A DNA stretch of 64,000 nucleotides from Blasia pusilla. Taxonomy: Eukaryota. A program made the translations under genes and the position numbers. The notes beneath the pieces are model-generated. The model was not told the DNA's origin. It made no database searches and was given only the letters and a program-made list of their open reading frames with translations. Each line of letters starts with the position of its first letter. Positions within the stretch are counted from its first letter, which is position 1. The DNA lies in the NCBI GenBank assembly GCA_050084515.1, contig CM114271.1, forward strand, positions 13,330,001 to 13,394,000, in the 5' to 3' direction. Positions 1 through 64,000 of this stretch are shown piece after piece.

Positions 1-359
1 GTAGTAATTGTGTCAAGCGTCGTTTCTCACCTCCCGTAAGCTTGGGCCCAAGTAATGGCTCCCAAGTCTCCTCCTTGGCACACTAGAGGGAGAGGCGATG
101 CCATTGGTCACACTCATAACCCCCTCACAAGATGGTACACCCTTAGCTACACCATCATCTCGAGCAAATAACTCCTCCACTAGCATGAGCAACCAACTCC
201 ACATGCCCACCATTACATCCCATCTACTCCAAGGATGCAAAATACTACTCTCCTCGCTCCCGGCCCGATGCCTCTACCGTCCGGTAGCCATCGAGCTCAT
301 TACAAGGGTGGAAGACCCACAAACATAGTCCGAAGTCGATTTGCTCGCCATACCAAGAC

Positions 360-1330
360 TCAAAATCCAAGTTAAACAATTCAGGTCCATGGCCTGACCC
401 AACACATGACGTCGTGAAGCCTCGAAATAGAAGCAACCATTTGTCACACCAAAGAGCAAATCCCATCGCACGCATTCTCTCATCAGCGTTAGGCTCCACC
501 AATGCCGCACATGAGAATCCCATACAAGCCCGGACCACCTTCCTGTAGGCATGTGACGAGGAAAACTCACAAATGTGGGTAGTGCCATCCTAGGTGGCCC
601 ACACGGTTCACCACCGCCATGGGTGACCGATCAATAACCCTCACCACTTGGGAAAGTTGCCCAAGATTCAAGATACTATCCCTTTGTAAAAGGCGAGGAT
701 CCCTGCCGACCGCATCATATGCTCGACGAGAACCTCCCTAGGCAATAAGTTTGTCCACCACAAGCGTGGGCGATGTGCACGTGAGCCAACTGGCTGCATC
801 CAACAACACCGCTGGTCCAATCCAAGAGCGCACCTCATGAACACTCGCCATCATCCGGGTCCGAGTGTCACCAACAATGGAACATTCTCGAATGTAAGCT
901 AGAGCACGTGCTCGATGAACTGAAGATGTCGTAACACCCGTAACATCTCCCAAAACAATCGAGACCTAGGTCATGTAATCCCTCACCCGACCAAAGACGT
1001 GTATGACACGACATGGCCATCCAGCAATCACCAAATCCACAGGACCAATTCTCTCAAGGTCCTGCGCCCAACAATGCAATGTGTGATGGTAAAGCACGCT
1101 GGTACCCACGAATAGCGATGGCGGAAACAACTCGGGATATCTCCGCATCAATCGACCAATATGTCGGGATGAGACTCTCTCGGGCCGTCTCATCTCGCTC
1201 CTCATACACGATATCTCCAAGACAGAATACCTGCAACACTGCTGACCAAACCAAGTGCTAATCCCACCAAAGAGATCTAACACACAAATGCCCTCCCCGG
1301 ATCTTTGCCATACAATGGGTGTAGTATCCA
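360..1330 (-). pseudogene. C5-cytosine DNA methyltransferase domain within E1 pol (frameshifted)
   Basis: Motifs occur in canonical order: I VLDLFGGI (~1260-1285), IV DLVIAGWPC (~1010-1040), VI YI.ENV (~880-900), VIII GSRAHRPRLWWTN (~750-790), IX EPNADERMRAMGF (~460-500), X RRHVLGQAMDL (~380-415). Confidence 0.9.
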
Positions 1331-1649
1331 AAGGGGATAACCTAAGCGGGCGAGGAAGTAGGAGTCCGCCGTGGGGCCTCCTCTTCCTTGTGAGGTATAA
1401 CGACCTCACACCAAGCCTCTGCACTAGGCAATCGGCCTCTGCCGTAGTGCACCGCCTGAACTCCAAAGTGGCACATCCAACGATGAGGATGCCTTTGCTG
1501 CAAAAATAGGGACCTCCTCTTCCTCCTCATGCGCAGGAGAATCCATAGAAACATTACCCTCCAAAAGTCTCTGGCCAAGTGACTACTCCACTAAAACCGA
1601 CCCACAGATGCTAACACTTTGTTGGGAAGACCCTCCTAGTCAAGCCCGA

Positions 1650-4100
1650 GAAATAAATCTCACAGAACTTGGCTCATACGTCCATCCCGGATCGCCAACC
1701 TGGTCTATAAGACGCTGTCTCGACCCAGTAATCCATCTGAAAACCCATCGGGTACAATCATCGCTCCTCCAACTAGTACATCATACGACTCGGTGATGTG
1801 ACTACCATGCAGAATACTCCCAACCGGGAGCTATCGGTCGCATGATCTGGTCTCAACTGTCAGAAAACTTCTCCCGTGTCATGAATTGAGACCTATCATT
1901 TGCTCCTCCAAGTGATGTTTGAATCTGGAATGGGCAAGGCTCAAGCTCGACCTCCGAATACCCAAACCAATACATGCCGCCTTTCCCAACATCAAAGGTG
2001 GGCACCGAGTCTAACAAGACTCTATCTGGTCTATACACTGTCTGAGGACTCACCAATCGGAAGATCCCACTCCGGTTGTCCAACATACATACACCAGGTG
2101 TAAGCCTCTCACGATCAATGGTGGCCGGGCCGAAATGCATCCATCTTCGCCATTTCGCCGCTAAAGTAGCACTGGTACTCAATGCTACTCCTGACATAGA
2201 GGGTCGCTCCACCGCAACACCCTCATCCACCTCAGCACGTGTAGCAGTAACACCCCCACGTTCACACAACGTGGCCGCTAATTGAAATACAGGAGCTAAG
2301 TCAACTCCTAAAGCCATCAGCTCGTGGCCGAAAACAATGGGGATCCCAACACTGAAGTTGCCATCCGCAATACTGCATTGGATGTTGCATCCGTGTCTAC
2401 TACACGCGATGTAGATGCCTCATTCCCCACTGTCGGCTCAATAGGCTGCGTAGGAACCATGGATGGAGTCCTAAGCACCTCAGACAACAAGAATGACTGG
2501 GGAAGCCTAGCCTGCCTCCCAGCCTCACCCCTCTGTGGGTCCAACTCCACAGTAGCACCACGTGGCTCTGACGCTCGAGTGGCTCCTCTCGAAACTGCAG
2601 CTGATGCCTCAACTTTGTCTTTGCACTCGCCATATAAGAGAGATCATCCCTCCATAAGAGGTGGAAGCCCCTGCTCCCGAACTGATCTATCTTTGGATAC
2701 CGACCATAGTAGCCAACTCTGCTCCAATGCTCAATCTGGGCGACCATAGCGACTCTGTCAGAGTGGTAGGGGTAGCCACCGTAGGCTCTCCAACCACCTG
2801 GTCCACCTCTACCACCCCTACCACCTCTACCACCTCGGCCTCTTGAGCTACTTCACCACGGCCACGGCCTGATCTCAACTCGGATGGAGATCAAAGCAAC
2901 GCTCTCGAGGATGACCTAGTCTCCATAATGATCACACTGAGTTGGGACCGATCGAGGCCCATCCTCCAAAGTCCGTCTCCCATCCTCTTGGGGACAAAAC
3001 TTCCTAACATGATCACCTCCACATGTCCAACATGATCGATCCTTCTTTGCGGGGCAGCAAATGAAGGCAATGGTCTTGCACAAATGTCCCTCTAGGACTT
3101 GACGAGGTCGCGTGTACCCCACGACTCCCACTACTACTACCACCACCACCACTACTACGATCTTTGTGAGGTGGGCGGTGAACACGGTGAAGTAGTAGTT
3201 GTATCCCCCTCTTGAATGCGGATGTCACCACTCTCTCCTTCACCATGTTAAGCTCAATCTTCTCGAGATAGAGCAAACACATGGGTCAATGTGGGTGAAT
3301 CATCACTCATAAGAGTAGCATCACGCACCCTACTGGCGCAAATCTCGTCCAAGATCCCATACCTAAAAGCGGACTGCGCCGATCCTCAATCACACCCTGG
3401 TAATGAAATCAGCGCCGATACGCGTGTATGCCTCACGAAGACTCTCACCAGTCTTTCGCTCAAAGTCTGAAGATTCCTCAACTTCTCCGTCTTCACTCCT
3501 TAATAGTTCTTCTTCAACCTCTTGAAGAACTCGCAACAAGGGCTAAACGATGGTGGGGCACTAGTACCTCCACTAGTACCCCCACTAGTACCTCCACGGT
3601 ACCCCCACTCCGGCTCGACTCGTACCACTCAGCGTCGGCCGGGGTGGCATAGTAGGAGCACTACTACCAATACCACCATGGGTGATAGACACATAGCCTG
3701 GAGACCAATATTGTCTCCATGCCTCAATCTCAACAACATGGTCCTTCCTAAACTCATGGTAATCATCCATGGGTGGTCCTTCCAAGTCTTTGAAACAACC
3801 CCTTCCAAGCCAAGAAGGGTGTAAACAACGTGCGTTCGCAACATCTGCATATCACACCACGTATCAAACTCCTGCATGAAGTCCTCCAACTCAATGGTAC
3901 CCACTTTGCACCGAGTATCGTCGTGGGCCCTTCATGGCCCCATATCCACCGTCCATGTCCCAAATCAATGGAGCGCAACACTCGATAACAACGTAGAAGA
4001 CTCGGTGTTTGGAACACCTCGTCCTCCTCTTCATCAACCGTCGGAAGTGGAAAAGGTAGCCGATACCTAAATCCACTCCGTGTGAAACCACCATTGTCCC
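1650..4100 (-). pseudogene. E1 gag (capsid-like region plus CCHC knuckles) and aspartic protease, degenerate
   Basis: Peptides ELEDFMQEFDTWCD, EGPPMDDYHEF, CWTCGGDH and CPFQIQTSLGG align with E3 peptides (ELHDFIVGIRSWCD, EGAPMDDYHEF, CPFRIQTSLGG). Confidence 0.8.
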
Positions 4101-5676
4101 GCACCACGGTCCCCAACCAGACCACCCGACTGACTCCGTGATGACCAACGCCGATGCCGCACCACCACCAAATTACCAAGTGACGTCGATGTCGCTATAC
4201 TATTCTAACTCTACTAGCTATGGGTGTAGGCAACCTAACTTGTCATCACCACAAGAAGTCTCCCACAATCTACTCGTCATCCCTCCGGCCTCACTACCGG
4301 TAGCACATGGGAGTAACACTACTCGGGAAATCAGCGTCAACCCTAACAATGGCGCGCAAGCAAGAAGCACGATGGAGGGGATCCAAACACAGGAAATCCA
4401 ACAACAACCCTCCAATCGCAAATGGAAATCAAGGTAACACAATCCACCAAACTTGGTGCCCTCGAATCCACAAAACCCACCACACAATTCTAACGCAATA
4501 GCTACTCCGCCGAATGGTCGATGACGTGCTAGTTTAACGCGCAAAGACTGAAAAATATCACTGTATGGAGAGGCTACACCGTACTATGCGCTAGAGGTAC
4601 ATCAACCAGAAACCTGAGATGCATAAAGCGCCTAACACATCTCCGAACAAAGACCAAATGAGCTGTGATGCAGACACTTTGGCATAGTTAAGAACTCGGC
4701 GATTAAGCGTCCTCCAGGCAGAATAGCCCAAAGATGGGTGACCAGTTATGCAAAACTCAAATCCCAAATCCTGCAAAAATTGCCTCACGCCCAAGCAAGC
4801 AAGCTTGCTTGCTTGCTCCTTGCTCCTTACTCCGCCTCTCACGCCCACTCGCCCCGAGCTACCACGAGTTGCCTCGAAGCCTCGAAGCCTCGAAGCCTCG
4901 AAACGCCGAGAAATGCTCGAGACATGCCCCTATCGCCCCGTTCGCCATGGAGAGAGGTCCAACCAGGGCGCCCCCAACGGGATAGGCGTCTCCAAAAATG
5001 AACGAGTCACCAACCAACCAGCCCCTCCGATCCGATGTCCACCATAGCCAGACCTTGAGCTAGTCCGCGAAATTTCGATCAGAAATTACTTCACAAATGT
5101 GTGACCGAAATCAAATCTGTTTCGATCAGAATTTAATTGACCACCATAGCTATCTCCCCACAAAAACTCAGCTACAACCGAGCTCCGTACTCCGAGCTAA
5201 AAATCAGACAAACTTGCTGTCCATACACCTCTAGAACCGCAAAACCGACAAGCGCTCCGCCAAGTTTCATGCACGAGAAAATCCATAACGCTCCACGCAC
5301 TCGAGCAGATAGCTTCACATGAGATCACAATACAAGTAGCAATAGGAACCTCTCACCCGATCTGGATGAACTTCAACAGAGCTTCCGACTCCAAGCTCTC
5401 CACATCGTAAAACCGTCGAACACGACGAATCTTCAATGCTTGATAACTTCCAACTCCTTGACAAAATCCGGCGATCTACTGTAGCGTTGGAAAGCTCTCA
5501 GCAAGGCGCTTCTTTTCCAACCAACACAAGACCAGATTCACACCTCCAACATAGGCCACAAGCCACGAACATCCACGGCCGAGTACACATCGCCCTAACA
5601 GATCCTCTTGATCTACAATCGAAGCTACCATCGATCTCACGTCGGTTCTTTGAGTGAAATCCGTGAAAGACCTCTT

Positions 5677-6000
5677 TGTCATAAAACACGTTTACAATCA
5701 CATACAATCGAGCCAAACCCACTCCACGATGGGAGAATCTAGGTCGAAGCTTATGGAAACACCATAGCCAAGAGCTCTACTCACTACCAAGGCTAACTCC
5801 CAACGCAAAGGCTCAACTCAAAGAATGATCGTTCTTTGAGGGCAAGCCACCTTATATCCTCCAACCTAAGAGCGGGCCCCTCTTTGGGAAAGTCACCCCA
5901 AGTGAGTAACCCCAACCCTATGTATGGAACCGCATCTCTACCAAGCCACTACGGTCCTACATAAGGAATGGCCTCTACCAGCACACCATACTCTACGACA
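5677..6000 (-). repeat. Putative 5' terminal repeat/LTR of E1 (family III)
   Basis: Bounded by imperfect inverted ends TGTCATA...TACGACA. The minus strand has a TATA-like GATATAAGG and the GAGTGGGTTTGG motif shared with family II repeats. The partner repeat is outside the window. Confidence 0.55.
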
Positions 6001-6018
6001 TAATCCGTATGGTCATGA

Positions 6019-6150
6019 CATGGTTCTACTCGTGGTGCAACCACTATGCTAGTCTATGATGGGTGTTCGAGAGGGTGGCATATGGCATGTCTGACGCCAT
6101 CTCTCACTAGGATTCCTCAGGGACGATGGATGTGCCCCAAATGTACATAA
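6019..6150 (+). pseudogene. PHD zinc-finger remnant at the 3' end of a retroelement ORF
   Basis: Translates as HGSTRGATTMLV(Y)DGCSRGWHMACLTPSLTRIPQGRWMCPKCT*, the C-terminal part of the C4HC3 PHD consensus. One Cys appears mutated (TGT>TAT). It lies just upstream of the family II 3' terminal repeats. Confidence 0.85.
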
Positions 6151-6340
6151 AGTAGGTACTAAGTTGTTCTAGATTCTGACTTGTGTCTATGACATGGATG
6201 ACGAAAAGGCGACTAACGATGGGGCCATATGAGCACCCCGCTTTTTTGCTCTTAGCGTCCAAGAGATGTATGTCATGGTAGGTAGGGATAGATGGTCATC
6301 TGGAGTTAGAGGGACTTGACCACCAACTAGGGGGATGGTA

Positions 6341-7141
<801 letters not shown>

Positions 7142-7714
7142 TTACCCCATTTACTTGTCACTTTGGAATGTAACAAGTGAATGGGATAGACGAGAGCATG
7201 TAGGATTGGGAGTTCAAATGAGAGGGTATAAGTATGAGAAATCAAACAAGAAGAGTGCAGAAGAATATCAAGTGAAAATTTTAATGAGAAGGGGAGAGTG
7301 CGCAAACACAAGAGCGCGAAATAACAAGAGTGACTACTAGGCTAAGCATATTTGAGGAAAGAGTGAAGAGACAAAAATGCAAAGGAAGGATAGTGCATAG
7401 AAATAAGAGTGTACCAATTTGTAGCAATCCATAGATTCCTTATCATTCCTCATAGGAGGGCCATGAATCCAAGATGGAATGGAAAGGAAAGGAAAGGAAA
7501 GGAAAGGAAAGGTTGTTAAGAGTCATCAAGAATGATACATCATGGCGTATATGATGAGCGTCAAATCTTAAGAATTTAAAAGCATAGTCATATAAGAGAA
7601 AATGCATATTCACAATGAGAATAGATAAAGAGGAGAGAGAGGAAGAAAACTCAAACTCACACAAGAGAACGATAGAAGGAATAACACAGAAGAGTCATCA
7701 TAGTGCACTTAGTC

Positions 7715-7900
7715 ACATGAGTCGGAGCTATCCTCACACAAAAATATAGGAACCATAATATGAGATGGAGAGACAGATATACAAGCCAGAGTTATCCTCA
7801 CATCAAAATGTAGGCTGATATCATCACACGATTTGGAGAGATACACGAGCCAACGTTATCCTGACATGAAAATGGAGGCACTATCTCACAAGTTGGAGAG
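7715..7900. repeat. Three degenerate ~65-70 bp tandem repeats
   Basis: The core GAGC/TTATCCTCACAnnAAAAT.TAGG recurs at ~7725, ~7790 and ~7855. Confidence 0.6.
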
Positions 7901-10900
7901 ACAAATGAGGAGAAATCTACCATGTCTGCTCAAATCTAAGGCTTCTCAAAATGCCATGTAGTTTGCTTGGAACACCCGGATAACCTCTCCAATGCAAGAG
8001 AAAAAACGAGAGATGGAGCCTCAAGAAGGCATATTTTTTTCTTCAACCCCACTTGTAAGGGCCGTAATATATTAATTCTATTAGTAATTTCGATAATTGA
8101 TTCACATTATTTATAGTTTCATCATAAATATTTAATTTTAAGGGTAATGATATCAATGGGGAAAATTATTACCTTGGAGCAAACTGTCTGCAAATAGAAA
8201 TTGGATTTGAATGGAAACATAATTGTGCTACTCGAGAAAGCCCCTACTCTCCACGTCGACTTTTAGATTGACGTCCAACCCAAAGAGAATTAAATAGGCC
8301 AAAAATTAAGAAGAGGGAATACTGAGCAGACACACTTATGAAAGGGGTAGATAATAGGAGATAAATTGCTAAAACGGAGTGGAATAAATCCATTATTAAG
8401 AGGCTCACATCTCCATTCATATCTACCATTGAGAAGTTATCACATAATAACTTGCATTGTGGAGCCTTGGCACTACCAATCCACCTAGCACCCATATGCT
8501 ACTAGAAGCACACTTAATAGCAGGAGAGAACATGTCCTAGTAGTAGCCGTAACTATTGATTCTTCATTTGGAAGAAAAAAGTGAAGGAAAATCCTATGTT
8601 TCCCAACAGGAACTTTTGGAAACACCTCCACTAGTAGCATGGTACGTTCATGACGCTCTACTTCGTGTGTTCCAAACACTGTATTTTAGTTTGTTTTTAA
8701 ATTTTCGTAAAGGTTTCTTACTGTCCATGACATCTGCACCTTGTTTATTTAGGGTACTCACCTTCTTCTCCACGACGCCCTTCAACAAGAGAGCAGACAG
8801 TTTCTCAACCGTCAATCTCGAGCTCTTCGATCCAAGTCCTCGACGGACGAATGCAGCCACATTTCTCTCCGCCCATCAACTTTGCATGACTCGCCACCCG
8901 AGAAGCCTGGAGTGGCCGACCACGACAACAGAGCAGTGCCACGCGCTGCACAATCGGCGCACTGCGTGGAGAGTTTTGGAAGATCGAGACTATGGTGTTC
9001 TGAAATCGAACGAAAGAGCCTACTCGTGAGTGCGCACTCTATTTGTCTTTTGCGTTGTTGCGGCTTCGAGTGAGGAAGAGCCCCTCGGCCTCGCTTGGCC
9101 CTAGTGAGAGGGCTCGCTCGCTCGTCGTTGTTGAGGTTTGAACTTCTGGGGTTGTACGCTCATGCGCCAGCCATGATGCGGTAATCTGCCGTGTGGCCGG
9201 ATCTGTGGTTTCGTGTCTCCACGTGAGGTGAGCCCCACGAGGGTCGTATAACGTTGTTTCTCTCGAGTCTCTACTCGTCCAGGCGTTTCTTATGACCGTG
9301 GACTTATAAGACAGTTACTTTATTGTGTCATGGACGGACAAAAGGTGAGGGCACATGCAAACTCTCAACTATGAAATAGATCTCAATTGGTTGCCATGGG
9401 TAATCTAAGCTATCCATCTTTAACCTATGGGTAGTAACACAAGCCTTCACTCTTACAAGCGCATATCAAGATATATCAATTAATTCAAGACCACATGTCT
9501 GTTCTTTTAGGGGGATAGTCCATGACATATGACACTGTTGGTAATAAGGGTTTAAAGGGGAGAATGCAAGCTTCGAGAACACTAAGTTACGTCTCTTCCA
9601 ACCAAGCAAGTTTAAATAAATTAATAATTTAGCGGCAAACCCTACATGCAAAATAGTGACAAACGTGGTATTATTTTGTCCTTCAAATTCTGCAAAATAA
9701 TGAGATGATTGAGAGCGGAAAATTAATGGAAGGGAGGAGTGAGATGCGGAAGAACCTTCAATAATGGAGATCATAACATAATTCAATAATGGTGATTGTA
9801 ATATGATAGAAAGAAGAATTTTAAAAAATCTGCTTTCTTTCATACCATGAAAAGAAAAGAAAAAAACTCGGGCATGTCAAGTAATATATATTCACGAAGT
9901 CCACGGAGAGACAAAGAATACAAAGAGATGGGGTGTTTAGTACTCCCTTAAAACACCGTAATATTATGCTATGAATTATTGTAACTCAAAGTTTCAATTG
10001 TGGTAGGGTTTATTTAGTAACATTAATGGGGAAATTCAAAGTATCATAGAAACAGGCCTTCCTTGATTTATGAAAAGAAAGTGTTTTAAGTAGGTTTACA
10101 TCTTGCAAATTTTCATATTCGATTGGAGCTAAAAACAAATGATGACCAAAAAAAAATCTTACCATGACCAACATAATGAAAAACTATCTCAATTGTTTCC
10201 ATGACATTGTTCAATGAAGAAGAAAAGGTCCTAGAAATAGGGTTCTTAACGCAATTCTAGGACCCCATGGCCAACCCTTTGAGGATCCTTAATTAATAGG
10301 ATGACTCAAGGAAATCCAATTGCATGCACCTTCAGGGACCACCAAAGGATCACAAGGTGGCCCTTCAAGTACCCCTAACATAGATCTCCAAATATCCTCT
10401 TGGGAAACATTTATGGTAAGAGAATCGACCATCTTAAGCACAAAAAATATTGTTGATAATTGTCAAAAACAAATATTTATGATATTTTAAAATTAAGAAA
10501 TAATAAAATAGAATGGATTTCTCTTTCTCCATGCCATGACATTTTTCCCTCAGCATCAAGTGGATACCTTAAAAAGCACCAATTTAGTTTACCATGACTA
10601 TGCAAAAGCTTAAGTTGTAATGATGGGCTGCTCAATTCTTCAAGTAGTCTCAAACTCTTTCAGAATTTTAAAATGTCCTCTCTCTTAAGAATCCATTCAC
10701 TATAACCCTTGAGAACGCATGGTATTCAAAATGATATTGAATCCACAATAAAAATAATTTTATAAACAACTTATTGTATTTGTACATCTATTTTACATTT
10801 TTAAATTTTATGGAGGGACTTTAATGAAAGTAAATGATACCTAGAGATATACCGGATTCTTATATATGTCATATGTATGCAATACTCTTATTGCAAAAAT

Positions 10901-13900
10901 TTATCTAGATAGCTTCATATGAATTTATCATGCTTGTGGATATGAGATGGGATTTGAATGGTCTTCTAGCTTGAGGAAAATTTTCAATTCTGATTAGCTT
11001 ATGGTTTTAAAGGGCACACTTTCTTCAAGAACACTAAGTTCAAAAAAAAAATTTATTGCAGAAACGTTGATTTTCTCTTATAAATTTGAGTCTCATTATT
11101 TTTAATCTAAACTCAGAAAAATATAACCCATTTGAATCATGAATCAGGCATATTTGGGAAATAACTTTTTTATGGCCTGAGCCCATATTATATGCCCTCT
11201 TTTTATATTAAGGGCCCACATTCATCCATATGAAATGTAGTTGAACATACTCGATTTCTCCTTTATCCACCTACAATCAAAGTCTACATGGATCCACAAA
11301 TGAACCATTCTTTGGGATCCATCATATTTTTTTTCTACATACTACTTTTAAGAAAGGAGAGGAAAATTTTGAAGGCGGAAAGCAATCAATTTATTGAATT
11401 TTTTGTAAGACTTGTATTTCAAACACAAAGTGATTGATTAAAGCACCTTCTGTTTAATATCCATTAAACCAATGATTTTTCCTCTTTGATTTTCTTGAAA
11501 TAGATCAATCACATGACCCTAATACAAGAGAGCAAGTTGATTCAATACTTTCCAAATTTTCAATAGGGAAAGTTTAAAGTTAGAGGTTGATTTACTCTCA
11601 TGTGTGAAATCGAGTCATTCAATCATTATCCCGATACATGTTGAAGAGTGGAAGTAATAGATTGCATCACTCTATTGTGTAAGAGTAAATTACATAAGAT
11701 TTTTCCCTCTTTAGATCGATAGAAAATGTTCAATTGATTTACTCACAAACAAGGTAAATCAACTAATTACTTCAATGTCTTGGGAAACTAGAAAGTGATA
11801 GATAGAAAAACTCAAATATATGAGAGTTAGGTGACTGCTCAACATAGGATATTTAGTTGATTGATGAATTTAAAACTTTCCAAGAGGAAGACTAGTAGTT
11901 TGACTCAAGGTTTGATTGGCTCTTACATTTTAAACAACACATTAGATAACTTCCAACCTACTTTGGACTCTATACTTTCTTGGGGCTGCAAGTGAACCAA
12001 TCACCTTAACTATGAATAATTCTACGACATTGGTCTTGATTGGTTTGGTTTCCTTTTAGCTAAGAACATGAGATTAGACCAATTACGTAATCAATCAAAA
12101 CTAGAAGGTTTTCTTGTAACGGAGTCTAATGTGAAATAAGGTTTTTCTCCAAAAATAGACTAAGTGAAAATAGTAAAATTTTCCAAAAAGTAACCACCTA
12201 AAAACTGAGCCATACAATTAAGATCAATTTTGCACTAGCCAATTTCTTTTATGAAGAAGGGAATTGGTCTACTAACTCTCTTATAAGGAGAATGAGTTAA
12301 TTGATCACTTTCCAGATTTCAAAGAGAAACAATGATCGATTGACTCATCACTTCTTCCTTTGAGAATTGAGACGACCAATCTCTTTCTATATCTTAAAGG
12401 GAAAATTCGAATAGATGACTCATTGACTTGAAAATCTAATTCTAATTAATAAGATGATACTTTACTTTCTCTTTTGCATGAAATCACCATTATCTTTATT
12501 ATTATTGGCAAGTGCATATTTATCCTTTAGCTAGAAAAATTGTAAATATTTTATTTTTATGATCACCATGATTTTACAGGTTAGTAATTAGGAAGGGATT
12601 TAAATAGGAAGAAGGTAGGTCTCACTTTTTTAAGGAAAAGTTTGAATTTTAGTAAGGTAAAAGGGGGAGGAAGTTTTTTCCCAAAATAAGTTAGTGGGAG
12701 GGATTGAAGGAGGAAGGGGGGATTTCTTTCAATTACAAAAAGATTTACGCATTAGCTACCAAGAATGGGATTAAGGGGGGAATGGGGGTTTTCTTTCCCC
12801 CCCATGAAAAGACAAAGGGAGTAAGGTTTTCTTAATAGGCGGAATTTTTATTTCCTAATTGAAAAGGAAAAGGAAAAAATGAGGTGGGGAGGAGCAAAGT
12901 TTAAAATAAAAAGGAAGAGTGGAGAAGGATAGTAACATGGAGAGGAATTTTTTCAGTATTAATCTTTATTATGGCCCAGATAAACATGTTCAAAGAGTGT
13001 AATATATAGTTATAACCTTAAAAAAAGGCCTCAAGATTACAATGATTGTAAGAACTTATAGTTGAAAGGAAATTACGGACAAGAAATTGGAGTTTTTCTT
13101 GCACTTGAATTTAATTTTTCACAACAAAATGTTCTTCAAATGATCAATTGCTGAGATTTTCCTTTCTACACTTTAGAAGGCATTTTTTTTTCTTATTATT
13201 TTCAAGTAGTCAAGTTGAACTCAAATTTGGAATCTAAACTAACAAGTTTTGCATTAAGAATTTGATCAATTTTTTGCAAAACCTTCAATGACTTTGAGTT
13301 CACTTTAGGCACTACAATTAAAAAAAAAAACTTTTTTCTAGTTGTACTCGCTCAACTTGTAGTTATTATTTTTTTCTAATTTAGTGCCTAGATATGCTTA
13401 CTATGAGATTGTGATTAATCTTGTTTAATTTTTAATGTTGAAAAAATTAATTGATATTTATTAAAATTTTATGGATTTTATACTATTGGATCCAATAATT
13501 TGAAGTTTGTTTTGGTTTCTCCACATTAGAAAACTTGTTCCAAAACTTTGATTGAGTTGTAATTTCAAGATTTAATTTAATTTTTTGGTACTTTGTAAGA
13601 GATCTTTTTGCATTTTTTAAAGTGGAATACGAGAAGTATGAAGATGGAAACTTGGAAAGTAATGAATCCTTGTTTTTCTATGAACTTCTCTAATGCTCTT
13701 TCTTGGAATGAAAGTTTATCAAATTCTTATTGGATGCAAAAATAAAAAGATATCAAATCAAAATTGAATATATTATAATGTTTCAAATTTTTGGTAATTT
13801 GTATTAAAAAAATTTTATGAGCTAAAATCTTCCTATTTCAAGTTCAGATGTAGAAGAAAAGGTGAGCCATTTGCATGCTCAATGACTTAATTCCCATTAT

Positions 13901-13902
13901 TA

Positions 13903-14530
13903 CCAAGGTTTCATATGGACAAACTCTGTGTTCGTGGACATGTCCATGTCCGTGGACTTACGTTCGTCTTACAAAATGATTTGTCTATATAGGCCCCATC
14001 TCCCCCTTCTTTCTCGTCCCTTCCACTTGCCTTCGTGATCCACACTTTCTCATTTCTTCCTCCTCGATCCCACCTCAATTTCCTCCAAGGTTGCATATGG
14101 ACAAAGTCCGTTTCGCGGACTTGTCTATGTCCGTGGACTTACGTACGTACAAGGTTGCATATCAACATATCCATGTTCGTGTGGGCCCAAGGAACCTACG
14201 GCCCACACGAGAGCCTGCTTAAAGCCCGCAACATAGATGCGGGTAGACAGAGCCCGCACCCGTTGCGGGGAGACCCGGACTGACAGACCTTCAACTAGGC
14301 CTGCAAGGCGGGCTTAATTCCCATTGGTCACGCTCAAGTCTGCATAGGGCCCGCTTGGAGCCTGCCATGTCGGTTGTGGGCCGTGAGCCCGTCCCCAGCT
14401 CGCCATTGGCTCGCCTTGCAGGCCTGCCACAGGCCCCGTCAGCCCGAATCTACGCGGCGGGCACAAGAGCGGCCTGGGCATGTCCCCGGACTTGTTCGGA
14501 CTTTTACGTCCCATGGATGGACTTGCTTGT
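13903..14530. repeat. GC-rich repeat cluster, possibly the subterminal region of a non-autonomous DNA transposon
   Basis: A ~65-bp direct repeat (CCAAGGTT.CATATGGACAAA...TGTCCGTGGACTTACG) occurs at ~13903 and ~14085. GGCCTGCAAGGCG (~14298) and CGCCTTGCAGGCC (~14412) form an inverted pair. Confidence 0.45.
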
Positions 14531-15190
14531 TTATATCTATTTTTGTGCAATTATAGTTGTTACGTATTCATAAGGAATCACTCTCTTATTGTTAAGCTAA
14601 GCCATCCACTCAATGTCCGGGGAGAACTTGGATTACGTGTTGAGCTAGCCAGAAGAATTTTAAAATTTCCAATTTAGTTTCTCAATCACCAGCAAAAAAC
14701 CGATGGTATAGGTTGGTTCTCATTTTTATTTGTATCTATTTAGCCGACCGGAATGAGAAAATATTCAAAATTCACCATTCGGTTTTGTAGGGTCCAGAAA
14801 TGTATCGATTCTCACGGAAAAAATAATTGGACATTGCATCCAATTTCTATTCTTATCTATTGTTGCTTTCATATTTATTGAGGTCTTTTGTTTGAATAAT
14901 CCAACCCAATAACCATCTAATACCAACCAATAAGTTGGGATATACATATGAACGTCATGGTGGCTCTACTAGTAAACCTTACAAAACATTATCAAATGCT
15001 TATGTGACTATGAAGTTCTACTTGTGTGTTTATGAATTCATCGCCTAAAGTAGCTTGTAATTTCCTTCTCCCTAAAATTGGATTCTCTCCTTTCACAAGG
15101 GAATAAGGAAGGGTCCAAAATTGTTTTGAAACAAAATTTGTAGATTCCAAGAACCAAAATGTCCAACAATACTCACTTTTTTTCATATTA

Positions 15191-15358
15191 CTAGGAGGCA
15201 ACCCGTGCCATGCACGAGAGTGAAGGGACTAATCCTATTGCACACAAAAATATTTTTCTTGTTGTCCGTAGAGTGGAAAAAACATTTTCTTGTTGTGCGG
15301 TTGTCACATGTCAAGCAACCATGTGTTTGCAAATCCCGAAGGCACTCTCCAATCATGA
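15191..15358 (-). mobile_element. Short non-autonomous Helitron (degenerate 5' end)
   Basis: Minus-strand 3' end has a CGTGC-ATG-GCACG hairpin followed by CTAG|T. The body resembles ~60640-60767 and the GGCACTCTCCAAT end at ~29920. Confidence 0.6.
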
Positions 15359-15618
15359 CAACAATTAAAATCGAAGAAGACTGAAAACGTTCATTCTACA
15401 TGGGAAATCATTTTCCCACGTGTCTTGCAACAAAAATATTAGAAAATATAAATTCAATATTTGAATTATTATGCACATTTACTCGATAAATGTTTTACCC
15501 AAAATATATACACCGATGCATGTGGTTCTCGAAAAAGTTTACCGTAGGGATTAGTAGCGACGGCAGGCTTCGTCGACGAACAGGTATCACAACAGTTAAT
15601 GGTAATCTGTAATGGAAA

Positions 15619-15670
15619 AGGAAAGATGCACTTCGATAAAAACGAGTGATGGAAAACCCATCGGAAGTAC
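15619..15670 (-). mobile_element. 52-bp extremely 5'-truncated insertion of the CRE-like non-LTR element (3' UTR only)
   Basis: Nearly identical to 48399-48450. Flanked by a perfect 14-bp TSD, ATCTGTAATGGAAA (15605-15618 and 15671-15684). Confidence 0.88.
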
Positions 15671-16256
15671 ATCTGTAATGGAAAGGGACATGTGCCAGGC
15701 AGATCCAGTCAGTACAGCGCGTCCCGCATGCGACGAGTCGCAAATCCTGGGACGCCGAGGATCCGTCTCACGGCGAACGACAGGTCCGGCGAATGAATAC
15801 GATTTAATTCCAGGCGTCCAGATCGCGCGCTCCCTTGGCTCGACTAGGTAGGTCCATGGTGGGCTCCTCGTCGGGCGATTCGCGATCCATCAACGGTGCA
15901 GGACCACCAAGTCACCGACCGACCGACCCCGCCCGCCCCCAAAACACATGCATCGCCATCCGCAGCATCCGCATTGATGATGTGAGTAGACGGGCAGGTG
16001 GACGGGCGTAGATAATCAGATCGTGCGTATCCCTCCGTCCTCTAGCTTCCGCTGGTATACCTCTCCCACTAGTAACTGCACGGTATATTGTATTCCCCTA
16101 GAGTTAAGAAGTGAAACCCTTGGGAAGGGAGGGGCCTTCCTAATAAATTCGCTTAGAGTTGGCTAGTAAAAAGGTGCTGGATTTAGTATGGAAGTACAAG
16201 ATTAATTTCTCATTGTCAAGACGTCCTGAACGTAGAGAAAATGAGGCCTAGGACGA

Positions 16257-16557
16257 TCTTGGTATCTAAACCTAATTTGTTTAACGTTTCTCAACATCGA
16301 CTTTCATTATGGAGTCCACTAAGCAAACCCTTCATTGATTTTGAACGGGTCGGTTGAAAGAGGGAGTTTGTAAGATTTCGTGGCTTGTCCATGGGAACTT
16401 ACCCTTTCTTGGTATCTAAACCTAATTTGTTTAACGTTTCTCAACATCGACTTTCATTATGGAGTCCACTAAGCAAACCCTTCATTGATTTTGAACGGGT
16501 CGGTTGAAAGAGGGAGTTTGTAAGATTTCGTGGCTTGTCCATGGGAACTTACCCTTT
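16257..16557. repeat. Perfect 150-bp tandem duplication
   Basis: TCTTGGTATCTAAACC...GGAACTTACCCTT occurs twice with period 150. Confidence 0.97.
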
Positions 16558-17165
16558 GGGAGGACAAGGGGATGGAGCAATATGGGGGGATTTAGGGTGG
16601 GGAGGTGTTTAGTGGGGAGTTCATTCATGAGTATCCTTAAAGCCAGTAAATGTCATGTGTCAAAGGTAATATTTCATTTGGTTTCCCATCGGATCACCTT
16701 GGGGCAGCCAAGTTATGATGTTTTAGGATATTGGGATGTCCTTATGAGTACATGGGAGACACAACCGCTCTATGTCTTATGGAAATTGCAGTTCCAACAA
16801 TTGATTCTATTAATTCCCTTACGAGGCTATATCCTCACTAGGTTGTTGACTTTCCAAATTTCGTATATGATTTCCTTCATTAGGTGCCTCTTTGCCTCAA
16901 CTTGTTCCTTTGTGCATGGATGCTCTAAGGATTTCCAGGACTTGCTTCCATAGGTTTGTCAAGCATGGTGCATGAACACCTTCTTGATTACTTTTTTTTC
17001 CCTAGGATTCCTAGATCCAGCGACTTCTTTAATTTTATCCAAGTTGTGTTTTAATTAGCTGTTGGGAAGCTTCTAGTGATAGTGGCCCAGCTTTTTGGGG
17101 GCGGGGCGACTCTTGAGGATGTCCAAGTTATATGGCTCGTAAGACTAAGTTGTGACCAAATCACT

Positions 17166-20100
17166 TGTCACATCTTAGTTTGCCGATAGGTAGAGTTCTA
17201 CCATGTCAATGGCATAGCGAGTCAATGGACTGTTGGGTGTAGCTTAGTCTTGAGATGTTAGTTGAAGTTGACGTTAGGTCCGTTATGTCGGGAACGTTGT
17301 TTCAAGCGATTTTCCTCCTTTTTTTTTTTTTTGCTGGTGATCTGTTGAGCAAATCAAGGGCCAACTAATAACCTGTGCACCCAAGTTACCGATGGGTTGG
17401 ATAATTTTAGGGGAAGAGCCCTTCCCCTAAAATTGGCTCTTCCCAAGGCTATATAAGGGAGAGAGTTCCTTCCTGTACCGACATATGTTACCCAGGAGGG
17501 ACCACGGTTGAATTTTTGGATGTGTGGTGGGCCACATAGGCAGAAGGACTACCCAGAGCATGGTAGAGGGCCTAGGGTGCCTCTGAGTGTTCAAGAGCCA
17601 CCTAAGATGGCCCCACCACAGTTGCAATATGATCATTGTTACCGATATGGTCATACTAGGGTTAGGTGTTTTGATCTTTGTCAAGAGCTACGTCCAGAGG
17701 AAGGCGGAGGGCCTAGGGTGAGAGAGTTGGTGGAGATCGAGGAGTCGATGATTGTGGTGATAGATTTCTACCACCAGTCATAGGAGATGGAGGACGTGCA
17801 CCTGATGCAGCGCTCCTCACTCGTATCGATCAGTTGTAGCACAAGATTTTTGCCATGACAATGATGCAGCTAGAGACACGCAACAAGCCGAGAGTGGCTA
17901 GTGTGGCTCTAGCCTCCACGACGTATCAGGATACGGAGGAAGATTATACGGGCTTGAGGTTTATGTGCAGTGTGGCTCACGGAGAGGTTGTTGCAATAGT
18001 GCCTCAGGGTGCGACGAGAGTGACAGAGCCAATGAGAGAAGGTGTTGAGATTGACCCACTGGAGGGAACCAATGGGCGACAAGCCAAAGTTTATGAGTCA
18101 TTTAAGTTGTTAGAGGCACTTCACACGCCGTCAATGGTGCCTCGATGTTCAGTAATGTCCACAGGTGAAGCAAGTGTGTCGACGTCATGAGGAGTTGGTG
18201 AGATGACTCCTATGCTGGCTTGGGGAGAGCCAGTGTCGACCATGTTGTTGGAGGTGGCCACTAGGGTGAGCCAGGCTCTGTTGTTTTCTGCCATGGAGTT
18301 GGCGATGATGGGAGTTGGACGAGCGGAGCTATTATGACTGGCCGCCATGTTGTGTGAGCATGGAGAGATGATTGCCTCTAGTTTGGAGGTGGTTGTTGAG
18401 GAGGTGGTGGACATACCCTCGCAGCACGTGCTCAAGACGTCCTCCACTAAGTCATGGTATGCTGCGACAGGGAAGTTGGTAGATATGCCAACTAGGCTAA
18501 CAATAGAGCGAGCCATGATCACGCCAAGTGTAGTGTTGTTGGATAACTAAGCTGAAGTGTTTTTCTTGGTTAGTCCCACAAGTATGGTGTACCATCCGTA
18601 GCGGATCCTACTTGATTCACGAGAGCAACCCTTTTATTGGGGAAGGCGAAGTGCTTGGTGTTGGGATTACGAAAAGGTGACATTGAGTGTTATCCCTTTC
18701 AGATACATACCTCTATTAGGGATGTATCATCCACGTAGTACATGACTCAACATAAGTTATTGGTTGGACTCTAGCCAAAGCATGAGTTGGATAGTGCAAT
18801 GATGCGCACTCGGGCGATTAAGTCAACAGTAGAGTCATATGATTTGTTGGTAGGGAGTACGGTGTTGTACCCCCTTGGTTTCATTCTGGATTTTTGGGAG
18901 GAGACAGTTTCTTATCAGCCAAGGTGGCAATTAGGTGATAGATGGATGAGCCATCTACCGATGCAATTTGCACGGTGCACTGGTGGTCGATCACGTGAGG
19001 ATACAATGACCACGTTAGCAGCATTCATAGGTGGTGTTAGCTGAATAGGAGAGTTTTTGGAGAGGAGCACACATGTGGAGGAAATTTCCGTAGCGGATAG
19101 TCCCATGGAGAGACATGTCTGGGTGGGTGTCTCTTCTCATGGTGTGGAGATTTTCTTACCATTGTTGTGTAAGAGCGAGGAGTAAAGACGAGCTTGTGAG
19201 GCAAGCATGGAGCCATGCTGGTGTCTTGGAGCATACAAAGTCAGGTGACGATCGTGCTCTTAAATTGGAGACTTCATATCTTCGGGTACCACATGTGTTA
19301 TGTGGTAGTGTTTGGAGCAGGGTACAAAAGTGTTAGATCTCTTCGAAGGAATCAACACATATTTATTTGCAGTGATACGGGGATCGGATGACACCACCAA
19401 TGGTGCTAGATGTGTATAGAATAGTAGATTATGTTAGGTAGATATGTGTGTGCTATCTGGAGTTAGGGGAGAAATTGTGGGGTCTCGGTGTATATGCATG
19501 AGTTTATTTGGTTTATGGATGGATCGACCGATATGTTGGAAAGATCAGTGTTGTGTGGTGTGTAGATGCGACCAACCACGTGGATTGTGTAGCGATGTGT
19601 TATCATGTGTATACGCATGACAATTGTTACATCTTAGTTTACCGTCAAGTAGAGTTCTACCGCATCGATAGCTTAGCGAGTCAACGGACTATTTGGTGTA
19701 GTTTTGTCTTGAGATGTTATTTGAAGTTTACGTTAGGTCCGTTGTGTTGGGAACGTTGTTTCAGGAAATTTCCCTATTTTTGGTCTTTGTCAATCGGTGA
19801 CCTGTTGAGCAACTCAGGACTAGTCGGTAACCTATGCACGTACGTTATTGATGGGTTGACTATTTCTAGGGGAAGAAACTTTTGGCTCTTCCCAAGGCTA
19901 TATAAGGGAGAAATATGGCTTTTCCAAGATATCTTTCTAATATTGGGTCGTTGGATCATCTCTCTTGCTTGTGTGTGAGGTAGCAACTAGGGTGCTAGCA
20001 TCCAGATTCCCTCATAGCGGAGGGTGGACGAGGGTTGATATGCTGATGTAGATTCAAGAGTGGAGTTTTAGACCGGATGAGCCAATTTTTACTCTAATTT

Positions 20101-20239
20101 TTGTTGTGGGGTCTTGGTGTATATGCGTGTGTTCATTTCGTTTATGGATGGATCAACCTGTGTGTTGGGAAGATTGGTGTTGTGTTGTGTAGATGTGACC
20201 AGCGATGTGGATTGTGTAGCAATGTGTATACGCACGACA
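17166..20239 (+). mobile_element. E2: internally deleted DNMT-retrotransposon (family I) with both termini. Order: partial A1, gag knuckles, protease, DNMT motif I, B1 (19475-19622), AT, A2 (19625-20103), B2 (20104-20239)
   Basis: Termini are TGTCACATC and GCACGACA, flanked by the 4-bp TSD CACT (17162-17165 and 20240-20243). Peptides: WMCGGPHRQKD, HCYRYGHTRVRC, RILLDSREQP, ESYDLLVGSTVLYPLGF, LDLFEGINT. Confidence 0.92.
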
Positions 20240-20386
20240 CACTCTTAGACTTTGTATTAAAATCACAAATACAAAAAAATTTCCACGCAATCTTTCAAAA
20301 AGCATTGACGTAACCTAAACATGGAGAAAACTCTAAATATGAGAATCCTAAAACTGCCATGGTTCTCAAACTATATGCCTCTATTG

Positions 20387-20910
20387 CATCACATCTTTTG
20401 TAGCGGATCGACAAGTGTCTTCACCGTGTCTTCGAGGAGGTTGGAGGACAACCTGAGGAGGTTAAGGATGACATGTTTAGGACTAGCTAGGATAACTTGA
20501 TAGAACAAGTTTGCCCTTATTTTAGACTTATTTGGAGTAATATTAAGTAACTTACTATTTGGGTAAGTTCTTATTGTGAACAAAGTTGTCTTTTCATTTC
20601 GAAAAGTGATCATTGGTCCACTATTGCAGTCAAGAGACAACTTAGCCATCATTGGTCCACTATTGCAATCAAGAGACAACTTAGCCATCATTGGTCCACT
20701 ATTGCAATCAAGAGACAACTTAGCCAAGGAAGTGACTTGTGCGCATAGGTCACCAAGTAGAGAGTTTGGGGAGAGGGAAAGGATATACCAAAAAAAGAAA
20801 GAGTGATCTAGATCATTCTTTCTTTGACAAACCTTTTTTCCTAAGGTGGCAAAGCTATGATTCTCCTTGTCACGTGAATTCTCAATAGAAAAGTGGGTTT
20901 GGCTTAAAGA
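20387..20910 (+). repeat. Family II terminal-repeat (A) fragment containing three 39-bp tandem repeats (20609-20725)
   Basis: Aligns with the A segments at 6451 and 35611. ATCATTGGTCCACTATTGCA.TCAAGAGACAACTTAGCC occurs three times. Confidence 0.8.
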
Positions 20911-21968
20911 GACCTCGAATATATAAGAGATTCGATGTGCAAAAATACATCAACTCGTGAGAGAGTGCTATATAAATTTAAGAGCTTAAAGGTGTTTGCT
21001 GCCGTGATCGACAATTTCCAAGTACTTGCATTTCCCCGGTTGGATTTTTCTCATACTTTTGCTAGTCGGATGGGGAATTCTTAAATTTTACAAAGAATGC
21101 CGGTTCTATTACTCCGTCGTTCGGCTTTGAAGTAACACTTCAAACCGCACTATCAGGAGTGAGCCTCGAGTCACAAGGCATGGGCTCCACCTTAGTTCCG
21201 GGACTTCCGAGCAGGAGCAATATCAAACTGGTTCTGGTTTCTGAAGATGGCGCCTGGGTCAGCATAAGCAGAATGAAATTGCCTTGGAATTGGTCAGAAT
21301 TTCATAAGATCAAAGCTTCTATCGGCGCCCTAATCTCACATGCGCATGATGCATCTGAATCTCGTGAGGACCTCAACCAACCTTAAGAAGCTCTCACATT
21401 CTGCATTCGCACGTGACGATCTCTTTTCATCATAACCCCATGCGATTTTCATCCTTAACACTCCGAGCCCCGGGCTTCGAACCATTCATATATTCATGTT
21501 CAAAACGGTAGGCAGGCGAATAGTCTCCCTCACCCAAGCATTTCGTTCCCCAGGGCCAAATGCTCCAACGTAGGCGAAATGTAAATTTAGTGATGGTTGA
21601 CTGTGGGGACGTTGGCACATTGCAATTTATTTAAAGAAGCTGAATGGTGATGAAGAGTCCGCGAGATCTTCCATGCATCTACTCTACCTATCTCATTGAG
21701 AGCCACGAGATGCTACACCCCACGACGCTCTTGATCTACAAATCTACAGTTTCATTCAATCTGGACCTTTTTGTATGGTACAAAGTAAAAGGGCGGGCGG
21801 GAGTTCGAGTTGAGCACGTCAAACTTTGTGATCCTACCAAGACGTGGGTTCTTATGACAGATGCATATCAACCGATTACTCGTCGAAGAAAACCCCCCAA
21901 TCTCGTGACATCTCTATAATCGGTGGAAGAACTAAGCAGTACGGGTGAAAACTGTTCCAGCGGTGAGT

Positions 21969-24900
21969 TTAGGTTATACGAACAAACAGTGGGGAATTGC
22001 ATTTTTTTGCGAAGTATACGAAACAAGCAGCAAGCAGCACGATAATGGCGACGACTAGGAACACAATTCCAGCAATGATGCCCCCAGAAGCCTTTCTCTT
22101 GCTGTTTGGGGCGGGGCCGTAATATGCCTGGCACCAAGCACCATAGCATGTTAGATGTCTACAGGCGAGCAAGCTGAGAATTGCTTGAGGTGCTTCGTAA
22201 TATCCACAAGCTCGTGCGAGAGAGGATATGCTCGGCACCCATGGTTTGATTAAGACCATAAGCTTTTCTCTGCTCTTTCATCTTTGAAGACATGAGAAGA
22301 CACTAATGCAGAAACACTCATCTCTGTGACATTTTACTGAAAGGAATCGAGGCCAGCAAGATGACTCACCTGCCCAGGCGCAGGGTAGCTTCCTGGTCTT
22401 TCCAAAGGCTGCAAGGCTAGGAAGGTCTCATTCGCAATCCGTCCTTTGAACTGTGAGAAAACGTAAGTGCAAATGGTGAGCACGCAATCTTGTAATCCAA
22501 AAGCCCTCCAACCGCCAAAATCACTGATGTCCTGAATGTGCTTGGCTGGAACATACTGATGTACTGAACTTAGACGACCAGAAGTGAAAAGCGATGGCAT
22601 TATGGACGGATAGAAATGAGGTTTGAGCGTCACGTAAGTTATCTTCCCATAGACTCTTACCTCCCAAGAATGTACCGTCATAGACACCAGATCATAGACT
22701 GGAGGCTGAGCCGTTACACTTCGTGCACCAGTTTCCGGATCAAACTCAACGATCCCGGTGCACCCATCATATCTCACTCGTTGTTTCCCACTCGCATTAA
22801 AGGCCTTGTAAATATTCAGTCTTGTTACTTCAAGTCCTGCTGCTCTCAGGTCATCGATTATTTCATAGAAAGCGATGACAGCATCAAATAAATAAGGCAC
22901 GTACGACCGAGACTTATTGGCCCCTGTCGCTGGTAGACCCGGATATTTGGTTGCGAATTCCTGCCAATGGCTATAAAACTCGCTGCATCGGGAGCTAGAT
23001 GAGAAGTCCCCACCTATCAGCAAACAAATGTGCAGAAGTAATCAGCTACGTTCATGTTCGTCACAATACATCGTCAATCTGAAATCAGCATCAAGGAACA
23101 GTCAGCCCAGCCACAGAAAGTAAATTCCAGAGAGCTTATCAAACACGCATCATATGCACTCAGAAGGGAGGCTCACCGTAAGGAGCCAACCCTATCTCTC
23201 CTTCAAGCGCGTTCACCAACTCTGGACCTGTGAAGTTATACTGATGGTGTAAGAAAGATTCGTAAGAAACTCACGAGAACACTCACACTTCTCGTTTAAA
23301 GAAGGCCTGCCTTCCATGAATGACACGCTGCAGTTAGATGTTCTATGTATATGCGCATTTCTCAGCTAGAATATGTTGTACATTTCTCAGCTCCCTTACC
23401 CAAGCTAGTTTCTCTTCAAATCACCGGGGAGTGACCAAGAGCTTGTGATATAATCAAGAAACATGTCACGGCTCTCGACAATTTGCACAGAAAAGATAGC
23501 CATCTGTCTGTTGCTAGAGCTCCCTGTTGATCAAGGTTCATGTTTGAGCCAGTAGACAAATCTTTAGGGTTGATATGGTAAAGAAGCACGTCATGGCCCT
23601 CAACAATTCGCGAACAAAAGAAAGCTATCTGTCTGAAGCTAGACTTCCTTGTTGATCAAAGTTTATGTTTAAGCCACCGGACAAATCCTAGGATTCTTCA
23701 TTCAAAATCTTACCCACGTCAAGAGGATCGAACGCCGTAGCTCCATCCGTACCAAAATACCACCAAGGATACCTGGTCTTTTCCTGAAATGTTATGGTAA
23801 CTTGTGGCTCAGAGATTACAAAGAGAAACAAACTTGAACTGAAGAATCTAGGAAATCGCAATGCATTTATTCCCGCTGTATCACATCAAGTTGAAATCTC
23901 ATGCTCAAGGACAGGTGCAGATGGATCCGATTGAAGAATCCACAACACAAGTAAAGGTTACCAACCATCTGATAAGCAATTTTCCATATGTCTCGCGCAA
24001 CTGTAGGCTGCACAACAAGAATGACGAAGTCGGTTGGCTGGAGAGAATTCAGTAACGATTTAAGTTGATCTCTGTTCACTGTCGCATTATAGCCTGGCTC
24101 CAGTAGAAACATTCGGACTCCTCCCACCGTCTGCAAGAAAAATGGGCTATTTCAGATCCGAAATTCTCCGTTGAGAAAACGCTAAAATAAGACCTGCATT
24201 TCTTCTCTTCGGATTCACAACGTGGGAATTAGAAACGCCTTCTGAGTTCCATCACCGTAGCACCTATTTCTTGGATGCCAACAAACACTCTTTCTGCTCT
24301 GCTGGACTAATAGTGTGTGAACGGACGACTCTTATAGAAGTAGGTAAGAGACACAGTTTCTTAAATTGCTAGAACACTCTTTTGGTTTCGTGGCATAATA
24401 TTAATTAGTGAAGCTTTGTAGGCCAATTCTAGCTCCTGATCTAGGCGTCCAACGAGCAACCACGCTCCCACCCATCATGCTGAAAGCCTAAGAGATTGAT
24501 TTCATGGTTGATTATTGCGTAAATTCCCATAAACGCCATTGTCTACATTTAGAAGAGCTACAATTTTTGTTTCCCGGAGGATAAGGTAGGGGGCAAGAAA
24601 CCAAAATCTTCTCCTGTCTCCATGTATCTAACACCGTGACCTGTAAGTAAGCTTACAGGTCTCCAATATGGACACCCGTAGCCGCACTTTTATTCTCCCC
24701 TCCATAAAGCTCGTCCGTGATGGAAAGTGGAAAGTAGATTGAGACTAAAATTTACGACATTATTTGCCTGTTGCAGTGGATCTAGAGCGTCTCGCAAGCA
24801 GTACGAGCAAGTAAATTTACCATATTGATCTCGTTCGCCAAGCTGTTGCTGTAATAGTCACTGGTGTATAGTAGTGTCGCATTGGTTATGCTTAATCTCT

Positions 24901-27645
24901 CCATCTGCACATTCAAACCCGAACTCGCTCAGAAATGTCTTGCTAAACTGAATGAAAATCATCTGAAAGGGGTCCGTTGCACTCCTTTAACCAAATCTTA
25001 CTTCAGGGACTGATTAGTGGAGAAAGGAAGACGCAAATCGGAAGGACGGGATGATGGAAGAGGACTTTTACGAGTCTACATGCGTTTGTTCTTGCTCAAA
25101 GCCCGTCCGTAGGTAGCATACGTTGACAGTATGTGTGTCTGTGTGTCCAGAAGAATTGCTTCTGACCTTAATCCCTCATCGATGAACTCAATTTCCCCCG
25201 CCCATAAGATTGCATCGAAACAGACTGATAAAGGTCCATCATTACAAAATGCATGGTCTTGTATTGCAAGAGAAGGCAGCCCGCTTTAATTATGGGTCGA
25301 ATTCAAGCAGCCTCGAATGCGCTTATTCAAGTTCACTTTTTACCGTTTGCAATAGCTGGAAACTTTCACACAGCCTATGGAAACGAGAACGAAGTCTGAA
25401 TTTATGTCAGAAGAGCACATACACTAGCTGCAATCGCATTCGCTTGATGCTTGTCACTATACCTGCAATCATCCAACACAGTATTCTTGTTGAAGTCAGT
25501 TGAATGCCATACTTGGAAGACAACCATCAGACTCCAGATAGTAGAAACACTTCGCGAAGTGTACGCGTGGTGTAGATGATTGGTAAACTACCGAAAATCT
25601 CATAACTAGATTCACTTGGCAGCATTGCATTGGTGCATCGAATTCAGCCTAAATCCGCTCCAATTAGTTCAGGTTCATTTACACAAGATTAATTGCCGTG
25701 TGATGAAGCAGACCTACAGCTACAAACAAGATCAACAACTGCCCGAATCCTGGTCTCTAAATTAGCGTCAGGAGCGCAATGAGAGGTCCGACATCCTCAC
25801 ACAGTGCGGAAAAAAGTTGGGAAATATGCCCGGCTCGACAAGGGCTCTGCGGTTGCCGAGAAGGATACCAGTGCTGCAGGTCCTTCTAAATCAAAGATTG
25901 GAGCAGCACCTATTGCAGCCCCACTACACACCGGACCAACTGCCCCAATCAATCCATCATGTCGTAGCATTTTGCTCGCCGCAACTTGTGCCGGTAAGAA
26001 AGAACAATCGCTATCCTCGAGTAAGGGTACGAGCTGGTAACTGGTGCGGTTGGCATTCATGACTTCCACAGCTACTTGAAATGCAGATCGCCTGCAATTT
26101 ATCATGACAAATTATTAGCGATATAAATGCGAATTCGTTCTGAACGTCCTGGACAAAGAGCGCTTTCCCCTAAAATTTCCCAGCAAACAATTCTCTGGGT
26201 TTTGTTCGACCCATTGTTGCTTCAGTTTGGGAAGTCGACGGGAAAATGAGGGAGGTGCCGATACACCAAAGTAGATTTCAGGAATTTTTGAATATCCTTG
26301 AAACCACGAGGTGTCGTAGCGCGGAAAAATCTTCGTCGGGTCTGTGCAATTGCAAATGTCTCCAAGCTAAGACAATCGTTTGCACGTCGTGTTTACGTCG
26401 AGCTTCTTGACACCAGTTCTAGGAACCAAATTCCATGCTAGCGCTCACGATCACCGGTCCATTCTTACCAGAGAATAAGCACCTCCGAACAATAGCTATC
26501 CAAATGCCTTTCTCAGTGCTGGAAGAAATGTATATACGCTCCTCCCCACAATTCCATCGATCGGCTGGAGATGCAGAGTTTGTCAGAACCCGAAGCCTAG
26601 AAACGGTCAGAAGCTCAGCGCCTCTGACCGTTTCTATCGCCAGAGCGTCTCAAGAATGCTATTATGCTGGCGCCGTGAAAACAGAAGCGCAATTACCGAG
26701 GGGCGTAGGAATTGAAGACCAAACTAGGACTGATAGCCTCTACGTCTCAAGAAATGATCAAAATCCAACCAGAGGCGTCAATTATCCCCTCGCGAGACTT
26801 TCCGATGAAAAGATATCGGTTAACTTTTCGATGATGGAAACTACGTCTCTGCTTGGGGGACTATCGCCAGAGGGGAAATGGGACTACATCGACACTCGTT
26901 GTGGAAGACTAAGAGCGGTTTCTCTCTACTTTTGGTCACATTCTCCAAATCCCCGGAGTCCGTTTCAGCCTCCTTCATTTTCTCAGTGTTGCCTTCCCAA
27001 TTCTTCAGTGCTTCAAGCACACGCCAAAACAGGATTCTGAAGCCTCTTGTAAAACCCACGACTACCTGGTCGACGGGAATCCTGAAGAGAGCTTCCAAAG
27101 TCCGGTTCACGCATCCGATGATTATTCAATGCGGGATATGGAGAGAACAATGCAGGTCTACTACGGCATGGTGAAATTGGAGCTTTGAGGAACACCGTCG
27201 GGTTAGCACAAATTCAATGCTGTAACACTATCCGTTTCGAATTCAAAACCATCTAGTTGCGCACAGTCTGCTAAGAAGACCTCAGATTACACTGGCGTTT
27301 AATCACTTGCACTTGCACTTTAATCACAGTGCACTTGTAATCATTCAAATCCTATTCAGACTACTGCGACGGACTTCATCGCGCACCAATTCCCAGGTTG
27401 CAAGAAGCATGAAAAGGTTGCCAGAAGACGGCTTACCATTCCGTAGCCAAGCTTGCTGGAATGTTTGTTCCTGGCGAGGGAGAAAGAAACCCCAGCATAT
27501 ATGTTCCATTCGTTGCAGACTCTGCGAATATTGATCCTGGACGCGTCGGCCATAGTAGAAAAATGAAGATAAGCTGGTAGCTAAGGAGAAGTTGGAATAT
27601 GCTACGGGGACGTCTAACCAGGCCCGAAGGAAGTGACGAGTGCAT
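21969..27645 (-). CDS. Single-pass membrane protein with an extracellular Venus-flytrap (ANF-receptor / periplasmic-binding type I) domain, ~500 aa. Exons: 27645-27437, 26091-25801, 25462-25423, 24904-24821, 24130-23966, 23783-23714, 23227-23177, 23013-22661, 22450-22370, 22127-21969
   Basis: All introns are GT-AG with consistent phases, and the spliced length is 1503 nt. Hydrophobic N-terminal segment (IFQLLLSYQLIFIFLLW). VFT motifs: AFQVAVEVMN, GAVGPVCSGAA, VSFSATAEPLSSRAYFPTFFRTVYSDKHQANAIA, WWYFGTDG, PYLFDAV, YDGCTGIVEFD. TM helix IIAGIVFLVVAIIVLLAACFVYF followed by AKK. The last exon/stop is less certain. Confidence 0.88.
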
Positions 27646-29741
27646 TGGCCTTGCGCGCTTGGCAGGAACACGGAGACCGAGAGAGAGAGATCACCGCACT
27701 GTGGGTTTCAAGTAAGGTGTCTAACAATGGTTGCACATCCAATCACAGCCACGAGAACCAGTGAAATGGAATGGAAAAGTCTTCCTAGCTTGTTGAACAC
27801 ACTATCGGAAGTTATGTGGTGGATCCACGCGAGCTGACAGCAATCTCCCCACACCCACAGCGGGCGGGACAAACGAAGCTAAATTTTCTCAAAGAAAGAC
27901 GGACAAACAAATATCTTGGCCAGGCGGTTGAGTCTCACTGCTGTGAAACGCATACTGATTAGTGTGGGACAGTGTGGAAATTTCAGTGTCTGAAGTAGAG
28001 GCAGGCAGAGAGCTTCACTGATGAGGGACTGTCCCTTCTTATTAATGTGCGGCACAGAGATACGTGTCAGGCACCCCTCGTTAAAACAGAAGAGCGCGAG
28101 GTGACGCGGTCGCGGAAGCAGCTTCTCGATCAAAGAGACCAAAATTTTTCACTGAGAGTCCGCTCGTTTCCGCATGACTTGTGGATAGCACTTCCAACGT
28201 CACGCACATCGAGGTGGGAGCGACCTCAGTGCGGATATCTCGACGCGACTCCGACTTGAAATGACGGCCCCAGAACGTTACTGGAAATTGCCGATGACTG
28301 CAGCAGAAAGCACCGGATCACGAGCTGATGAAAGGAATTCGCGCGGCAAAGTAATCCAATACGCAGCATATTTGAGCCAAAGACTGAACCAAAATCCATC
28401 ATACTCAACGCAAAGTCACGCGCTCAACGACTTATTAAGGTTTCCTTACCAAAACTTCTATTCGGAAGTTCCACACCGCAAAGAAACTTCTAAGAAAACA
28501 GCGATTCTCTCGTTGCCCTCTATTAATGCAACAACCACCGATCGAAGCTCTACCATAAGAGAGGTTTACACACGAAAGAAGTTGCACGTGCAATAGTCCG
28601 AGAGTTCAGCATTTACGATTGCGGGAAGGGAAGATACGATGCTCGAGACTGTGAGACAGCAGAGCCTGTGAGGGAAGAACCAGGCGAGCGCTGGTTTCAT
28701 AGGATTCAGGGAGCGATAGAACCAAGGCACGTGAGACCTGTACAACTCTCGCTGAGCCTCACCCTCGGAGGAAAACATTCCCGTCACGCCCGTCGTGGGG
28801 GGGGAATAACCGGCCACGGAGATCCTCGGCATCTTTGTTCTGACTGTACGCAGTTCCCCGTCCGGAGCAGATTACCACCGCCGCTGCGAGGGCTCAAGGA
28901 CGACGGGCACAATCTCGGTAGGCATTAAAGAACGGGCCCACCGGTTAGGAGGGCACATGCGGGGTGCAGGTAACCGGTAGAAGGGTGGCAGCAGGTGCCA
29001 GCGTTAGCTCTCCATTAGTACTGTTCATTCTCTGAAGACAAGGGCGTGGGGGCCGCGTCCGGGCGAAAATGTTTTTCTTTTTTCCACCATATCTGCCCGC
29101 TGCCCTGACACCGGGCCCGCCCGGGCAGAACGGGCATATCACGAACGCACCTGTTACTGTCTCCGACAAGGCCCCGCCAAAATGGATCTTACTGCGGAGT
29201 GCGGACCGCTCAGTGGCCGATAAAATGGTAGAGTCTAGAGAGAGACATCTCATCACGTGTTGTTTCTCCCTTCCGCTACTATTGTACGCTTTTTTTGTCG
29301 TTTCGCTGCCTCACCCGTTTAAGGCTTTTTTTTCTTAATTATTTTCTTATTTTCTACACCTTGTCATCTCGTGTTTTCGTAGGTATGCTGAATTTGATGT
29401 CATCGGCGTGTTTGGTTCTTGGTATAGGCCAATTTTTAATCAATTGTGGAAAACCATCATAGGGGCAGATATGGAGTTTTTATTGGATTTAATTATTCAG
29501 TCCAAAATCAAAAATCTTATGTTGTGATCCAATTGAAATTCTGACTAGTCCATTCCCTTACTATGCACAAGATTGTAATTACTTATGATTCGTGATTAAA
29601 CTAACCCCTAGTAATTTTAATTGAGTTTGCAAATCAACTTCTAATGATCCTATTGGCTAAGAGAGCAAGCGATCCATATGACTGAAAATTACAAGGGCAC
29701 TCCAATAATAATATAGATTGCCAACCAACCTTATAACCACA

Positions 29742-29946
29742 CTAGTGTAAGCCCATGCGATGCACTATTTCTATTATGTTTATGGTATCTCCTATAATTG
29801 ACTCTTGCAATGTTCAAGTGTCATTTTAAATTGATTTGGAACTATCCTATTGGTTTAGAAGGAGAGCTGTCCTATTGGCTTAAAATGCCAAATGTCGAGT
29901 AGATGAGTTTCCAAAATGAAAGGGCACTCTCCAATAATAATATAGA
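29742..29946 (-). mobile_element. 205-bp non-autonomous Helitron
   Basis: Minus strand reads A|TCTATATTATTATTGGAGAGTGCC ... GTGCATCGCATGGGC...CTAG|T, an insertion between A and T with no TSD. A second 5' end of the family is at ~29695-29717. Confidence 0.8.
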
Positions 29947-30993
29947 TTGAGGCCCCAATGGATTTGAAATTTTTTTGTTGTTACATATGTGGCACCCAAT
30001 TTAAAATAACACCATGTGTTGTGGCAAGCCTTGTGCACCACATGATTCCTTTTCATGGCATCCGACTCCGACCCTCTATTACAAGGGCATGACCAATTCT
30101 ACCATTTCAAATTCCTATCCTAAAGTAGTTAGTTTTGTATGTGTGAGCACAAAAATGTTAATTCTCCTTTTATACCATTAAGAAAATGTGGGCCTTCTTT
30201 CAAGCTTCTTTGGTTTGAGGCAAATTGAAGTCTTACATTAATGAACAAAGCTTTCGTGTCTTTTTCTGTTTATTTTTTATTTTTTACATGTGCAATCCTC
30301 GCATATATTATATAATATGCGCTAATCTTAAAAAAAAATTGAGGTTATGCATGAATAAAAGAAGGATTTTGGAAACTAATATTACAATCCAAAGGAGAGC
30401 GAAAAAGCCAACTATATTTGCTAGTATACCACCATCTTAAAAAGAAACGGGGTATGGAAACTTACCATACATTCACAAGTTTCCTTTCCATCTTTTTCAT
30501 CGTACTTTCGCTTCTTCACTAAGATAGGTCGATTGTACTCAACATTTTATGTACTCTATTTTGGATCCTCAACCCCCAACATAAAGAAAAAACAGAAAAA
30601 CATAAATAGGTATTTATATGTCGTACATAGAACGTATTGTAGTCATAATCTACGTAACATCTGCTTAGTCGCGAAAATGATGATGACAGCCTTAGCCTTT
30701 ATCACCTCCCTATTTCCATTTAAGCTCCTTGTTTCATTCTTTATTGAGGGACACTTTAATTACCAACTTTGCACTCGGTAATCCCTTCTAGTGGTTACTA
30801 AGTACTAGGCATTATCATGACACTTTGCGTGTGTCGTACAGCCCGCTTTTCCAAACCTAGCTCAAAAACTTAAGTATTTAAAAGGAAAGCGTCTGCAATC
30901 CTAGACTTGGCCCCGATTAGGGCTCACCCCATTCCTCTTATCGGCTCGCTCTTAATGCTCTTATCCTCTTTAGTTTCACATACATCATGAATA

Positions 30994-32264
30994 TCTATAT
31001 AGTGGGCGACCCCACAACTACAGCAACATTAAGACGAATTTCAATGGAAGAGAAAAAAACATTTATTATATTATATCTTATAATTTACCTAATTAATATT
31101 TAATGGGTGATTTTAAATTAAAAATTTTTAAAAATGAATTAAAATTTTCTTAAATCATATTTAATGAAAAAAGAAAATGAATTTTAATGGAAAAGAAGAA
31201 ATGTTTGAATTTGAACGGAAATATTTAAAATATTGGGATATCATTTAAATTTTATTTGATAAGTGGAGTTATTTAGAAGAGAAATTTGATTATTATTTTC
31301 AGATTTAAGAAAGAAATTAAAATTTTGAAACATTTTTTTTATTTTTAAATAACCAAATTATTGATATGTCACGTCTTTTAGGATATATTGGAAAAATTTA
31401 GTATAGAATCTTCATGTGTAGCGGAAGACACCCTTAGGAGGTCAATTATGATTTGTTGAGGCCACGAATATGAGAGAGCAGATTTCCCTTTCGTTTCGCC
31501 TCATTTGGAATCATATATAAAAACTTACTATTTTGGTAAGTTCCTATTTTGAATATATTTAACTTTCCATTTTGGGAATTGGTCTTTGATCCGCTACATC
31601 ATATCAAGAGCCAAGGACATGACCTGCGAACATAGGTTATCGTGGAGAGATTTTGGGAGAGAGGAGGGGGTATACCTCCAAGAGAGAGAACTTGAGAGTT
31701 CTCTCTCAAGTTCTCTCAAGAACTTCTTGAACCTCTTGGCATGAGGCGGAAGAGTTATGGTCTTCTTTGCCTTTTATATGAGAGAGAGAGATTTGTGTGC
31801 ACCATAGAGAGATTGTGTGAGATCTACTTGATTTTATTGGAGATATTTTGGTACCTCTCGTCTCGATGTTTGGATGTCATGAGTTAACATGGGATCGTGA
31901 GTGTTTGTGTGTGTTCGGTGACAGCGATGTATGTTGTGTGGCGATGTGTATATGCACGGCGGATATTTCAAAAGGAAAATGAATCTGAATGGAAAAGGGA
32001 AATTGATTAATTAATTAAAATTAACTAAGAATATAATTAGTCAATATTATTTTGGTGGGAAAAATAGAATGGGAAGAATAGGTATTGTTCAAAATTTCAT
32101 GGAGGAGTGAAATTAATTAGGGAAGTTGAGTTTTATTTAAAAGTTAAATTCTTTTATTCTTGTAAGATTTAAAATTATATGAATTATAACAAATTTTGAA
32201 ATAAAAAATATTTCTGAATTATTAAAAAGTCATTTTTGTACGAAAGCACAAGCATGCTAACTAG
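30994..32264 (+). mobile_element. AT-rich non-autonomous Helitron, interrupted by a solo retroelement repeat
   Basis: Starts A|TCTATATAG and ends with a weak hairpin then GCATGCTAACTAG|T. The same 3' end occurs at 47004 and 53265. Confidence 0.65.
31367..31961 (+). mobile_element. Solo A+B terminal repeat of family II DNMT-retrotransposon
   Basis: Runs TGTCACGTCT...GCACGGCG (degenerate GCACGACA) with the 4-bp TSD GATA. The related Helitron copy at ~46672-46710 shows an empty site with a single GATA. Confidence 0.9.
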
Positions 32265-32899
32265 TAAAGTTAGTGACTGTTGTAGATTACCAATCGATTG
32301 TTTCCTCTCGTTAACAAGCTTTATTGATGAGGTGCTAGACCCATGAGCATACCGGCAAGAAATGCCTTCTATGGATTCTTGCTTGTCTCGCATGAATGTG
32401 TCCCATGATTTCCCCATGAGGCATGATTGCTAGGATCAGGTAGTTGCTTCAGAGGCCCCCTAGGGAACCATCCCCTCTATGGCCCCCCAGGAACCATCTC
32501 TTACCACTGTGGCGCCCTAACAATGCCATATAGGTAGAGGAACATGTTCTTGTATGTCCCTATTGTAGGAAGCAACCTATTGGATACGAGAGTATACCGT
32601 AGTAGCCCCCTTGGAGGACGTGGTTGAGACGTTTGGTTCAAAGGTCCGATACACAAGGGTCACCCTTACTAAATCTTGAGATTCTCTACCCCTATTACTT
32701 TTGGATGATTCACTAGCACTAATCATTCTTATTCTCCCATTGTTGATGTTGCATGCATATCTCAAGAATGGATGGTGGAGAGCCACCCAAAGTTCCATTG
32801 GGCATACTGCCCAAAGATATATTACCCTCCAAACTGAAGCAAACGTTATTTTCCCGTGGATGAGAAAGGTATATTCAATTGTGAACTAGACGAAGAGAA

Positions 32900-34720
32900 G
32901 AGCAATGATGCTTACAGATAGCGGCCATTAGAGTGAGAGTCCCAAGCCACGTTTCACTTATGAAAGCTTCCACATTCGAGAACGAGCCTAATTTTCAAGG
33001 ATACAGCTTGGAAGAAGGTAATGACAATTTATTTACAACACAAATTTTGTAAATGTTGAAATGGTAGGAGCCACGATTGGAAACTATTTTAAGCACCAAT
33101 TAAGAAGGGTGTCCTGGGAAATTATCCGCCACAGTGGACCTAATGTACTCCAATCAACAAATTTCGAATGTTTAGCTTCTTTCTTCATTTTGACTCACTC
33201 TACAGCTTTGATGTGAACATGTTCTACAATTCCAAGGTCATCCCATCAAACCAAGTATACATGAACTTTGATGACTTTGAGTTGGCTCTCCATTGTTGGT
33301 GCTCCCTTAATTCCAGAGCAAAGAGTTGTGCATGAAAAAAGAAATGGTATCGACTTCGCACCTACAAATATGGGGCTAAGATAAGAGGGGAAGGTCTCCC
33401 TAGAAAATTTGAGGCAAAGTTTTGGAGTGGCAGTGAGCCTCTTGAACATGATGGTGGGTATGCTGGAAAGGAATCAACAAGACATCCGCCGTGTGCTCAG
33501 AACGCCTCTTAGAAGATATAACTAAACCCATAGAAGCTCTATTCTACATGAAACTACGTAGACTTCCAAGAGAAGATTTGGATTGGACTGAGGGGAATAG
33601 GCACTACCATCTTCCTACAACCAATATGGCGGCTCTAAATGTTTCCTTTGTGGGCTATGATGATGTTTCCGCAAGGGCTCCAAAATATGTGAACCCATTG
33701 GTGACGAGCATGGAGAGCCTATATAAAGCGGCAGCTAGAGATCCTTGGCTTTCAGAAAATGGATAATGTGTCTCAAATTCCATTGCCTCCCAAGAATGAT
33801 AGTCGCTCGATGGCTAGTGACAATTACCCTACAATAGCTAGTATTTCCAAGGAATTGTGGACAATTTGGCATTAAGTGTTTTGGGGTAAAGGGAAGGAAA
33901 TGAGGACCCTAGAATTTCTAGATTGATACTCTGATTGGTTGAAATAGAAAAGCATCATATCCAAAAGATTGGCGACATAGCTGCTTATATCTAAGAAATA
34001 GGACTTGAGAAGTTTGCAAGGCGTGCATTTAGGGTGATCTTGATGTGGAAAAGTTATATTGTGGAGGTTATCAATTCTACAATCAAACCAATTAGAGATA
34101 GTCCTCCTCTAGGCATTGCATATGGATTGTGGAATCATATGATGAAGACTTATGCTCATAGGAAGTTAGAAACGTACCACCCCAAGAAACACAACATGAT
34201 AGTAATTACTTATGCCTTACTTCAATATTGGAAAAACGAGAGTAGTTGTTAGGGTTTCGAAGTGATTTCCTTTAATGAAGCAAATGGCTTGGTTCTCAAC
34301 AACTAGTAGGCACAAAATTTCATGTTCAATTTAGTCCCAAGTGCCAATGCTCTTGCCTTGAATTTCAAGACACACGTTGGTCTTATACTCATATAATGGC
34401 TTGGGACATGTTCATTTGAATGGACTTAGAGAAGCTTTTTGATCCTATTTGGAAAAAACATTTATCAAGCATATTTACACAAGAAACATACTAGTGTTGA
34501 AGTGTGATGACCTCATATCATCTTGGGAGTTTTGGCCGCGTTCTTTTGAAATCCCACGAGGAAGGCATTGTCTTATGCGCATTCCCAACAATGGATCAGG
34601 AAGGTCACAACGGGACAAAAATTATAAGGAAATCTCTTATCGGATCCATGACTATTCAACAACTCAAAAGGTATCCATTGAAGGAAGTCTTGCAAGAGAA
34701 CAAGGCGAATTAGGCTTGAG
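32900..34720 (+). pseudogene. Heavily decayed Mutator/MULE-like transposase remnant
   Basis: SWIM-like finger FHVQFSPKCQCSCLEFQDTRWS(Y)TH at ~34318-34392, among fragmented ORFs. Boundaries are approximate. Confidence 0.5.
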
Positions 34721-34766
34721 ACAAGGATGTATGTAGGGTTTTTTTTTTTTTTTGAGAGGGGGGCGG

Positions 34767-35111
34767 GGTCACATCTTAGTTTGCTGACAAGTAGGGTTCT
34801 ACCACGTTGATTGCATAGAGGGAGAGAAATTTTCTTGGGTGTAACTTCGTCCTGAGACGCCAGATGAGTTTGGAGACACATCCATTGCGTCAGGAATATT
34901 ATTTTTCACAATTTCCCTTTTTTTCTTTGTCAACCAAGTGATTCGTTGACGGAGTCAACGGTCACCTGGTAACCTATTCACGCAAGTTACTGTTTGGAGG
35001 TTGTTTTGGGGGGAAGAACCTTTTGGCTCTTCCCAAGACTATAAGAGAGGGAGAGATGGCTTTCCCAAGCCATCTTTCTCATATTGGGCCTCAAGAGCAC
35101 CTCTCTTGCTT
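34767..35111 (+). repeat. Family I terminal-repeat (A) fragment
   Basis: GTCACATCTTAGTTTG...TTGGCTCTTCCCAAG.CTATA...CTCTCTTGCTT aligns with 17166 and 19625. Confidence 0.85.
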
Positions 35112-37850
35112 TTGGTATAACTAAAAGCAAGATTGCTACGGCTAGCAGAAGTAACCATGGACAAAGTTGGGAAGATGGAGGGAGAGAGAGCATGCCTTCA
35201 ATAAGGAGGAGCCATTATGGCTTGAGGAGGTTGAGTGTGGAGTTCGGGGCAAGGTCCGGGTTTTTTTTTCTCGGGAACCATTGAGTTCTCTTCATTTGTT
35301 TTTCCTAGGACCTGATTTTTTAAAATTATAACCGAAAATACTAGAAGATAGGTTTTAAAGTAGGCCGTAAATTTCTAATAATTAAAAATTTTTATAGTGG
35401 TTTTCTGAATATTTTATTATTTACACGACACATTTCCTATTCATTTGAAAGAAGCCTAGCCAATGTTTGGCCGATTCTAAATTTAACCAACTAAAAAAAT
35501 TTCCCGCCTGCTTTGGATAAATTGGATTTATGATATCTTTTCATGACCCTTTGAGAATCATTCAACTTCTCTTGCAAAGTTACAAGACCACACTACCTCT
35601 TTGAAAATCTTGTCCCGTCTTTTAGGATAGATCGGTGAGATCAAGTAGAGCGCCTTTGTGAGTAGTGGAGTACAGGCTCAGTAGGTTGAGGATGACTTGT
35701 TGAGGCCCCGGGAAACCCAAGAGAGAGCAGACTTCCCCTTGGTTTCGGCTCATTTAGAGCCATATTGAGGAACTTACTAATTTAGGTAAGTACCATTTTG
35801 AATATATGATTGACTTTCTATTTTTGGTATGTGTCCTTGACCTCCTACATCAGGTCAAGAGCCAAGGAGGTGACTTGGGAGCATAGGTTACCATGGAGAG
35901 AGCTTGGGAGAGGGGAGGGATATACCTCAAGGAGAGAGAGCTTGAGAGCTCATTCTCTCTTTGTTGAACCTCTTGGTATGAGGCGGCGGAGGAGCTATGG
36001 TCTTGCTTGCCTTCTGTGTGTAGCCCAAGCCTCTCATTAGGAGAGTGGGTTTGGTTTGACATTGAGAGAGACATGTGAGAGTGCACACATGTGAGAACTA
36101 TGGTGTTGTGAGAGAGATTAGATCATATTTTACAAAGAGAGAATGAGTGAGTGAGAGAACTTCGTGGGGGAGCTCCCTGGTTGCTCGATGTTTGGTGCAG
36201 CTTGGGGGACCATGTTCCCCGCTTCATGGCTCATGGGAGTGCTCACCAAAGCAAGAGCCGTGCCAGTTTGCTATTTTGATTTGCTGATTTTTTGTATAGG
36301 AGATTGGCACTCGGATGCGCTGCTCAATTTTCGATAGGAATTGAGTATGGGGGCGGATTTCTCCATGCCGATGCTCTCGAGAGCACCATGTAGCTTGCTG
36401 ATTTGTGTTCTCACGGGTTATACAATTTTTTTGGGAGAAATCAGTGCGGAAGTGCTGCCAAATTTTGTGTAGGAGAAAGAGACATTGGGCTTTACGACAC
36501 TCCCTGTCAGTTTTTACTGGAATGTTCGATTCAAAATATATTTTGATGTTGTTGTAGATCGTGAAGCTGTGCAGGCTATGCAAAAAATGGTGCACAATTT
36601 GAATTATGAGCAAAAAGTTATGTTCAATCTTGCAAAATTGCCATTGCAAGCCAATTTTAGGGTTAAATTGTTCAAATCCTAAATCAGCTGTCGCGTCGGC
36701 GGTGGCTGTTGCTGTCATATTCACCGTCAACGGTCAACAATCACCGCTAATGATCCGCCGTCACCATCAATGGTCAACCGTCACCGTCAATGGTCCACCG
36801 ACCACCGTCCGCCACTGCCACCGCCTAGTGTTGCTCAGAGCCGCGTTCGGTTGTTGTCCACCCTTTGGTTGCCATTATCGCCATTACGGAGTGGAGGGTC
36901 TTCCACGACCACCGTTGATTCTCTGACTTGCTCCGCCACCACGTACTTTGGTTTGGCCGCCACTGTCATCGCAATTTTGTCATCAACCAGTGATGGCAGG
37001 TGACCTCGGGTTATGGTGTTTGAGTTTTCATTTCATGCTGCTATGTTGTGATTCGTAGTCGCTCGATGACGATCGAGTACCGTGCCGTGATACCGTAGCC
37101 GCAACGCGCCGCCGATTGCCACGCCGTGTCGCTCATGGCCGCACTGCACCACACCGTCTTGATCGCACAGCCGCTCCTTCACTAAGGAGCAGAGCGTATG
37201 AATTTTTGATTGAGGAGGGTATGCCGCCGAGTGCCGCACTCCATTCCCAAGTGTCCTGCCGTTTGTAGCTATTCCGTGCTGCCAATGCCGCACTGGACCG
37301 CTGGACTTGCACCGCACATCGAGGAGGTTTGACCAGCGTCAGTACGAGAGGAGTACGACTTGCTCATTGGAGGAGTTGTCTTCACGACTGAGTTGGGATC
37401 GAGATTTGCAGGTACCGAGGAGCGACATCGACATTATTGTGAGGTTATCCATTCTGGTCTCTTACCCTGCACGTGTGAGGGATTTTTGGGTATTGGGAAG
37501 TTATTTGGGATATTGGGTTTTGTGCTTATGCTGAGAGCATCAATGATGTATAGGTTTAGGGGTCATAGACCTATGTGGGATGTCCACAGTTGAGGATGGT
37601 TTGTCCATGAGATGATAGATCAATTGATTTGCAGCACCACGGATCATGTATGGGTTTAGGGGACATAGACCTGTGTGGGATGTCTAGAGTTGAGGATGGT
37701 TTGTGGATGAGACGACAGATCAGTTGATTTGCCGCACAACACACGTCTCAATGAGAGAGTGTAGATTGAGTGCCGCATGTTTAGTTTTATTGATTGAGGG
37801 ATTACTTGCGAGATTGAGAGTGATCGTGTGAGAGGGGCACGAGGGCCATC

Positions 37851-39830
37851 ATGGCATCCTTTCGGGATTTTGAGAGGCGAGGCAGTGGACCTGAGAGTAG
37901 CTCTAGAGGGTTTACCCGTAGTGGTGCGAGGTTTCGAGGGTCTCCACGTGAGAGACCACCTCGATCTCCTTCTATATCGTCTTCTCACAAGGGGGAGCAT
38001 GTAGAGGAGTGTGTTAGTGATCCACCGTATACATTGAGTGGTCCTACCAGTTGGGCGTACGAGATGGACGACCGGGATAGAGAACCGCGTCAGATTTTCG
38101 GGTGTTGTAGGCATTATAGAACTACATGACTTCATTGTGGGGATTAGGAGTTGGTGTGACTCACAGCAGGCTAGGAACTCTAGAGAGTTCAACCCATTTA
38201 CAACATGGAACGATATGTTCCAGCATTTAGAGGGGGCGCCCATGGACGATTACCATGAGTTCTCCCATAGATATGCCCAGAAGATTGACGCATGGCGACT
38301 CTATTATGATTCACACTATGTGTCATGGACGGAGCCGTTCCTAAATGAGGAGGAGGAGTCAGGAGAGGCTACTTCCTCTTCCACTAGTGATATTTTAGGA
38401 GGGGTCACTCGCATTGGAGTAGTTGCAACATCTAGTCGGGTTCGTCCCAGTTTCAACCCCGTGGTTGAGTTCTTTGTTGAGTTAAGGGCGAGCTACCAGG
38501 GGGTACGGACGAAGAATTTGCGGAGCATCCACAACTTCCAGAGGCGCCCGGGTGAGAGTTTGCGTGAGGCTTACACTCGCTTGCGCCGGTTGATCAACGT
38601 TACTCAAGGGGTGACAGAGGCTCAAGCTATCCAGTCATGGTATGCGATGTTGGATCGGACCATGCGGACATGAGTGCGGGAGGGCGTGATTCTTAAGAAC
38701 ACCTCCCCTATGTTGAGAGATGTTTTTAGGACCGCCAAGAATATTGAGCGCAACATGGCGGAGGAGAGAGTAGCCACCATGGGTTTTGGGCGAGAGTAGT
38801 CACGATTGTCTGTACCACCTGTGCAGCAACGTGGACTCCGCGATAGGTTGACTGTGGCACCACGAGCTCAAGGAGGATACCGGGATGTTGTGCCACAGAG
38901 ACCTGCGACTTCATATGCGGCTCAGTAGCAGCCACCTACAATTATTTGTTGGTTATGTGGTGGAGCCCATCATCAGCGCGATTGCAATCGTCAAGGTCAT
39001 GGACGTGTGCCTCAACATGGTGGAGGAGATGGTCTTACACCAGGAGGTTATCAATGTGACTATTGTTAGAGATATGGTCACACACGCGCTAGGTGTTTCA
39101 ATTTACATCCTGAGTTACGTCCGGATCGAGGGCGAGAGAGGGCACCAGAGTGAGTAGCCGGTCCGTGTGGGCCTAGAGATTGTGCACCAGGTGGTCTTGT
39201 TGGGGGACGAGGAGTTGGAGTTGCCTGTCAGGGTGGTGGAGCTGCCCATGGAGGAGGTAGAGTCCCACCACCTAGACGCATTGAGGGAGACGCCGGGCGT
39301 GAGGCTGGGATGGCTGCTCAGATACAACAACTACAGGAGGAGGTTGCCGCTTTGGCATTGAGGTTACCCGATGCCGGATCCGTGGCATTGACATCATATG
39401 GAGCAGCCAGAGATATGGAGGATCCTGATAGAGCTTTTAGTCCGCATCGCGTCTTGTTGGATTCAGGAGCGCAACCCTTGATGTTGGGGAAAGCGTCATT
39501 CAGAGGATTGGGCTTGACGAGAGCCGATGTGGAGCGTTGTCCATTCCGGATACAGACATCCTTGGGTGGAGCAATTACCACACAGTATATCACCTGACAG
39601 GATGTCGTGGTGAGGATTCGCCCGGGACATCCTACAGATGAGTCCGTGGTGTGAGCCAAGGGGATAGTGACTGATGTAGAGTCCTACGACATCTTGGTTG
39701 GTGGAGCAGTGTTATACTCGATGGGATTTTCCCTGGATTACTGGGAGGAGTCAGCGTCCTACAGACCAGGATGGAAGTCACGTGATGGGCGCCTTAGCTC
39801 ATTACCTGTTCGATTCACAGGTGCAATGAT
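37851..39830 (+). pseudogene. E3 gag (two CCHC knuckles) and aspartic protease
   Basis: FQRRPGESLREAYTRLRRLI (retrotransposon-gag-like), ICWLCGGAHHQRDC, CDYC*RYGHTRARC, RVLLDSGAQPLMLG, ESYDILVGG. In-frame stops are present. Confidence 0.85.
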
Positions 39831-40119
39831 TGAGTGACGGCGAGGAGAGATGACGACCTTAGTAGCATTTAGCAGTGCCATCACTTGGCCTAGTGATTTG
39901 ATTGAGGGACATGTCCATACAGAGGATACTCCCGTTCCTGAAATTTCTATGCAGAGGAGTGTCATGGTAGCTGCATCAGTATGTGGAGGCGAGGTGCCAC
40001 TTTGGGGCTCAACTGAGGAGCTTCGACCCTTAGCCACTGAGCATGTGCAGACCATGTGGAGCGAGATATTTGCACTAGAGTGTGACGGGTTAGAGGAACC
40101 CAAGGTAGGCAAGAGTGCT

Positions 40120-40770
40120 GCTATGACCCCTTTGGACACCATCCTGATTGTGTGGTGCATCCTAGAGGAGGGTATTCGGGTGTTGGATCTCTTTGGAGGG
40201 ATCAACACTAGGTTAGTTGCTATTTTGCACGCTGGAGTGCGCGTGCAGGAGTACGTGTATGTGGAGATTGATGATGTTGCGAGGTGCACTTCACTTCATC
40301 ATGTGACGCATTTATACCTCCGTTTTCCCGAATTTTTGTCTGCGTCCGCCATTCAGGGTTACCAGAGTTCCCTACCGAGGGACATTTCATTGTTGGGGGC
40401 GCAGGACTTAGAGCGGGTATGGACCATAGACTTGGTCATTGCTGGTTGACTGTGTCAGTGCCAATCGAGTGTTGGACAAGGTAGCGGGTTAGCTGACACT
40501 CGATCTAGGTTATTTTGGGAGATAATGCGGATCTTGCGACATTTACAGGAGCATCAGCCTCGTTCTCCAGCATCATTTTGGAGAATGTGTCAATTTTGGG
40601 CAATTCGAGGTCTCGAGTGGTGACGAGTGCACATCAGGTGCGGGCATGGATAGGCTTGGCAATGTTGTTAGATGCGGCGAGTGTAGGTTCTAGATCACAC
40701 CGCCCCCATCTTTGGTGGACCAACTTGGTACCACATGAGGTGTTGCGGAGGGCTTGTGCAGGGTCACGTC
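40120..40770 (+). pseudogene. E3 C5-cytosine DNA methyltransferase domain (inactivated, truncated after motif VIII)
   Basis: IRVLDLFGGI (~40174-40203), YVYVEID, DLVIAG*LCQ (equivalent to GWPCQ, ~40430-40458), ILENV (~40575), GSRSHRPHLWWTN (~40686). Confidence 0.9.
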
Positions 40771-43689
40771 CATAAGGACGTGAGAGAGCTACTTGGCAAG
40801 AGACAAGAGTCTCGTGCCCCAACGTTGACGGACGGAGTAGACGCCGGGCTAGGGTGAGTTTCGGGGTAAAACAAGGGAGAGGTAGCCGCTTAGGGCAGCG
40901 TGCGACAAGGAGGATGGGGCCGCATTGAGGAGTGAGTGTGGACGTGACAGTGCAGTCAAGTCAGGTGTTAGGCTCAAGCGTCCGAACCAGGTTGGGTAGG
41001 AGTTGGACGAGGTGAGGCCGGTTACCTGGTTGAGCTGTCACTATGTGGTGCGCTTGCAAGGTATGTGGTAAGTGAATAAGTGGGGTCACTAAGGAGTAGG
41101 GTTTGACTAAGGAGATGTGTTTGACGAGTCAAGATTTTTAGGGGAGATGTGTTTTATGATCGTCATCACTTGGCGCTTCATTTGGGATTGTTGGTCGTAA
41201 TGTGATTTACTAGTGCTTTGTCGATTGGGGACGAGATGGGTGCTCCGCATCGACAGGTTGCGACAAAGTGGTAGAGGTGAAGACACATGTGCCAATGTTG
41301 ACGGGTAGTCTACATTCTCTAAGATGAGGTTTGACATGCTGCTTGAGGAGACTGTCGTTCCGAGGAGGTTGCCGCACCACATGGATCAGTCGGTGTTGAC
41401 TATCAAGTAGAGTGATGGCGTGCGTGTTCAAGTTACCCATTCGAGTCCCTTTTCCCGCAGTTATCATCATGTCATTGAGGATGTTGGGTAGCAGGTAGAA
41501 CTTAGGCTAGACGGGTGTGGTGATATGATTTTGAAGGATAATTCTTGTCTCACCATTTTGAAGGATAATTCTTGTCTTATTATCCTTTTTCATTATTTTC
41601 CCTAAATAGTAATCGTTCTTCCCTCTAAAGTGAACCTGAAAAATAAAAGTTAAACTATATTTTTTATGAGGTTTTGAAAGAATAAAATATAATTAAAAAA
41701 AATAGAATGAACATGCATTTATATTTTGGAACATTTCTTGAAGATTATAATTTAAAAAAATAGAATAGAAGATAATTATTTCTTCCTTCATATAAAATTT
41801 AAAATTAAAAAAAATGAAAAAAAGAGAAAAAAGACTTGGAAAATTTCATGAATATTAAAATATTTTATAAGAATTAAATTTATTTCAAAAAAATTTATGT
41901 ACTTATTAAAACCTCATATTTTTACATTTATGGAATCCTTTTTTTTCTTTACTTTTGGCTTAAAAATCTTGGAAGAAGAAACTGACTATTAAGCCAAAAG
42001 TAAAGAAAAAAGTAACCAAAACTATGGCTTTGGTTTATTTTTTCTTTTTTGAGTCTTTTCTTAAAAAAAGATTTCCAACGAAAACTACGGTCTAAATTGA
42101 AATGAAACAACGTACTTGGATAAACAATACTGCACTCCAATTTACACGGATCACATGGTGAACGTACCGCACAAATAGCAAGTGGGTATAGGAATCCGCG
42201 CCTCATGATACTTTTAGCTTTAAAAATGGACACTTTCTGAAAGAGTCTTGGAAGATATCATGCATTGCAAGATTGCAACGTGAAGGCGGAGAAAGCTTAA
42301 AACGTCCGGCAGCCATAGGAGTCCGTCAGGTCGGTCTATCTATATATATATATAAAATTATAATAATAAAAATATAGTTTAATGGGTGGTCGGTCAAAGG
42401 CGAGCCCATGACTTTGCTCTAAAATCTTCGGAACAACCGAGGTTCCGCGAGAAGGATGCCTATTCCGATCGAGTCAATTGAGAGAGATGGACGGTATGAC
42501 GCTCACGAGTCGCGTCGCATTTCTAGCCCATGTGACGGGTAAACTGGCACTGGGCAATGAGTCACTCCGGCAGAAATCGGCCGCGCGCATGATTGGTGGG
42601 CACATGGGTACGGTGTGTGTCGTCAAAGGTCAATTCCACGACCAAAGGTGGCCCCGTCCGTGGGCCAAAGAAATGCTTCCTTTCTTCCTTGCTTCTGTCA
42701 GTAGCGGCGTTCAACTCCTCTGCAATTACAACCGATCATACCCTCTCATAAACTCCAAAGTAATCTTCTGAAGTAACGCGAACTCTATCACTTTTCCGCC
42801 GCTCTAAGCAAGGCTCGGGTAGATACTTCAGACGCACCGGGAATGGCCGACAGGAGGCGATTCCGGAACAGGAAATTGTCGGAATTTCTCGGAACTTTCA
42901 AAAATTTCTTCTTCTTTTTCAAAAATTTCTTCTTCTTTTTCTGCCGAATCTCCAAGAAGGCCGTCACTTGGAGATCCGGCGAAGGCTTCTGTCAGCAGAA
43001 AAAAACTTAACCTTGAGGACGAAAATTGAACTGCGACGATTACACTCTCGTGACTCTCCTATACTCGGAAGTGATACAAAGCCCTAAAAGTGAGCTAAAT
43101 CGCTTTGGTCCATTTCGCTCTCTTTTTCCTTGCTGGGAGGGGAATAATCCAAAGTTGGTACGCACGATTAACTCACATTCATGTGCTCGAACGAGTCGAG
43201 TCTCGACTCTCGAGCGATTCGCACCCAAATAGCGATGGATGCTGCTGGGAAGCCTGGAAGTCCCCGGTATCCTGAACAAGCGCTGGGATCTGAACTCCCC
43301 TGAGGTTTTCTCCCTTTTTGCAATGGAATCTAACAACTGCAACTTAAAGGTTAAAATAAAGTTAAAGTCACCAAGTTAAGCACACCCGAAAACCAGATGT
43401 GGGAGGGAATTCATCTTCAAACTAAGTCAAGACCCAAACTCGTGTGTATCCGGTTGGAAAAAGTCTCAGGAATCTGAACGTAGGAATTGGCAGAACTCGA
43501 GTTCTTTTAAGAATCAGAAAGGAAAACATGGGAAAATTTTCCAGAGAAAATTGAGGGTTTCTTTCGAGACATTTCAGAAAACACTTTGTGACGGCCCCCT
43601 ACGAGCACTATTCATTTAATGTTGTCTCCATCTAACATATCCTCTCATATCTGCCCTCTACACACGTGTTTGATAATTAATCTTCCCCC

Positions 43690-44365
43690 CACCTCGCTAT
43701 TGCTCGGGAGAGTGGATTCCATGTACAGAGAGAGAGGCACTATTCTATGCGGGATTCCCTTGTCCGTGATGATCTCTACATGACGAGGGAGGCTGAGGTG
43801 GTGGTAGCGGATGTTGTAGTGACGGATCCTACGCGGGAGGCGGTGCGAGCCCAAGTGGTAGCACAAGGGAGATTGCTACAAGGAGCGGCGGCGGCGGCGG
43901 TCAAGAAGACCCACATCTGCAGTCGACTTCATGACGGACATCGATTTATCTCCCTAGCCATTGAGATGTACGGGGCGATGGGAGAGAGGTTTGACTCGTT
44001 CCTTACGGATTGCGCCCATCATCTCCAGTCGGGAAATGGGTTGTCCTTAGCCACTGCGATACTTTATTGTAGGCAACAAGTTTCCATAGCTTTGCAGCGC
44101 GCCCGAGAAAATGGGCTTCTGCGGCGGGCTCAGGTGGTTGGAGACGCCAATGCTAGAGGCCCATTTAGTAGTAGTCATAGTTTTGTAGGTGTTGCTCATA
44201 TTGTCTCTGCTGTTGGTGATTCTGGTCGTTAGGGGGGAAGGCCCCCTTCTTTCTGCTTGGGGCGGATTCTGGCCTCTTGAGGTCTTCCTTTTTGGCTCTC
44301 TTTGCCCCTTCATTTGTATCGTGATGGGTTCCCCATCCTTTTTTATACATATTTTATATCTTCTT
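43690..44365 (+). mobile_element. 5'-truncated non-LTR retrotransposon with a restriction-like endonuclease (CRE/RLE-type) C-terminus
   Basis: AIARESGFHVQRE, RDDL, VADVVVTDP, KKTH, FISLAIEMYGAMG and YCRQQVSIALQR fit a PD-(D/E)xK-type RLE tail. 3' UTR hairpin GATGGGTTCCCCATC. Homologous to 48398-49005. Confidence 0.8.
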
Positions 44366-45289
44366 CCTCGCAATCAAACGGCCCGCACATTGGTTTTCTA
44401 AAGTCCAATAAATAATAAACAATCCCTGGAAACATTCGCAGGCCCGGATCTGAACTCGCCTATCACTTTTCCCACTTTTGCCATGGGAATGAAGATGGAA
44501 ATGTTCTCATGAGGAATTTAAAGTATCGAACTTGAGCATACCCCAATCCGCGAATTGAAGAGGAACTTATCTTGAAATTCATGCAACACATAATTTCAAC
44601 GTTCATGGGGCTCTTGTGAAAGGGGGGTGACTAAGTCGAGTTTTGCTTCGGAAGTTTTCTCATTGCAGGAAGCTCGGTGAACTCGTACGACATTAATACC
44701 AAGCAATGTCACATTTTCCCGACATTCACAACGATGACTTATTCTGTTTGCAGTTATCTCAGCGGAAGACGCAGCGTGTCTTTAATAACTCCACCCCTTC
44801 TAAGAAAACGCAGTACTATCGCAGGGACCCAGTACTACGAAAATCTTATCAATTGCTTCATCAATTCAACGTCGTGTATGCAGTAGACTAGCGGAGGGTT
44901 ATTTTGGGTAAGTGGACAGGAACATTTCGATTTTAGGACGGTGTCCTACAACTGACAAAAGAATGAGATATGGAGATTTCTACTCCGAAACGGATCCAAA
45001 TCGCCCCAGAAGTAACTTGTTCGCCCGGGCCCCTTTCGAACTTGGAGAACTCAATCGCCCCAAAACCAAATCTACCGCCTCATCATTCCGTCATCTGTCT
45101 TTAGTTTGGACTAAATGTGAAGTGTAAATTTATAGTCGGATTTGTATGCGAATAATCTGACATCTGAATTTAGAACATAGTTAAAAGCTCATACATCTCT
45201 TTAAGGGAGGAGGAAAAACTTTACAAGAAAATATGTATATGGTGCCATAAAGATTATCTTGAAGCGTGAAAAACTAAGGGAGCTGGAAC

Positions 45290-45327
45290 TTTACCGGCTG
45301 GCATTCTTTGTAATGCCAGCCGGTAAA
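45290..45327. repeat. Perfect 16-bp inverted repeat with a 6-nt loop
   Basis: TTTACCGGCTGGCATT-CTTTGT-AATGCCAGCCGGTAAA. Confidence 0.95.
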
Positions 45328-46549
45328 ATCTACAATTTCCCGATCCGATCAGAAAAATTTTGGAAAAAAAATGACCCGGAAATTATATTTTTTTGGTTGA
45401 AACAAAACTGGCAAGTGTTTTGATATTGTCGATCAGACCCTACTGAGTGTAAAAAACTGGACAAGCTAGAAAAATCCATATGATGTACCTTACCACGATA
45501 ATAAAATAGTGATACTAGATAATTGACAAGTTGGGACTCAAAGGTTAGGACCACATCGACATTATTCCCTTTAAAACTATGCGTAACGGAAATCTCATCT
45601 GTGAAATCCGAGAGTTAACCGACCGGATCGAAACCACGACGACGGAGGATAGCAATCATAGCATTGCAATGCAAGGAGGGAATAAGAGAAACAAAGTTCT
45701 CGTGACTACGAAGAGTCGGACGGCATTTAGGGTTCCCTCGAGCTTCCAGCTGGGCCCCTCCCAGTGGATAAGCCAGAGGGAGGACAGCCGCGGGGGGCAG
45801 GGAACTGAGGGAAGAGATGTGCCGGCCGTACTGCTAGGGCTCCCCCGCACATGACTAATAACCGGCGCATCGTGAAAAGACAAAGGAACATCATTTCCGA
45901 GTCCACTTCTCCGAAATTGGAAGCCCCTCAATTGATTATTATTGCTCCATTCTTCGATTCCCCAAGAGCGGTGGCGGGAGCCGAGAGACAAAGCAAAAGC
46001 AAGACATGCTGTTCCTCTCCCGGCCAACAAAAGAGAAGTCGGTCCCAGACTCCCAGAGGAGAGCGTTTTATGGCGGGCTGACTAAAGTGGTCTCCCTTGT
46101 TCGCGCTTGCGCGCATCGGAGAGAGCACCGCACTCTGCAGCGATTGGGGACTGGAGCCGACGCAGAGAGCCACATGCATGCTCTCTCACCGCTGCGTGCG
46201 ATACGCAAGGACAAGTCGTAACTCCGCTAGAACATGAACACGAATTTCTTAGCAGGGTGCTTCACTTTTCAGTTCCCGCTTTGTAAAGGAGTCGCACTTT
46301 TTCTGGGAGGTATTTGAGATACACAACTATGCAACGATTCCCCGTCGTGTCCGAATCGATGGTGTCGGAATGCCTTCATTAGGAAAGTGACCTAGTGGAG
46401 GTAAAGGAAGGACGTAAAAGAGTTAGCGTTAGCATAAGGTGTTTATAAGGTTATTGCATGGGAAAACATTTCTTAAAGAGAAGTTTTCTTACCTTAAATA
46501 ATGTTCTCTCACGGAAAGAAAATAAAAGAAGAAAATAAAAGGAATGGTT

Positions 46550-47004
46550 TGTGCATGAATAGTATATTTCTTTTATATTTTATAATTTACATCACATTTG
46601 GTGATTCTAAGATAAAATAATAAGATAATAAAATAAAATAATATTTTTTTAATAATTTTATGCTTTAATTCAAATTTGATATTTTGGAAAGGAAAAATGA
46701 ATTTGAATGAAATAAAGAAATTATTTTATTGATTAAAATAAATTATTCTTTTTAATTAACGTGTGTTATTGTAGTAGGAGGAGTTGAGAGGGGAGAGTAG
46801 GTATTGTTTAAATTTTTATGGAAGGGTGGAATTTTTTAGGGGATTGGGGTATTATTTTAACTTTCATTGAGGAGCGGAATTATCTACAAGAGTGGAGTAT
46901 TATAATTTATTTTTGATTTAAGAAAAATAAGTATAATTAAATTTTGAAATGAAAAAAAAAATTAATTATAGAATTTTTGTGCCAAATACGAGCATGCTAA
47001 CTAG
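46550..47004 (+). mobile_element. AT-rich Helitron 3' portion (same family as 30994-32264)
   Basis: Ends GCATGCTAACTAG|T and is collinear with 31962-32264. The left boundary is approximate. Confidence 0.6.
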
Positions 47005-48397
47005 TGGGAAGGAATCTATACTATTAATGAAATACATGGAGGTTACTATAAGTAGGAGGTTAAAAATAAAAAATTTCTACAAGAAATGAAGGACATGAAT
47101 TATTTTACGCCTTAGCTTACTTACATGTTAGTTTCTTTTCATCCACGCAAGTGTTCAAAATTTTTTTTGAGGTGCCTTATGAGGGGCTCGGTAATTGACA
47201 TAAACATCTAGATGAAGATTACGGTCATTCTATGACTATGCATAGCACAGACGTTCTCAACTACCTACTAGCTTGAACAATGGAAAGTATTTTTATAGAT
47301 CTCAATGTGACACCGATCCATCCCATACGCCTTTTCAGTAGTCAAATGTAATAGTATTTTAAAAAACCATGCAATCAATAATATTTCTTTGATTATTATA
47401 AAATTCCTATTAAAAATTGAACACAAAAATTCAATTAAACCCCTTTATATATATTTATGATAAGGATTTAAGTCAAAAATTACACTCACATTTTAACTAA
47501 CATATAGAATTTTTTTAGTCCTCTACATTTTAGATAGAAAAATTCTAGAACGTCTCCTTTTTTCGAGAATCTATTGACCATATACAACAACATGAAAATT
47601 CCCACTAGTATCTTTCAATATCTTATGTCCATGAAAGGATAATTTCTTTGAGAATCCATCTAACAAGTACTTAACCCTATCACAATGGTTCATTTGGACG
47701 GTTGGACTAAAGAGATTCACAGACATAATGAAAAATCTCCTCAACCCCTAATTACCACTTTCCCATAAGATCATTTCATCCCCATTACACATTGGGATAT
47801 AGTCCTTCCAACAAGTGTGGTTTACGGGACCCTTTTCCACCTTTCTGTTACAAGATTATTTTTTTGAAAATGTGTGAAAGAAATGAAAAAAAATTCAAAT
47901 GTATGAATTAATGATTTTTTTAAATTATGTATGATGAAACTTATCAAAATTAAAAAAATCATTAAAAAAATAATAATCTATATCATTATTAGAGAGTGCC
48001 TTTCTTCATTAGATGACACTTGTTTTTTTGGATTTATAGTTACTAGAAAATGGTCGCATTCTCCCTCTTATTTAAGAGTTATTCGTAGTTGTAAGAGTTG
48101 CAGATAAGATTGTGATGCTTTTCACCTCTCCTAGTTTACCAGCTAGTTTACTATAAGAAGTGAAGTGTTTATTGTTGTCAAAGGTACCTCTAAACTAAAA
48201 GAAGAGATGCGTTTCTCGGATGCAATGAATCCTCCATAGAGTGAGTGCTATAAGAAATGAGAAGCCAAGCTCCACGTATGAGTGACGGAAAGATCACACT
48301 GAATCTATGCCCGTACATACAATTAGGACGATAGAAACTGGGCTCACTATTCTCAAGTAAAACTCCACGTTCTGAAACCGGGGGAAGATGCCCTAAA

Positions 48398-49005
48398 AAA
48401 GAAAGATGCACTTCGATAAAAACGAGTGATGGAAAACCCATCGGAAGTACAAAAGAGGGGGACTCAAAGAGTCAAAACCTGAAGGCCACAACACGACCAG
48501 AAAAGGAAGAAGGGGCATTCCCCCTAACGACGAAACTCACCAACAGCGAGAGACAATATCAGCAACAACAAGAGAGCTATGACTACTACTAAGTGGGCCT
48601 CTAGCGCCGGCGTCTCCCACGACTGAGCCGCGCCAAAATCCCATTGGCCTGGGCACGTTTTGCAACGCTATGGAGACCCGCGCCTACAATCTGAGAATCG
48701 CAGTAGCTAAGGACAACCCATTTCTCGAGTGGAGATGATGGCGCGATCCGTAAGGAACGCAGTCGAACCTCTCCCCATAGCCCCATACATCTCTATGGCA
48801 GGGGATGAAGATGTGTCCCTCGTGTAGTCGACTGTAGATATGTGTCTTCTTCGCCGCCGCCGCCGCTCCTTGTAGCATTCGCCCTTGGGCCACCACTTGG
48901 GCTCGCACTGCCTCCCGCGTAGGATCTGTGACTACCACGTCCGCCACAACCACCTCAGCCTCACGTGTCATGTAGAGATCGGCACGAATGAGGGAATCCC
49001 GCAAG
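48398..49005 (-). mobile_element. 5'-truncated CRE/RLE-type non-LTR retrotransposon
   Basis: RDSLIRADLYMTREAEVVVADVVVTDP...KKTHIY. The 11-bp TSD GATGCCCTAAA is at 48387-48397 and 49006-49016. The 3' end is T-rich. Confidence 0.88.
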
Positions 49006-52000
49006 GATGCCCTAAATGGAGCATTTCGTTTTATCCCTCCATCTGTCTTGACGACTATATCACAGGCGTCCTCTCAAAGGTACACTTCACTGACTACTGG
49101 TTCCGGACTTTAAAGAGGCCAAATAAAAGTTTACTCGGTCGTTTTGTAGTAGGTTAGTAGTGACCGTTAGTCACGTTAGTGTGCGAGGACGAAGGTACAA
49201 GTAACAAGTCGTTCTTAACTTCTTGTTTTTTCAGTTTTGGGCTGTTGTACAGTAGTACAACCGGTCCCACGGCCTTTCGAATGTAACAAGTTCCTGTATA
49301 TACTCATGAGTACCGACTTTTGACCCGACCTCGTCTTTGACCCGTCATGCTCCATGCGCGCGGACCCGCTTTCCATCTTCTATACGAATCCGGGGAGTTT
49401 TATGGCGATACTGGTATTTTTCCTGTTTGTTTATATTTGTATATGACTTGGAGAACTGATCGACCGAAGAAACAGGAGGGGAAAAAGAAAAAGTGCCACC
49501 ACCCCTTAAAGGCATCGGTTTTTCTTCGATAGTTTGAACTTTATAATCCAAAGTTGGCATGCTTGACCCATACGAATGAAAAACGCTCTCATGTTTATGT
49601 TGAGAAAGTTGAGTACCCTTTCCTGCTCCTCTTTTCTAAACTTATCTCTTCATTTTATACTCTCGTCCCAAGGCTTTCTTTTGGAAAACCAATCATCCCA
49701 TGTATTAGTTTGGGAATATAAAAGGTCTCCCAGCCTCTCAATTGGGAAAATTAAAACCCAGTTCCCTTGTCTTTTATTTGTGAAAAAAAAAATACTCTCC
49801 TTTGCTTCACAATTCCATCTCTTGCTCTCTTTGTCCCCTTTTCTTTTGTGCTCAATTTTTAAAGTTAAACTCTTTTTCTCATAATTATTTGAGCATTCTA
49901 CTATAGCAATATGGATTTCATAGGTTTAAATGAGCATTAGTTCACTACTATAAGTGCAACTTGGCTTGGGGCTATAAGATGGGTTCATCAATGATGGCTC
50001 CCAAGTCAATTTGGAAGAAGAAGAAGATTTTTCCATTTTTAGATTCATGAAATTTTTTGGGGTTTGTTTATTTCTTGGATAGGCATTATTTTGTATGTAT
50101 TTTTTCTCCTTTTTAAAAATAGAATTTTCCAAAGACATTGCGGGAAGATCTTATGAAATTTAAGAGCTCATGAAGAAATCTCAAAATTTTCCTAGTTGGA
50201 TTTACAAAGAAATTGGAATCTTCCTAGCCTTAGTTGTACTACTACTTTTCATATTATCATCGGCAACACTACCAATATTTTTTTCAGAAACGTCATGAAT
50301 GTCCAACCTTGAATTCTGCATTGAAAATTTCATCATTGACATGACATCTATTTTTTATCTAAAAATTGAAAATTAATTTTTTTATAAGTTTTTCAAAGTA
50401 TTTCCCAAAAATTTCATCCGAATTTCGAAATTAAAATATTTTAATGTAGATAAGGGCAGAAAAAATTGGAATTTTTTTATTCATTGTGTACTCATTCACC
50501 GCTAATTTTTCCCTCATATTATACGAAATAAATTTATTGAGATACGTTGTATCCTCTTCGTGTAGAAAATATTTACAATCTATTCAAAACAAATTTATAG
50601 GTAAATTCATACCGGAATGAGAGATATGAATCTACCTGCTAGAAAGCAAACATCATCCAATCCTCAAGGTACTTTCTAACCTAATCGGTATGTCTTTTCT
50701 CTTTTTAATCACTTACAAGCACTCATTTTTTTTCATCTAATCTATCCACATATATTTGATAATGAATTTACCCTTTCAAAAGGTTGCACACTGGTTTGAA
50801 ATATTTCCCGTTGAATTTTTCATTGCAGATTCATCTATATAATTGAAAGAGGATGGGATTAGAGAAACCCTCCTCCGGTGTTGATACCTATCCATTCAAC
50901 CCTCCTCCCATGTTGAGACATGTGCTAAAGAAATTAAGAGGGCCTTTCCCCTCACCCGTGCATAGCACTGCCATCATGCTAGTACCCTACAAAAGAGATA
51001 GGAAGTCTTGGGCACCGATTGGTTCCATAGAAGACACATGTAAAGAAAATGGTTTGACCACTTTTCAACGCCTGAATTTATTTTTGCAATGACAATTCTC
51101 ACGGGTAGGTTACGATAATATTTAAAAAACATTTCAAAAATCTCTACTATTTCCAAAAAAGGATTGAAGAGAAAAAGACAATTTTGATTATGGATGAAAG
51201 GAAAAACTTTAGAAATGTCATAAGGATAGGCTAAATGCATCATACCTCCACTATACAACATAGATCTTGCCGGTAACCCTTGCAGCCATGCAGTTATTGA
51301 ATCGAGGGCAATTTTCAAGTTCTCCCTCCAAGATAAGCATATCCCTTCGTTTCTAATAAAATAATGAATCGAATGGACGAGATCATACCCTCAAACAATC
51401 CAAAGACTTTATTTCTTCTCTCTCCGGTAGCTTACAAAACCCATACGAAATCAAATGTGGGCGTTCGCATGAAAGCTATCCTATCTACTCTCGACTCCAT
51501 TTTCTCGACTATATATATGTGGTAGTCGCATTGCGTGTCACAAACACAAATACTTCGTGTGGGCCATTGCACACGTAAACAAATGGCTTGCTGTGACACA
51601 CGACCATGCCGCCAAAGTGACCATAATTAATAGCAAGCATATGATTGTTCTCCTTTTTCCCTGCAGTGGACTAGCTGAGGCTGCTGAGCTATAAGGATAT
51701 GGTTTAGATGGGAACCGCTTCACGAAAGATTCTGTCCCAAGTCCTGAATAATGAAAAAAAACTCCTCTGCAACCCTACGAATGTTTTCCATGTCCTTTAT
51801 TTCCCCCCCTTTCCTCTTGCTCTCCACTACGCAACATTCAACGAAGTGCTCCTCGTAACGAGAAACATCACGAGCCTACAGGGGCTGTCTGAATGCATGT
51901 TCTTATCTTGCCAACCGGAGGAATATAACTTTTCCGTGTACGTCTACGGCTGAAAGGTATTCTCGCTTCTCGAGAGATATTTGCTACACCGTCTTTTGAA

Positions 52001-52586
52001 TTGTTTTCTTTATGGTTTCTTGATGGGAATAGGTGAATGTTTGGAGGCAATTTTATAGAGTGTGTTTATTGAGAGCGAGGGCTTCACATGGAGCAACGAT
52101 GAGCAGATTCATGGTAGCCTACTTTTAGGGAACTTAGAGTGGAAATGTGAACAATTCTTACTTTATTAGCTCTTTCACACTTATGTCAAAAGATCTTCAA
52201 TGACATATATTATGAACGAATACAAAGTTTTTCAGAAAATAATATTTACGAAATAATGCATCCATGAGTTTTGTCACAATAAGAAGTTGATAGAAATAGT
52301 TTTAAGTTTATAAATGAAACCTACTCACATCATTAATTTTTAAATAAAATCACTAAATAAGTGCAGTGACTCAGGGGTAATTTTAATTAGATTTTTTCTT
52401 TGTGAAGAATTTATTAATATTTAAAAATTTATCTTCCAAATCAATTTCAAAAATATATGTGTGTTGATAGGATGAGAGATCCTATTAACAAAGGGTCATG
52501 TGTGGAAAGGAAATGTATTTAAAAATTAAAAGATGGATATCTAATCATGATAGTGATAAATTTTTTTTGCATTTCTTAATCCCTAA

Positions 52587-53265
52587 TCTATATAATAATG
52601 GACATTTTATATGAACAATAAAACAAAATAATGATACAATAAGACAAAAGAGCAACATGGTTGAGTTTTGTTCCTCCAACATATGGGTGGATCACAATAT
52701 GAATTTGAGTGGAATAGGAAAATAAATTTATGAATTAAATAATATTTTTAAATTAATTAATACTATAGTGGATTATCATAGGTGTATAAAAAGAAAAACT
52801 TAGAAGAAAATTTTAAATTTTTTTCCTTTAATTCATATTTGATAGGAAAGAAAAAAGATTTTAATGGAGAAAGAGTAGACATTGTTTAAATTTTATTGAA
52901 AGATGAAATTATTTAGGGAATAAAGAGATAATTTAAATTAATTTTTTTAATGAAATATGATTATTCTAAAAATATATACTCATGTTAATTCATATATGAT
53001 ATTTAAAAAAAATAAAATTAATGAAAAAATTAAAATTAAATAAAGTTTGTTATTTTGATGGGGGAAGAGCGAGTATTATTCAAAATTTCATATAGTAGTA
53101 AAATTATTTAGAGGAGTTGAATATTATTTAAGAATTAATTATTAATATTTTTAAAATTTGAAAAATATATTTAAAATTTGAAACACTTCTATATTACAAA
53201 AACTCATTTGCGAGCTAAACACTTGAAACGAAGCATACTATACGAAGCACAGGCATGCTTATTAG
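52587..53265 (+). mobile_element. AT-rich non-autonomous Helitron
   Basis: Starts A|TCTATATAATAATGG and ends GAAGCACAGGCATGCTTATTAG|T. The body resembles the 31-32 kb and 46.6-47 kb copies. Confidence 0.6.
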
Positions 53266-56200
53266 TCATACTAAACCTTTTCTTAATATCTTCTCTCCTT
53301 CCTACAAATCCATCGAGACTCGCATTTTTTCATACTTGTTGGGTAGTAAAATTTTCAGTGGCGCGGTGCGGGGAAATTCAATTCACGCACCGGTCTCCGC
53401 ACCGCACTGAAGTTTGGTATTTGGTTGTTTCCGTCGGACATGTAATCCCATACGAAGATTAGGTGCGATTAAATCAAACAGCACGCTTTGTCAGCGTTAT
53501 ACGCTAATGAGCGAGGAATATACCCAAGTCAGAAATTTACGTGACACGGTTCGTTTCCCTGTACAGTGGCTTTAGCCCATCACGGACGTGTACGTGGATT
53601 GGGAAGAGCCGAAAATTCCTCTCCCCCGGGACAGGACAGGAGACTGCAGAAGGAGGTCCTTTTCCGCGCTGACAATGAATACGAATCATACGATGAGATA
53701 TCGAGGGGACGAGAATACAAGGAGTCAGCCTGCTGCCAGGGATGGCATGCAGCGAGGGGCAGTGAGTATCGCGCGTGCTGGTCCGCTGGAAAGGTGGGGG
53801 TGGGTGATTGGAGCGGGGCTGCGGGAGCCATGGGATCAGAAGACGTGAACTTCACATTCACTGGTCACTAGGTGTGGCAACTTCGGTCGTCATTCTCAAA
53901 CTGTGCGTTTTGCCAGGTTTCGTTGCCATTGTTTGCATGCTGGGAAGAACTTTCATTGAGCTTGCCCGGCTTTGCAGGGTCCGAGAATTCAGGACGGGAT
54001 CCTGTCGTGGAGGAGGGCCGGTAAGCCCGCATAACTTGCCCACGACGGCCAGTAAAAGGGTACCGTACGATCAGGATTACACAGTGAAAGGCTCGTTATG
54101 CCGGGACTGCGCAAGGGAGAGAAACGTTAACGCACGCTGCTTTGAGTAGCAGTGCTATGAAGCTTTTCTTTTCCCGATAAGACAGAGAGAGAGAAAGAAA
54201 GAAAGAAAGAAAGAAAGGGGGAGCGATGAGAGAGCTGTCTGCAGAATCGCGACAGAGGCCAGCGCGCTGGACAGCAGGCGACGACTGCTGCACCGGAATC
54301 CATGCCCCGCTAAGCACAGGATTTAAATTTATTGGACGAGGGGGCATATTGGGAAGAATCGTGCCACTCTAATCTAGTAAGTCTAGCAAAACGCACAAGG
54401 GATTCAGAAGTGAGATCGATTTTTACACTATTTGCTGATGCAGTCTGCGTCCTAACCTCTTAGACGGTAAAGCCAGTAACGTGAAGGCAGAACACGATGA
54501 CGTACAATTGTCCTCCGTTGTGTATCACTGGTAAGTGGCCCCACCGCGGTTCTGCGCTGCCAAACGAACCGCGTTTTATTACAATGTACGGCTCACTGAC
54601 CTTTGCTTCTTCTGATCGCACTACGGTTACAGCTTCTTCTACCCCTGTTTCCCAGCTGAGCTCTTTTGTATCTTCTCTCTCCTCTCTTGCTTCCCTGTCG
54701 TGTCTACGTTAAAAGATGTTCTTATTGAGACTGTAGTCGCCGTTGGACTGTTTCGTTCAAGGTCGCATATTCTAGCCTCTACATATTCTACTGTCTCTTT
54801 TTCATTTAGTGTTATAGTTTGTGGTCCCATATCACAGTGCGGCACAGCAAGCATACTTGCACTGCTCCTGGTCACCAGAAGTGCTCTTATAAACACCATG
54901 GTTCTTTCATTATGCCTCTACGTCTGTCCACCATATCCTAAGTTGTTGCAGATGAATTTCGCTGAGTGTAGCTCTAACAACTCTTTTGTTAATAAAGGTT
55001 GTAGGCACCCTCTGCAAAACTGTACAGCACACCTAAGATAGGCGCACAATCTTTTTGACTCTTCTCTCCGACTTCTGTGTGGTCGAAAGTCATTCTCTCT
55101 GTCTGAGTAAGTGGAAGTACTGTTACTACCATCGCAGATATGCTTTTCTCAGATGTGAGGAGTTCATCCGCCCAAATTTTCGTCCAATCTTGGAACTCAT
55201 TATCAGCGTCCTGTCATTCCAGTTGCTTCATACATGGGTTTACGCTTAATTTCGTGCTACTGATACTTTTCGCAAATTAGGTTTTATTTCTTCGCACCTT
55301 TTAAGCCCTTCCAGTTCCACTTCGGATTTTCAACTCCAATCAAATGATCAACATCAAGTCTCCGATCGGTGAAGATCATGTGTTGCGGTCTTCTACATTA
55401 CAGCATAAAGGCATGTACTTTCTTGGTGAGTTTCACGACTCTTTTTAACTGTTCTTTCCACTCCACCACCGTTCTATTACGCCGTTGCTCACAGAAACAG
55501 CTCTGAGTTAAGCAGTGATCCGAGAGCTATTAGGCTTCATTGATTCGGGCAGTCGCTCTGATATCTTCAAATGCCGGTATTATAGAGAACTCGACCATTC
55601 TTTATTTCAAAGCATTTTGAATAGCATTTTGAAACCCCAAATATTCTCAAAATTTCCAGCCCACTGTGCCGGGCGACTAAAAGCTTTTGCTCTTTCATGA
55701 TCGCAAAGGAAATCTTAAGTTTATTGCTAGTAAGTCAGGTAGTAAGTCAGAGATGATTAACATCTCTGTTGTCTCAGGCAGACTGGCATGCATAGATCCA
55801 ACCGACTATTGTGTTACTGAAAATTAGTCAGTCGTAAGACGCACCTTTCAGGATGCAATGAAATATATGTTGAGATTCAGTGAGGAATCCTCCCGATGTT
55901 CTCTTTGTTTTGTTGAGTAGCGATTATCGTGGACGAGCTTCGAGGCAACTTTCGGTTGAGCTCTCTTCATTGCCAACTAGTACCCCCCCCTTGAGAAGGA
56001 TAAATAATGGCACTCCCACCAGTCGTATTTATGTTGGGAGTGCCCTTACATTCAGTAATATTTGGAGAGATTTTACCAAGAATTAGCAACATACAATTTG
56101 CTGTGAGCAAGTTGCTCATAGCTTTGGCTGCGTTCCCGGTGCTGCCTTATGAAAACTATCGATTTCGCGTGATCGGAGCATTCCCATCTAATTGCGGATT

Positions 56201-59200
56201 TCATGAAAAGGCCTTCAAATTTTTCTATTGGCGTTTGCATATACCAACAGGAAGTGAGTCTTCGGAACCAAACAATGCTTCCATTTTAGAATCTAGGAAT
56301 TTTCATTATAGGATAGAGGGAAGCTTTAATTTGTAGACTTGAGTGCTTATGATAGCTGGGAATGAGTCTATTTCAGCGCGCAGGTATTGGAGCGAAGAAG
56401 TGACGGTAAGTCTCGCAATCCGTGTGGTTACTCTCTCGGCGAGAAGATCTTGAACAGTTTAGACATTGTGCAGAAGTGTCAATGACTAGAGAAAGAAGTG
56501 TGGATGTGCCTTTCATCATTTTTCCACGCAGAAAGCAGTCCATGCATATCCCAGGGCGGCGGCTTGGACAGTGATTTTCTGCTTAAGCTCATGGAAGGAT
56601 TGGCAGCTTCTAGGTGATTTGGTGCTCTTTAAGACGAGATGACTTTGTATGATTCATTTCACTTTAGCAACGCTGAAAGAGTGGAACAGGATCATCGTTT
56701 CTCCAGCACCAGGTTGTTTCAGTTTGTATACGTCTTTGCTTATTGTCCCGCCTATGAGTTGATTGGAGCGATTGGAATCCAAAGCACTCCTAGTTGGCAG
56801 ATTGCAGAGTGCCTCGCGTGAGACCAGTCATTACTTCATTTCCCAGCATCAGTAGAACTAGACTATCGTTGATGATAACATTCAGAAATGTCTTGTAACA
56901 ACGAGAAACCCAATATATGTCTCACAAGGAAATCAGACATTTGCCAATAATCACCCACCACGCTCTTCTCCATCAAAATGGGTGACAAGTTTTCAGTCAG
57001 TGAGAAGTCTGAAAAATGAGGAGATTAGGAGTCAACGTCTATTCTTCTATTCGGAAGAATAGAAGAACAGACGTTTAGGGACATCCATCAGTGTGTCGAT
57101 CGTGTCACTCTCGAGTCCATGGGTTTGAATCATGAATTTGTGTTGTTAGGCAGCTACAATTGCTCACACGGATTTATATGTGCATACTTACCTGTCCATG
57201 TGATACTTCTTACAGTACGTGAACGGATAATTACACTTACATTCCCAACCTCGAAGAAAATAGCCTAATAAACCCGTGTTCCCGCCAGGCAGAGATTCAC
57301 TCCCAGTCTAGGTCTCCTAGTTTCCTTCCCACATGTAAGCCCACGGTTTCAAACATATCCCGATCATTCTTATGGCGGCCTACATAGATTAGGTTCTTTT
57401 CTATTGCTATTTTTTCCTACACGCCCCTCAAGGTGAACCCGGATGAATGGATTTGAGGGCTCCAAGGGGCGGACAAAATTTTGCAAGTAGAGATCCACGA
57501 GCAAATCGCAAAGCACTCTCTAGTCTTGAATTTCGCGTTGAATACTTGCGGAAATCCCGTATAACCCTAGGTAGTCTCTGTTCCAGCTCTGTTCTTGATT
57601 CCTTCAACTTGTCCTCGCATCCCGCTTATGGGCGATGGAACGATCGTATTCTCGAAGCGCCTTCGGTAGAGTAGTCTTAATTATAACCTGTGTCAGTCCT
57701 GACCTGCGATGCTTAGTGATTACACCATTATTAGTGACTTTCAGAAATGGTGAATTGGCTCCGATGAATCGAGCACTTATTAAATAGGTCGAGGCGGCAA
57801 ATTGTTGCTCTGCCTGAACGGTGGAGAGACACAGGAGCACTGTACGGAGCAACCCACCGGTGCAATCAGAGCCACAAGCAGAGTTTTCCCAGGGGACTTT
57901 GTTTCTCCATGATGGGAATTTTCAACCAAACACAGTTTCTTGTTGTCCGTGTTACTAAAGCATGTGTCAATCAGAAAACCATCTACCCTCCCTTACTAAT
58001 ATTGTATGACTTCGAAATGTACATGAATATAGATGTATAACTCCGAAAGAGAGTGGTATCCACTTGCCGTGAAGCTTGCCTGCCTGTAGGCTAGGAAGCT
58101 ACCTCTCCTACTGGTCTACGAATAGGGTCACAGGGATGCGAGTATTGTGAAGAACGCGATGCAGTACAACATGATAAATTACCGCACTAGTGCATCAAAG
58201 CATCAGCGTAGGCACTTCTTCGGGAAGCTACGCAACTAAACGTTCTGAGACTGGCTGTGATCCGTAAGCCACGCCACCACTCGTGTTGGTTGCTCTACAC
58301 TACCGGCCAGGCTTGGCACGCTTATTCATGGCGCTTCAAAAGCAGTCGCAGCGCTCATTACATCGCTTTCAATTACAAACCCTTCTGCACAAAAAACGCT
58401 CAGAGGGGATTTCTCCGCATTAAGTTTGAAAGAATGAAGTGTGGGTTATATTTGTTTCTGCATCATCAAAGAATGTCCTGATATGAGTCCCAGTATGTGG
58501 TGGGTTCCCATGTTCCGTCTCTGTAGAGGGTTGTTTTCATTCCAGAGCATGGTGGTGGTGCGTGGAGTAAGAACCACGGTTCTCTGGACTCGTAATACTT
58601 CAGTACGAACCAAGGCTTTTCGCCTTGTGTCATTCTGACTCCCCGGTCGTTCATCTGAAAACTTTTGACCACTATTCCTCCTATGGGCTTCCTTTCAACC
58701 AATCCCTCCCTATCAATCCGAGCGTTCCCAAGAAAAAGGCGATTTCTTTTGAAAGAGTGACAGACCTTGCAGCCTATGCTCCTTTCATTCCATCAACAGC
58801 CATGATCACCACCTGCAGCGGGAGTCTTTTCACATGCACACAGGTGGCAGCCTCGGCGCGATCCCAACTCTCAAATGTAGTCCGACAAAGTTCGGCCCAT
58901 CAGCAGCGCAGGCCCATCGACAGATCGTGCGGTGGACCCAGATGTAATTCGATTTAAGAAGTCATCCATCAGTTAAGCATGGCTAGAGCTGAGCTGAGTT
59001 GGTAATGGCCGATCATGATGTGAACCCGCTTTTAAGGATCGTCTAATGCAGTGGTCTGTCAACAAGGAAACTCCCAGCAAACTCAAGTCAGGAGCAGCCT
59101 TTCTAGACGTGAACCACTCCACGCGTTCTCCGCTGCCGCTGTCTTCGCTGGAGATGTAATTGAATGCCACTCTCGGGACTTCATCGGCCAATCAGAGGGG

Positions 59201-59844
59201 CTTTCGAATTCAAGCGTTTGTCCTGGGCTGCCTTCATTAAAAGATCCACCCGAGAACCAGCTAGGAGGCTGGAAGGTGTATCGAGCTTCTCTCGAAGTAG
59301 TTTGCGTACATGTACCAGAATGGCTGCCAGTGCGTCATTGACCCTCCCCAGATGCCGCTTATGGAAGCTTGGGATAACCTGTCAGCGAAGTGAAGGAGAG
59401 TGGCATGGGAGCGAAATCCACCACGCGTGTATGTTAGGAACCAGGGGGCTTCTTATGAATTCGGTAGCTCCGCAGGGAAGTGCAGATAGCTCTGCACTGC
59501 CAATGAATCCATCCTCAGGGAAGTACTCTAGGCACATCGCCAGCGTGAGCCGAGTCTTCGTGGACCTGAGTGAATTTAAATCGAATGAATGCTTTCTCCG
59601 TAGAGCCAGAGTCCTGACGCCCTCCGCTCGGAGCTCGTGTGGTAGGACGTTTCGAACGTACAACGCCCCTTCTTCTCGTCGGGTATTCGGCGTTCTCTGC
59701 CCACCTGTCTGATGCGATTTCGTTTTCTTCTAAACTACCTCCACCCCACTCGTGTTCCAATTCGCGCAGTGCAGTGTCGAGCCCAGAGAAATTCTCTAGA
59801 GTAGCTGAAGTTACGATCTGATATGTCCTGGGCGACGGCGCAAG

Positions 59845-60284
59845 TGTTGAAAAAAATAATGTCTTGTGACTTATCTACGTATGGATAAGGAATAGTGATA
59901 AGTGAGTTATGAGTGAGTAATTACTGAATGAATGACTAGAGAGAGAGGAATGACTAAAACATAAGCATAAAAGGAATATGCAGAAGCAACTCTCGCTCTC
60001 AGTTTAGAAAGGAGTTTCTAGATTCTCTAGAAGGAAAGCGGAAGAGATCTTAGAGATGTGGGTTGCTTGAGGTAAAGGAGAGTCCCTAACCAGGTGCGCA
60101 CAATGCTTGATGAAGAAAAGCGTGACAGGAGAGTGAAACACTCTCAAATTCTAGTAAAATCTCAAATTCTTTTTGCAGTGGATGTAGCTCTTGTTGGAGT
60201 GAACCACGTTACCTATTGATTACTATCTCACTTTGTGGTTATCTCTTCTCAAGTCTAGCTTCTAGATCAATTAATTCTGTAACA
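59845..60284 (+). mobile_element. Solo LTR of an unrelated conventional LTR retrotransposon
   Basis: Termini TGTTG and TAACA, with a near-perfect 5-bp TSD (GCAAG/GCACG) and a TATA-like CATAAAAGG. A minus-strand reading frame runs through the reconstructed empty site. Confidence 0.65.
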
Positions 60285-61457
60285 GCACGTACTACGTCTA
60301 CTGCTTTTTCATCTCACTTGCTTCGCTCTTAAAAGTAATCCCTCCGTGAAAATTACACATGAATATAGAGTTCGTGTATGTATCATGTGAAGTATGAACG
60401 GAGTAGACAAGAACTTCGCCCGATACAGCAAACGAGCAAATAGCACACTCAAACGAACACACTTGCGTCATCTAATTCACACGTGCGAATACTTTTGGGA
60501 AAAGTAAAGATTTTTTATTATTATTAGTAAGGTGCTTGTATCGTGCATAGTGAATACAAAAATGTTTAGTGTATTCACTATGCACGACATGCACTAATTC
60601 ATTAATCTCTTCCCGTGAAGGGAAGAGATTAATGATGTTGCACACAAATTCAATTTTTTTTCTTGCTGCCCATAGTATGTGAAACATTTTCTTGTTGCCC
60701 AATTGCCACATGTCATATAGAGAAGTGTTTGCAAATCAAGAGGGCACTGTCCCATAATAATATAGATTATTAACAAGTGTGCGGCCCCTACTCAAGGTTA
60801 TCGGTTGATTGTAGTTTAGTTTATGTTCAATATATAAATCAGTTCTGCATAAAGTTCAGTAGATAGGGGCTCACATCATTTGAAGTAGCGAGGGGCTTCA
60901 AGCATTCGAAGCACCCGGAGCTCCAAAGGGCGTTGGCCTGTCATGCGTTGGCCGATAAGATTGCGTGGAAGGTGGGCGCAGCCGACAATGGAGACATGGG
61001 AGGTCTAGTGGTGCAGAGGGAAGATATGCCTGTCGAAAATGTGGAGTATATTTGGGAACAAGAGTGATGCACGTTGTATTTCACCGCTGAAATTCCCCGT
61101 GATGCACCTCTGGCCCTCACAGTTTTGATCGCCCTCCGGTTGTTTTCTACAATTCTAAAGGAGTCATGAACTGTTTGGAGGATCTATATCCTTTCACATT
61201 TGCTTTTGTTTAGAAAATGCTCTTGTCAAGAGGTGACAGGGATTCTAATGGACACAATCGATTTCTCCCTTAGGTATTACAATAGAAAGGAATCCGTCCT
61301 TCAAACAATTCAAACGAGTGCAAGAACGAAAGTAGATGATGAAGGAGTAGAAGCGTTACAAATAAAACGTGGAGAACTCAACATGAATCTCAAACCTGTG
61401 ATCTTCTTGGGAGAACCGCGAAAATAAGTTTTAAACCTCTCAAAACTATGACAAGGT

Positions 61458-62073
61458 TGTCGTGCGCATACATATCGCTACACAACATACATTGCTGGTC
61501 ACATCTATACCACACAACACCGATCTTCCCCACACACGGGTCGATCCACACATGTACAAAATCAACTCATACATATACATGGAGATCACACAACAAAAAT
61601 AAAGAGTAGTAAAAATGGCACACCCAGTCTAAAACTCCACTCCTCAATCTACATCGGCATATCGAGCCTCGTCCATCCTGTGCTATCAAGGAATCCGGAT
61701 GCTAGCACCCTAGTCCTATCTCACACACATACAAGAGAGGTGCTCCAACGGCCCAACATGAGAAAGATGGCTTAGGAAAGCCACCTTCCTCTCTTATATA
61801 GGGTTGGGAAGAGCCAAAAGGCTCTTCCCCTAAAAATAGCCCTCCCTTGGTAAACTGCAAGACACAGTTACAGGGGCGTGATGATTTGGTCAACAAGTCA
61901 CCCGGTTGTAAAAGGCCTTAACATGAAAGTTGTCAGAAACAACGTTCCTGACACAATGGACCTATCCTCAACCTCATCCGACACAGTGGGACAAAGTTAC
62001 ACTCAAGATAGTCCGCTGGCTCCAATGCCCTATCCACGATAGATCTTGGCCTATCGGCTACTCAGATGTGACA
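61458..62073 (-). mobile_element. Solo A+B terminal repeat of family I DNMT-retrotransposon
   Basis: Reverse-complement homolog of 19625-20239 (TGTCACATC...GCGCACGACA), with the 4-bp TSD AGGT (61454-61457 and 62074-62077). Confidence 0.92.
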
Positions 62074-62829
62074 AGGTGGTGGGCGATGACTAAGATACTG
62101 TACAAACATTGCAAGCTGTAAGCGCAGAAAACTCAAAAGAGACAAATAAAACTTTGAATCTGCATAATGCGAGAAGAGCGGTAACTAGAGCTTATAAATA
62201 TAGACGAATACTTTGTATTAGGGTTAAACTTGGGCGGGTAAGAGAAACATATGCAAGTAGAGTGCTTATTATCAAGCGGAAAAACTTTAACGCGTAGAGG
62301 GAGTAGAAATTGGACGAGCGGTAGAGCTGAAAAAAACCAAAGGAGTACTCACAACAAAGACCCTCGGAAAGAAGCGAAAAAATTGTAACGCGTAGAAGGA
62401 GTAGAAATCAGACGAGTGGCAAAGTTGAGAAAATATTTATGAGTATTGACGAAAACCAGAGAAGTACTCACAACAATCACAAAAAATACAATCGAATATG
62501 AATTGGAGATGGAAAAATAAATTCGATTCAAACTCATGAGGAATCCGAACAAAAGCATCCGCCATTAGTGTGTAATTGATTACTGCCAGTCTACATGAAC
62601 ACCAAGTATAAACGCTGCCACATTCTTGATATGAGAGAGAGGCATTATGTCTCACAAGAAGCGAGAGGCATAATTTATGATATTGGGAACTTTAGATCCT
62701 CATCGGACTCTTATCGCACGGTGTTGCTTCATAGTAGTCACGTGTTCCGACACGTGGGTGCCTGCAAGAAAACATGTGGATATGGAGCCACCACGAAAAG
62801 GGACCTAAAATGACCCCTACATGTAGTGA

Positions 62830-64000
62830 AGAGTGAGAGAGTGTTTTTATATTTCATTTATGTCCTCATGTTGAGCTTTTAGAGCACCTCTTGTTTAATT
62901 TTTTTAAGAATTATGTCGCTAGAAGCTGCTCTCCTTCATAGCAAAAGATGGATCTGGTTTGATATCAAGTGTAGATTCAAAAATGGAGTTGGCCGCATGA
63001 GCCTTTTTATTTCAATTTTGCATAAGAAAGATCTAAAGGGGTAGGGAGAATTCGTTGCATGTAGATGGACAATCGAGTTGCCTCGATGGGAAGCCCTTAG
63101 TCACGCATGTTTGGGTTTGTTTCCTCATTTTTTTCAAAAGGTTGTGCACAAAGGTATTGCTTCTTTTTTTTGGTTTTAACGTTAACGGATAGCAAAATGA
63201 ATTTGGATAACATCAAAGTGTCGAGAGGGATTGCTTGGATGTAGCATGTGAGTGTGACATCAAGAGTATGTAGGAGTGTGTTGGAGGAGAAAAAAAAGGT
63301 TTAGGTCTTGGGGGGATTTTTAAGTAAGGGCGGCAAGACTAGGGTAAGGGCGGCTAGACTAGGGTTAGGACGGACAATTCTCATAGAGAGCGTAAGGGGA
63401 TGTCATAATTCACTATGAGGGAGGGTCCGCTAGACCGTACGTAAGGAGATATGCCCAACCAAGAGCTCTGTGCAGCGTTGAAGCAAGTTGTAGCGTCAGA
63501 GGGACGTGTGCAAAAGCCTAGAGTGTCGCGACCCTCATAGCTAAACGTGCACCAATGTGGAACATTAGAACTCTAGTGGGCTCACACTAGGATAGAAGCA
63601 TGTTGGAGTCTCTTAGATGAGGCATGAGTTGTAAAAGCGAGATGCAAGCCTTATTGGGTGTCTCAATTGATGATGATTGTAACCTAGCAGAACAAGATCA
63701 AATGTCAAGCAAGACTTGAGAGGAGCTCAAGTCCCACAAGAGTTGGGAGCCAAGGGGATTGTAACCCGACTTGGAACTTGACTAAGCGTTTGGGAGTTCT
63801 CCATGTTGGTGCACATGAGGTGTTGCGGAGGGGGTATACAAGAGTAGAGTGCCCCTCCCATTTGTTAATGGATTCTATTATGGATCCATGTCATCGATCC
63901 CACGTTGTGAGGCATGATGATCGACAGCCGTTGACTGTGGTCAACAAGATTGACATGCCATGGGCAGCCTTTCTCACATTTTTTAGTTTTCCCGCTTCCT
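62830..64000 (+). mobile_element. E4: rearranged family I DNMT-retrotransposon fragment (3' part of A1 at ~62830-63020, DNMT segment at ~63805-64000); runs off the right edge
   Basis: TGTAGATTCAA..TGGAGTT..ATGAGCC..AATTTT matches the end of family I A. HEVLRR..DSIMDPCHRSHVVRHDDRQPLTVVNKIDMPWAAFLTFFSFP aligns with the E1 post-motif-VIII region (DSIL..GQLSQVVRVIDRSPMAVVNRVGHPRMALPTFVSFP). Confidence 0.8.

Follow-up and report, generated by a model that had tools for sequence, protein, structure and literature searches.

The window analysed here is a stretch of 64,000 nucleotides from Blasia pusilla (GenBank assembly GCA_050084515.1, contig CM114271.1, positions 13,330,001 to 13,394,000 of the forward strand), and all coordinates below are those of the window unless another sequence is named. 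Positions 360-1330 lie inside a decayed retrotransposon copy, which we call E1 and which reads on the minus strand. Its parts were delimited with proteins and loci of related elements, chiefly P0017, a Marchantia protein of 1278 aa with gag, protease and a DNA methyltransferase (DNMT) domain; P0002, a DNMT protein of Sphagnum; and the polyproteins P0041 and P0042. Read in the direction of the element, E1 consists of the following features.

5645-5840, minus strand: remnant of the 5' LTR; in blastn it matches the corresponding LTR in related loci (e.g., L065 6511-6319 at 74%)
4147-5644, minus strand: leader from the LTR to gag, exceeding the ~960 nt found in related loci
2900-3956, minus strand: decayed gag with a CCHC zinc knuckle (CWTCGGDHVRKFCP in ORF 2916-3224); P0017 residues 1-338 align on 3956-2922 in several frames and with stops
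1568-2650, minus strand: decayed aspartic protease and linker; P0017 residues 436-830 on 2616-1439, with P0042 protease-region relatives and ORF 1853-2419
111-1567, minus strand: DNMT3-like C5 cytosine methyltransferase region, comprising an N-terminal extension and motifs I-X, with at least four frame changes and many stops
102-110, minus strand: ORF1/ORF2 junction, with a TGA stop at 110-108, one codon, and an ATG at 104-102
1-101, minus strand: start of ORF2 (pre-RT), cut at the window start and aligning to the post-stop stretch of related loci (PMAS...)

Further pieces of the same family lie on the plus strand of the window.

6034-6144, plus strand: PHD-finger remnant, the C-terminal ORF2 end of another copy of the family (tblastn with the P0041 C-terminus, 54% over 37 aa, E 5e-9)
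17472-19380, plus strand: E2, with part of gag, the protease, the linker and the first ~20 DNMT residues (P0017 residues 290-899, three frames, 12 stops)
38092-39144, plus strand: E3 gag (P0017 residues 13-362, 46%, E 2e-83, four stops)
39400-39810, plus strand: E3 protease, RVLLDSGAQ (P0041 residues 668-791 and P0042 from residue 788 on 39433-39810; ORF 39154-39597)
39880-40775, plus strand: E3 DNMT, motifs I to VIII and then truncated (P0002 residues 2-295, 50-61% identity, E 4.5e-77)
63736-64000, plus strand: E4, a DNMT piece between motifs VIII and IX that is cut by the window end (P0002 residues 290-350, 51%, E 1e-11; P0017 residues 1050-1129)

In tblastn comparisons, residues 1-1247 of P0017 are colinear with E1 over 3956->202, residues 8-482 of P0002 match 1567-161 (E 1e-54, well beyond what chance would give), and the alignment of P0022 from S. 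fallax extends to base 2. At the DNA level, E1 is ~74% identical to related metagenome loci over 2-4146; window positions 3650-4146 align to 7961-7471 of these loci and the E1 LTR piece to about 6511. Translation of the minus strand places motif I, LFGGIS (within VLDLFGGIS), at 1274-1257; motif IV, GWPCR (AGWPC), at 1022-1008; and motif VIII, AHRPR (AHRPRLWWTN), at 778-764. According to the list of ORFs, the minus-strand frame 966-1526 holds motifs I and IV, motif VI has decayed to YIRECS (about 896-879), motif IX is RMALPTFVSFP (about 591-559), and motif X is EPNADERMRAMGF (about 496-458), with GQAMD (GQAMDLNCLTW) near 400. The first-pass annotation of this DNA had reported motifs I, IV, VI, VIII, IX and X in order downstream of gag and protease, and this is the arrangement that we see, on the minus strand and with motif VI in decayed form. 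Motif IV reads PCR, that is, the catalytic motif is mutated, and the protease has LLDSV where LLDSG is expected.

The order gag, protease, DNMT is repeated in E3 over 38092-40775, with LFGGIN at 40189-40206, ILENV at 40575-40589 and SHRPH, and here the W codon of WPCQ has become a stop ('*LCQ'). A recurrence of the protease-DNMT order in E2 and E3 had been claimed previously; it holds for E3 and in part for E2, which retains only motif I (VLDLFEGIN, about 19330), after which similarity is lost. E4 is a lone DNMT fragment with neither gag nor protease detected upstream of it. The first-pass annotation had counted three diverged terminal-repeat families; what we see of such repeats is the LTR remnant of E1 and a repeat pair of 77% that flanks E2 (17162-17462 and 19621-19911). 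E1 and E3 are only ~67% alike in DNA, in agreement with the earlier view that the domain recurs in diverged copies. The PHD-finger remnant at 6034-6144 abuts the E1 LTR on the opposite strand, which is likely the result of a nested insertion. All four copies are broken, their HSPs switching frame and holding 0-10 stops per HSP. We regard E1-E4 as dead and decayed members of a family of Ty3/gypsy-type LTR retrotransposons. Profile searches recover little from such fragments: none of 11 ORF pieces from the window reaches a Pfam cut-off (in one set, 8/8 pieces had no match), Pfam finds no match in the E3 protease piece or in two DNMT pieces, and E3 gag matches Retrotrans_gag below threshold (18.9 bits, cut-off 24.1, E 0.0018). 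A search of the window against Rfam gave 0 matches. Elsewhere in the window, the ORF at 22334-23041 is ANF_receptor-like in the ESM Atlas.

Within the window, tblastn with the relatives detected no RT, RNase H or integrase beside any of the four copies. The segment that had been described as pre-RT-like is the first ~35 codons of E1 ORF2 (104-1), and to that extent the description holds, but no RT lies beside the DNMT in the window. Taken by themselves, the missing RT and the fragmentary state of all copies would fit a DNMT3 gene of the host, or a pseudogene of it, that came to lie next to the remains of retrotransposons, or a capture that happened once and locally. The shared gag-protease-DNMT order of E1, E3, part of E2 and the Marchantia ORF1 proteins argues against this, and the related loci described below make it extremely improbable.

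To place the methyltransferase domain, we turned to intact relatives. The E3 frame used as a query found P0001 (E 1.6e-41), whose 90% cluster includes unnamed proteins from Sphagnum jensenii and S. troendelagicum. P0001, P0002, P0006 and P0014 exceed the 22-bit cut-off of the Pfam model PF00145 (DNA_methylase), scoring 29-32 bits, and P0042 reaches 54 bits. The comparison with PF00145, which the first-pass annotation had proposed for a consensus of genomic copies, is positive for the intact relatives and negative for the window fragments, which remain unmatched. Against PDB sequences, P0002 alone finds DNMT3A at 2e-9, and a profile of 24 domains finds DNMT3A at 2e-25, DNMT3B/C at ~1e-22, DRM at 4e-16, M.HhaI at 7e-9 and DNMT2 at 5e-6. 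An AlphaFold model of the domain has a mean pLDDT of 75.9, with core residues 100-430 mostly above 90, and the top Foldseek matches of this model in the PDB are all DNMT3A/B/C (E ~1e-17, target-normalised TM ~0.8), with about 21-24% identity to human DNMT3 in the structural alignment. By sequence profile and predicted fold, the catalytic domain is thus placed closer to DNMT3 than to DRM, DNMT2 or M.HhaI. Residues C195 and Q196 (PCQ), E238 (ENV), H277 and R280 (motif VIII), N285 and E378 show no variation among the 24 diverged domains, and where the Marchantia proteins extend over these positions they retain FGG, PCQ, ENV, AHRxR and ERE, with single-residue changes in P0026-P0028. The motif order is unpermuted in E1, in E3 as far as motif VIII, and in the relatives. 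Fold and motif order are common to the retrotransposon domain and canonical DNMT3A/B; however, canonical DNMT3 carries PWWP and ADD domains, whereas the retrotransposon domain is embedded in a polyprotein and Pfam detects neither PWWP nor ADD in P0002, P0017, P0041 or P0042. Plant DRM differs in being circularly permuted.

The connection of this domain to retrotransposon machinery comes from relatives. Among longer proteins, 42 matched, and these comprise 14 from Marchantia polymorpha (60-71% identical), single proteins from Sphagnum fallax and Chromochloris, and many unnamed polyproteins. In P0042, Pfam identifies the order CCHC, aspartic protease, DNA_methylase, RVT_1, RNase H and integrase; P0041 has the same order without a CCHC match and with an additional PHD finger, and in Marchantia P0026 and P0030 the DNMT is followed by RVT_1 and RNase H. 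Using phmmer against 1.84 billion representatives, 2313 sequences matched the domain at E<=1e-3, of which 237 did so at E<=1e-30; lengths of 1000-3400 aa are frequent among them. In the clusters of 20 further relatives, the only named members are from Haematococcus and Cymbomonas. A scan of metagenome contigs provided 79 related loci, the DNMT of which is 57-92% identical to P0002. RT, RNase H and integrase sequences follow the DNMT on the same strand in 43 of the 45 loci that have at least 1500 nt after the DNMT (the script counted 41, to which we added L029 and L030, where a single HSP runs from DNMT to integrase), and gag or protease precedes it in 34 of the 48 loci with room. Direct LTR pairs of ~340 bp that are 90-94% alike, have TG...CA ends and are ~9.1 kb apart are present in three loci (L005, L065 and L070); in the self-comparison of 13 long loci, which are decayed and have short flanks, these three showed one simple direct repeat pair, and no second set was found.

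These loci, in which RT, RNase H and integrase directly follow the DNMT inside LTRs, together with the missing PWWP/ADD companions, lead us to reject a host DNMT3 pseudogene or a one-off capture. We conclude that the DNMT is, as judged from the relatives rather than from the window, an integral part of a Ty3/gypsy-type LTR retrotransposon family, positioned between protease and RT. The earlier proposal that it is an integral, collinear component of the lineage is thereby borne out by the 43 of 45 loci, the P0041 and P0042 polyproteins and the 2313 matching proteins. An intact copy, for which the same annotation had suggested looking, was found neither in the window nor among the 79 related loci, where the longest ORF is 508 aa.

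The relatives also suggest how the coding region is divided. We aligned the junction downstream of the DNMT in 64 related loci, two of which run off the contig, leaving 62 readable junctions. In 59 of these, an in-frame stop (45 TAG, 14 TAA) directly follows the DNMT tail in the frame common to DNMT and RT; the next codon is CAA in 58 of the 62, and the third codon is ATG in 58 (CAA CCC ATG). The corresponding point, ~40 residues past HPWSxWD, is where the Marchantia ORF1 proteins (1159-1278 aa) terminate, as do the Sphagnum proteins. The conserved stop in the loci, the TGA of E1 and the matching ends of the Marchantia and Sphagnum proteins therefore indicate an ORF1 encoding gag, protease and DNMT, a stop, and an ORF2 encoding RT, RNase H and integrase. 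A predicted RNA structure of 26 pairs starts 9 nt past the stop, with 96.3% of alignment cells paired versus 36-57% when the partners are slid. It contains 27 double-change cells versus 12.7 +/- 5.4 in shuffles, none of 500 shuffles being as high; however, this covariation is dominated by one column (14 A-U and 14 G-C), in which the changes are CpG-decay transitions, and it may reflect a single inherited event. From the conservation of the junction, we infer that ORF2 would be made either by readthrough of the ORF1 stop or by a new start of translation at the ATG that lies two codons on. If ORF2 is placed behind such a step, the methylase would be made in Gag-like amounts.

ORF2 ends in a PHD finger, a reader of histone tails. 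The C-terminus of P0041 gives tblastn HSPs of 47-51% over ~245 aa in at least 10 related loci, and Pfam identifies the PHD finger in the algal relatives P0041, P0053 and P0094. In the three related loci that have both LTRs, the element is ~9 kb long with ~340-bp LTRs. As seen mostly in the relatives, ORF1 encodes Gag (CCHC), an aspartic protease and the non-permuted DNMT3-like domain, and ORF2, in the same frame, encodes RT, RNase H, integrase and the C-terminal PHD finger. We hold this family identity and architecture with high confidence. The best explanation of the data overall, to which we assign a probability of about 0.85, is that the window contains decayed members of a Ty3/gypsy-type family that encodes gag-protease-DNMT and RT-RNase H-integrase-PHD.

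The domain occupies two different positions in its wider family. Among 243 domain-bearing proteins, 105 have the order RNase H-DNMT-integrase or part of it, 53 have protease-DNMT-RT, and 85 show the domain alone. In a FastTree phylogeny of 147 domains, a single branch with a support of 99 splits the two orders, corresponding to one change (0/500 label shuffles were as low), and the Sphagnum and Marchantia sequences form a supported clade within the protease-DNMT-RT group. This tree is unrooted, was made with the fastest method, was sampled around P0002 and comprises the rows that have a host name or show more than the domain alone. A broader reading would be that of an old, green-plant-wide Gypsy lineage equipped with an 'epigenetic kit' of a DNMT3-like methylase and a PHD reader, in which the enzyme moved once between the RNase H-DNMT-integrase and protease-DNMT-RT positions, the latter branch being high-copy and transcribed in bryophytes, including intact Marchantia ORF1, with the enzyme held within Gag-protease before a readthrough stop. 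We regard this combined scenario as unlikely to hold in full; if true, land-plant methylomes would include de novo methylation of transposon origin, against the published view of loss on land.

To assess copy number and transcription, we collected reads of the window's species that match positions 1-6000 at 90% likeness or more, from three RNA runs and one genomic run. Reading about 1 in 100 of the genomic run already gives a DNA depth of several hundred per position, and 23290 of 32252 DNA reads are 90-95% alike and therefore come from many sister copies. For many of the gaps of one base that E1 shows against the reads, most reads concur, and many of the breaks in E1 are therefore private to it. 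All three RNA runs cover the whole of 1-6000 with the first mate almost solely on the plus strand (first-bin strand counts of 64 versus 2.7, 35 versus 0 and 63 versus 3), which in usual stranded libraries corresponds to minus-strand RNA and hence to the sense strand of the element. The family is therefore high-copy and sense-transcribed in the window's species; the reads show transcription of the family, not an intact copy or translation. A joint at 4151->4788 within the E1 leader is present in RNA only, and no canonical splice sites were found at it on the minus strand (GT...TC at best).

Signs of past selection and methylation remain in the decayed copies. Median pairwise dN/dS is 0.56 for the DNMT core, 0.36 for RT-RNase H and 0.67-0.84 for protease and linker, based on pairs with dS >0.15, of which 915 have both DNMT and RT-RNase H; the pairs are non-independent, and decay after insertion inflates the values. 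The ratio falls with divergence, which is consistent with active lineages that are constrained and insertions that then decay, although 0.56 is moderate only. The sense strand of the element has a GC skew of about +0.22, a CpG observed/expected ratio of 0.53-0.70 and an excess of TpG and CpA. The CpG depletion indicates that the copies were methylated, for which host enzymes are an equally good explanation.

As to what the methylase does, we propose that it would be an active de novo DNA methyltransferase directed at the element's own new cDNA or at the insertion site, so that a new copy would acquire a host-like methylation state. That the enzyme acts on the element's own cDNA is a tentative suggestion, and the mutated catalytic motifs of E1 (PCR) and E3 (stop-LCQ) count against an active enzyme in the window copies. 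A second possibility, which we consider rather unlikely, is that the methylase acts on nuclear chromatin where the element inserts or nearby, with the integrase-linked PHD finger as its guide, and there sets up silencing or a 'stealth' state of the element itself or disturbs host marks, instead of methylating cDNA within the particle. The PHD finger at the end of ORF2 would suit this role, as would the nearest structures, DNMT3A/B, given that DNMT3 enzymes normally act on chromatin; against it, DNMT and PHD finger are in different ORFs and so would be on one chain only in a readthrough product.

The family most comparable to ours is KnitGypsy-Dnmt3 from the charophyte Klebsormidium nitens, in which a Dnmt3-type DNMT lies inside a Gypsy element (de Mendoza et al. 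2018; PMC5890265). According to the available text of that paper, KnitGypsy-Dnmt3, the one Gypsy-borne Dnmt3 for which such an experiment is published, yielded no methylation in yeast, a result that the authors called inconclusive; human DNMT3B also failed. The yeast result, and a position in ORF1 beside Gag that would suit RNA binding, could be taken to mean that the domain has ceased to be a DNA methyltransferase and either methylates RNA or serves the Gag-protease protein as a nucleic-acid-binding module without catalytic activity. We consider this improbable, since the 24 domains and the Marchantia and Sphagnum proteins show little or no variation in the PCQ cysteine, in ENV, in the arginines of AHRxR and in the SAM motif FGG, residues that a dead module would not need, and since the failure of human DNMT3B leaves the yeast test inconclusive. 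Methylation of the element's own cDNA, which the first-pass annotation had suggested as well, was already put forward in the discussion of the same 2018 paper (PMC5890265).

DNMT-bearing retrotransposons had been described in the first-pass annotation as known from dinoflagellates and charophytes, and the available text of PMC5890265 agrees, describing them in Symbiodinium and Klebsormidium. The Symbiodinium elements belong to the DIRS and LINE classes, and in yeast the Dnmt3-type enzymes of the DIRS elements carried out de novo methylation at CG (PMC5890265). This text, as far as it was available, names neither Marchantia nor Sphagnum. In the accessible portions of two other sources, 'streptophytes (Gypsy-DNMT3)' is the wording of one (bioRxiv 10.64898/2026.05.21.726589), and DNMT3 in retrotransposons is mentioned 'as previously reported' in the other (PMC12344493). 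In the full-text literature, taken as articles outside subscription journals and without supplements, we found no report of DNMT-bearing retrotransposons of Sphagnum, Marchantia or other bryophytes.

As far as the text of PMC5890265 describes it, KnitGypsy-Dnmt3 shares with the window family an intronless, non-permuted Dnmt3-type DNMT in the Gypsy coding region of a streptophyte, conserved catalytic residues, signs of purifying selection, and copies that are methylated and decayed. The window family differs in being of a bryophyte type, its nearest named relatives being from Sphagnum and Marchantia, and no Klebsormidium protein is among the named matches listed or in 21 clusters, in searches that covered the best 8000 candidates. 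Compared with the text description of KnitGypsy-Dnmt3, the placement of the DNMT in ORF1 with a conserved in-frame stop before RT and the C-terminal PHD finger are features of the window family. The repeats may also differ, with a plain LTR pair in the related loci and a DIRS-like A-coding-B-A-B arrangement in KnitGypsy-Dnmt3 (Fig. 4c legend, PMC5890265). SymbioDIRS-Dnmt3 and SymbioLINE-Dnmt are likewise described in that text as retrotransposon-borne C5 methyltransferases, but they belong to other classes (DIRS with a tyrosine recombinase, and LINE) and to another eukaryotic supergroup. The EpiLTRs of Cymbomonas and Euglena, in the part of the bioRxiv text that was available (10.64898/2026.05.21.726589), are LTR retrotransposons that also combine a DNMT with a chromatin-reader domain; their DNMT is sister to DNMT4 and lies at the 3' end of pol in Cymbomonas, and in both hosts they have a Dam-like adenine methylase and a chromodomain, whereas the window family has a DNMT3-like enzyme after the protease, a PHD finger and no Dam.

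By domain content and nearest relatives, the elements in the window thus represent a DNMT3-bearing Gypsy family of a bryophyte type, and the kind itself is already known from Klebsormidium. What our analysis adds to the first-pass annotation is the stop that closes ORF1 ahead of RT, the PHD finger, the two positions of the domain and the recognition of a high-copy, sense-transcribed family. To our knowledge, a function has never been shown for DNMT-bearing retrotransposons of the Gypsy type.

Retrotransposons that carry the enzyme normally silencing them are a recent and little-understood discovery. The finding corrects a statement from 2019, in the available text of PMC6338049, according to which land plants lack transposons that encode a methylase. 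It also calls for caution with bryophyte genome annotations, in which counts of 'DNMT3' include transposon copies. With the family present in mosses and liverworts, with gag-protease-DNMT genes that appear to be intact in Marchantia and with sense transcripts in the window's species, the question of what such an enzyme does for a retrotransposon reaches genetically tractable land plants.

The DNMT3-like domain occupies two positions in Gypsy polyproteins, as judged from the retrieved related proteins (P0016-P0246): between RNase H and integrase (RH-DNMT-INT, n=105) or between protease and reverse transcriptase (PR-DNMT-RT, n=53), and these two arrangements are set apart by one branch in the domain tree. 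In Chromochloris P0053, a G-patch domain is also present C-terminal to DNMT.

All copies of the element have a sense strand rich in G and T, with a GC skew of +0.20 to +0.25 and an AT skew of -0.04 to -0.12 in the window (1-4146, 17472-19380, and 38038-40775) and in four related metagenome loci (L016, L031, L065, and L070); skew is near 0 in the remainder of the window. Sequencing reads were aligned to positions 1-6000, which cover E1, the minus-strand copy at the window start. Fifteen RNA reads in three runs share a joint, 4151-4788, that omits 636 nt of the E1 leader, and this joint is found in 0 reads of the DNA run. E1's own sequence has no canonical splice sites at the joint, which may represent a leader intron in expressed sister copies or a deletion variant that is expressed.

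The window contains the following additional features:

6034-6144, (+), PHD-finger remnant matching the C-terminal end of the DNMT-element family's ORF2
6860-7090, long (CA)n/(GA)n microsatellite
22334-23041, (-), long open frame, ANF_receptor-like (ligand-binding region of glutamate-receptor-type proteins)
17162-17462, 19621-20239, 34768-35114, 61458-62075, dispersed repeat family
6450-6865, 31367-31773, 35610-36053, dispersed repeat family
43748-44346 / 49003-48416, dispersed repeat family

The PHD-finger remnant lies on the strand opposite to E1, about 45-190 bp past what is left of the E1 LTR. An older copy of the family was probably the target into which E1 inserted, and the rest of that copy probably lies beyond the window start. 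The ANF_receptor-like frame is probably a host-gene exon. Copies within the dispersed repeat families are 67-79% alike and have no relation to the DNMT element. One pair of these repeats brackets the element copy E2.

At the boundary between DNMT and RT, where ORF1 meets ORF2, an in-frame stop is conserved in 59 of the 62 readable junctions among the related loci (45 TAG, 14 TAA):

102-110, (-), DNMT/RT junction stop (matching example: locus L004, 1470-1600)

The stop is followed by the codons CAA CCC ATG, and a predicted structure of ~94 nt with some covariation starts 9 nt 3' of it. Judged from sequence, the stop and the predicted downstream structure together are a candidate for a readthrough or reinitiation signal.

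Follow-up and report, generated by a model that had tools for sequence, protein, structure and literature searches.

A split PHD finger in Blasia pusilla is a remnant of an integrase-PHD fusion from a Ty3/Gypsy family with a Dnmt3-like domain

Within a 64,000-nucleotide stretch of the Blasia pusilla genome, referred to here as the window (contig CM114271.1, positions 13,330,001 to 13,394,000 of the forward strand), a short PHD-like peptide is encoded next to a repeat of a retroelement family that also carries a predicted DNA methyltransferase (DNMT). This raises the question of whether the peptide is a genuine chromatin reader of a retroelement and whether such a reader could guide integration, DNA methylation or both. 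Translation of positions 6019-6150 of the plus strand gives 43 residues followed by a stop, and the peptide matches the PHD profile PF00628 over profile positions 10-47 (35.9 bits, cut-off 24, E-value 7.4e-09). The preliminary description, made from the letters of the window and naming this profile as a check, had placed a PHD-type peptide with a stop about 190 bp ahead of the B1 repeat; both the translation and the profile bear this out, B matches starting at 6341. The window peptide is a split remnant of a real integrase-PHD fusion, encoded by a Ty3/Gypsy element with a Dnmt3-like domain. The features of the locus are collected in Table 1.

Table 1. Coordinates of features of the retroelement family in the window.
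Feature	Position in window	Strand	Remarks
Nested sister-subfamily element, 9,282 bp	1..6020	-	continues to C1:13326739
Frameshifted Dnmt3-like relic of the nested copy	340..1334	-	words resembling motifs I, IV, VI and VIII visible
Right part of PHD (after first Cys pair) with Pol stop codon	6021..6150	+	dead remnant
TGGT, 4-bp target-site duplication	6021..6024	+	other copy C1:13326735-13326738
Purine run just 5' of B1	6329..6335	+	candidate polypurine tract (inferred)
B1 repeat	6338..6448	+	terminates in GACA; start approximate
B1/A2 junction, GACA-NN-TGTC	6445..6454	+	decayed form of a 10-bp palindrome
A2 repeat and first bases of B2	6451..7140	+	GA/GT microsatellite within
TATA-like word and candidate self-priming site	6736; 6764-6778	+	both in A2
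A-B repeat unit	31367..31987	+	same family as the PHD element; no internal region matched
5' half of another same-family copy	35611..40764	+	A1, gag, protease, DNMT relic; truncated within DNMT

The region encoding the peptide is repetitive, as shown by 40 of 40 scored matches in an assembly of 390 Mb in 26 contigs. All 39 matches outside the window begin at query base 72 or later, base 72 being window position 6021, and the DNA upstream of 6021 therefore belongs to another element. This second element, which lies on the minus strand from window position -3261 to 6020, was inserted directly after the first Cys pair of the PHD and splits its coding sequence. It ends in TGTC...GACA and is flanked on both sides by the TGGT target duplication. 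With 20 kb upstream of the window added, the plus-strand integrase (H2C2, core and C-terminal part) was located at C1:13325560-13326738 and resumes at window position 6021. A distance of 3.3 kb separates the integrase and the first Cys pair from the start of the window, and only the PHD portion following that pair lies inside the window. Two of the eight zinc ligand positions are substituted in this copy, which marks it as a dead remnant. The earlier statement that the PHD stands at the end of a retroelement ORF thus holds for other copies of the family, in which integrase and PHD are fused, but not for the window, where the upstream DNA is an inverted sister copy. The nested element contributes an A repeat, gag, protease, a Dnmt3-like domain and RT to the window, whereas its RH, integrase, own PHD and one B repeat lie outside. 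It is about 62-73% alike in DNA to the interrupted element, and its 3' end lacks A2-B2; such an A-internal-B copy would be either a one-LTR form or a B-by-B recombinant. A 508-aa open frame with leucine-rich repeats (L022:8145-9668, minus strand) was also observed, roughly 10 kb ahead of the window.

Elsewhere in the genome the fusion is complete. In open frames of 480 and 786 aa, a terminal PHD follows Integrase_H2C2 and rve, and the longer frame also encodes RNase H; this supplies the integrase-PHD fusion for which a check of full-length copies had been suggested. In an intact copy PF00628 matches with 41.9 bits over profile positions 1-47. When the 480-aa protein was compared with the genome, all 89 scored matches extended through the PHD in frame, eight of them without a stop. 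Further, 120 relatives were selected on RT/RH alone; 48 of these extend to the integrase C-terminus, and a PHD is present in 41 of the 48, 35 recognized by pattern and six with His as the last ligand. The other seven, six from Closterium and one unnamed, lack the domain, which indicates that it is dispensable in some lineages. Its presence across the family (89/89 matches, 41/48 relatives) and its retention in relatives named from Coleochaete, Klebsormidium and Pleodorina run against the two outcomes that the preliminary description had listed as refuting, namely absence from other members and the single capture of a host exon. Taken by itself, the short window piece is not connected to any ORF and might pass for such a captured exon or for a chance cysteine-rich match, but with a complete finger in open frame at 17 of the 19 other loci fetched and its conservation in chlorophyte and streptophyte algal relatives, this explanation is already refuted and its probability is close to negligible.

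The DNMT belongs to the same element. At 18 sites selected on the PHD region or the integrase, irrespective of DNMT, a DNMT-like segment was found upstream in the same orientation in 16 cases (7/8 and 9/10), and one copy can be read from DNMT through PHD in a single frame of 1,390 codons, interrupted by three stops. The link between PHD and DNMT, previously described as indirect and mediated by shared terminal repeats, is therefore a direct one, both domains being part of one element and one reading frame. The methyltransferase domain is Dnmt3-like (PF00145, 43.9 bits), its best PDB matches are DNMT3A, and it shows the unpermuted motif order I, IV, VI, VIII and IX-X; sequence comparison shows these motifs to be conserved across species. 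The copy at 35611-40764, which is probably the element formerly designated E3 of family II, carries a DNMT relic together with the common A repeat, in line with the methyltransferase attributed to E3. As a separate observation, the strongest PF00145 matches in the assembly (L041-L044, on the minor contigs C20 and C23) align from the profile start and possibly represent bacterial or viral DNA in the assembly.

Taken together, the domain order is gag-protease-DNMT, an in-frame TAG, and RT-RH-integrase-PHD. The succession protease-RT-RH-integrase with H2C2 and DDE core is that of Ty3/Gypsy elements. No match to a chromodomain was obtained at the C-terminus in the integrase frames, which terminate at the PHD, and an identity as chromovirus was rejected on this basis. 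DIRS and Ngaro elements use a tyrosine recombinase instead of a DDE integrase and create no target duplication; the rve integrase and 4-bp duplications of the Blasia family led us to reject this identity as well.

Copies of the family are arranged as A1-internal-B1-A2-B2, with A of about 515 bp and B of about 125 bp, and A1 and A2 differ at 4-19 positions over 431-515 aligned bases. The elements have TG...CA ends, and an exact 4-bp target duplication was present in eight of ten copies, near-exact in one and absent in one; that of the nested copy is exact as well. The inserted ends do not consist of two full direct LTRs but of A1 and B1-A2-B2, respectively. The B/A junction GACA-NN-TGTC occurs 397 and 543 times exactly in the two subfamilies and not once in reversed controls, NN being mostly GC, AC, GT or AT, as expected from the decay of a palindrome. 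In six of nine copies, a stretch of 12-15 nt immediately following A1 can pair with a site located about 338 nt into A, compared with no more than 8 nt in any of 270 controls; a TATA-like word precedes this candidate self-priming site by about 28 nt. These features suggest a Tf1-like self-priming mechanism in which the true LTR would be B+A. The palindromic junction with its 2-bp spacer, together with the putative self-priming site, further suggests that integration may use an LTR circle that is opened within the LTR, at the B/A junction. Direct and inverted copies of other repeat families were seen at window positions 17162-20880, 34768-35114 and 61458-62006, as was a further repeat pair at 43748-44208 and 48549-49003.

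Hundreds of copies are present in the genome, with representatives on all large contigs. Between A1 and A2, transitions affect 13 of 202 CG sites, 7 of 165 CHG sites and 41 of 2,054 CHH sites, and the denser CG and CHG transitions are consistent with host methylation. In three RNA runs labelled as the same species, 5,425-5,735 reads per run, drawn from 10-12 million records, aligned to one copy at 88% likeness or more. The reads fill all 30 bins, rise toward the 3' end and show a strand bias of about 10:1, the RNA presumably being sense if the usual library convention holds. Most reads are 90-95% alike, and the RNA thus derives from many copies.

The in-frame stop between DNMT and RT is a family-wide feature. 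TAG is found at this position in 16 of 17 aligned copies and, for the 695 genome sites, at 98 of the first 100 listed, with CAG at none, a count that refers to the main subfamily from which the flanks of the search pattern were derived. At 94 of the first 100 of these 695 sites, for example L051, the stop is part of the sequence TAG-CAA-CCA. This sequence fits CAR-YYA, the leaky-stop context of plant viruses; our literature search returned no paper pairing CARYYA, readthrough and a retrotransposon. TAG-CAA-CCA is a candidate read-through signal that would place DNMT with Gag. Gene models of Marchantia and Calypogeia that end after DNMT (P0230 and P0236) fit this layout. Given that the stop separates Gag-protease-DNMT from RT-RH-integrase-PHD throughout the family, the PHD likely travels with the integrase and not with DNMT. 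Gypsy polyproteins are moreover cleaved by their own protease, and stop and cleavage together suggest that DNMT acts separately from the PHD, its simplest target being the cDNA.

These observations bear on the possibility that the PHD guides the methyltransferase, in that a DNMT-integrase complex, or a read-through polyprotein left uncleaved, would methylate host DNA near H3K4me0 nucleosomes, much as the ADD domain guides animal DNMT3 to H3K4me0. Both domains do share one frame, and they are found in a single ORF in the relatives P0013, P0023, P0039, P0042 and P0103, as well as in P0035; the intact 2,811-aa ORF of P0103 comprises protease (a weak match), DNMT, RT, RH, integrase and PHD. In chlorophyte-type relatives, DNMT even lies between RH and integrase and adjoins the PHD-bearing part. 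In Blasia, however, the family-wide stop and about 1,000 residues of RT-RH-integrase stand between the two domains, and Closterium relatives such as P0250 keep DNMT in the absence of a PHD. We consider PHD-guided methylation, as put forward in the preliminary description, to be disfavoured by the stop and by polyprotein cleavage, and regard it as improbable. The position of DNMT between RNase H and integrase was noted in the chlorophyte-type proteins P0023, P0035, P0042 and P0017, which also carry a C-terminal tail of 300-360 residues after the PHD that resembles, by eye, a decayed amino-methyltransferase fold and has no Pfam match.

PHD fingers that read H3K4me3 possess an aromatic cage with a Trp two residues before the zinc His. 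This Trp is found in none of 35 pattern-matched relatives and in one of 46 PHD-selected relatives, and the Blasia copy has Gly at this position; the family was accordingly not assigned to the H3K4me3-reader class. Among solved structures, the best matches include the fingers of CHD4, PHF12, KDM5B/5A, KAT6A, DPF, PHF21A, ATXR5 and AIRE. Fingers of the CHD4, KDM5, KAT6A, DPF, PHF21A, ATXR5 and AIRE type mostly read unmethylated H3K4. Judged by its sequence likeness to these structures, the PHD is a candidate reader of H3K4me0. Asp after Cys3 is retained in 23 of 27 relatives that pass a strict homologue pattern, and a P-x-G-x-W stretch is retained as well, features that contact R2 and A1 of H3 in solved PHDs.

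We propose, with a probability of roughly 0.6, that the split PHD ends the integrase of a high-copy Gypsy element and that in working copies it likely tethers the integration complex to H3 tails unmethylated at K4. Tethering to K4-unmethylated nucleosomes is favoured by the chromodomain-like position of the PHD at the integrase end, by the missing cage Trp and by the closest structures. PHD-guided integration, one of the possibilities raised in the preliminary description, would follow from it. Against it, old insertions showed no bias in their flanks in the small test described below, the PHD is missing from the Closterium relatives, and the family has no acidic residue just before Cys1. Pol would be made by stop read-through or as a separate ORF, and the protease would free integrase-PHD from DNMT. 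DNMT, produced at Gag levels, may methylate cDNA in the particle, while the PHD may keep insertions off H3K4me3 promoters. As two separate proteins, reader and writer would then work toward one common end, quiet insertion.

The alternative that the PHD is kept for a non-histone role, such as folding, nucleic acid binding or host-factor binding, and confers no chromatin preference seems unlikely. It would account for the occurrence of copies on all large contigs and for the null result of our flank test, in which repeats were found in 11 of 33 flanks and in 11 of 40 evenly spaced control stretches (p 0.62) and same-family sequences in 5/33 and 4/40 (p 0.72), in a small test with a narrow repeat library from which six of 39 loci were dropped because their B2 end was not found. 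Many H3K4me0 readers also use an acidic residue just before Cys1, and none is present there in the Blasia family. Against this stand the retained Asp and P-x-G-x-W stretch and the histone readers as nearest structures. By eye, one copy (G000 C1:38.72 Mb, with flanks L017/L039/L040) sits within what reads as the chromodomain of another Gypsy element. Reading of H3K4me2/3, and thus targeting of promoters as by PYGO-like PHDs in cnidarian retrotransposons, is very improbable: the cage Trp is absent in 35/35 and 45/46 relatives and many copies, including the nested one of the window, lie inside other repeats, even though PYGO-type PHD fusions are known (10.1101/2021.11.30.470311) and many UTRs are described among the insertions of Gypsy-7a_cRei (10.1101/2022.06.16.496473), as far as the accessible parts of both sources go.

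Among named RT/RH relatives of the Blasia family, those of Calypogeia fissa (81-82%), Riccia sorocarpa and Marchantia polymorpha are the nearest; genome annotations of Marchantia, Calypogeia, Riccia and Sphagnum list close relatives as genes. The host genome also has 16 near-full-length matches to GRAS proteins, one of which was placed no more narrowly than in Streptophyta. Relatives of the DNMT include more than ten Marchantia models as well as proteins from Calypogeia, Sphagnum fallax and Closterium; in P0103 and P0250, DNMT lies inside the Pol ORF. The Marchantia polymorpha DNA-methylase gene models P0128, P0129 and P0229-P0244 (more than ten) are apparently relics of the element family. 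In an RT/RH tree of 40 rows, in which the labels 'noD' and 'noP' often denote partial proteins, the Blasia copies group with Calypogeia and Marchantia (99/94). Pleodorina and Tetrabaena fall in a separate clade (100/99) with DNMT between RH and integrase, and the whole group is supported at only 93/83. Klebsormidium nitens proteins, among them P0207 with a terminal PHD, are placed in one streptophyte group with the Blasia copies at 93/89, which is below the starred level.

The closest known system is KnitGypsy-Dnmt3 of K. nitens (de Mendoza et al. 2018, PMC5890265), for which the text consulted likewise describes Gypsy domains, a non-permuted Dnmt3-like domain and the same DIRS-like split repeats A1...B1-A2-B2. 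Its DNMT is part of the Pol ORF, whereas in the Blasia family a TAG separates DNMT from RT in the same frame, and its host is a charophyte alga and not a bryophyte with many hundreds of copies. PHD is mentioned nowhere in the searched main text and supplements of that paper; Fig. 4c may show one, since the K. nitens relative P0207 has it. In the same portions, DNMT-bearing Gypsy elements are described from this one charophyte alga, their role being left unresolved, and DNMT action on element cDNA is proposed. The name 'KnitGypsy' occurred in a single paper in the literature searched. A 2019 opinion piece states, in the part available, that land plants such as tracheophytes lack DNMT-bearing Gypsy elements (PMC6338049), and two later papers, as far as accessible, speak of 'streptophytes' and do not name land plants.

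PHDs are common accessory domains of retrotransposons, and Gypsy-7a_cRei of Chlamydomonas is a Gypsy polyprotein with a PHD that has been proposed to limit harmful insertions and for which an intergenic bias is reported (10.1101/2022.06.16.496473, from its accessible text). REM1 of Chlamydomonas is grouped with it as a PHD-bearing Gypsy (as cited in 10.1101/2022.06.16.496473 and PMC6673714, likewise in part). Unlike the Blasia family, Gypsy-7a_cRei has no DNMT among the domains listed in the portion consulted. EpiLTRs of Cymbomonas and Euglena, described in 2026, similarly combine a chromatin reader with a cytosine methyltransferase in an LTR element, but they use a chromodomain as reader, have a DNMT whose sister group is DNMT4 and carry an adenine methyltransferase in addition; the available part of that work treats streptophyte Gypsy-DNMT3 as a separate acquisition (10.64898/2026.05.21.726589). 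Reader domains at the integrase end are also known from chromoviruses, CopiaMBD and Ginger1, with chromodomains reported to direct integration and one Ginger1 transposase bearing a C-terminal PHD; according to the sections seen, these differ in reader or element class, have ordinary ends and carry no DNMT (PMC6673714, PMC2836005, PMC6317226). Troyka shares the Gypsy domain order but was rejected as identity, being described, in the text at hand, as restricted to animals with CG...CG ends and 3-bp duplications (PMC12440569) versus TG...CA and 4 bp here. Selgy and Phygy were dismissed as PHD carriers, no PHD being mentioned for them in the literature searched, the REXdb paper included. The pairing of PHD and Dnmt3, the separating stop and liverwort or Sphagnum copies were not found in the literature text searched, of which figures and bioRxiv supplements may show a PHD or bryophyte copies. 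PHD-bearing Gypsy elements and LTR elements with reader plus DNMT are thus already published, and the Blasia family is a land-plant variant of the known DNMT-bearing Gypsy.

A more far-reaching proposal, tentative and on balance doubtful, is that an old Gypsy lineage of green plants, with members in chlorophytes, charophytes, liverworts and peat moss, re-creates on two separate proteins what DNMT3 and its H3K4me0 reader do together. A leaky stop would yield Gag-level Dnmt3 that pre-methylates cDNA, the integrase PHD would direct insertion to H3K4-unmethylated chromatin, and the donor would be a self-primed LTR circle opened at the internal palindrome. If true, transcribed de novo methyltransferase genes borne by such elements would number in the hundreds in land plants, and Marchantia would have relatives of them. 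On the practical side, many Marchantia DNA-methylase gene models look like element relics. A high-copy DNMT-Gypsy family is transcribed in a land plant, and since genetics and chromatin maps exist for Marchantia, its relatives there make the roles of reader and writer testable.

Follow-up and report, generated by a model that had tools for sequence, protein, structure and literature searches.

The insertion at positions 17166-20239 of the window (the whole 64-kb stretch of DNA analysed here), termed E2, belongs to a bryophyte (Sphagnum-type) Ty3/gypsy family whose direct repeats are split in the order A1-internal-B1-NN-A2-B2; the copy is dead and carries an internal deletion. The split layout is native to these elements, which at the same time have TG...CA ends and 4-bp TSDs. 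Our preferred explanation, to which we assign a probability of about 0.6, is that E2 derives from a Gypsy-DNMT element that primes its own reverse transcription, makes a cDNA with LTRs of the form B+NN+A, and has the ends of this cDNA joined and the molecule then opened by integrase.

Structure of E2 and of other copies in the window

E2 begins with TGTC, ends with GACA and is flanked by the duplication CACT (17162-17165 and, in identical form, 20240-20243). Its 5' repeat, A1 (17166-17462, plus strand), is cut just 3' of the TATA box by an internal deletion that fuses it to the zinc-knuckle region of gag; it matches A2 (19625-19911) at 77.5% (E = 7e-63). The internal remnant (17472-19380, plus strand), delimited by tblastn with proteins P0017, P0016, P0018, P0022 and P0026, holds the gag C-terminus (CCHC), the protease and the beginning of the methylase region; it spans residues ~290-899 of P0017 only, and contains numerous stops and frameshifts. 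The 3' end, also read on the plus strand, comprises a purine run, AGGGGAGAAA, in polypurine-tract (PPT) position (19465-19474) directly 5' of B1 (19475-19622, terminating ...ATGACA), a 2-nt spacer, AT, between the CA of B1 and the TG of A2 (19623-19624), a full A2 (19625-20103) with TATATAA at 19899-19905 and a "mid" stretch that is the putative R-U5, and B2 (20104-20239, terminating ...CGACA), to which B1 is similar at 84.9% (E = 1e-34). The coordinates and repeat matches thus agree with an earlier note on this DNA, which had read E2 as one insertion with TSD CACT and the 3' end B1-AT-A2-B2. Because its A1 is cut after the TATA box and fused to the gag region, E2 is silent on the native 5' end.

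Four further copies lie in the window. E0 (6021-7141, plus strand), identified by sequence and homology, is the 3' part of a family-II element and consists of the polyprotein C-terminus (6022-6144), a purine tract (6320-6340), B1' (6341-6448) followed by an AT spacer, A2' (6451-7118), which contains a GA/GT microsatellite, and a truncated B2' (7119-7141). Family II therefore shares the 3' layout of E2 at 6341-7141, as had been claimed. E1 (1-6020, minus strand) is inserted into E0 and runs past the window edge. Its 5' end at 6020 starts TGTCATGACC... and has no B preceding it; A1 occupies 6020-5656, a PBS-like stretch 5655-5645 and gag-protease-methylase 3956-202, the last placed by tblastn, translations with stops read as X having given no Pfam match.

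E3 (plus strand) has a family-II A1 without B (35611-36132), a TATA-like sequence (35920-35925) and a degenerate gag-CCHC-protease-C5 methylase region (38092-40754; PF00145, E = 1.1e-5, and homology); its reverse transcriptase (RT) and integrase are gone and its 3' end is lost. E4 (62932-64000, plus strand), cut by the window end, is a fragment without the entire upstream part of A: of A it retains the terminal 88 nt (62932-63019), followed at 63020 by a PBS-like stretch and then by a methylase C-terminal region (63739-63999). Homology to the solo repeat ends at 36132 in E3 and at 63019 in E4, in both cases exactly at the point where B starts in 3' and solo copies, as the earlier note had approximately placed it. 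Comparisons of five B copies with the sequence following A in E3, E4 and E2 all scored below the maximum of 100 shuffles (15 of 15). Two solo A+B units, found by repeat comparison, likewise carry the 4-bp TSDs reported before: a family-II unit at 31367-31961 (plus strand, GATA) and a family-I unit at 61458-62073 (minus strand, AGGT), the right end of the latter being 62073 and not 62075.

Layout and coding content of the family

The layout of relatives was read in 80 metagenome loci, which yielded 28 copies of B; the element ends of L079, L073 and L074 are unreadable. B follows the 5' A in none of 11 metagenome 5' ends (9 distinct loci) and in neither of the two informative window ends (E1 and E3), and it precedes none of the 11 full 5' A copies at those 9 distinct loci. 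The 3' end B1-NN-A2-B2 occurs at 7 distinct metagenome loci as well as in E0 and E2, and its carriers include families too diverged for alignment at the DNA level. Full A1...B1-NN-A2-B2 copies are present at L035, L048 (the same locus as L051), L056 and L076. All seven A copies that have B after them have B-NN before them. The sequence preceding B is the purine tract in 18 of the 28 copies, the end of A in 7 and a deletion joint in 3. The spacer NN is AT, GC, TC, AC or GT in relatives and RNA reads; in the L076/L078 family ~17 nt separate the recognisable end of B1 from the start of A2. TSDs of 4 bp (TCTC, CATA, AAGG and TACA) are found at L025, L035, L048/L051 and L056, in addition to those of the three window units (CACT, GATA and AGGT); in relatives they flank the start of A1 and the end of B2, and the polyprotein C-terminus lies ~200 nt 5' of B1. 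The layout is thus native to the family, and the junctions are not rare nested or tandem insertions. The two complete, identical LTRs with inner PBS and PPT of canonical Ty3/gypsy elements are absent: the purine tract adjoins B1, not the integrase-defined 3' LTR, and the 5' repeat has no B.

About half of the 3' ends have the simpler form PPT-B-flank, without A2-B2 (7 distinct loci, plus 2 with deletions). Among the 18 B copies preceded by the purine tract, 9 are of this form and 8 are of the form B1-NN-A2-B2, and the remaining one lies at a contig end. A complete A...B copy, flanked by the TSD TACA, is found at L025. These ends may be recombinants between B1 and B2, or direct insertions of an A...B fragment.

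The repeat junctions are transcribed. RNA-seq labelled with the species of the window contains sense reads that join the end of B to the start of A across 2 nt, with spacer GT in 26/47/32 reads, AT in 14/18/12 and GC in 87/150/87 (GC as loose ends); a further 83/128/84 reads run from the purine tract into B, at a consensus agreement of 0.92-0.96. The reads gave junctions but no usable positions for the beginning or end of the transcript.

Intact relatives encode, in ORF1, gag with a CCHC knuckle, an aspartic protease and a DNMT3-like C5 cytosine methyltransferase and, in ORF2, after one in-frame stop, RT, RNase H, a DDE integrase (rve) and a PHD finger; the order in ORF2 of L064 is RVT_1, RT_RNaseH, Integrase_H2C2, rve. 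Longer relatives (from Marchantia, Sphagnum fallax and other contigs) carry PF13650, PF00145, PF00078, PF17917/17919, PF17921, PF00665 and PF00628, and the intact ORFs of L064 show this set of domains as well. Among solved structures, the closest are those of DNMT3A (E = 2e-9) and Ty3 Gag-Pol (E = 4e-98). An ORF of E3 matches the 396-aa methylase protein P0001 (E = 1.6e-41), whose 90%-identity cluster has members named from Sphagnum jensenii and S. troendelagicum, and the methylase motifs FGG, PCQ and ENV are visible in P0002. On these homologies the family is assigned to a bryophyte Ty3/gypsy lineage with its own DNMT3-like methylase. The choice that had been posed between a DDE integrase and a tyrosine recombinase falls to the former: rve and Integrase_H2C2 are present, and no tyrosine recombinase (PF00589, E ≤ 0.001) was found in the intact ORFs of L064, or among the Pfam labels of 42 long relatives. 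The cytosine methyltransferase, passed over previously, is the most unusual gene of the element.

The polypurine tract and a putative self-priming site

In the position where E2 has AGGGGAGAAA, intact relatives have CTAGGGGGG, and this conserved, G-rich tract of purines ends where B1 starts (the 18 copies above). A tRNA-type PBS was rejected on sight: in no copy inspected does TGG directly follow A1, in keeping with what had been claimed for the 5' ends of E3 and E4. Immediately 3' of A1, the sequence is complementary to a site within A that lies ~25-30 nt 3' of the TATA box. In E3 the PBS-like stretch CAAAGAGAGAATGAG (36133-36147, plus strand), a putative self-priming site, has an exact 15-nt complement in its own A1 (35949-35963), a match reached in 0 of 2000 shuffles and 0 of 1000 control windows. 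Scored over 16 nt, the complement amounts to 16/16 in L056, 15/16 in L005, 15/16 in E3 and 13/16 in L048, each reached by 0 of 1000 controls, and to 12/16 in L022, reached by 6 of 1000. All five lie in the same place, 174-185 nt before the end of A, and the pairing is kept although the sequence itself differs between the L0xx family and family II of the window. RNA folds that assume a chosen 5' end close with this pairing (z = -2.9 and -3.3). Judged against these controls, the complementarity is statistically clear in two diverged lineages.

A complement above controls was absent from the own A1 of 6 of 11 5' ends tested: L012, L018, L025 and L035 have deletions of 12-29 nt at the spot and L034 an insertion, and the complement in L076 is not significant against controls. 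E4 shows a weak match of 10-11 of 14, a value that 17-123 of 700 controls attained as well. The complementarity between the stretch after A1 and the putative transcript start suggests self-priming of the Tf1 type. Priming independent of tRNA, proposed in the earlier note as a possibility, is therefore plausible, given the lack of TGG after A1 and the complement in 5 of 11 5' ends.

Origin of the split repeats

If the preferred explanation is correct, the transcript should begin at the site in A that is complementary to the PBS, as in Tf1-type self-priming. With the PPT at B1 and a self-complementary PBS after A1, reverse transcription should make an LTR of the form B+NN+A, and the linear cDNA should read (B-NN-A)-PBS-internal-PPT-(B-NN-A). 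The recognition ends of the integrase (...CA NN TG...) would then lie inside each LTR, and the integrated copy would consequently be a circularly permuted cDNA, offset by one length of B. The two cDNA termini would be joined, A-end to B-start, and the resulting junction, of the kind seen in 2-LTR circles, would become A2|B2; integrase would open the molecule by cutting its two strands at CA-NN-TG in the 5' LTR and would then insert it. We infer that end-joining followed by integrase cleavage is the most likely route. The A2-B2 junction has the form expected of joined cDNA termini: it reads TTTTC|AGTTGTGG in 5 of 7 copies and differs by one substitution in L056, while in L035 it contains a 17-nt filler together with the two bases found after the purine tract at B1. 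The joined cDNA would have two identical CA-NN-TG sites, and a cut at the other would give A-B-NN-A-internal-B, an arrangement seen in none of the 9 distinct 5' ends, which weighs against the route. Minus-strand priming at the start of A2, at the RNA 3' end or from an inverted repeat in A2 was also considered; none of the three yields A-internal-B-NN-A-B, all leave the conserved purine tract and the PBS unused, and they were dropped.

A one-sided layout is the rule among split-repeat elements of the DIRS order, and whatever fixes it there could act here as well. The family might replicate in the manner of DIRS or Ngaro elements but use an integrase instead of the recombinase, with B1-NN-A2 serving as a bridging template that regenerates the termini, and with the PPT and PBS-like stretch having no classical role. 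The transcribed B1-NN-A2 junction fits such a scheme, as does the repeat layout, which matches that described for split-repeat DIRS-order elements in the account given in PMC5890265. We nonetheless consider it unlikely: RT and RNase H are Ty3-like and no recombinase is encoded, the TSDs and TG...CA ends point to integrase-type insertion, and the placement of the PPT exactly at the start of B1 (18/28), with a covarying complement right after A1, would be unexplained coincidences. Somewhat less probable again is that the real product of integration is an LTR-less A-internal-B molecule, which integrase would cut from the linear cDNA at its internal sites, with A1...B1-NN-A2-B2 a rarer by-product and yet the sole propagating form, since in it alone does the transcript include the promoter half of A. 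The two kinds of 3' end, PPT-B-flank and B1-NN-A2-B2, are equally common (9 versus 8 of 18) and L025 is an A...B copy, complete with its TSD; however, B1/B2 recombination that preserves the TSD gives the same form, so that abundance proves nothing, and end-joining would still be needed for the propagating form. The LTR-less product would therefore modify end-joining followed by integrase cleavage rather than replace it.

The evidence contradicts the notion of an ordinary LTR element with two full A+B LTRs, in which the B1-A2 junctions and the 5' ends without B are secondary, and we give it very little credence. E2 and E4 are indeed rearranged, with internal deletions, and solo A+B units resemble ordinary solo LTRs. 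Against this stand the lack of B after the 5' A (0/11 metagenome ends, 0/2 informative window ends), the recurrence of B1-NN-A2-B2 at 7 distinct loci and in E0 and E2 across highly diverged families, the position of TSDs at the start of A1 and the end of B2, and a polyprotein that ends ~200 nt before B1.

To our knowledge, Ngaro/PAT-like elements (DIRS order) make no TSD. They share the split direct repeats A1-ORFs-B1-A2-B2 with the E2 family but encode a tyrosine recombinase, whereas the E2 family has a DDE integrase, TG...CA ends, 4-bp TSDs and Ty3-like RT/RNase H; the Ngaro/PAT-type relationship raised in the earlier note is accordingly not upheld. The hybrid architecture that it proposed is real, in that DIRS-like repeats are combined with a DDE integrase and TSDs, but it is not new, having been noted for KnitGypsy-Dnmt3 of Klebsormidium nitens, an element with DIRS-type repeat structure and Gypsy domains (de Mendoza et al. 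2018, PMC5890265). By its published description this element resembles the E2 family in its Gypsy domains, a DNMT3-type methyltransferase within the polyprotein, A-coding-B-A-B repeats and a streptophyte host, although that host is a charophyte alga and not a bryophyte; section 9 of the paper, which treats the element, is silent on TSDs, terminal dinucleotides, the placement of PBS and PPT, and mechanism. New here are the PPT directly before B1 and the PBS-like complement to a site downstream of the TATA box. A search to which subscription journals and Repbase reports were mostly external found no title describing bryophyte elements with split-repeat Gypsy architecture and, within the same limits, the name KnitGypsy-Dnmt3 nowhere beyond de Mendoza et al. 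2018.

Tf1/sushi and Tcn1 elements have a chromodomain, not a PHD finger, and are not known to carry a methyltransferase. The E2 family differs from them in having a PHD finger as its C-terminal module, in its methyltransferase and in its split repeats, theirs being two complete LTRs. It is like Tf1/sushi and plant Tcn1 elements in the absence of a tRNA-type PBS and in a stretch after the 5' repeat that is complementary to the presumed transcript start, and self-priming has been predicted for the Tcn1 clade of mosses and club-mosses (Neumann et al. 2019, PMC6317226).

The proposed route also recalls the 2-LTR junction of retroviruses, in that CA and TG ends stand head to head and the junction of termini is mostly precise, with occasional fillers. 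In the retroviral 2-LTR circle the LTR-LTR junction is palindromic, can be cleaved by integrase and has 4 bases between CA and TG, and the circle is a dead-end by-product. In the E2 family, by contrast, CA-NN-TG would be built into every LTR and the joined-termini junction would be present in every integrated copy. More tentatively, there may exist a Ty3/gypsy lineage, spanning bryophytes and green algae, whose integrase ends lie mid-LTR and for which each productive insertion passes through a joined-ends intermediate opened at CA-NN-TG; it would make obligatory use of a retroviral dead-end by-product and represent an independent, integrase-based origin of split repeats, combined with self-priming and an own DNMT3.

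The positions of the PPT and the self-complementary PBS provide a concrete, testable model for split repeats on an integrase element, and similar reasoning may be relevant to the regeneration of split repeats in the DIRS order, a long-standing question. LTR-finding programs built around two equal LTRs with inner PBS and PPT would probably set the borders of these elements wrongly. Gypsy-DNMT elements are not confined to Klebsormidium: Sphagnum and Marchantia have them too, and the species of the window transcribes them, a distribution relevant to work on bryophyte methylomes. Finally, B is GT-rich and follows only the 3' A; we speculate that this might limit polyadenylation to the 3' end.

The split repeat in the window and on metagenome contigs

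E2, one of the window copies of the Gypsy-DNMT element, is a single insertion (17166-20239) with the target-site duplication (TSD) CACT at both flanks (17162-17165 and 20240-20243). Window self-comparison aligns repeat part A1 (17166-17462) with A2 (19625-19911) at 77.5%, and B1 (19475-19600) with B2 (20104-20227) at 84.9%; at the junction B1 ends in ATGACA at 19622 and, after the spacer AT, A2 begins with TGTTAC at 19625. The 3' end of E0, a copy of a second, diverged family, reads B1', AT, A2' and a truncated B2' (6341-7141), and two solo A+B units carry the TSDs GATA (31367-31961) and AGGT (61458-62073, minus strand). In E3 and E4 the 5' repeat matches the full repeat up to 36132 and 63019, respectively, and no further, which is the exact point at which B starts elsewhere; of 15 comparisons seeking any of five B copies after the 5' A of E3, E4 and E2, all 15 fell below the maximum of 100 shuffles. 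On each of these points – one split-repeat insertion, a diverged family of equal 3' layout, solo units with 4-bp duplications, 5' homology halting at B – the earlier note is upheld.

E2 and E4 are rearranged copies: A1 of E2 is truncated directly after the TATA box and joined to the gag zinc-knuckle region, and E4 is without the upstream part of A. An additional 5' end, missed in the earlier note, belongs to E1 (minus strand; position 6020, first bases TGTCATGACC), which is located within the C-terminal coding region of E0. The R-U5 part of A2' in E0 contains a long, expanded (GA)n then (GT)n microsatellite (6866-7086), and a short GA/GT-rich run occupies the matching position in E3. A perfect 151-bp tandem duplication (100% identity, 16257-16557) stands immediately upstream of E2. 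A lone A-like fragment of family I (34766-35268) is missing its initial TG; downstream it has neither B nor a recognisable primer-binding site (PBS) but unrelated, AT-rich sequence. Two inverted copies of a repeat, about 600 bp long and 79% identical (43748-44346 and 48416-49003), are possibly the ends of another mobile element.

Metagenome contigs scanned with the methylase alignment yielded 80 loci. Self-comparison revealed A1...B1-NN-A2-B2, where NN is a 2-nt spacer, flanking a full polyprotein in L035, L048 (the same locus as L051), L056 and L076; the 3' end B1-NN-A2-B2 is also present in L005, L010, L031, L049 and L075. Among 28 B copies the upstream neighbour is a purine tract in 18, the end of A in seven and a deletion joint in three, and all seven A copies with B downstream have B plus 2 nt upstream. 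Duplications of 4 bp (TCTC, CATA, AAGG) mark the A1 start and B2 end. B precedes none of 11 complete 5' A copies (nine distinct loci). The layout passes the test set in the earlier note: neither the 80 loci nor the window include an intact copy bearing a complete A+B LTR at each end.

About as frequent as B1-NN-A2-B2 is a form in which flanking DNA begins right after the polypurine tract (PPT) and B, with no A2-B2 (nine matches, seven distinct loci: L009/L020, L011, L015, L025, L032, L037/L045 and L066). L025 is a complete A...B example with the TSD TACA; two further 3' ends carry deletions. The form can arise from recombination between B1 and B2, or from direct insertion of an LTR-less A...B fragment. 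A distant family (L076, 16076-16544; L078, 11735-12152), with methylases 46% and 42% identical, respectively, to the related protein P0002, also shows the A1/A2 and B1/B2 pairs, with a purine tract ahead of B1; some 17 nt separate the recognisable end of B1 from the start of A2, and the sequences flanking B2 are alike in L076 and L078, so that these termini are provisional.

Coding content and kinship

Translated through stops, E3 gave a single Pfam match, C-5 cytosine DNA methylase, and one of its ORFs matched a 396-aa methylase protein (E 1.6e-41); Sphagnum jensenii and S. troendelagicum are the species given for members of the 90%-identity cluster of that protein. Longer relatives (Marchantia polymorpha, Sphagnum fallax and further contigs) combine Asp_protease_2, DNA_methylase, RVT_1, RT_RNaseH, Integrase_H2C2, rve and PHD. 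In L064, an intact metagenome copy, ORF1 encodes protease and methylase, and ORF2, downstream of one in-frame stop, encodes RT, RNase H, an integrase zinc domain, rve and PHD; no recombinase is present in either ORF, which settles for rve the choice between integrase and tyrosine recombinase that the earlier note had posed. The nearest solved structures are DNMT3A for the methylase and Ty3 Gag-Pol for ORF2. The single stop parting ORF1 (gag-protease-methylase) from ORF2 (RT-RNase H-integrase-PHD) lies at 5083-5085 in L064 and 4661-4663 in L062, and suggests that Pol may be expressed by read-through. On the Marchantia protein P0017, E1 covers residues 1-1247, E3 13-1074, E4 1050-1129 and E2 only about 290-899. 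No copy in the window is intact, and E2 is an old, dead copy.

KnitGypsy-Dnmt3 of Klebsormidium nitens has a Dnmt3 domain within the Gypsy Pol polyprotein and the repeat structure of a DIRS retrotransposon, yet typical Gypsy domains (de Mendoza et al. 2018, PMC5890265). The window elements match that description, in the part of the account available, in every testable feature, and we file them, by description rather than by sequence, as new bryophyte representatives of this kind. The claim of novelty is thereby lost. On TSDs, terminal bases, PBS, PPT and mechanism the available part of the account is silent. The suggested relation to tyrosine-recombinase elements also falls: without a recombinase, with TSDs and with a Ty3-like RT, the window elements lie outside the DIRS order. 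Nor do they have the canonical two-LTR structure of Ty3/gypsy. No title on split-repeat Gypsy architecture in bryophytes was listed in the literature searched, which is incomplete in its coverage.

Putative priming sites and a model of integration

A run of purines, rich in G, lies immediately 5' of B1 throughout the copies: CCACCA(A/G)CTAGGGGGG in the L0xx metagenome family, AGCTAGGGGGGG in L064, AAGGGGG in L076, CTAGGGGGA in E0 and AGGGGAGAAA in E2. TGG is absent immediately after A1, as the earlier note had observed for E3 and E4. The reverse complement of the post-A1 stretch is instead found in A; in copies with a recognised TATA box it lies 25-31 nt past the first base of that box. Against 1000 control windows drawn from the following kilobase, complementarity was 16/16 in L056, 15/16 in L005 and in window copy E3, and 13/16 in L048, with no control as good in each case; in L022 it was 12/16, equalled by six controls. 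The five complements share one place, 174-185 nt upstream of the A end, and pairing is kept with differing sequences in two lineages (ACTCAAAGAAC... versus CAAAGAGAGAATGAG). In E1, ACTCAAAGAAC follows A1 and the complement lies 31 nt past TATAA (scored without control windows); E4, compared to the LTRs of other copies, has a weak match whose best site is always 29-31 nt past the TATA box.

Six other 5' ends fail the complement test. Four (L012, L018, L025, L035) have 12-29-nt deletions in the 5' A exactly at the complement site, L034 has an insertion, and in L076 the complement is not significant against controls. Within A, a short inverted repeat has the complement as its second arm and is kept in all seven 3' copies; RNA folds of the presumed R-U5-PBS, their 5' end chosen by hand, close through the PBS pairing. 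This inverted repeat, which lies where transcripts putatively start, has lost 12-29 nt in 4/9 aligned 5' copies against 0/7 3' copies; the deletions could be due to chance or to instability of the palindrome, or could be a vestige of reverse transcription.

Judged by sequence, the PBS-like stretch and its complement would make up a self-priming design of the Tf1 type. Among plant chromoviruses, self-priming has been predicted for the Tcn1 clade of mosses and club mosses (PMC6317226). Priming independent of tRNA is likely. The hybrid interpretation in the earlier note is supported in part: layout and integrase stand, novelty and the tyrosine-recombinase relation do not.

What is new here is where PPT and PBS lie; their positions render the split-repeat architecture mechanistically interpretable and testable. 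In their usual roles the two would give a cDNA of the form [B-NN-A]-PBS-internal-PPT-[B-NN-A]. Insertions, flanked by TSDs, start with the first base of A and stop with the final base of B; the integrated copy would be the cDNA with its parts permuted by B, so that the right end of the cDNA (the A end) would have to join the left end (the B start). The joint would be the A2-B2 junction, at which TTTTC meets AGTTGTGG in five of seven copies; L056 has one substitution. L035 has 17 nt of filler and, in addition, CG, the two bases that come after the purine tract at B1, a pattern to be expected if termini were joined with a variable plus-strand start. Integrase would then cleave both strands at CA-NN-TG in the 5' LTR, by a chemistry that is hypothetical. 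The main weakness of the model is the symmetry of the two CA-NN-TG sites: cutting at the other would give A-B-NN-A-internal-B, a mirror form of which no example was seen. Guesses at this one-sidedness are that reverse transcription completes the 5' LTR earlier, or that mirror copies are lost more quickly. The spacer (AT, GC, TC, AC, GT) is unconserved, as expected if integrase discards those bases.

Transcripts

Raw RNA-seq reads of the same species label (three runs) were aligned to 17000-36999 at 80% likeness. An expressed, spliced host gene occupies 21800-28400 on the minus strand, its reads skipping 22127-22368, 22451-22660, 23011-23173 and 23783-23964, stretches bounded by CT..AC (GT..AG on the minus strand); from this gene the first mate is the strand opposite to the RNA, and the element reads are therefore sense. 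Depth over the A of E3 reaches 94-184. Reads cross from the end of B into the start of A over GT (26/47/32 in the three runs), AT (14/18/12) and two AC forms (about 14/37/10 and 7/16/8); with GC (87/150/87) the reads appear as loose ends continuing into the A start of E1. Reads that enter B from the purine tract (83/128/84; consensus agreement 0.92-0.96) suggest that the B in RNA is mostly B1, although reads from the A end into B that fit a solo copy would not appear as loose ends.
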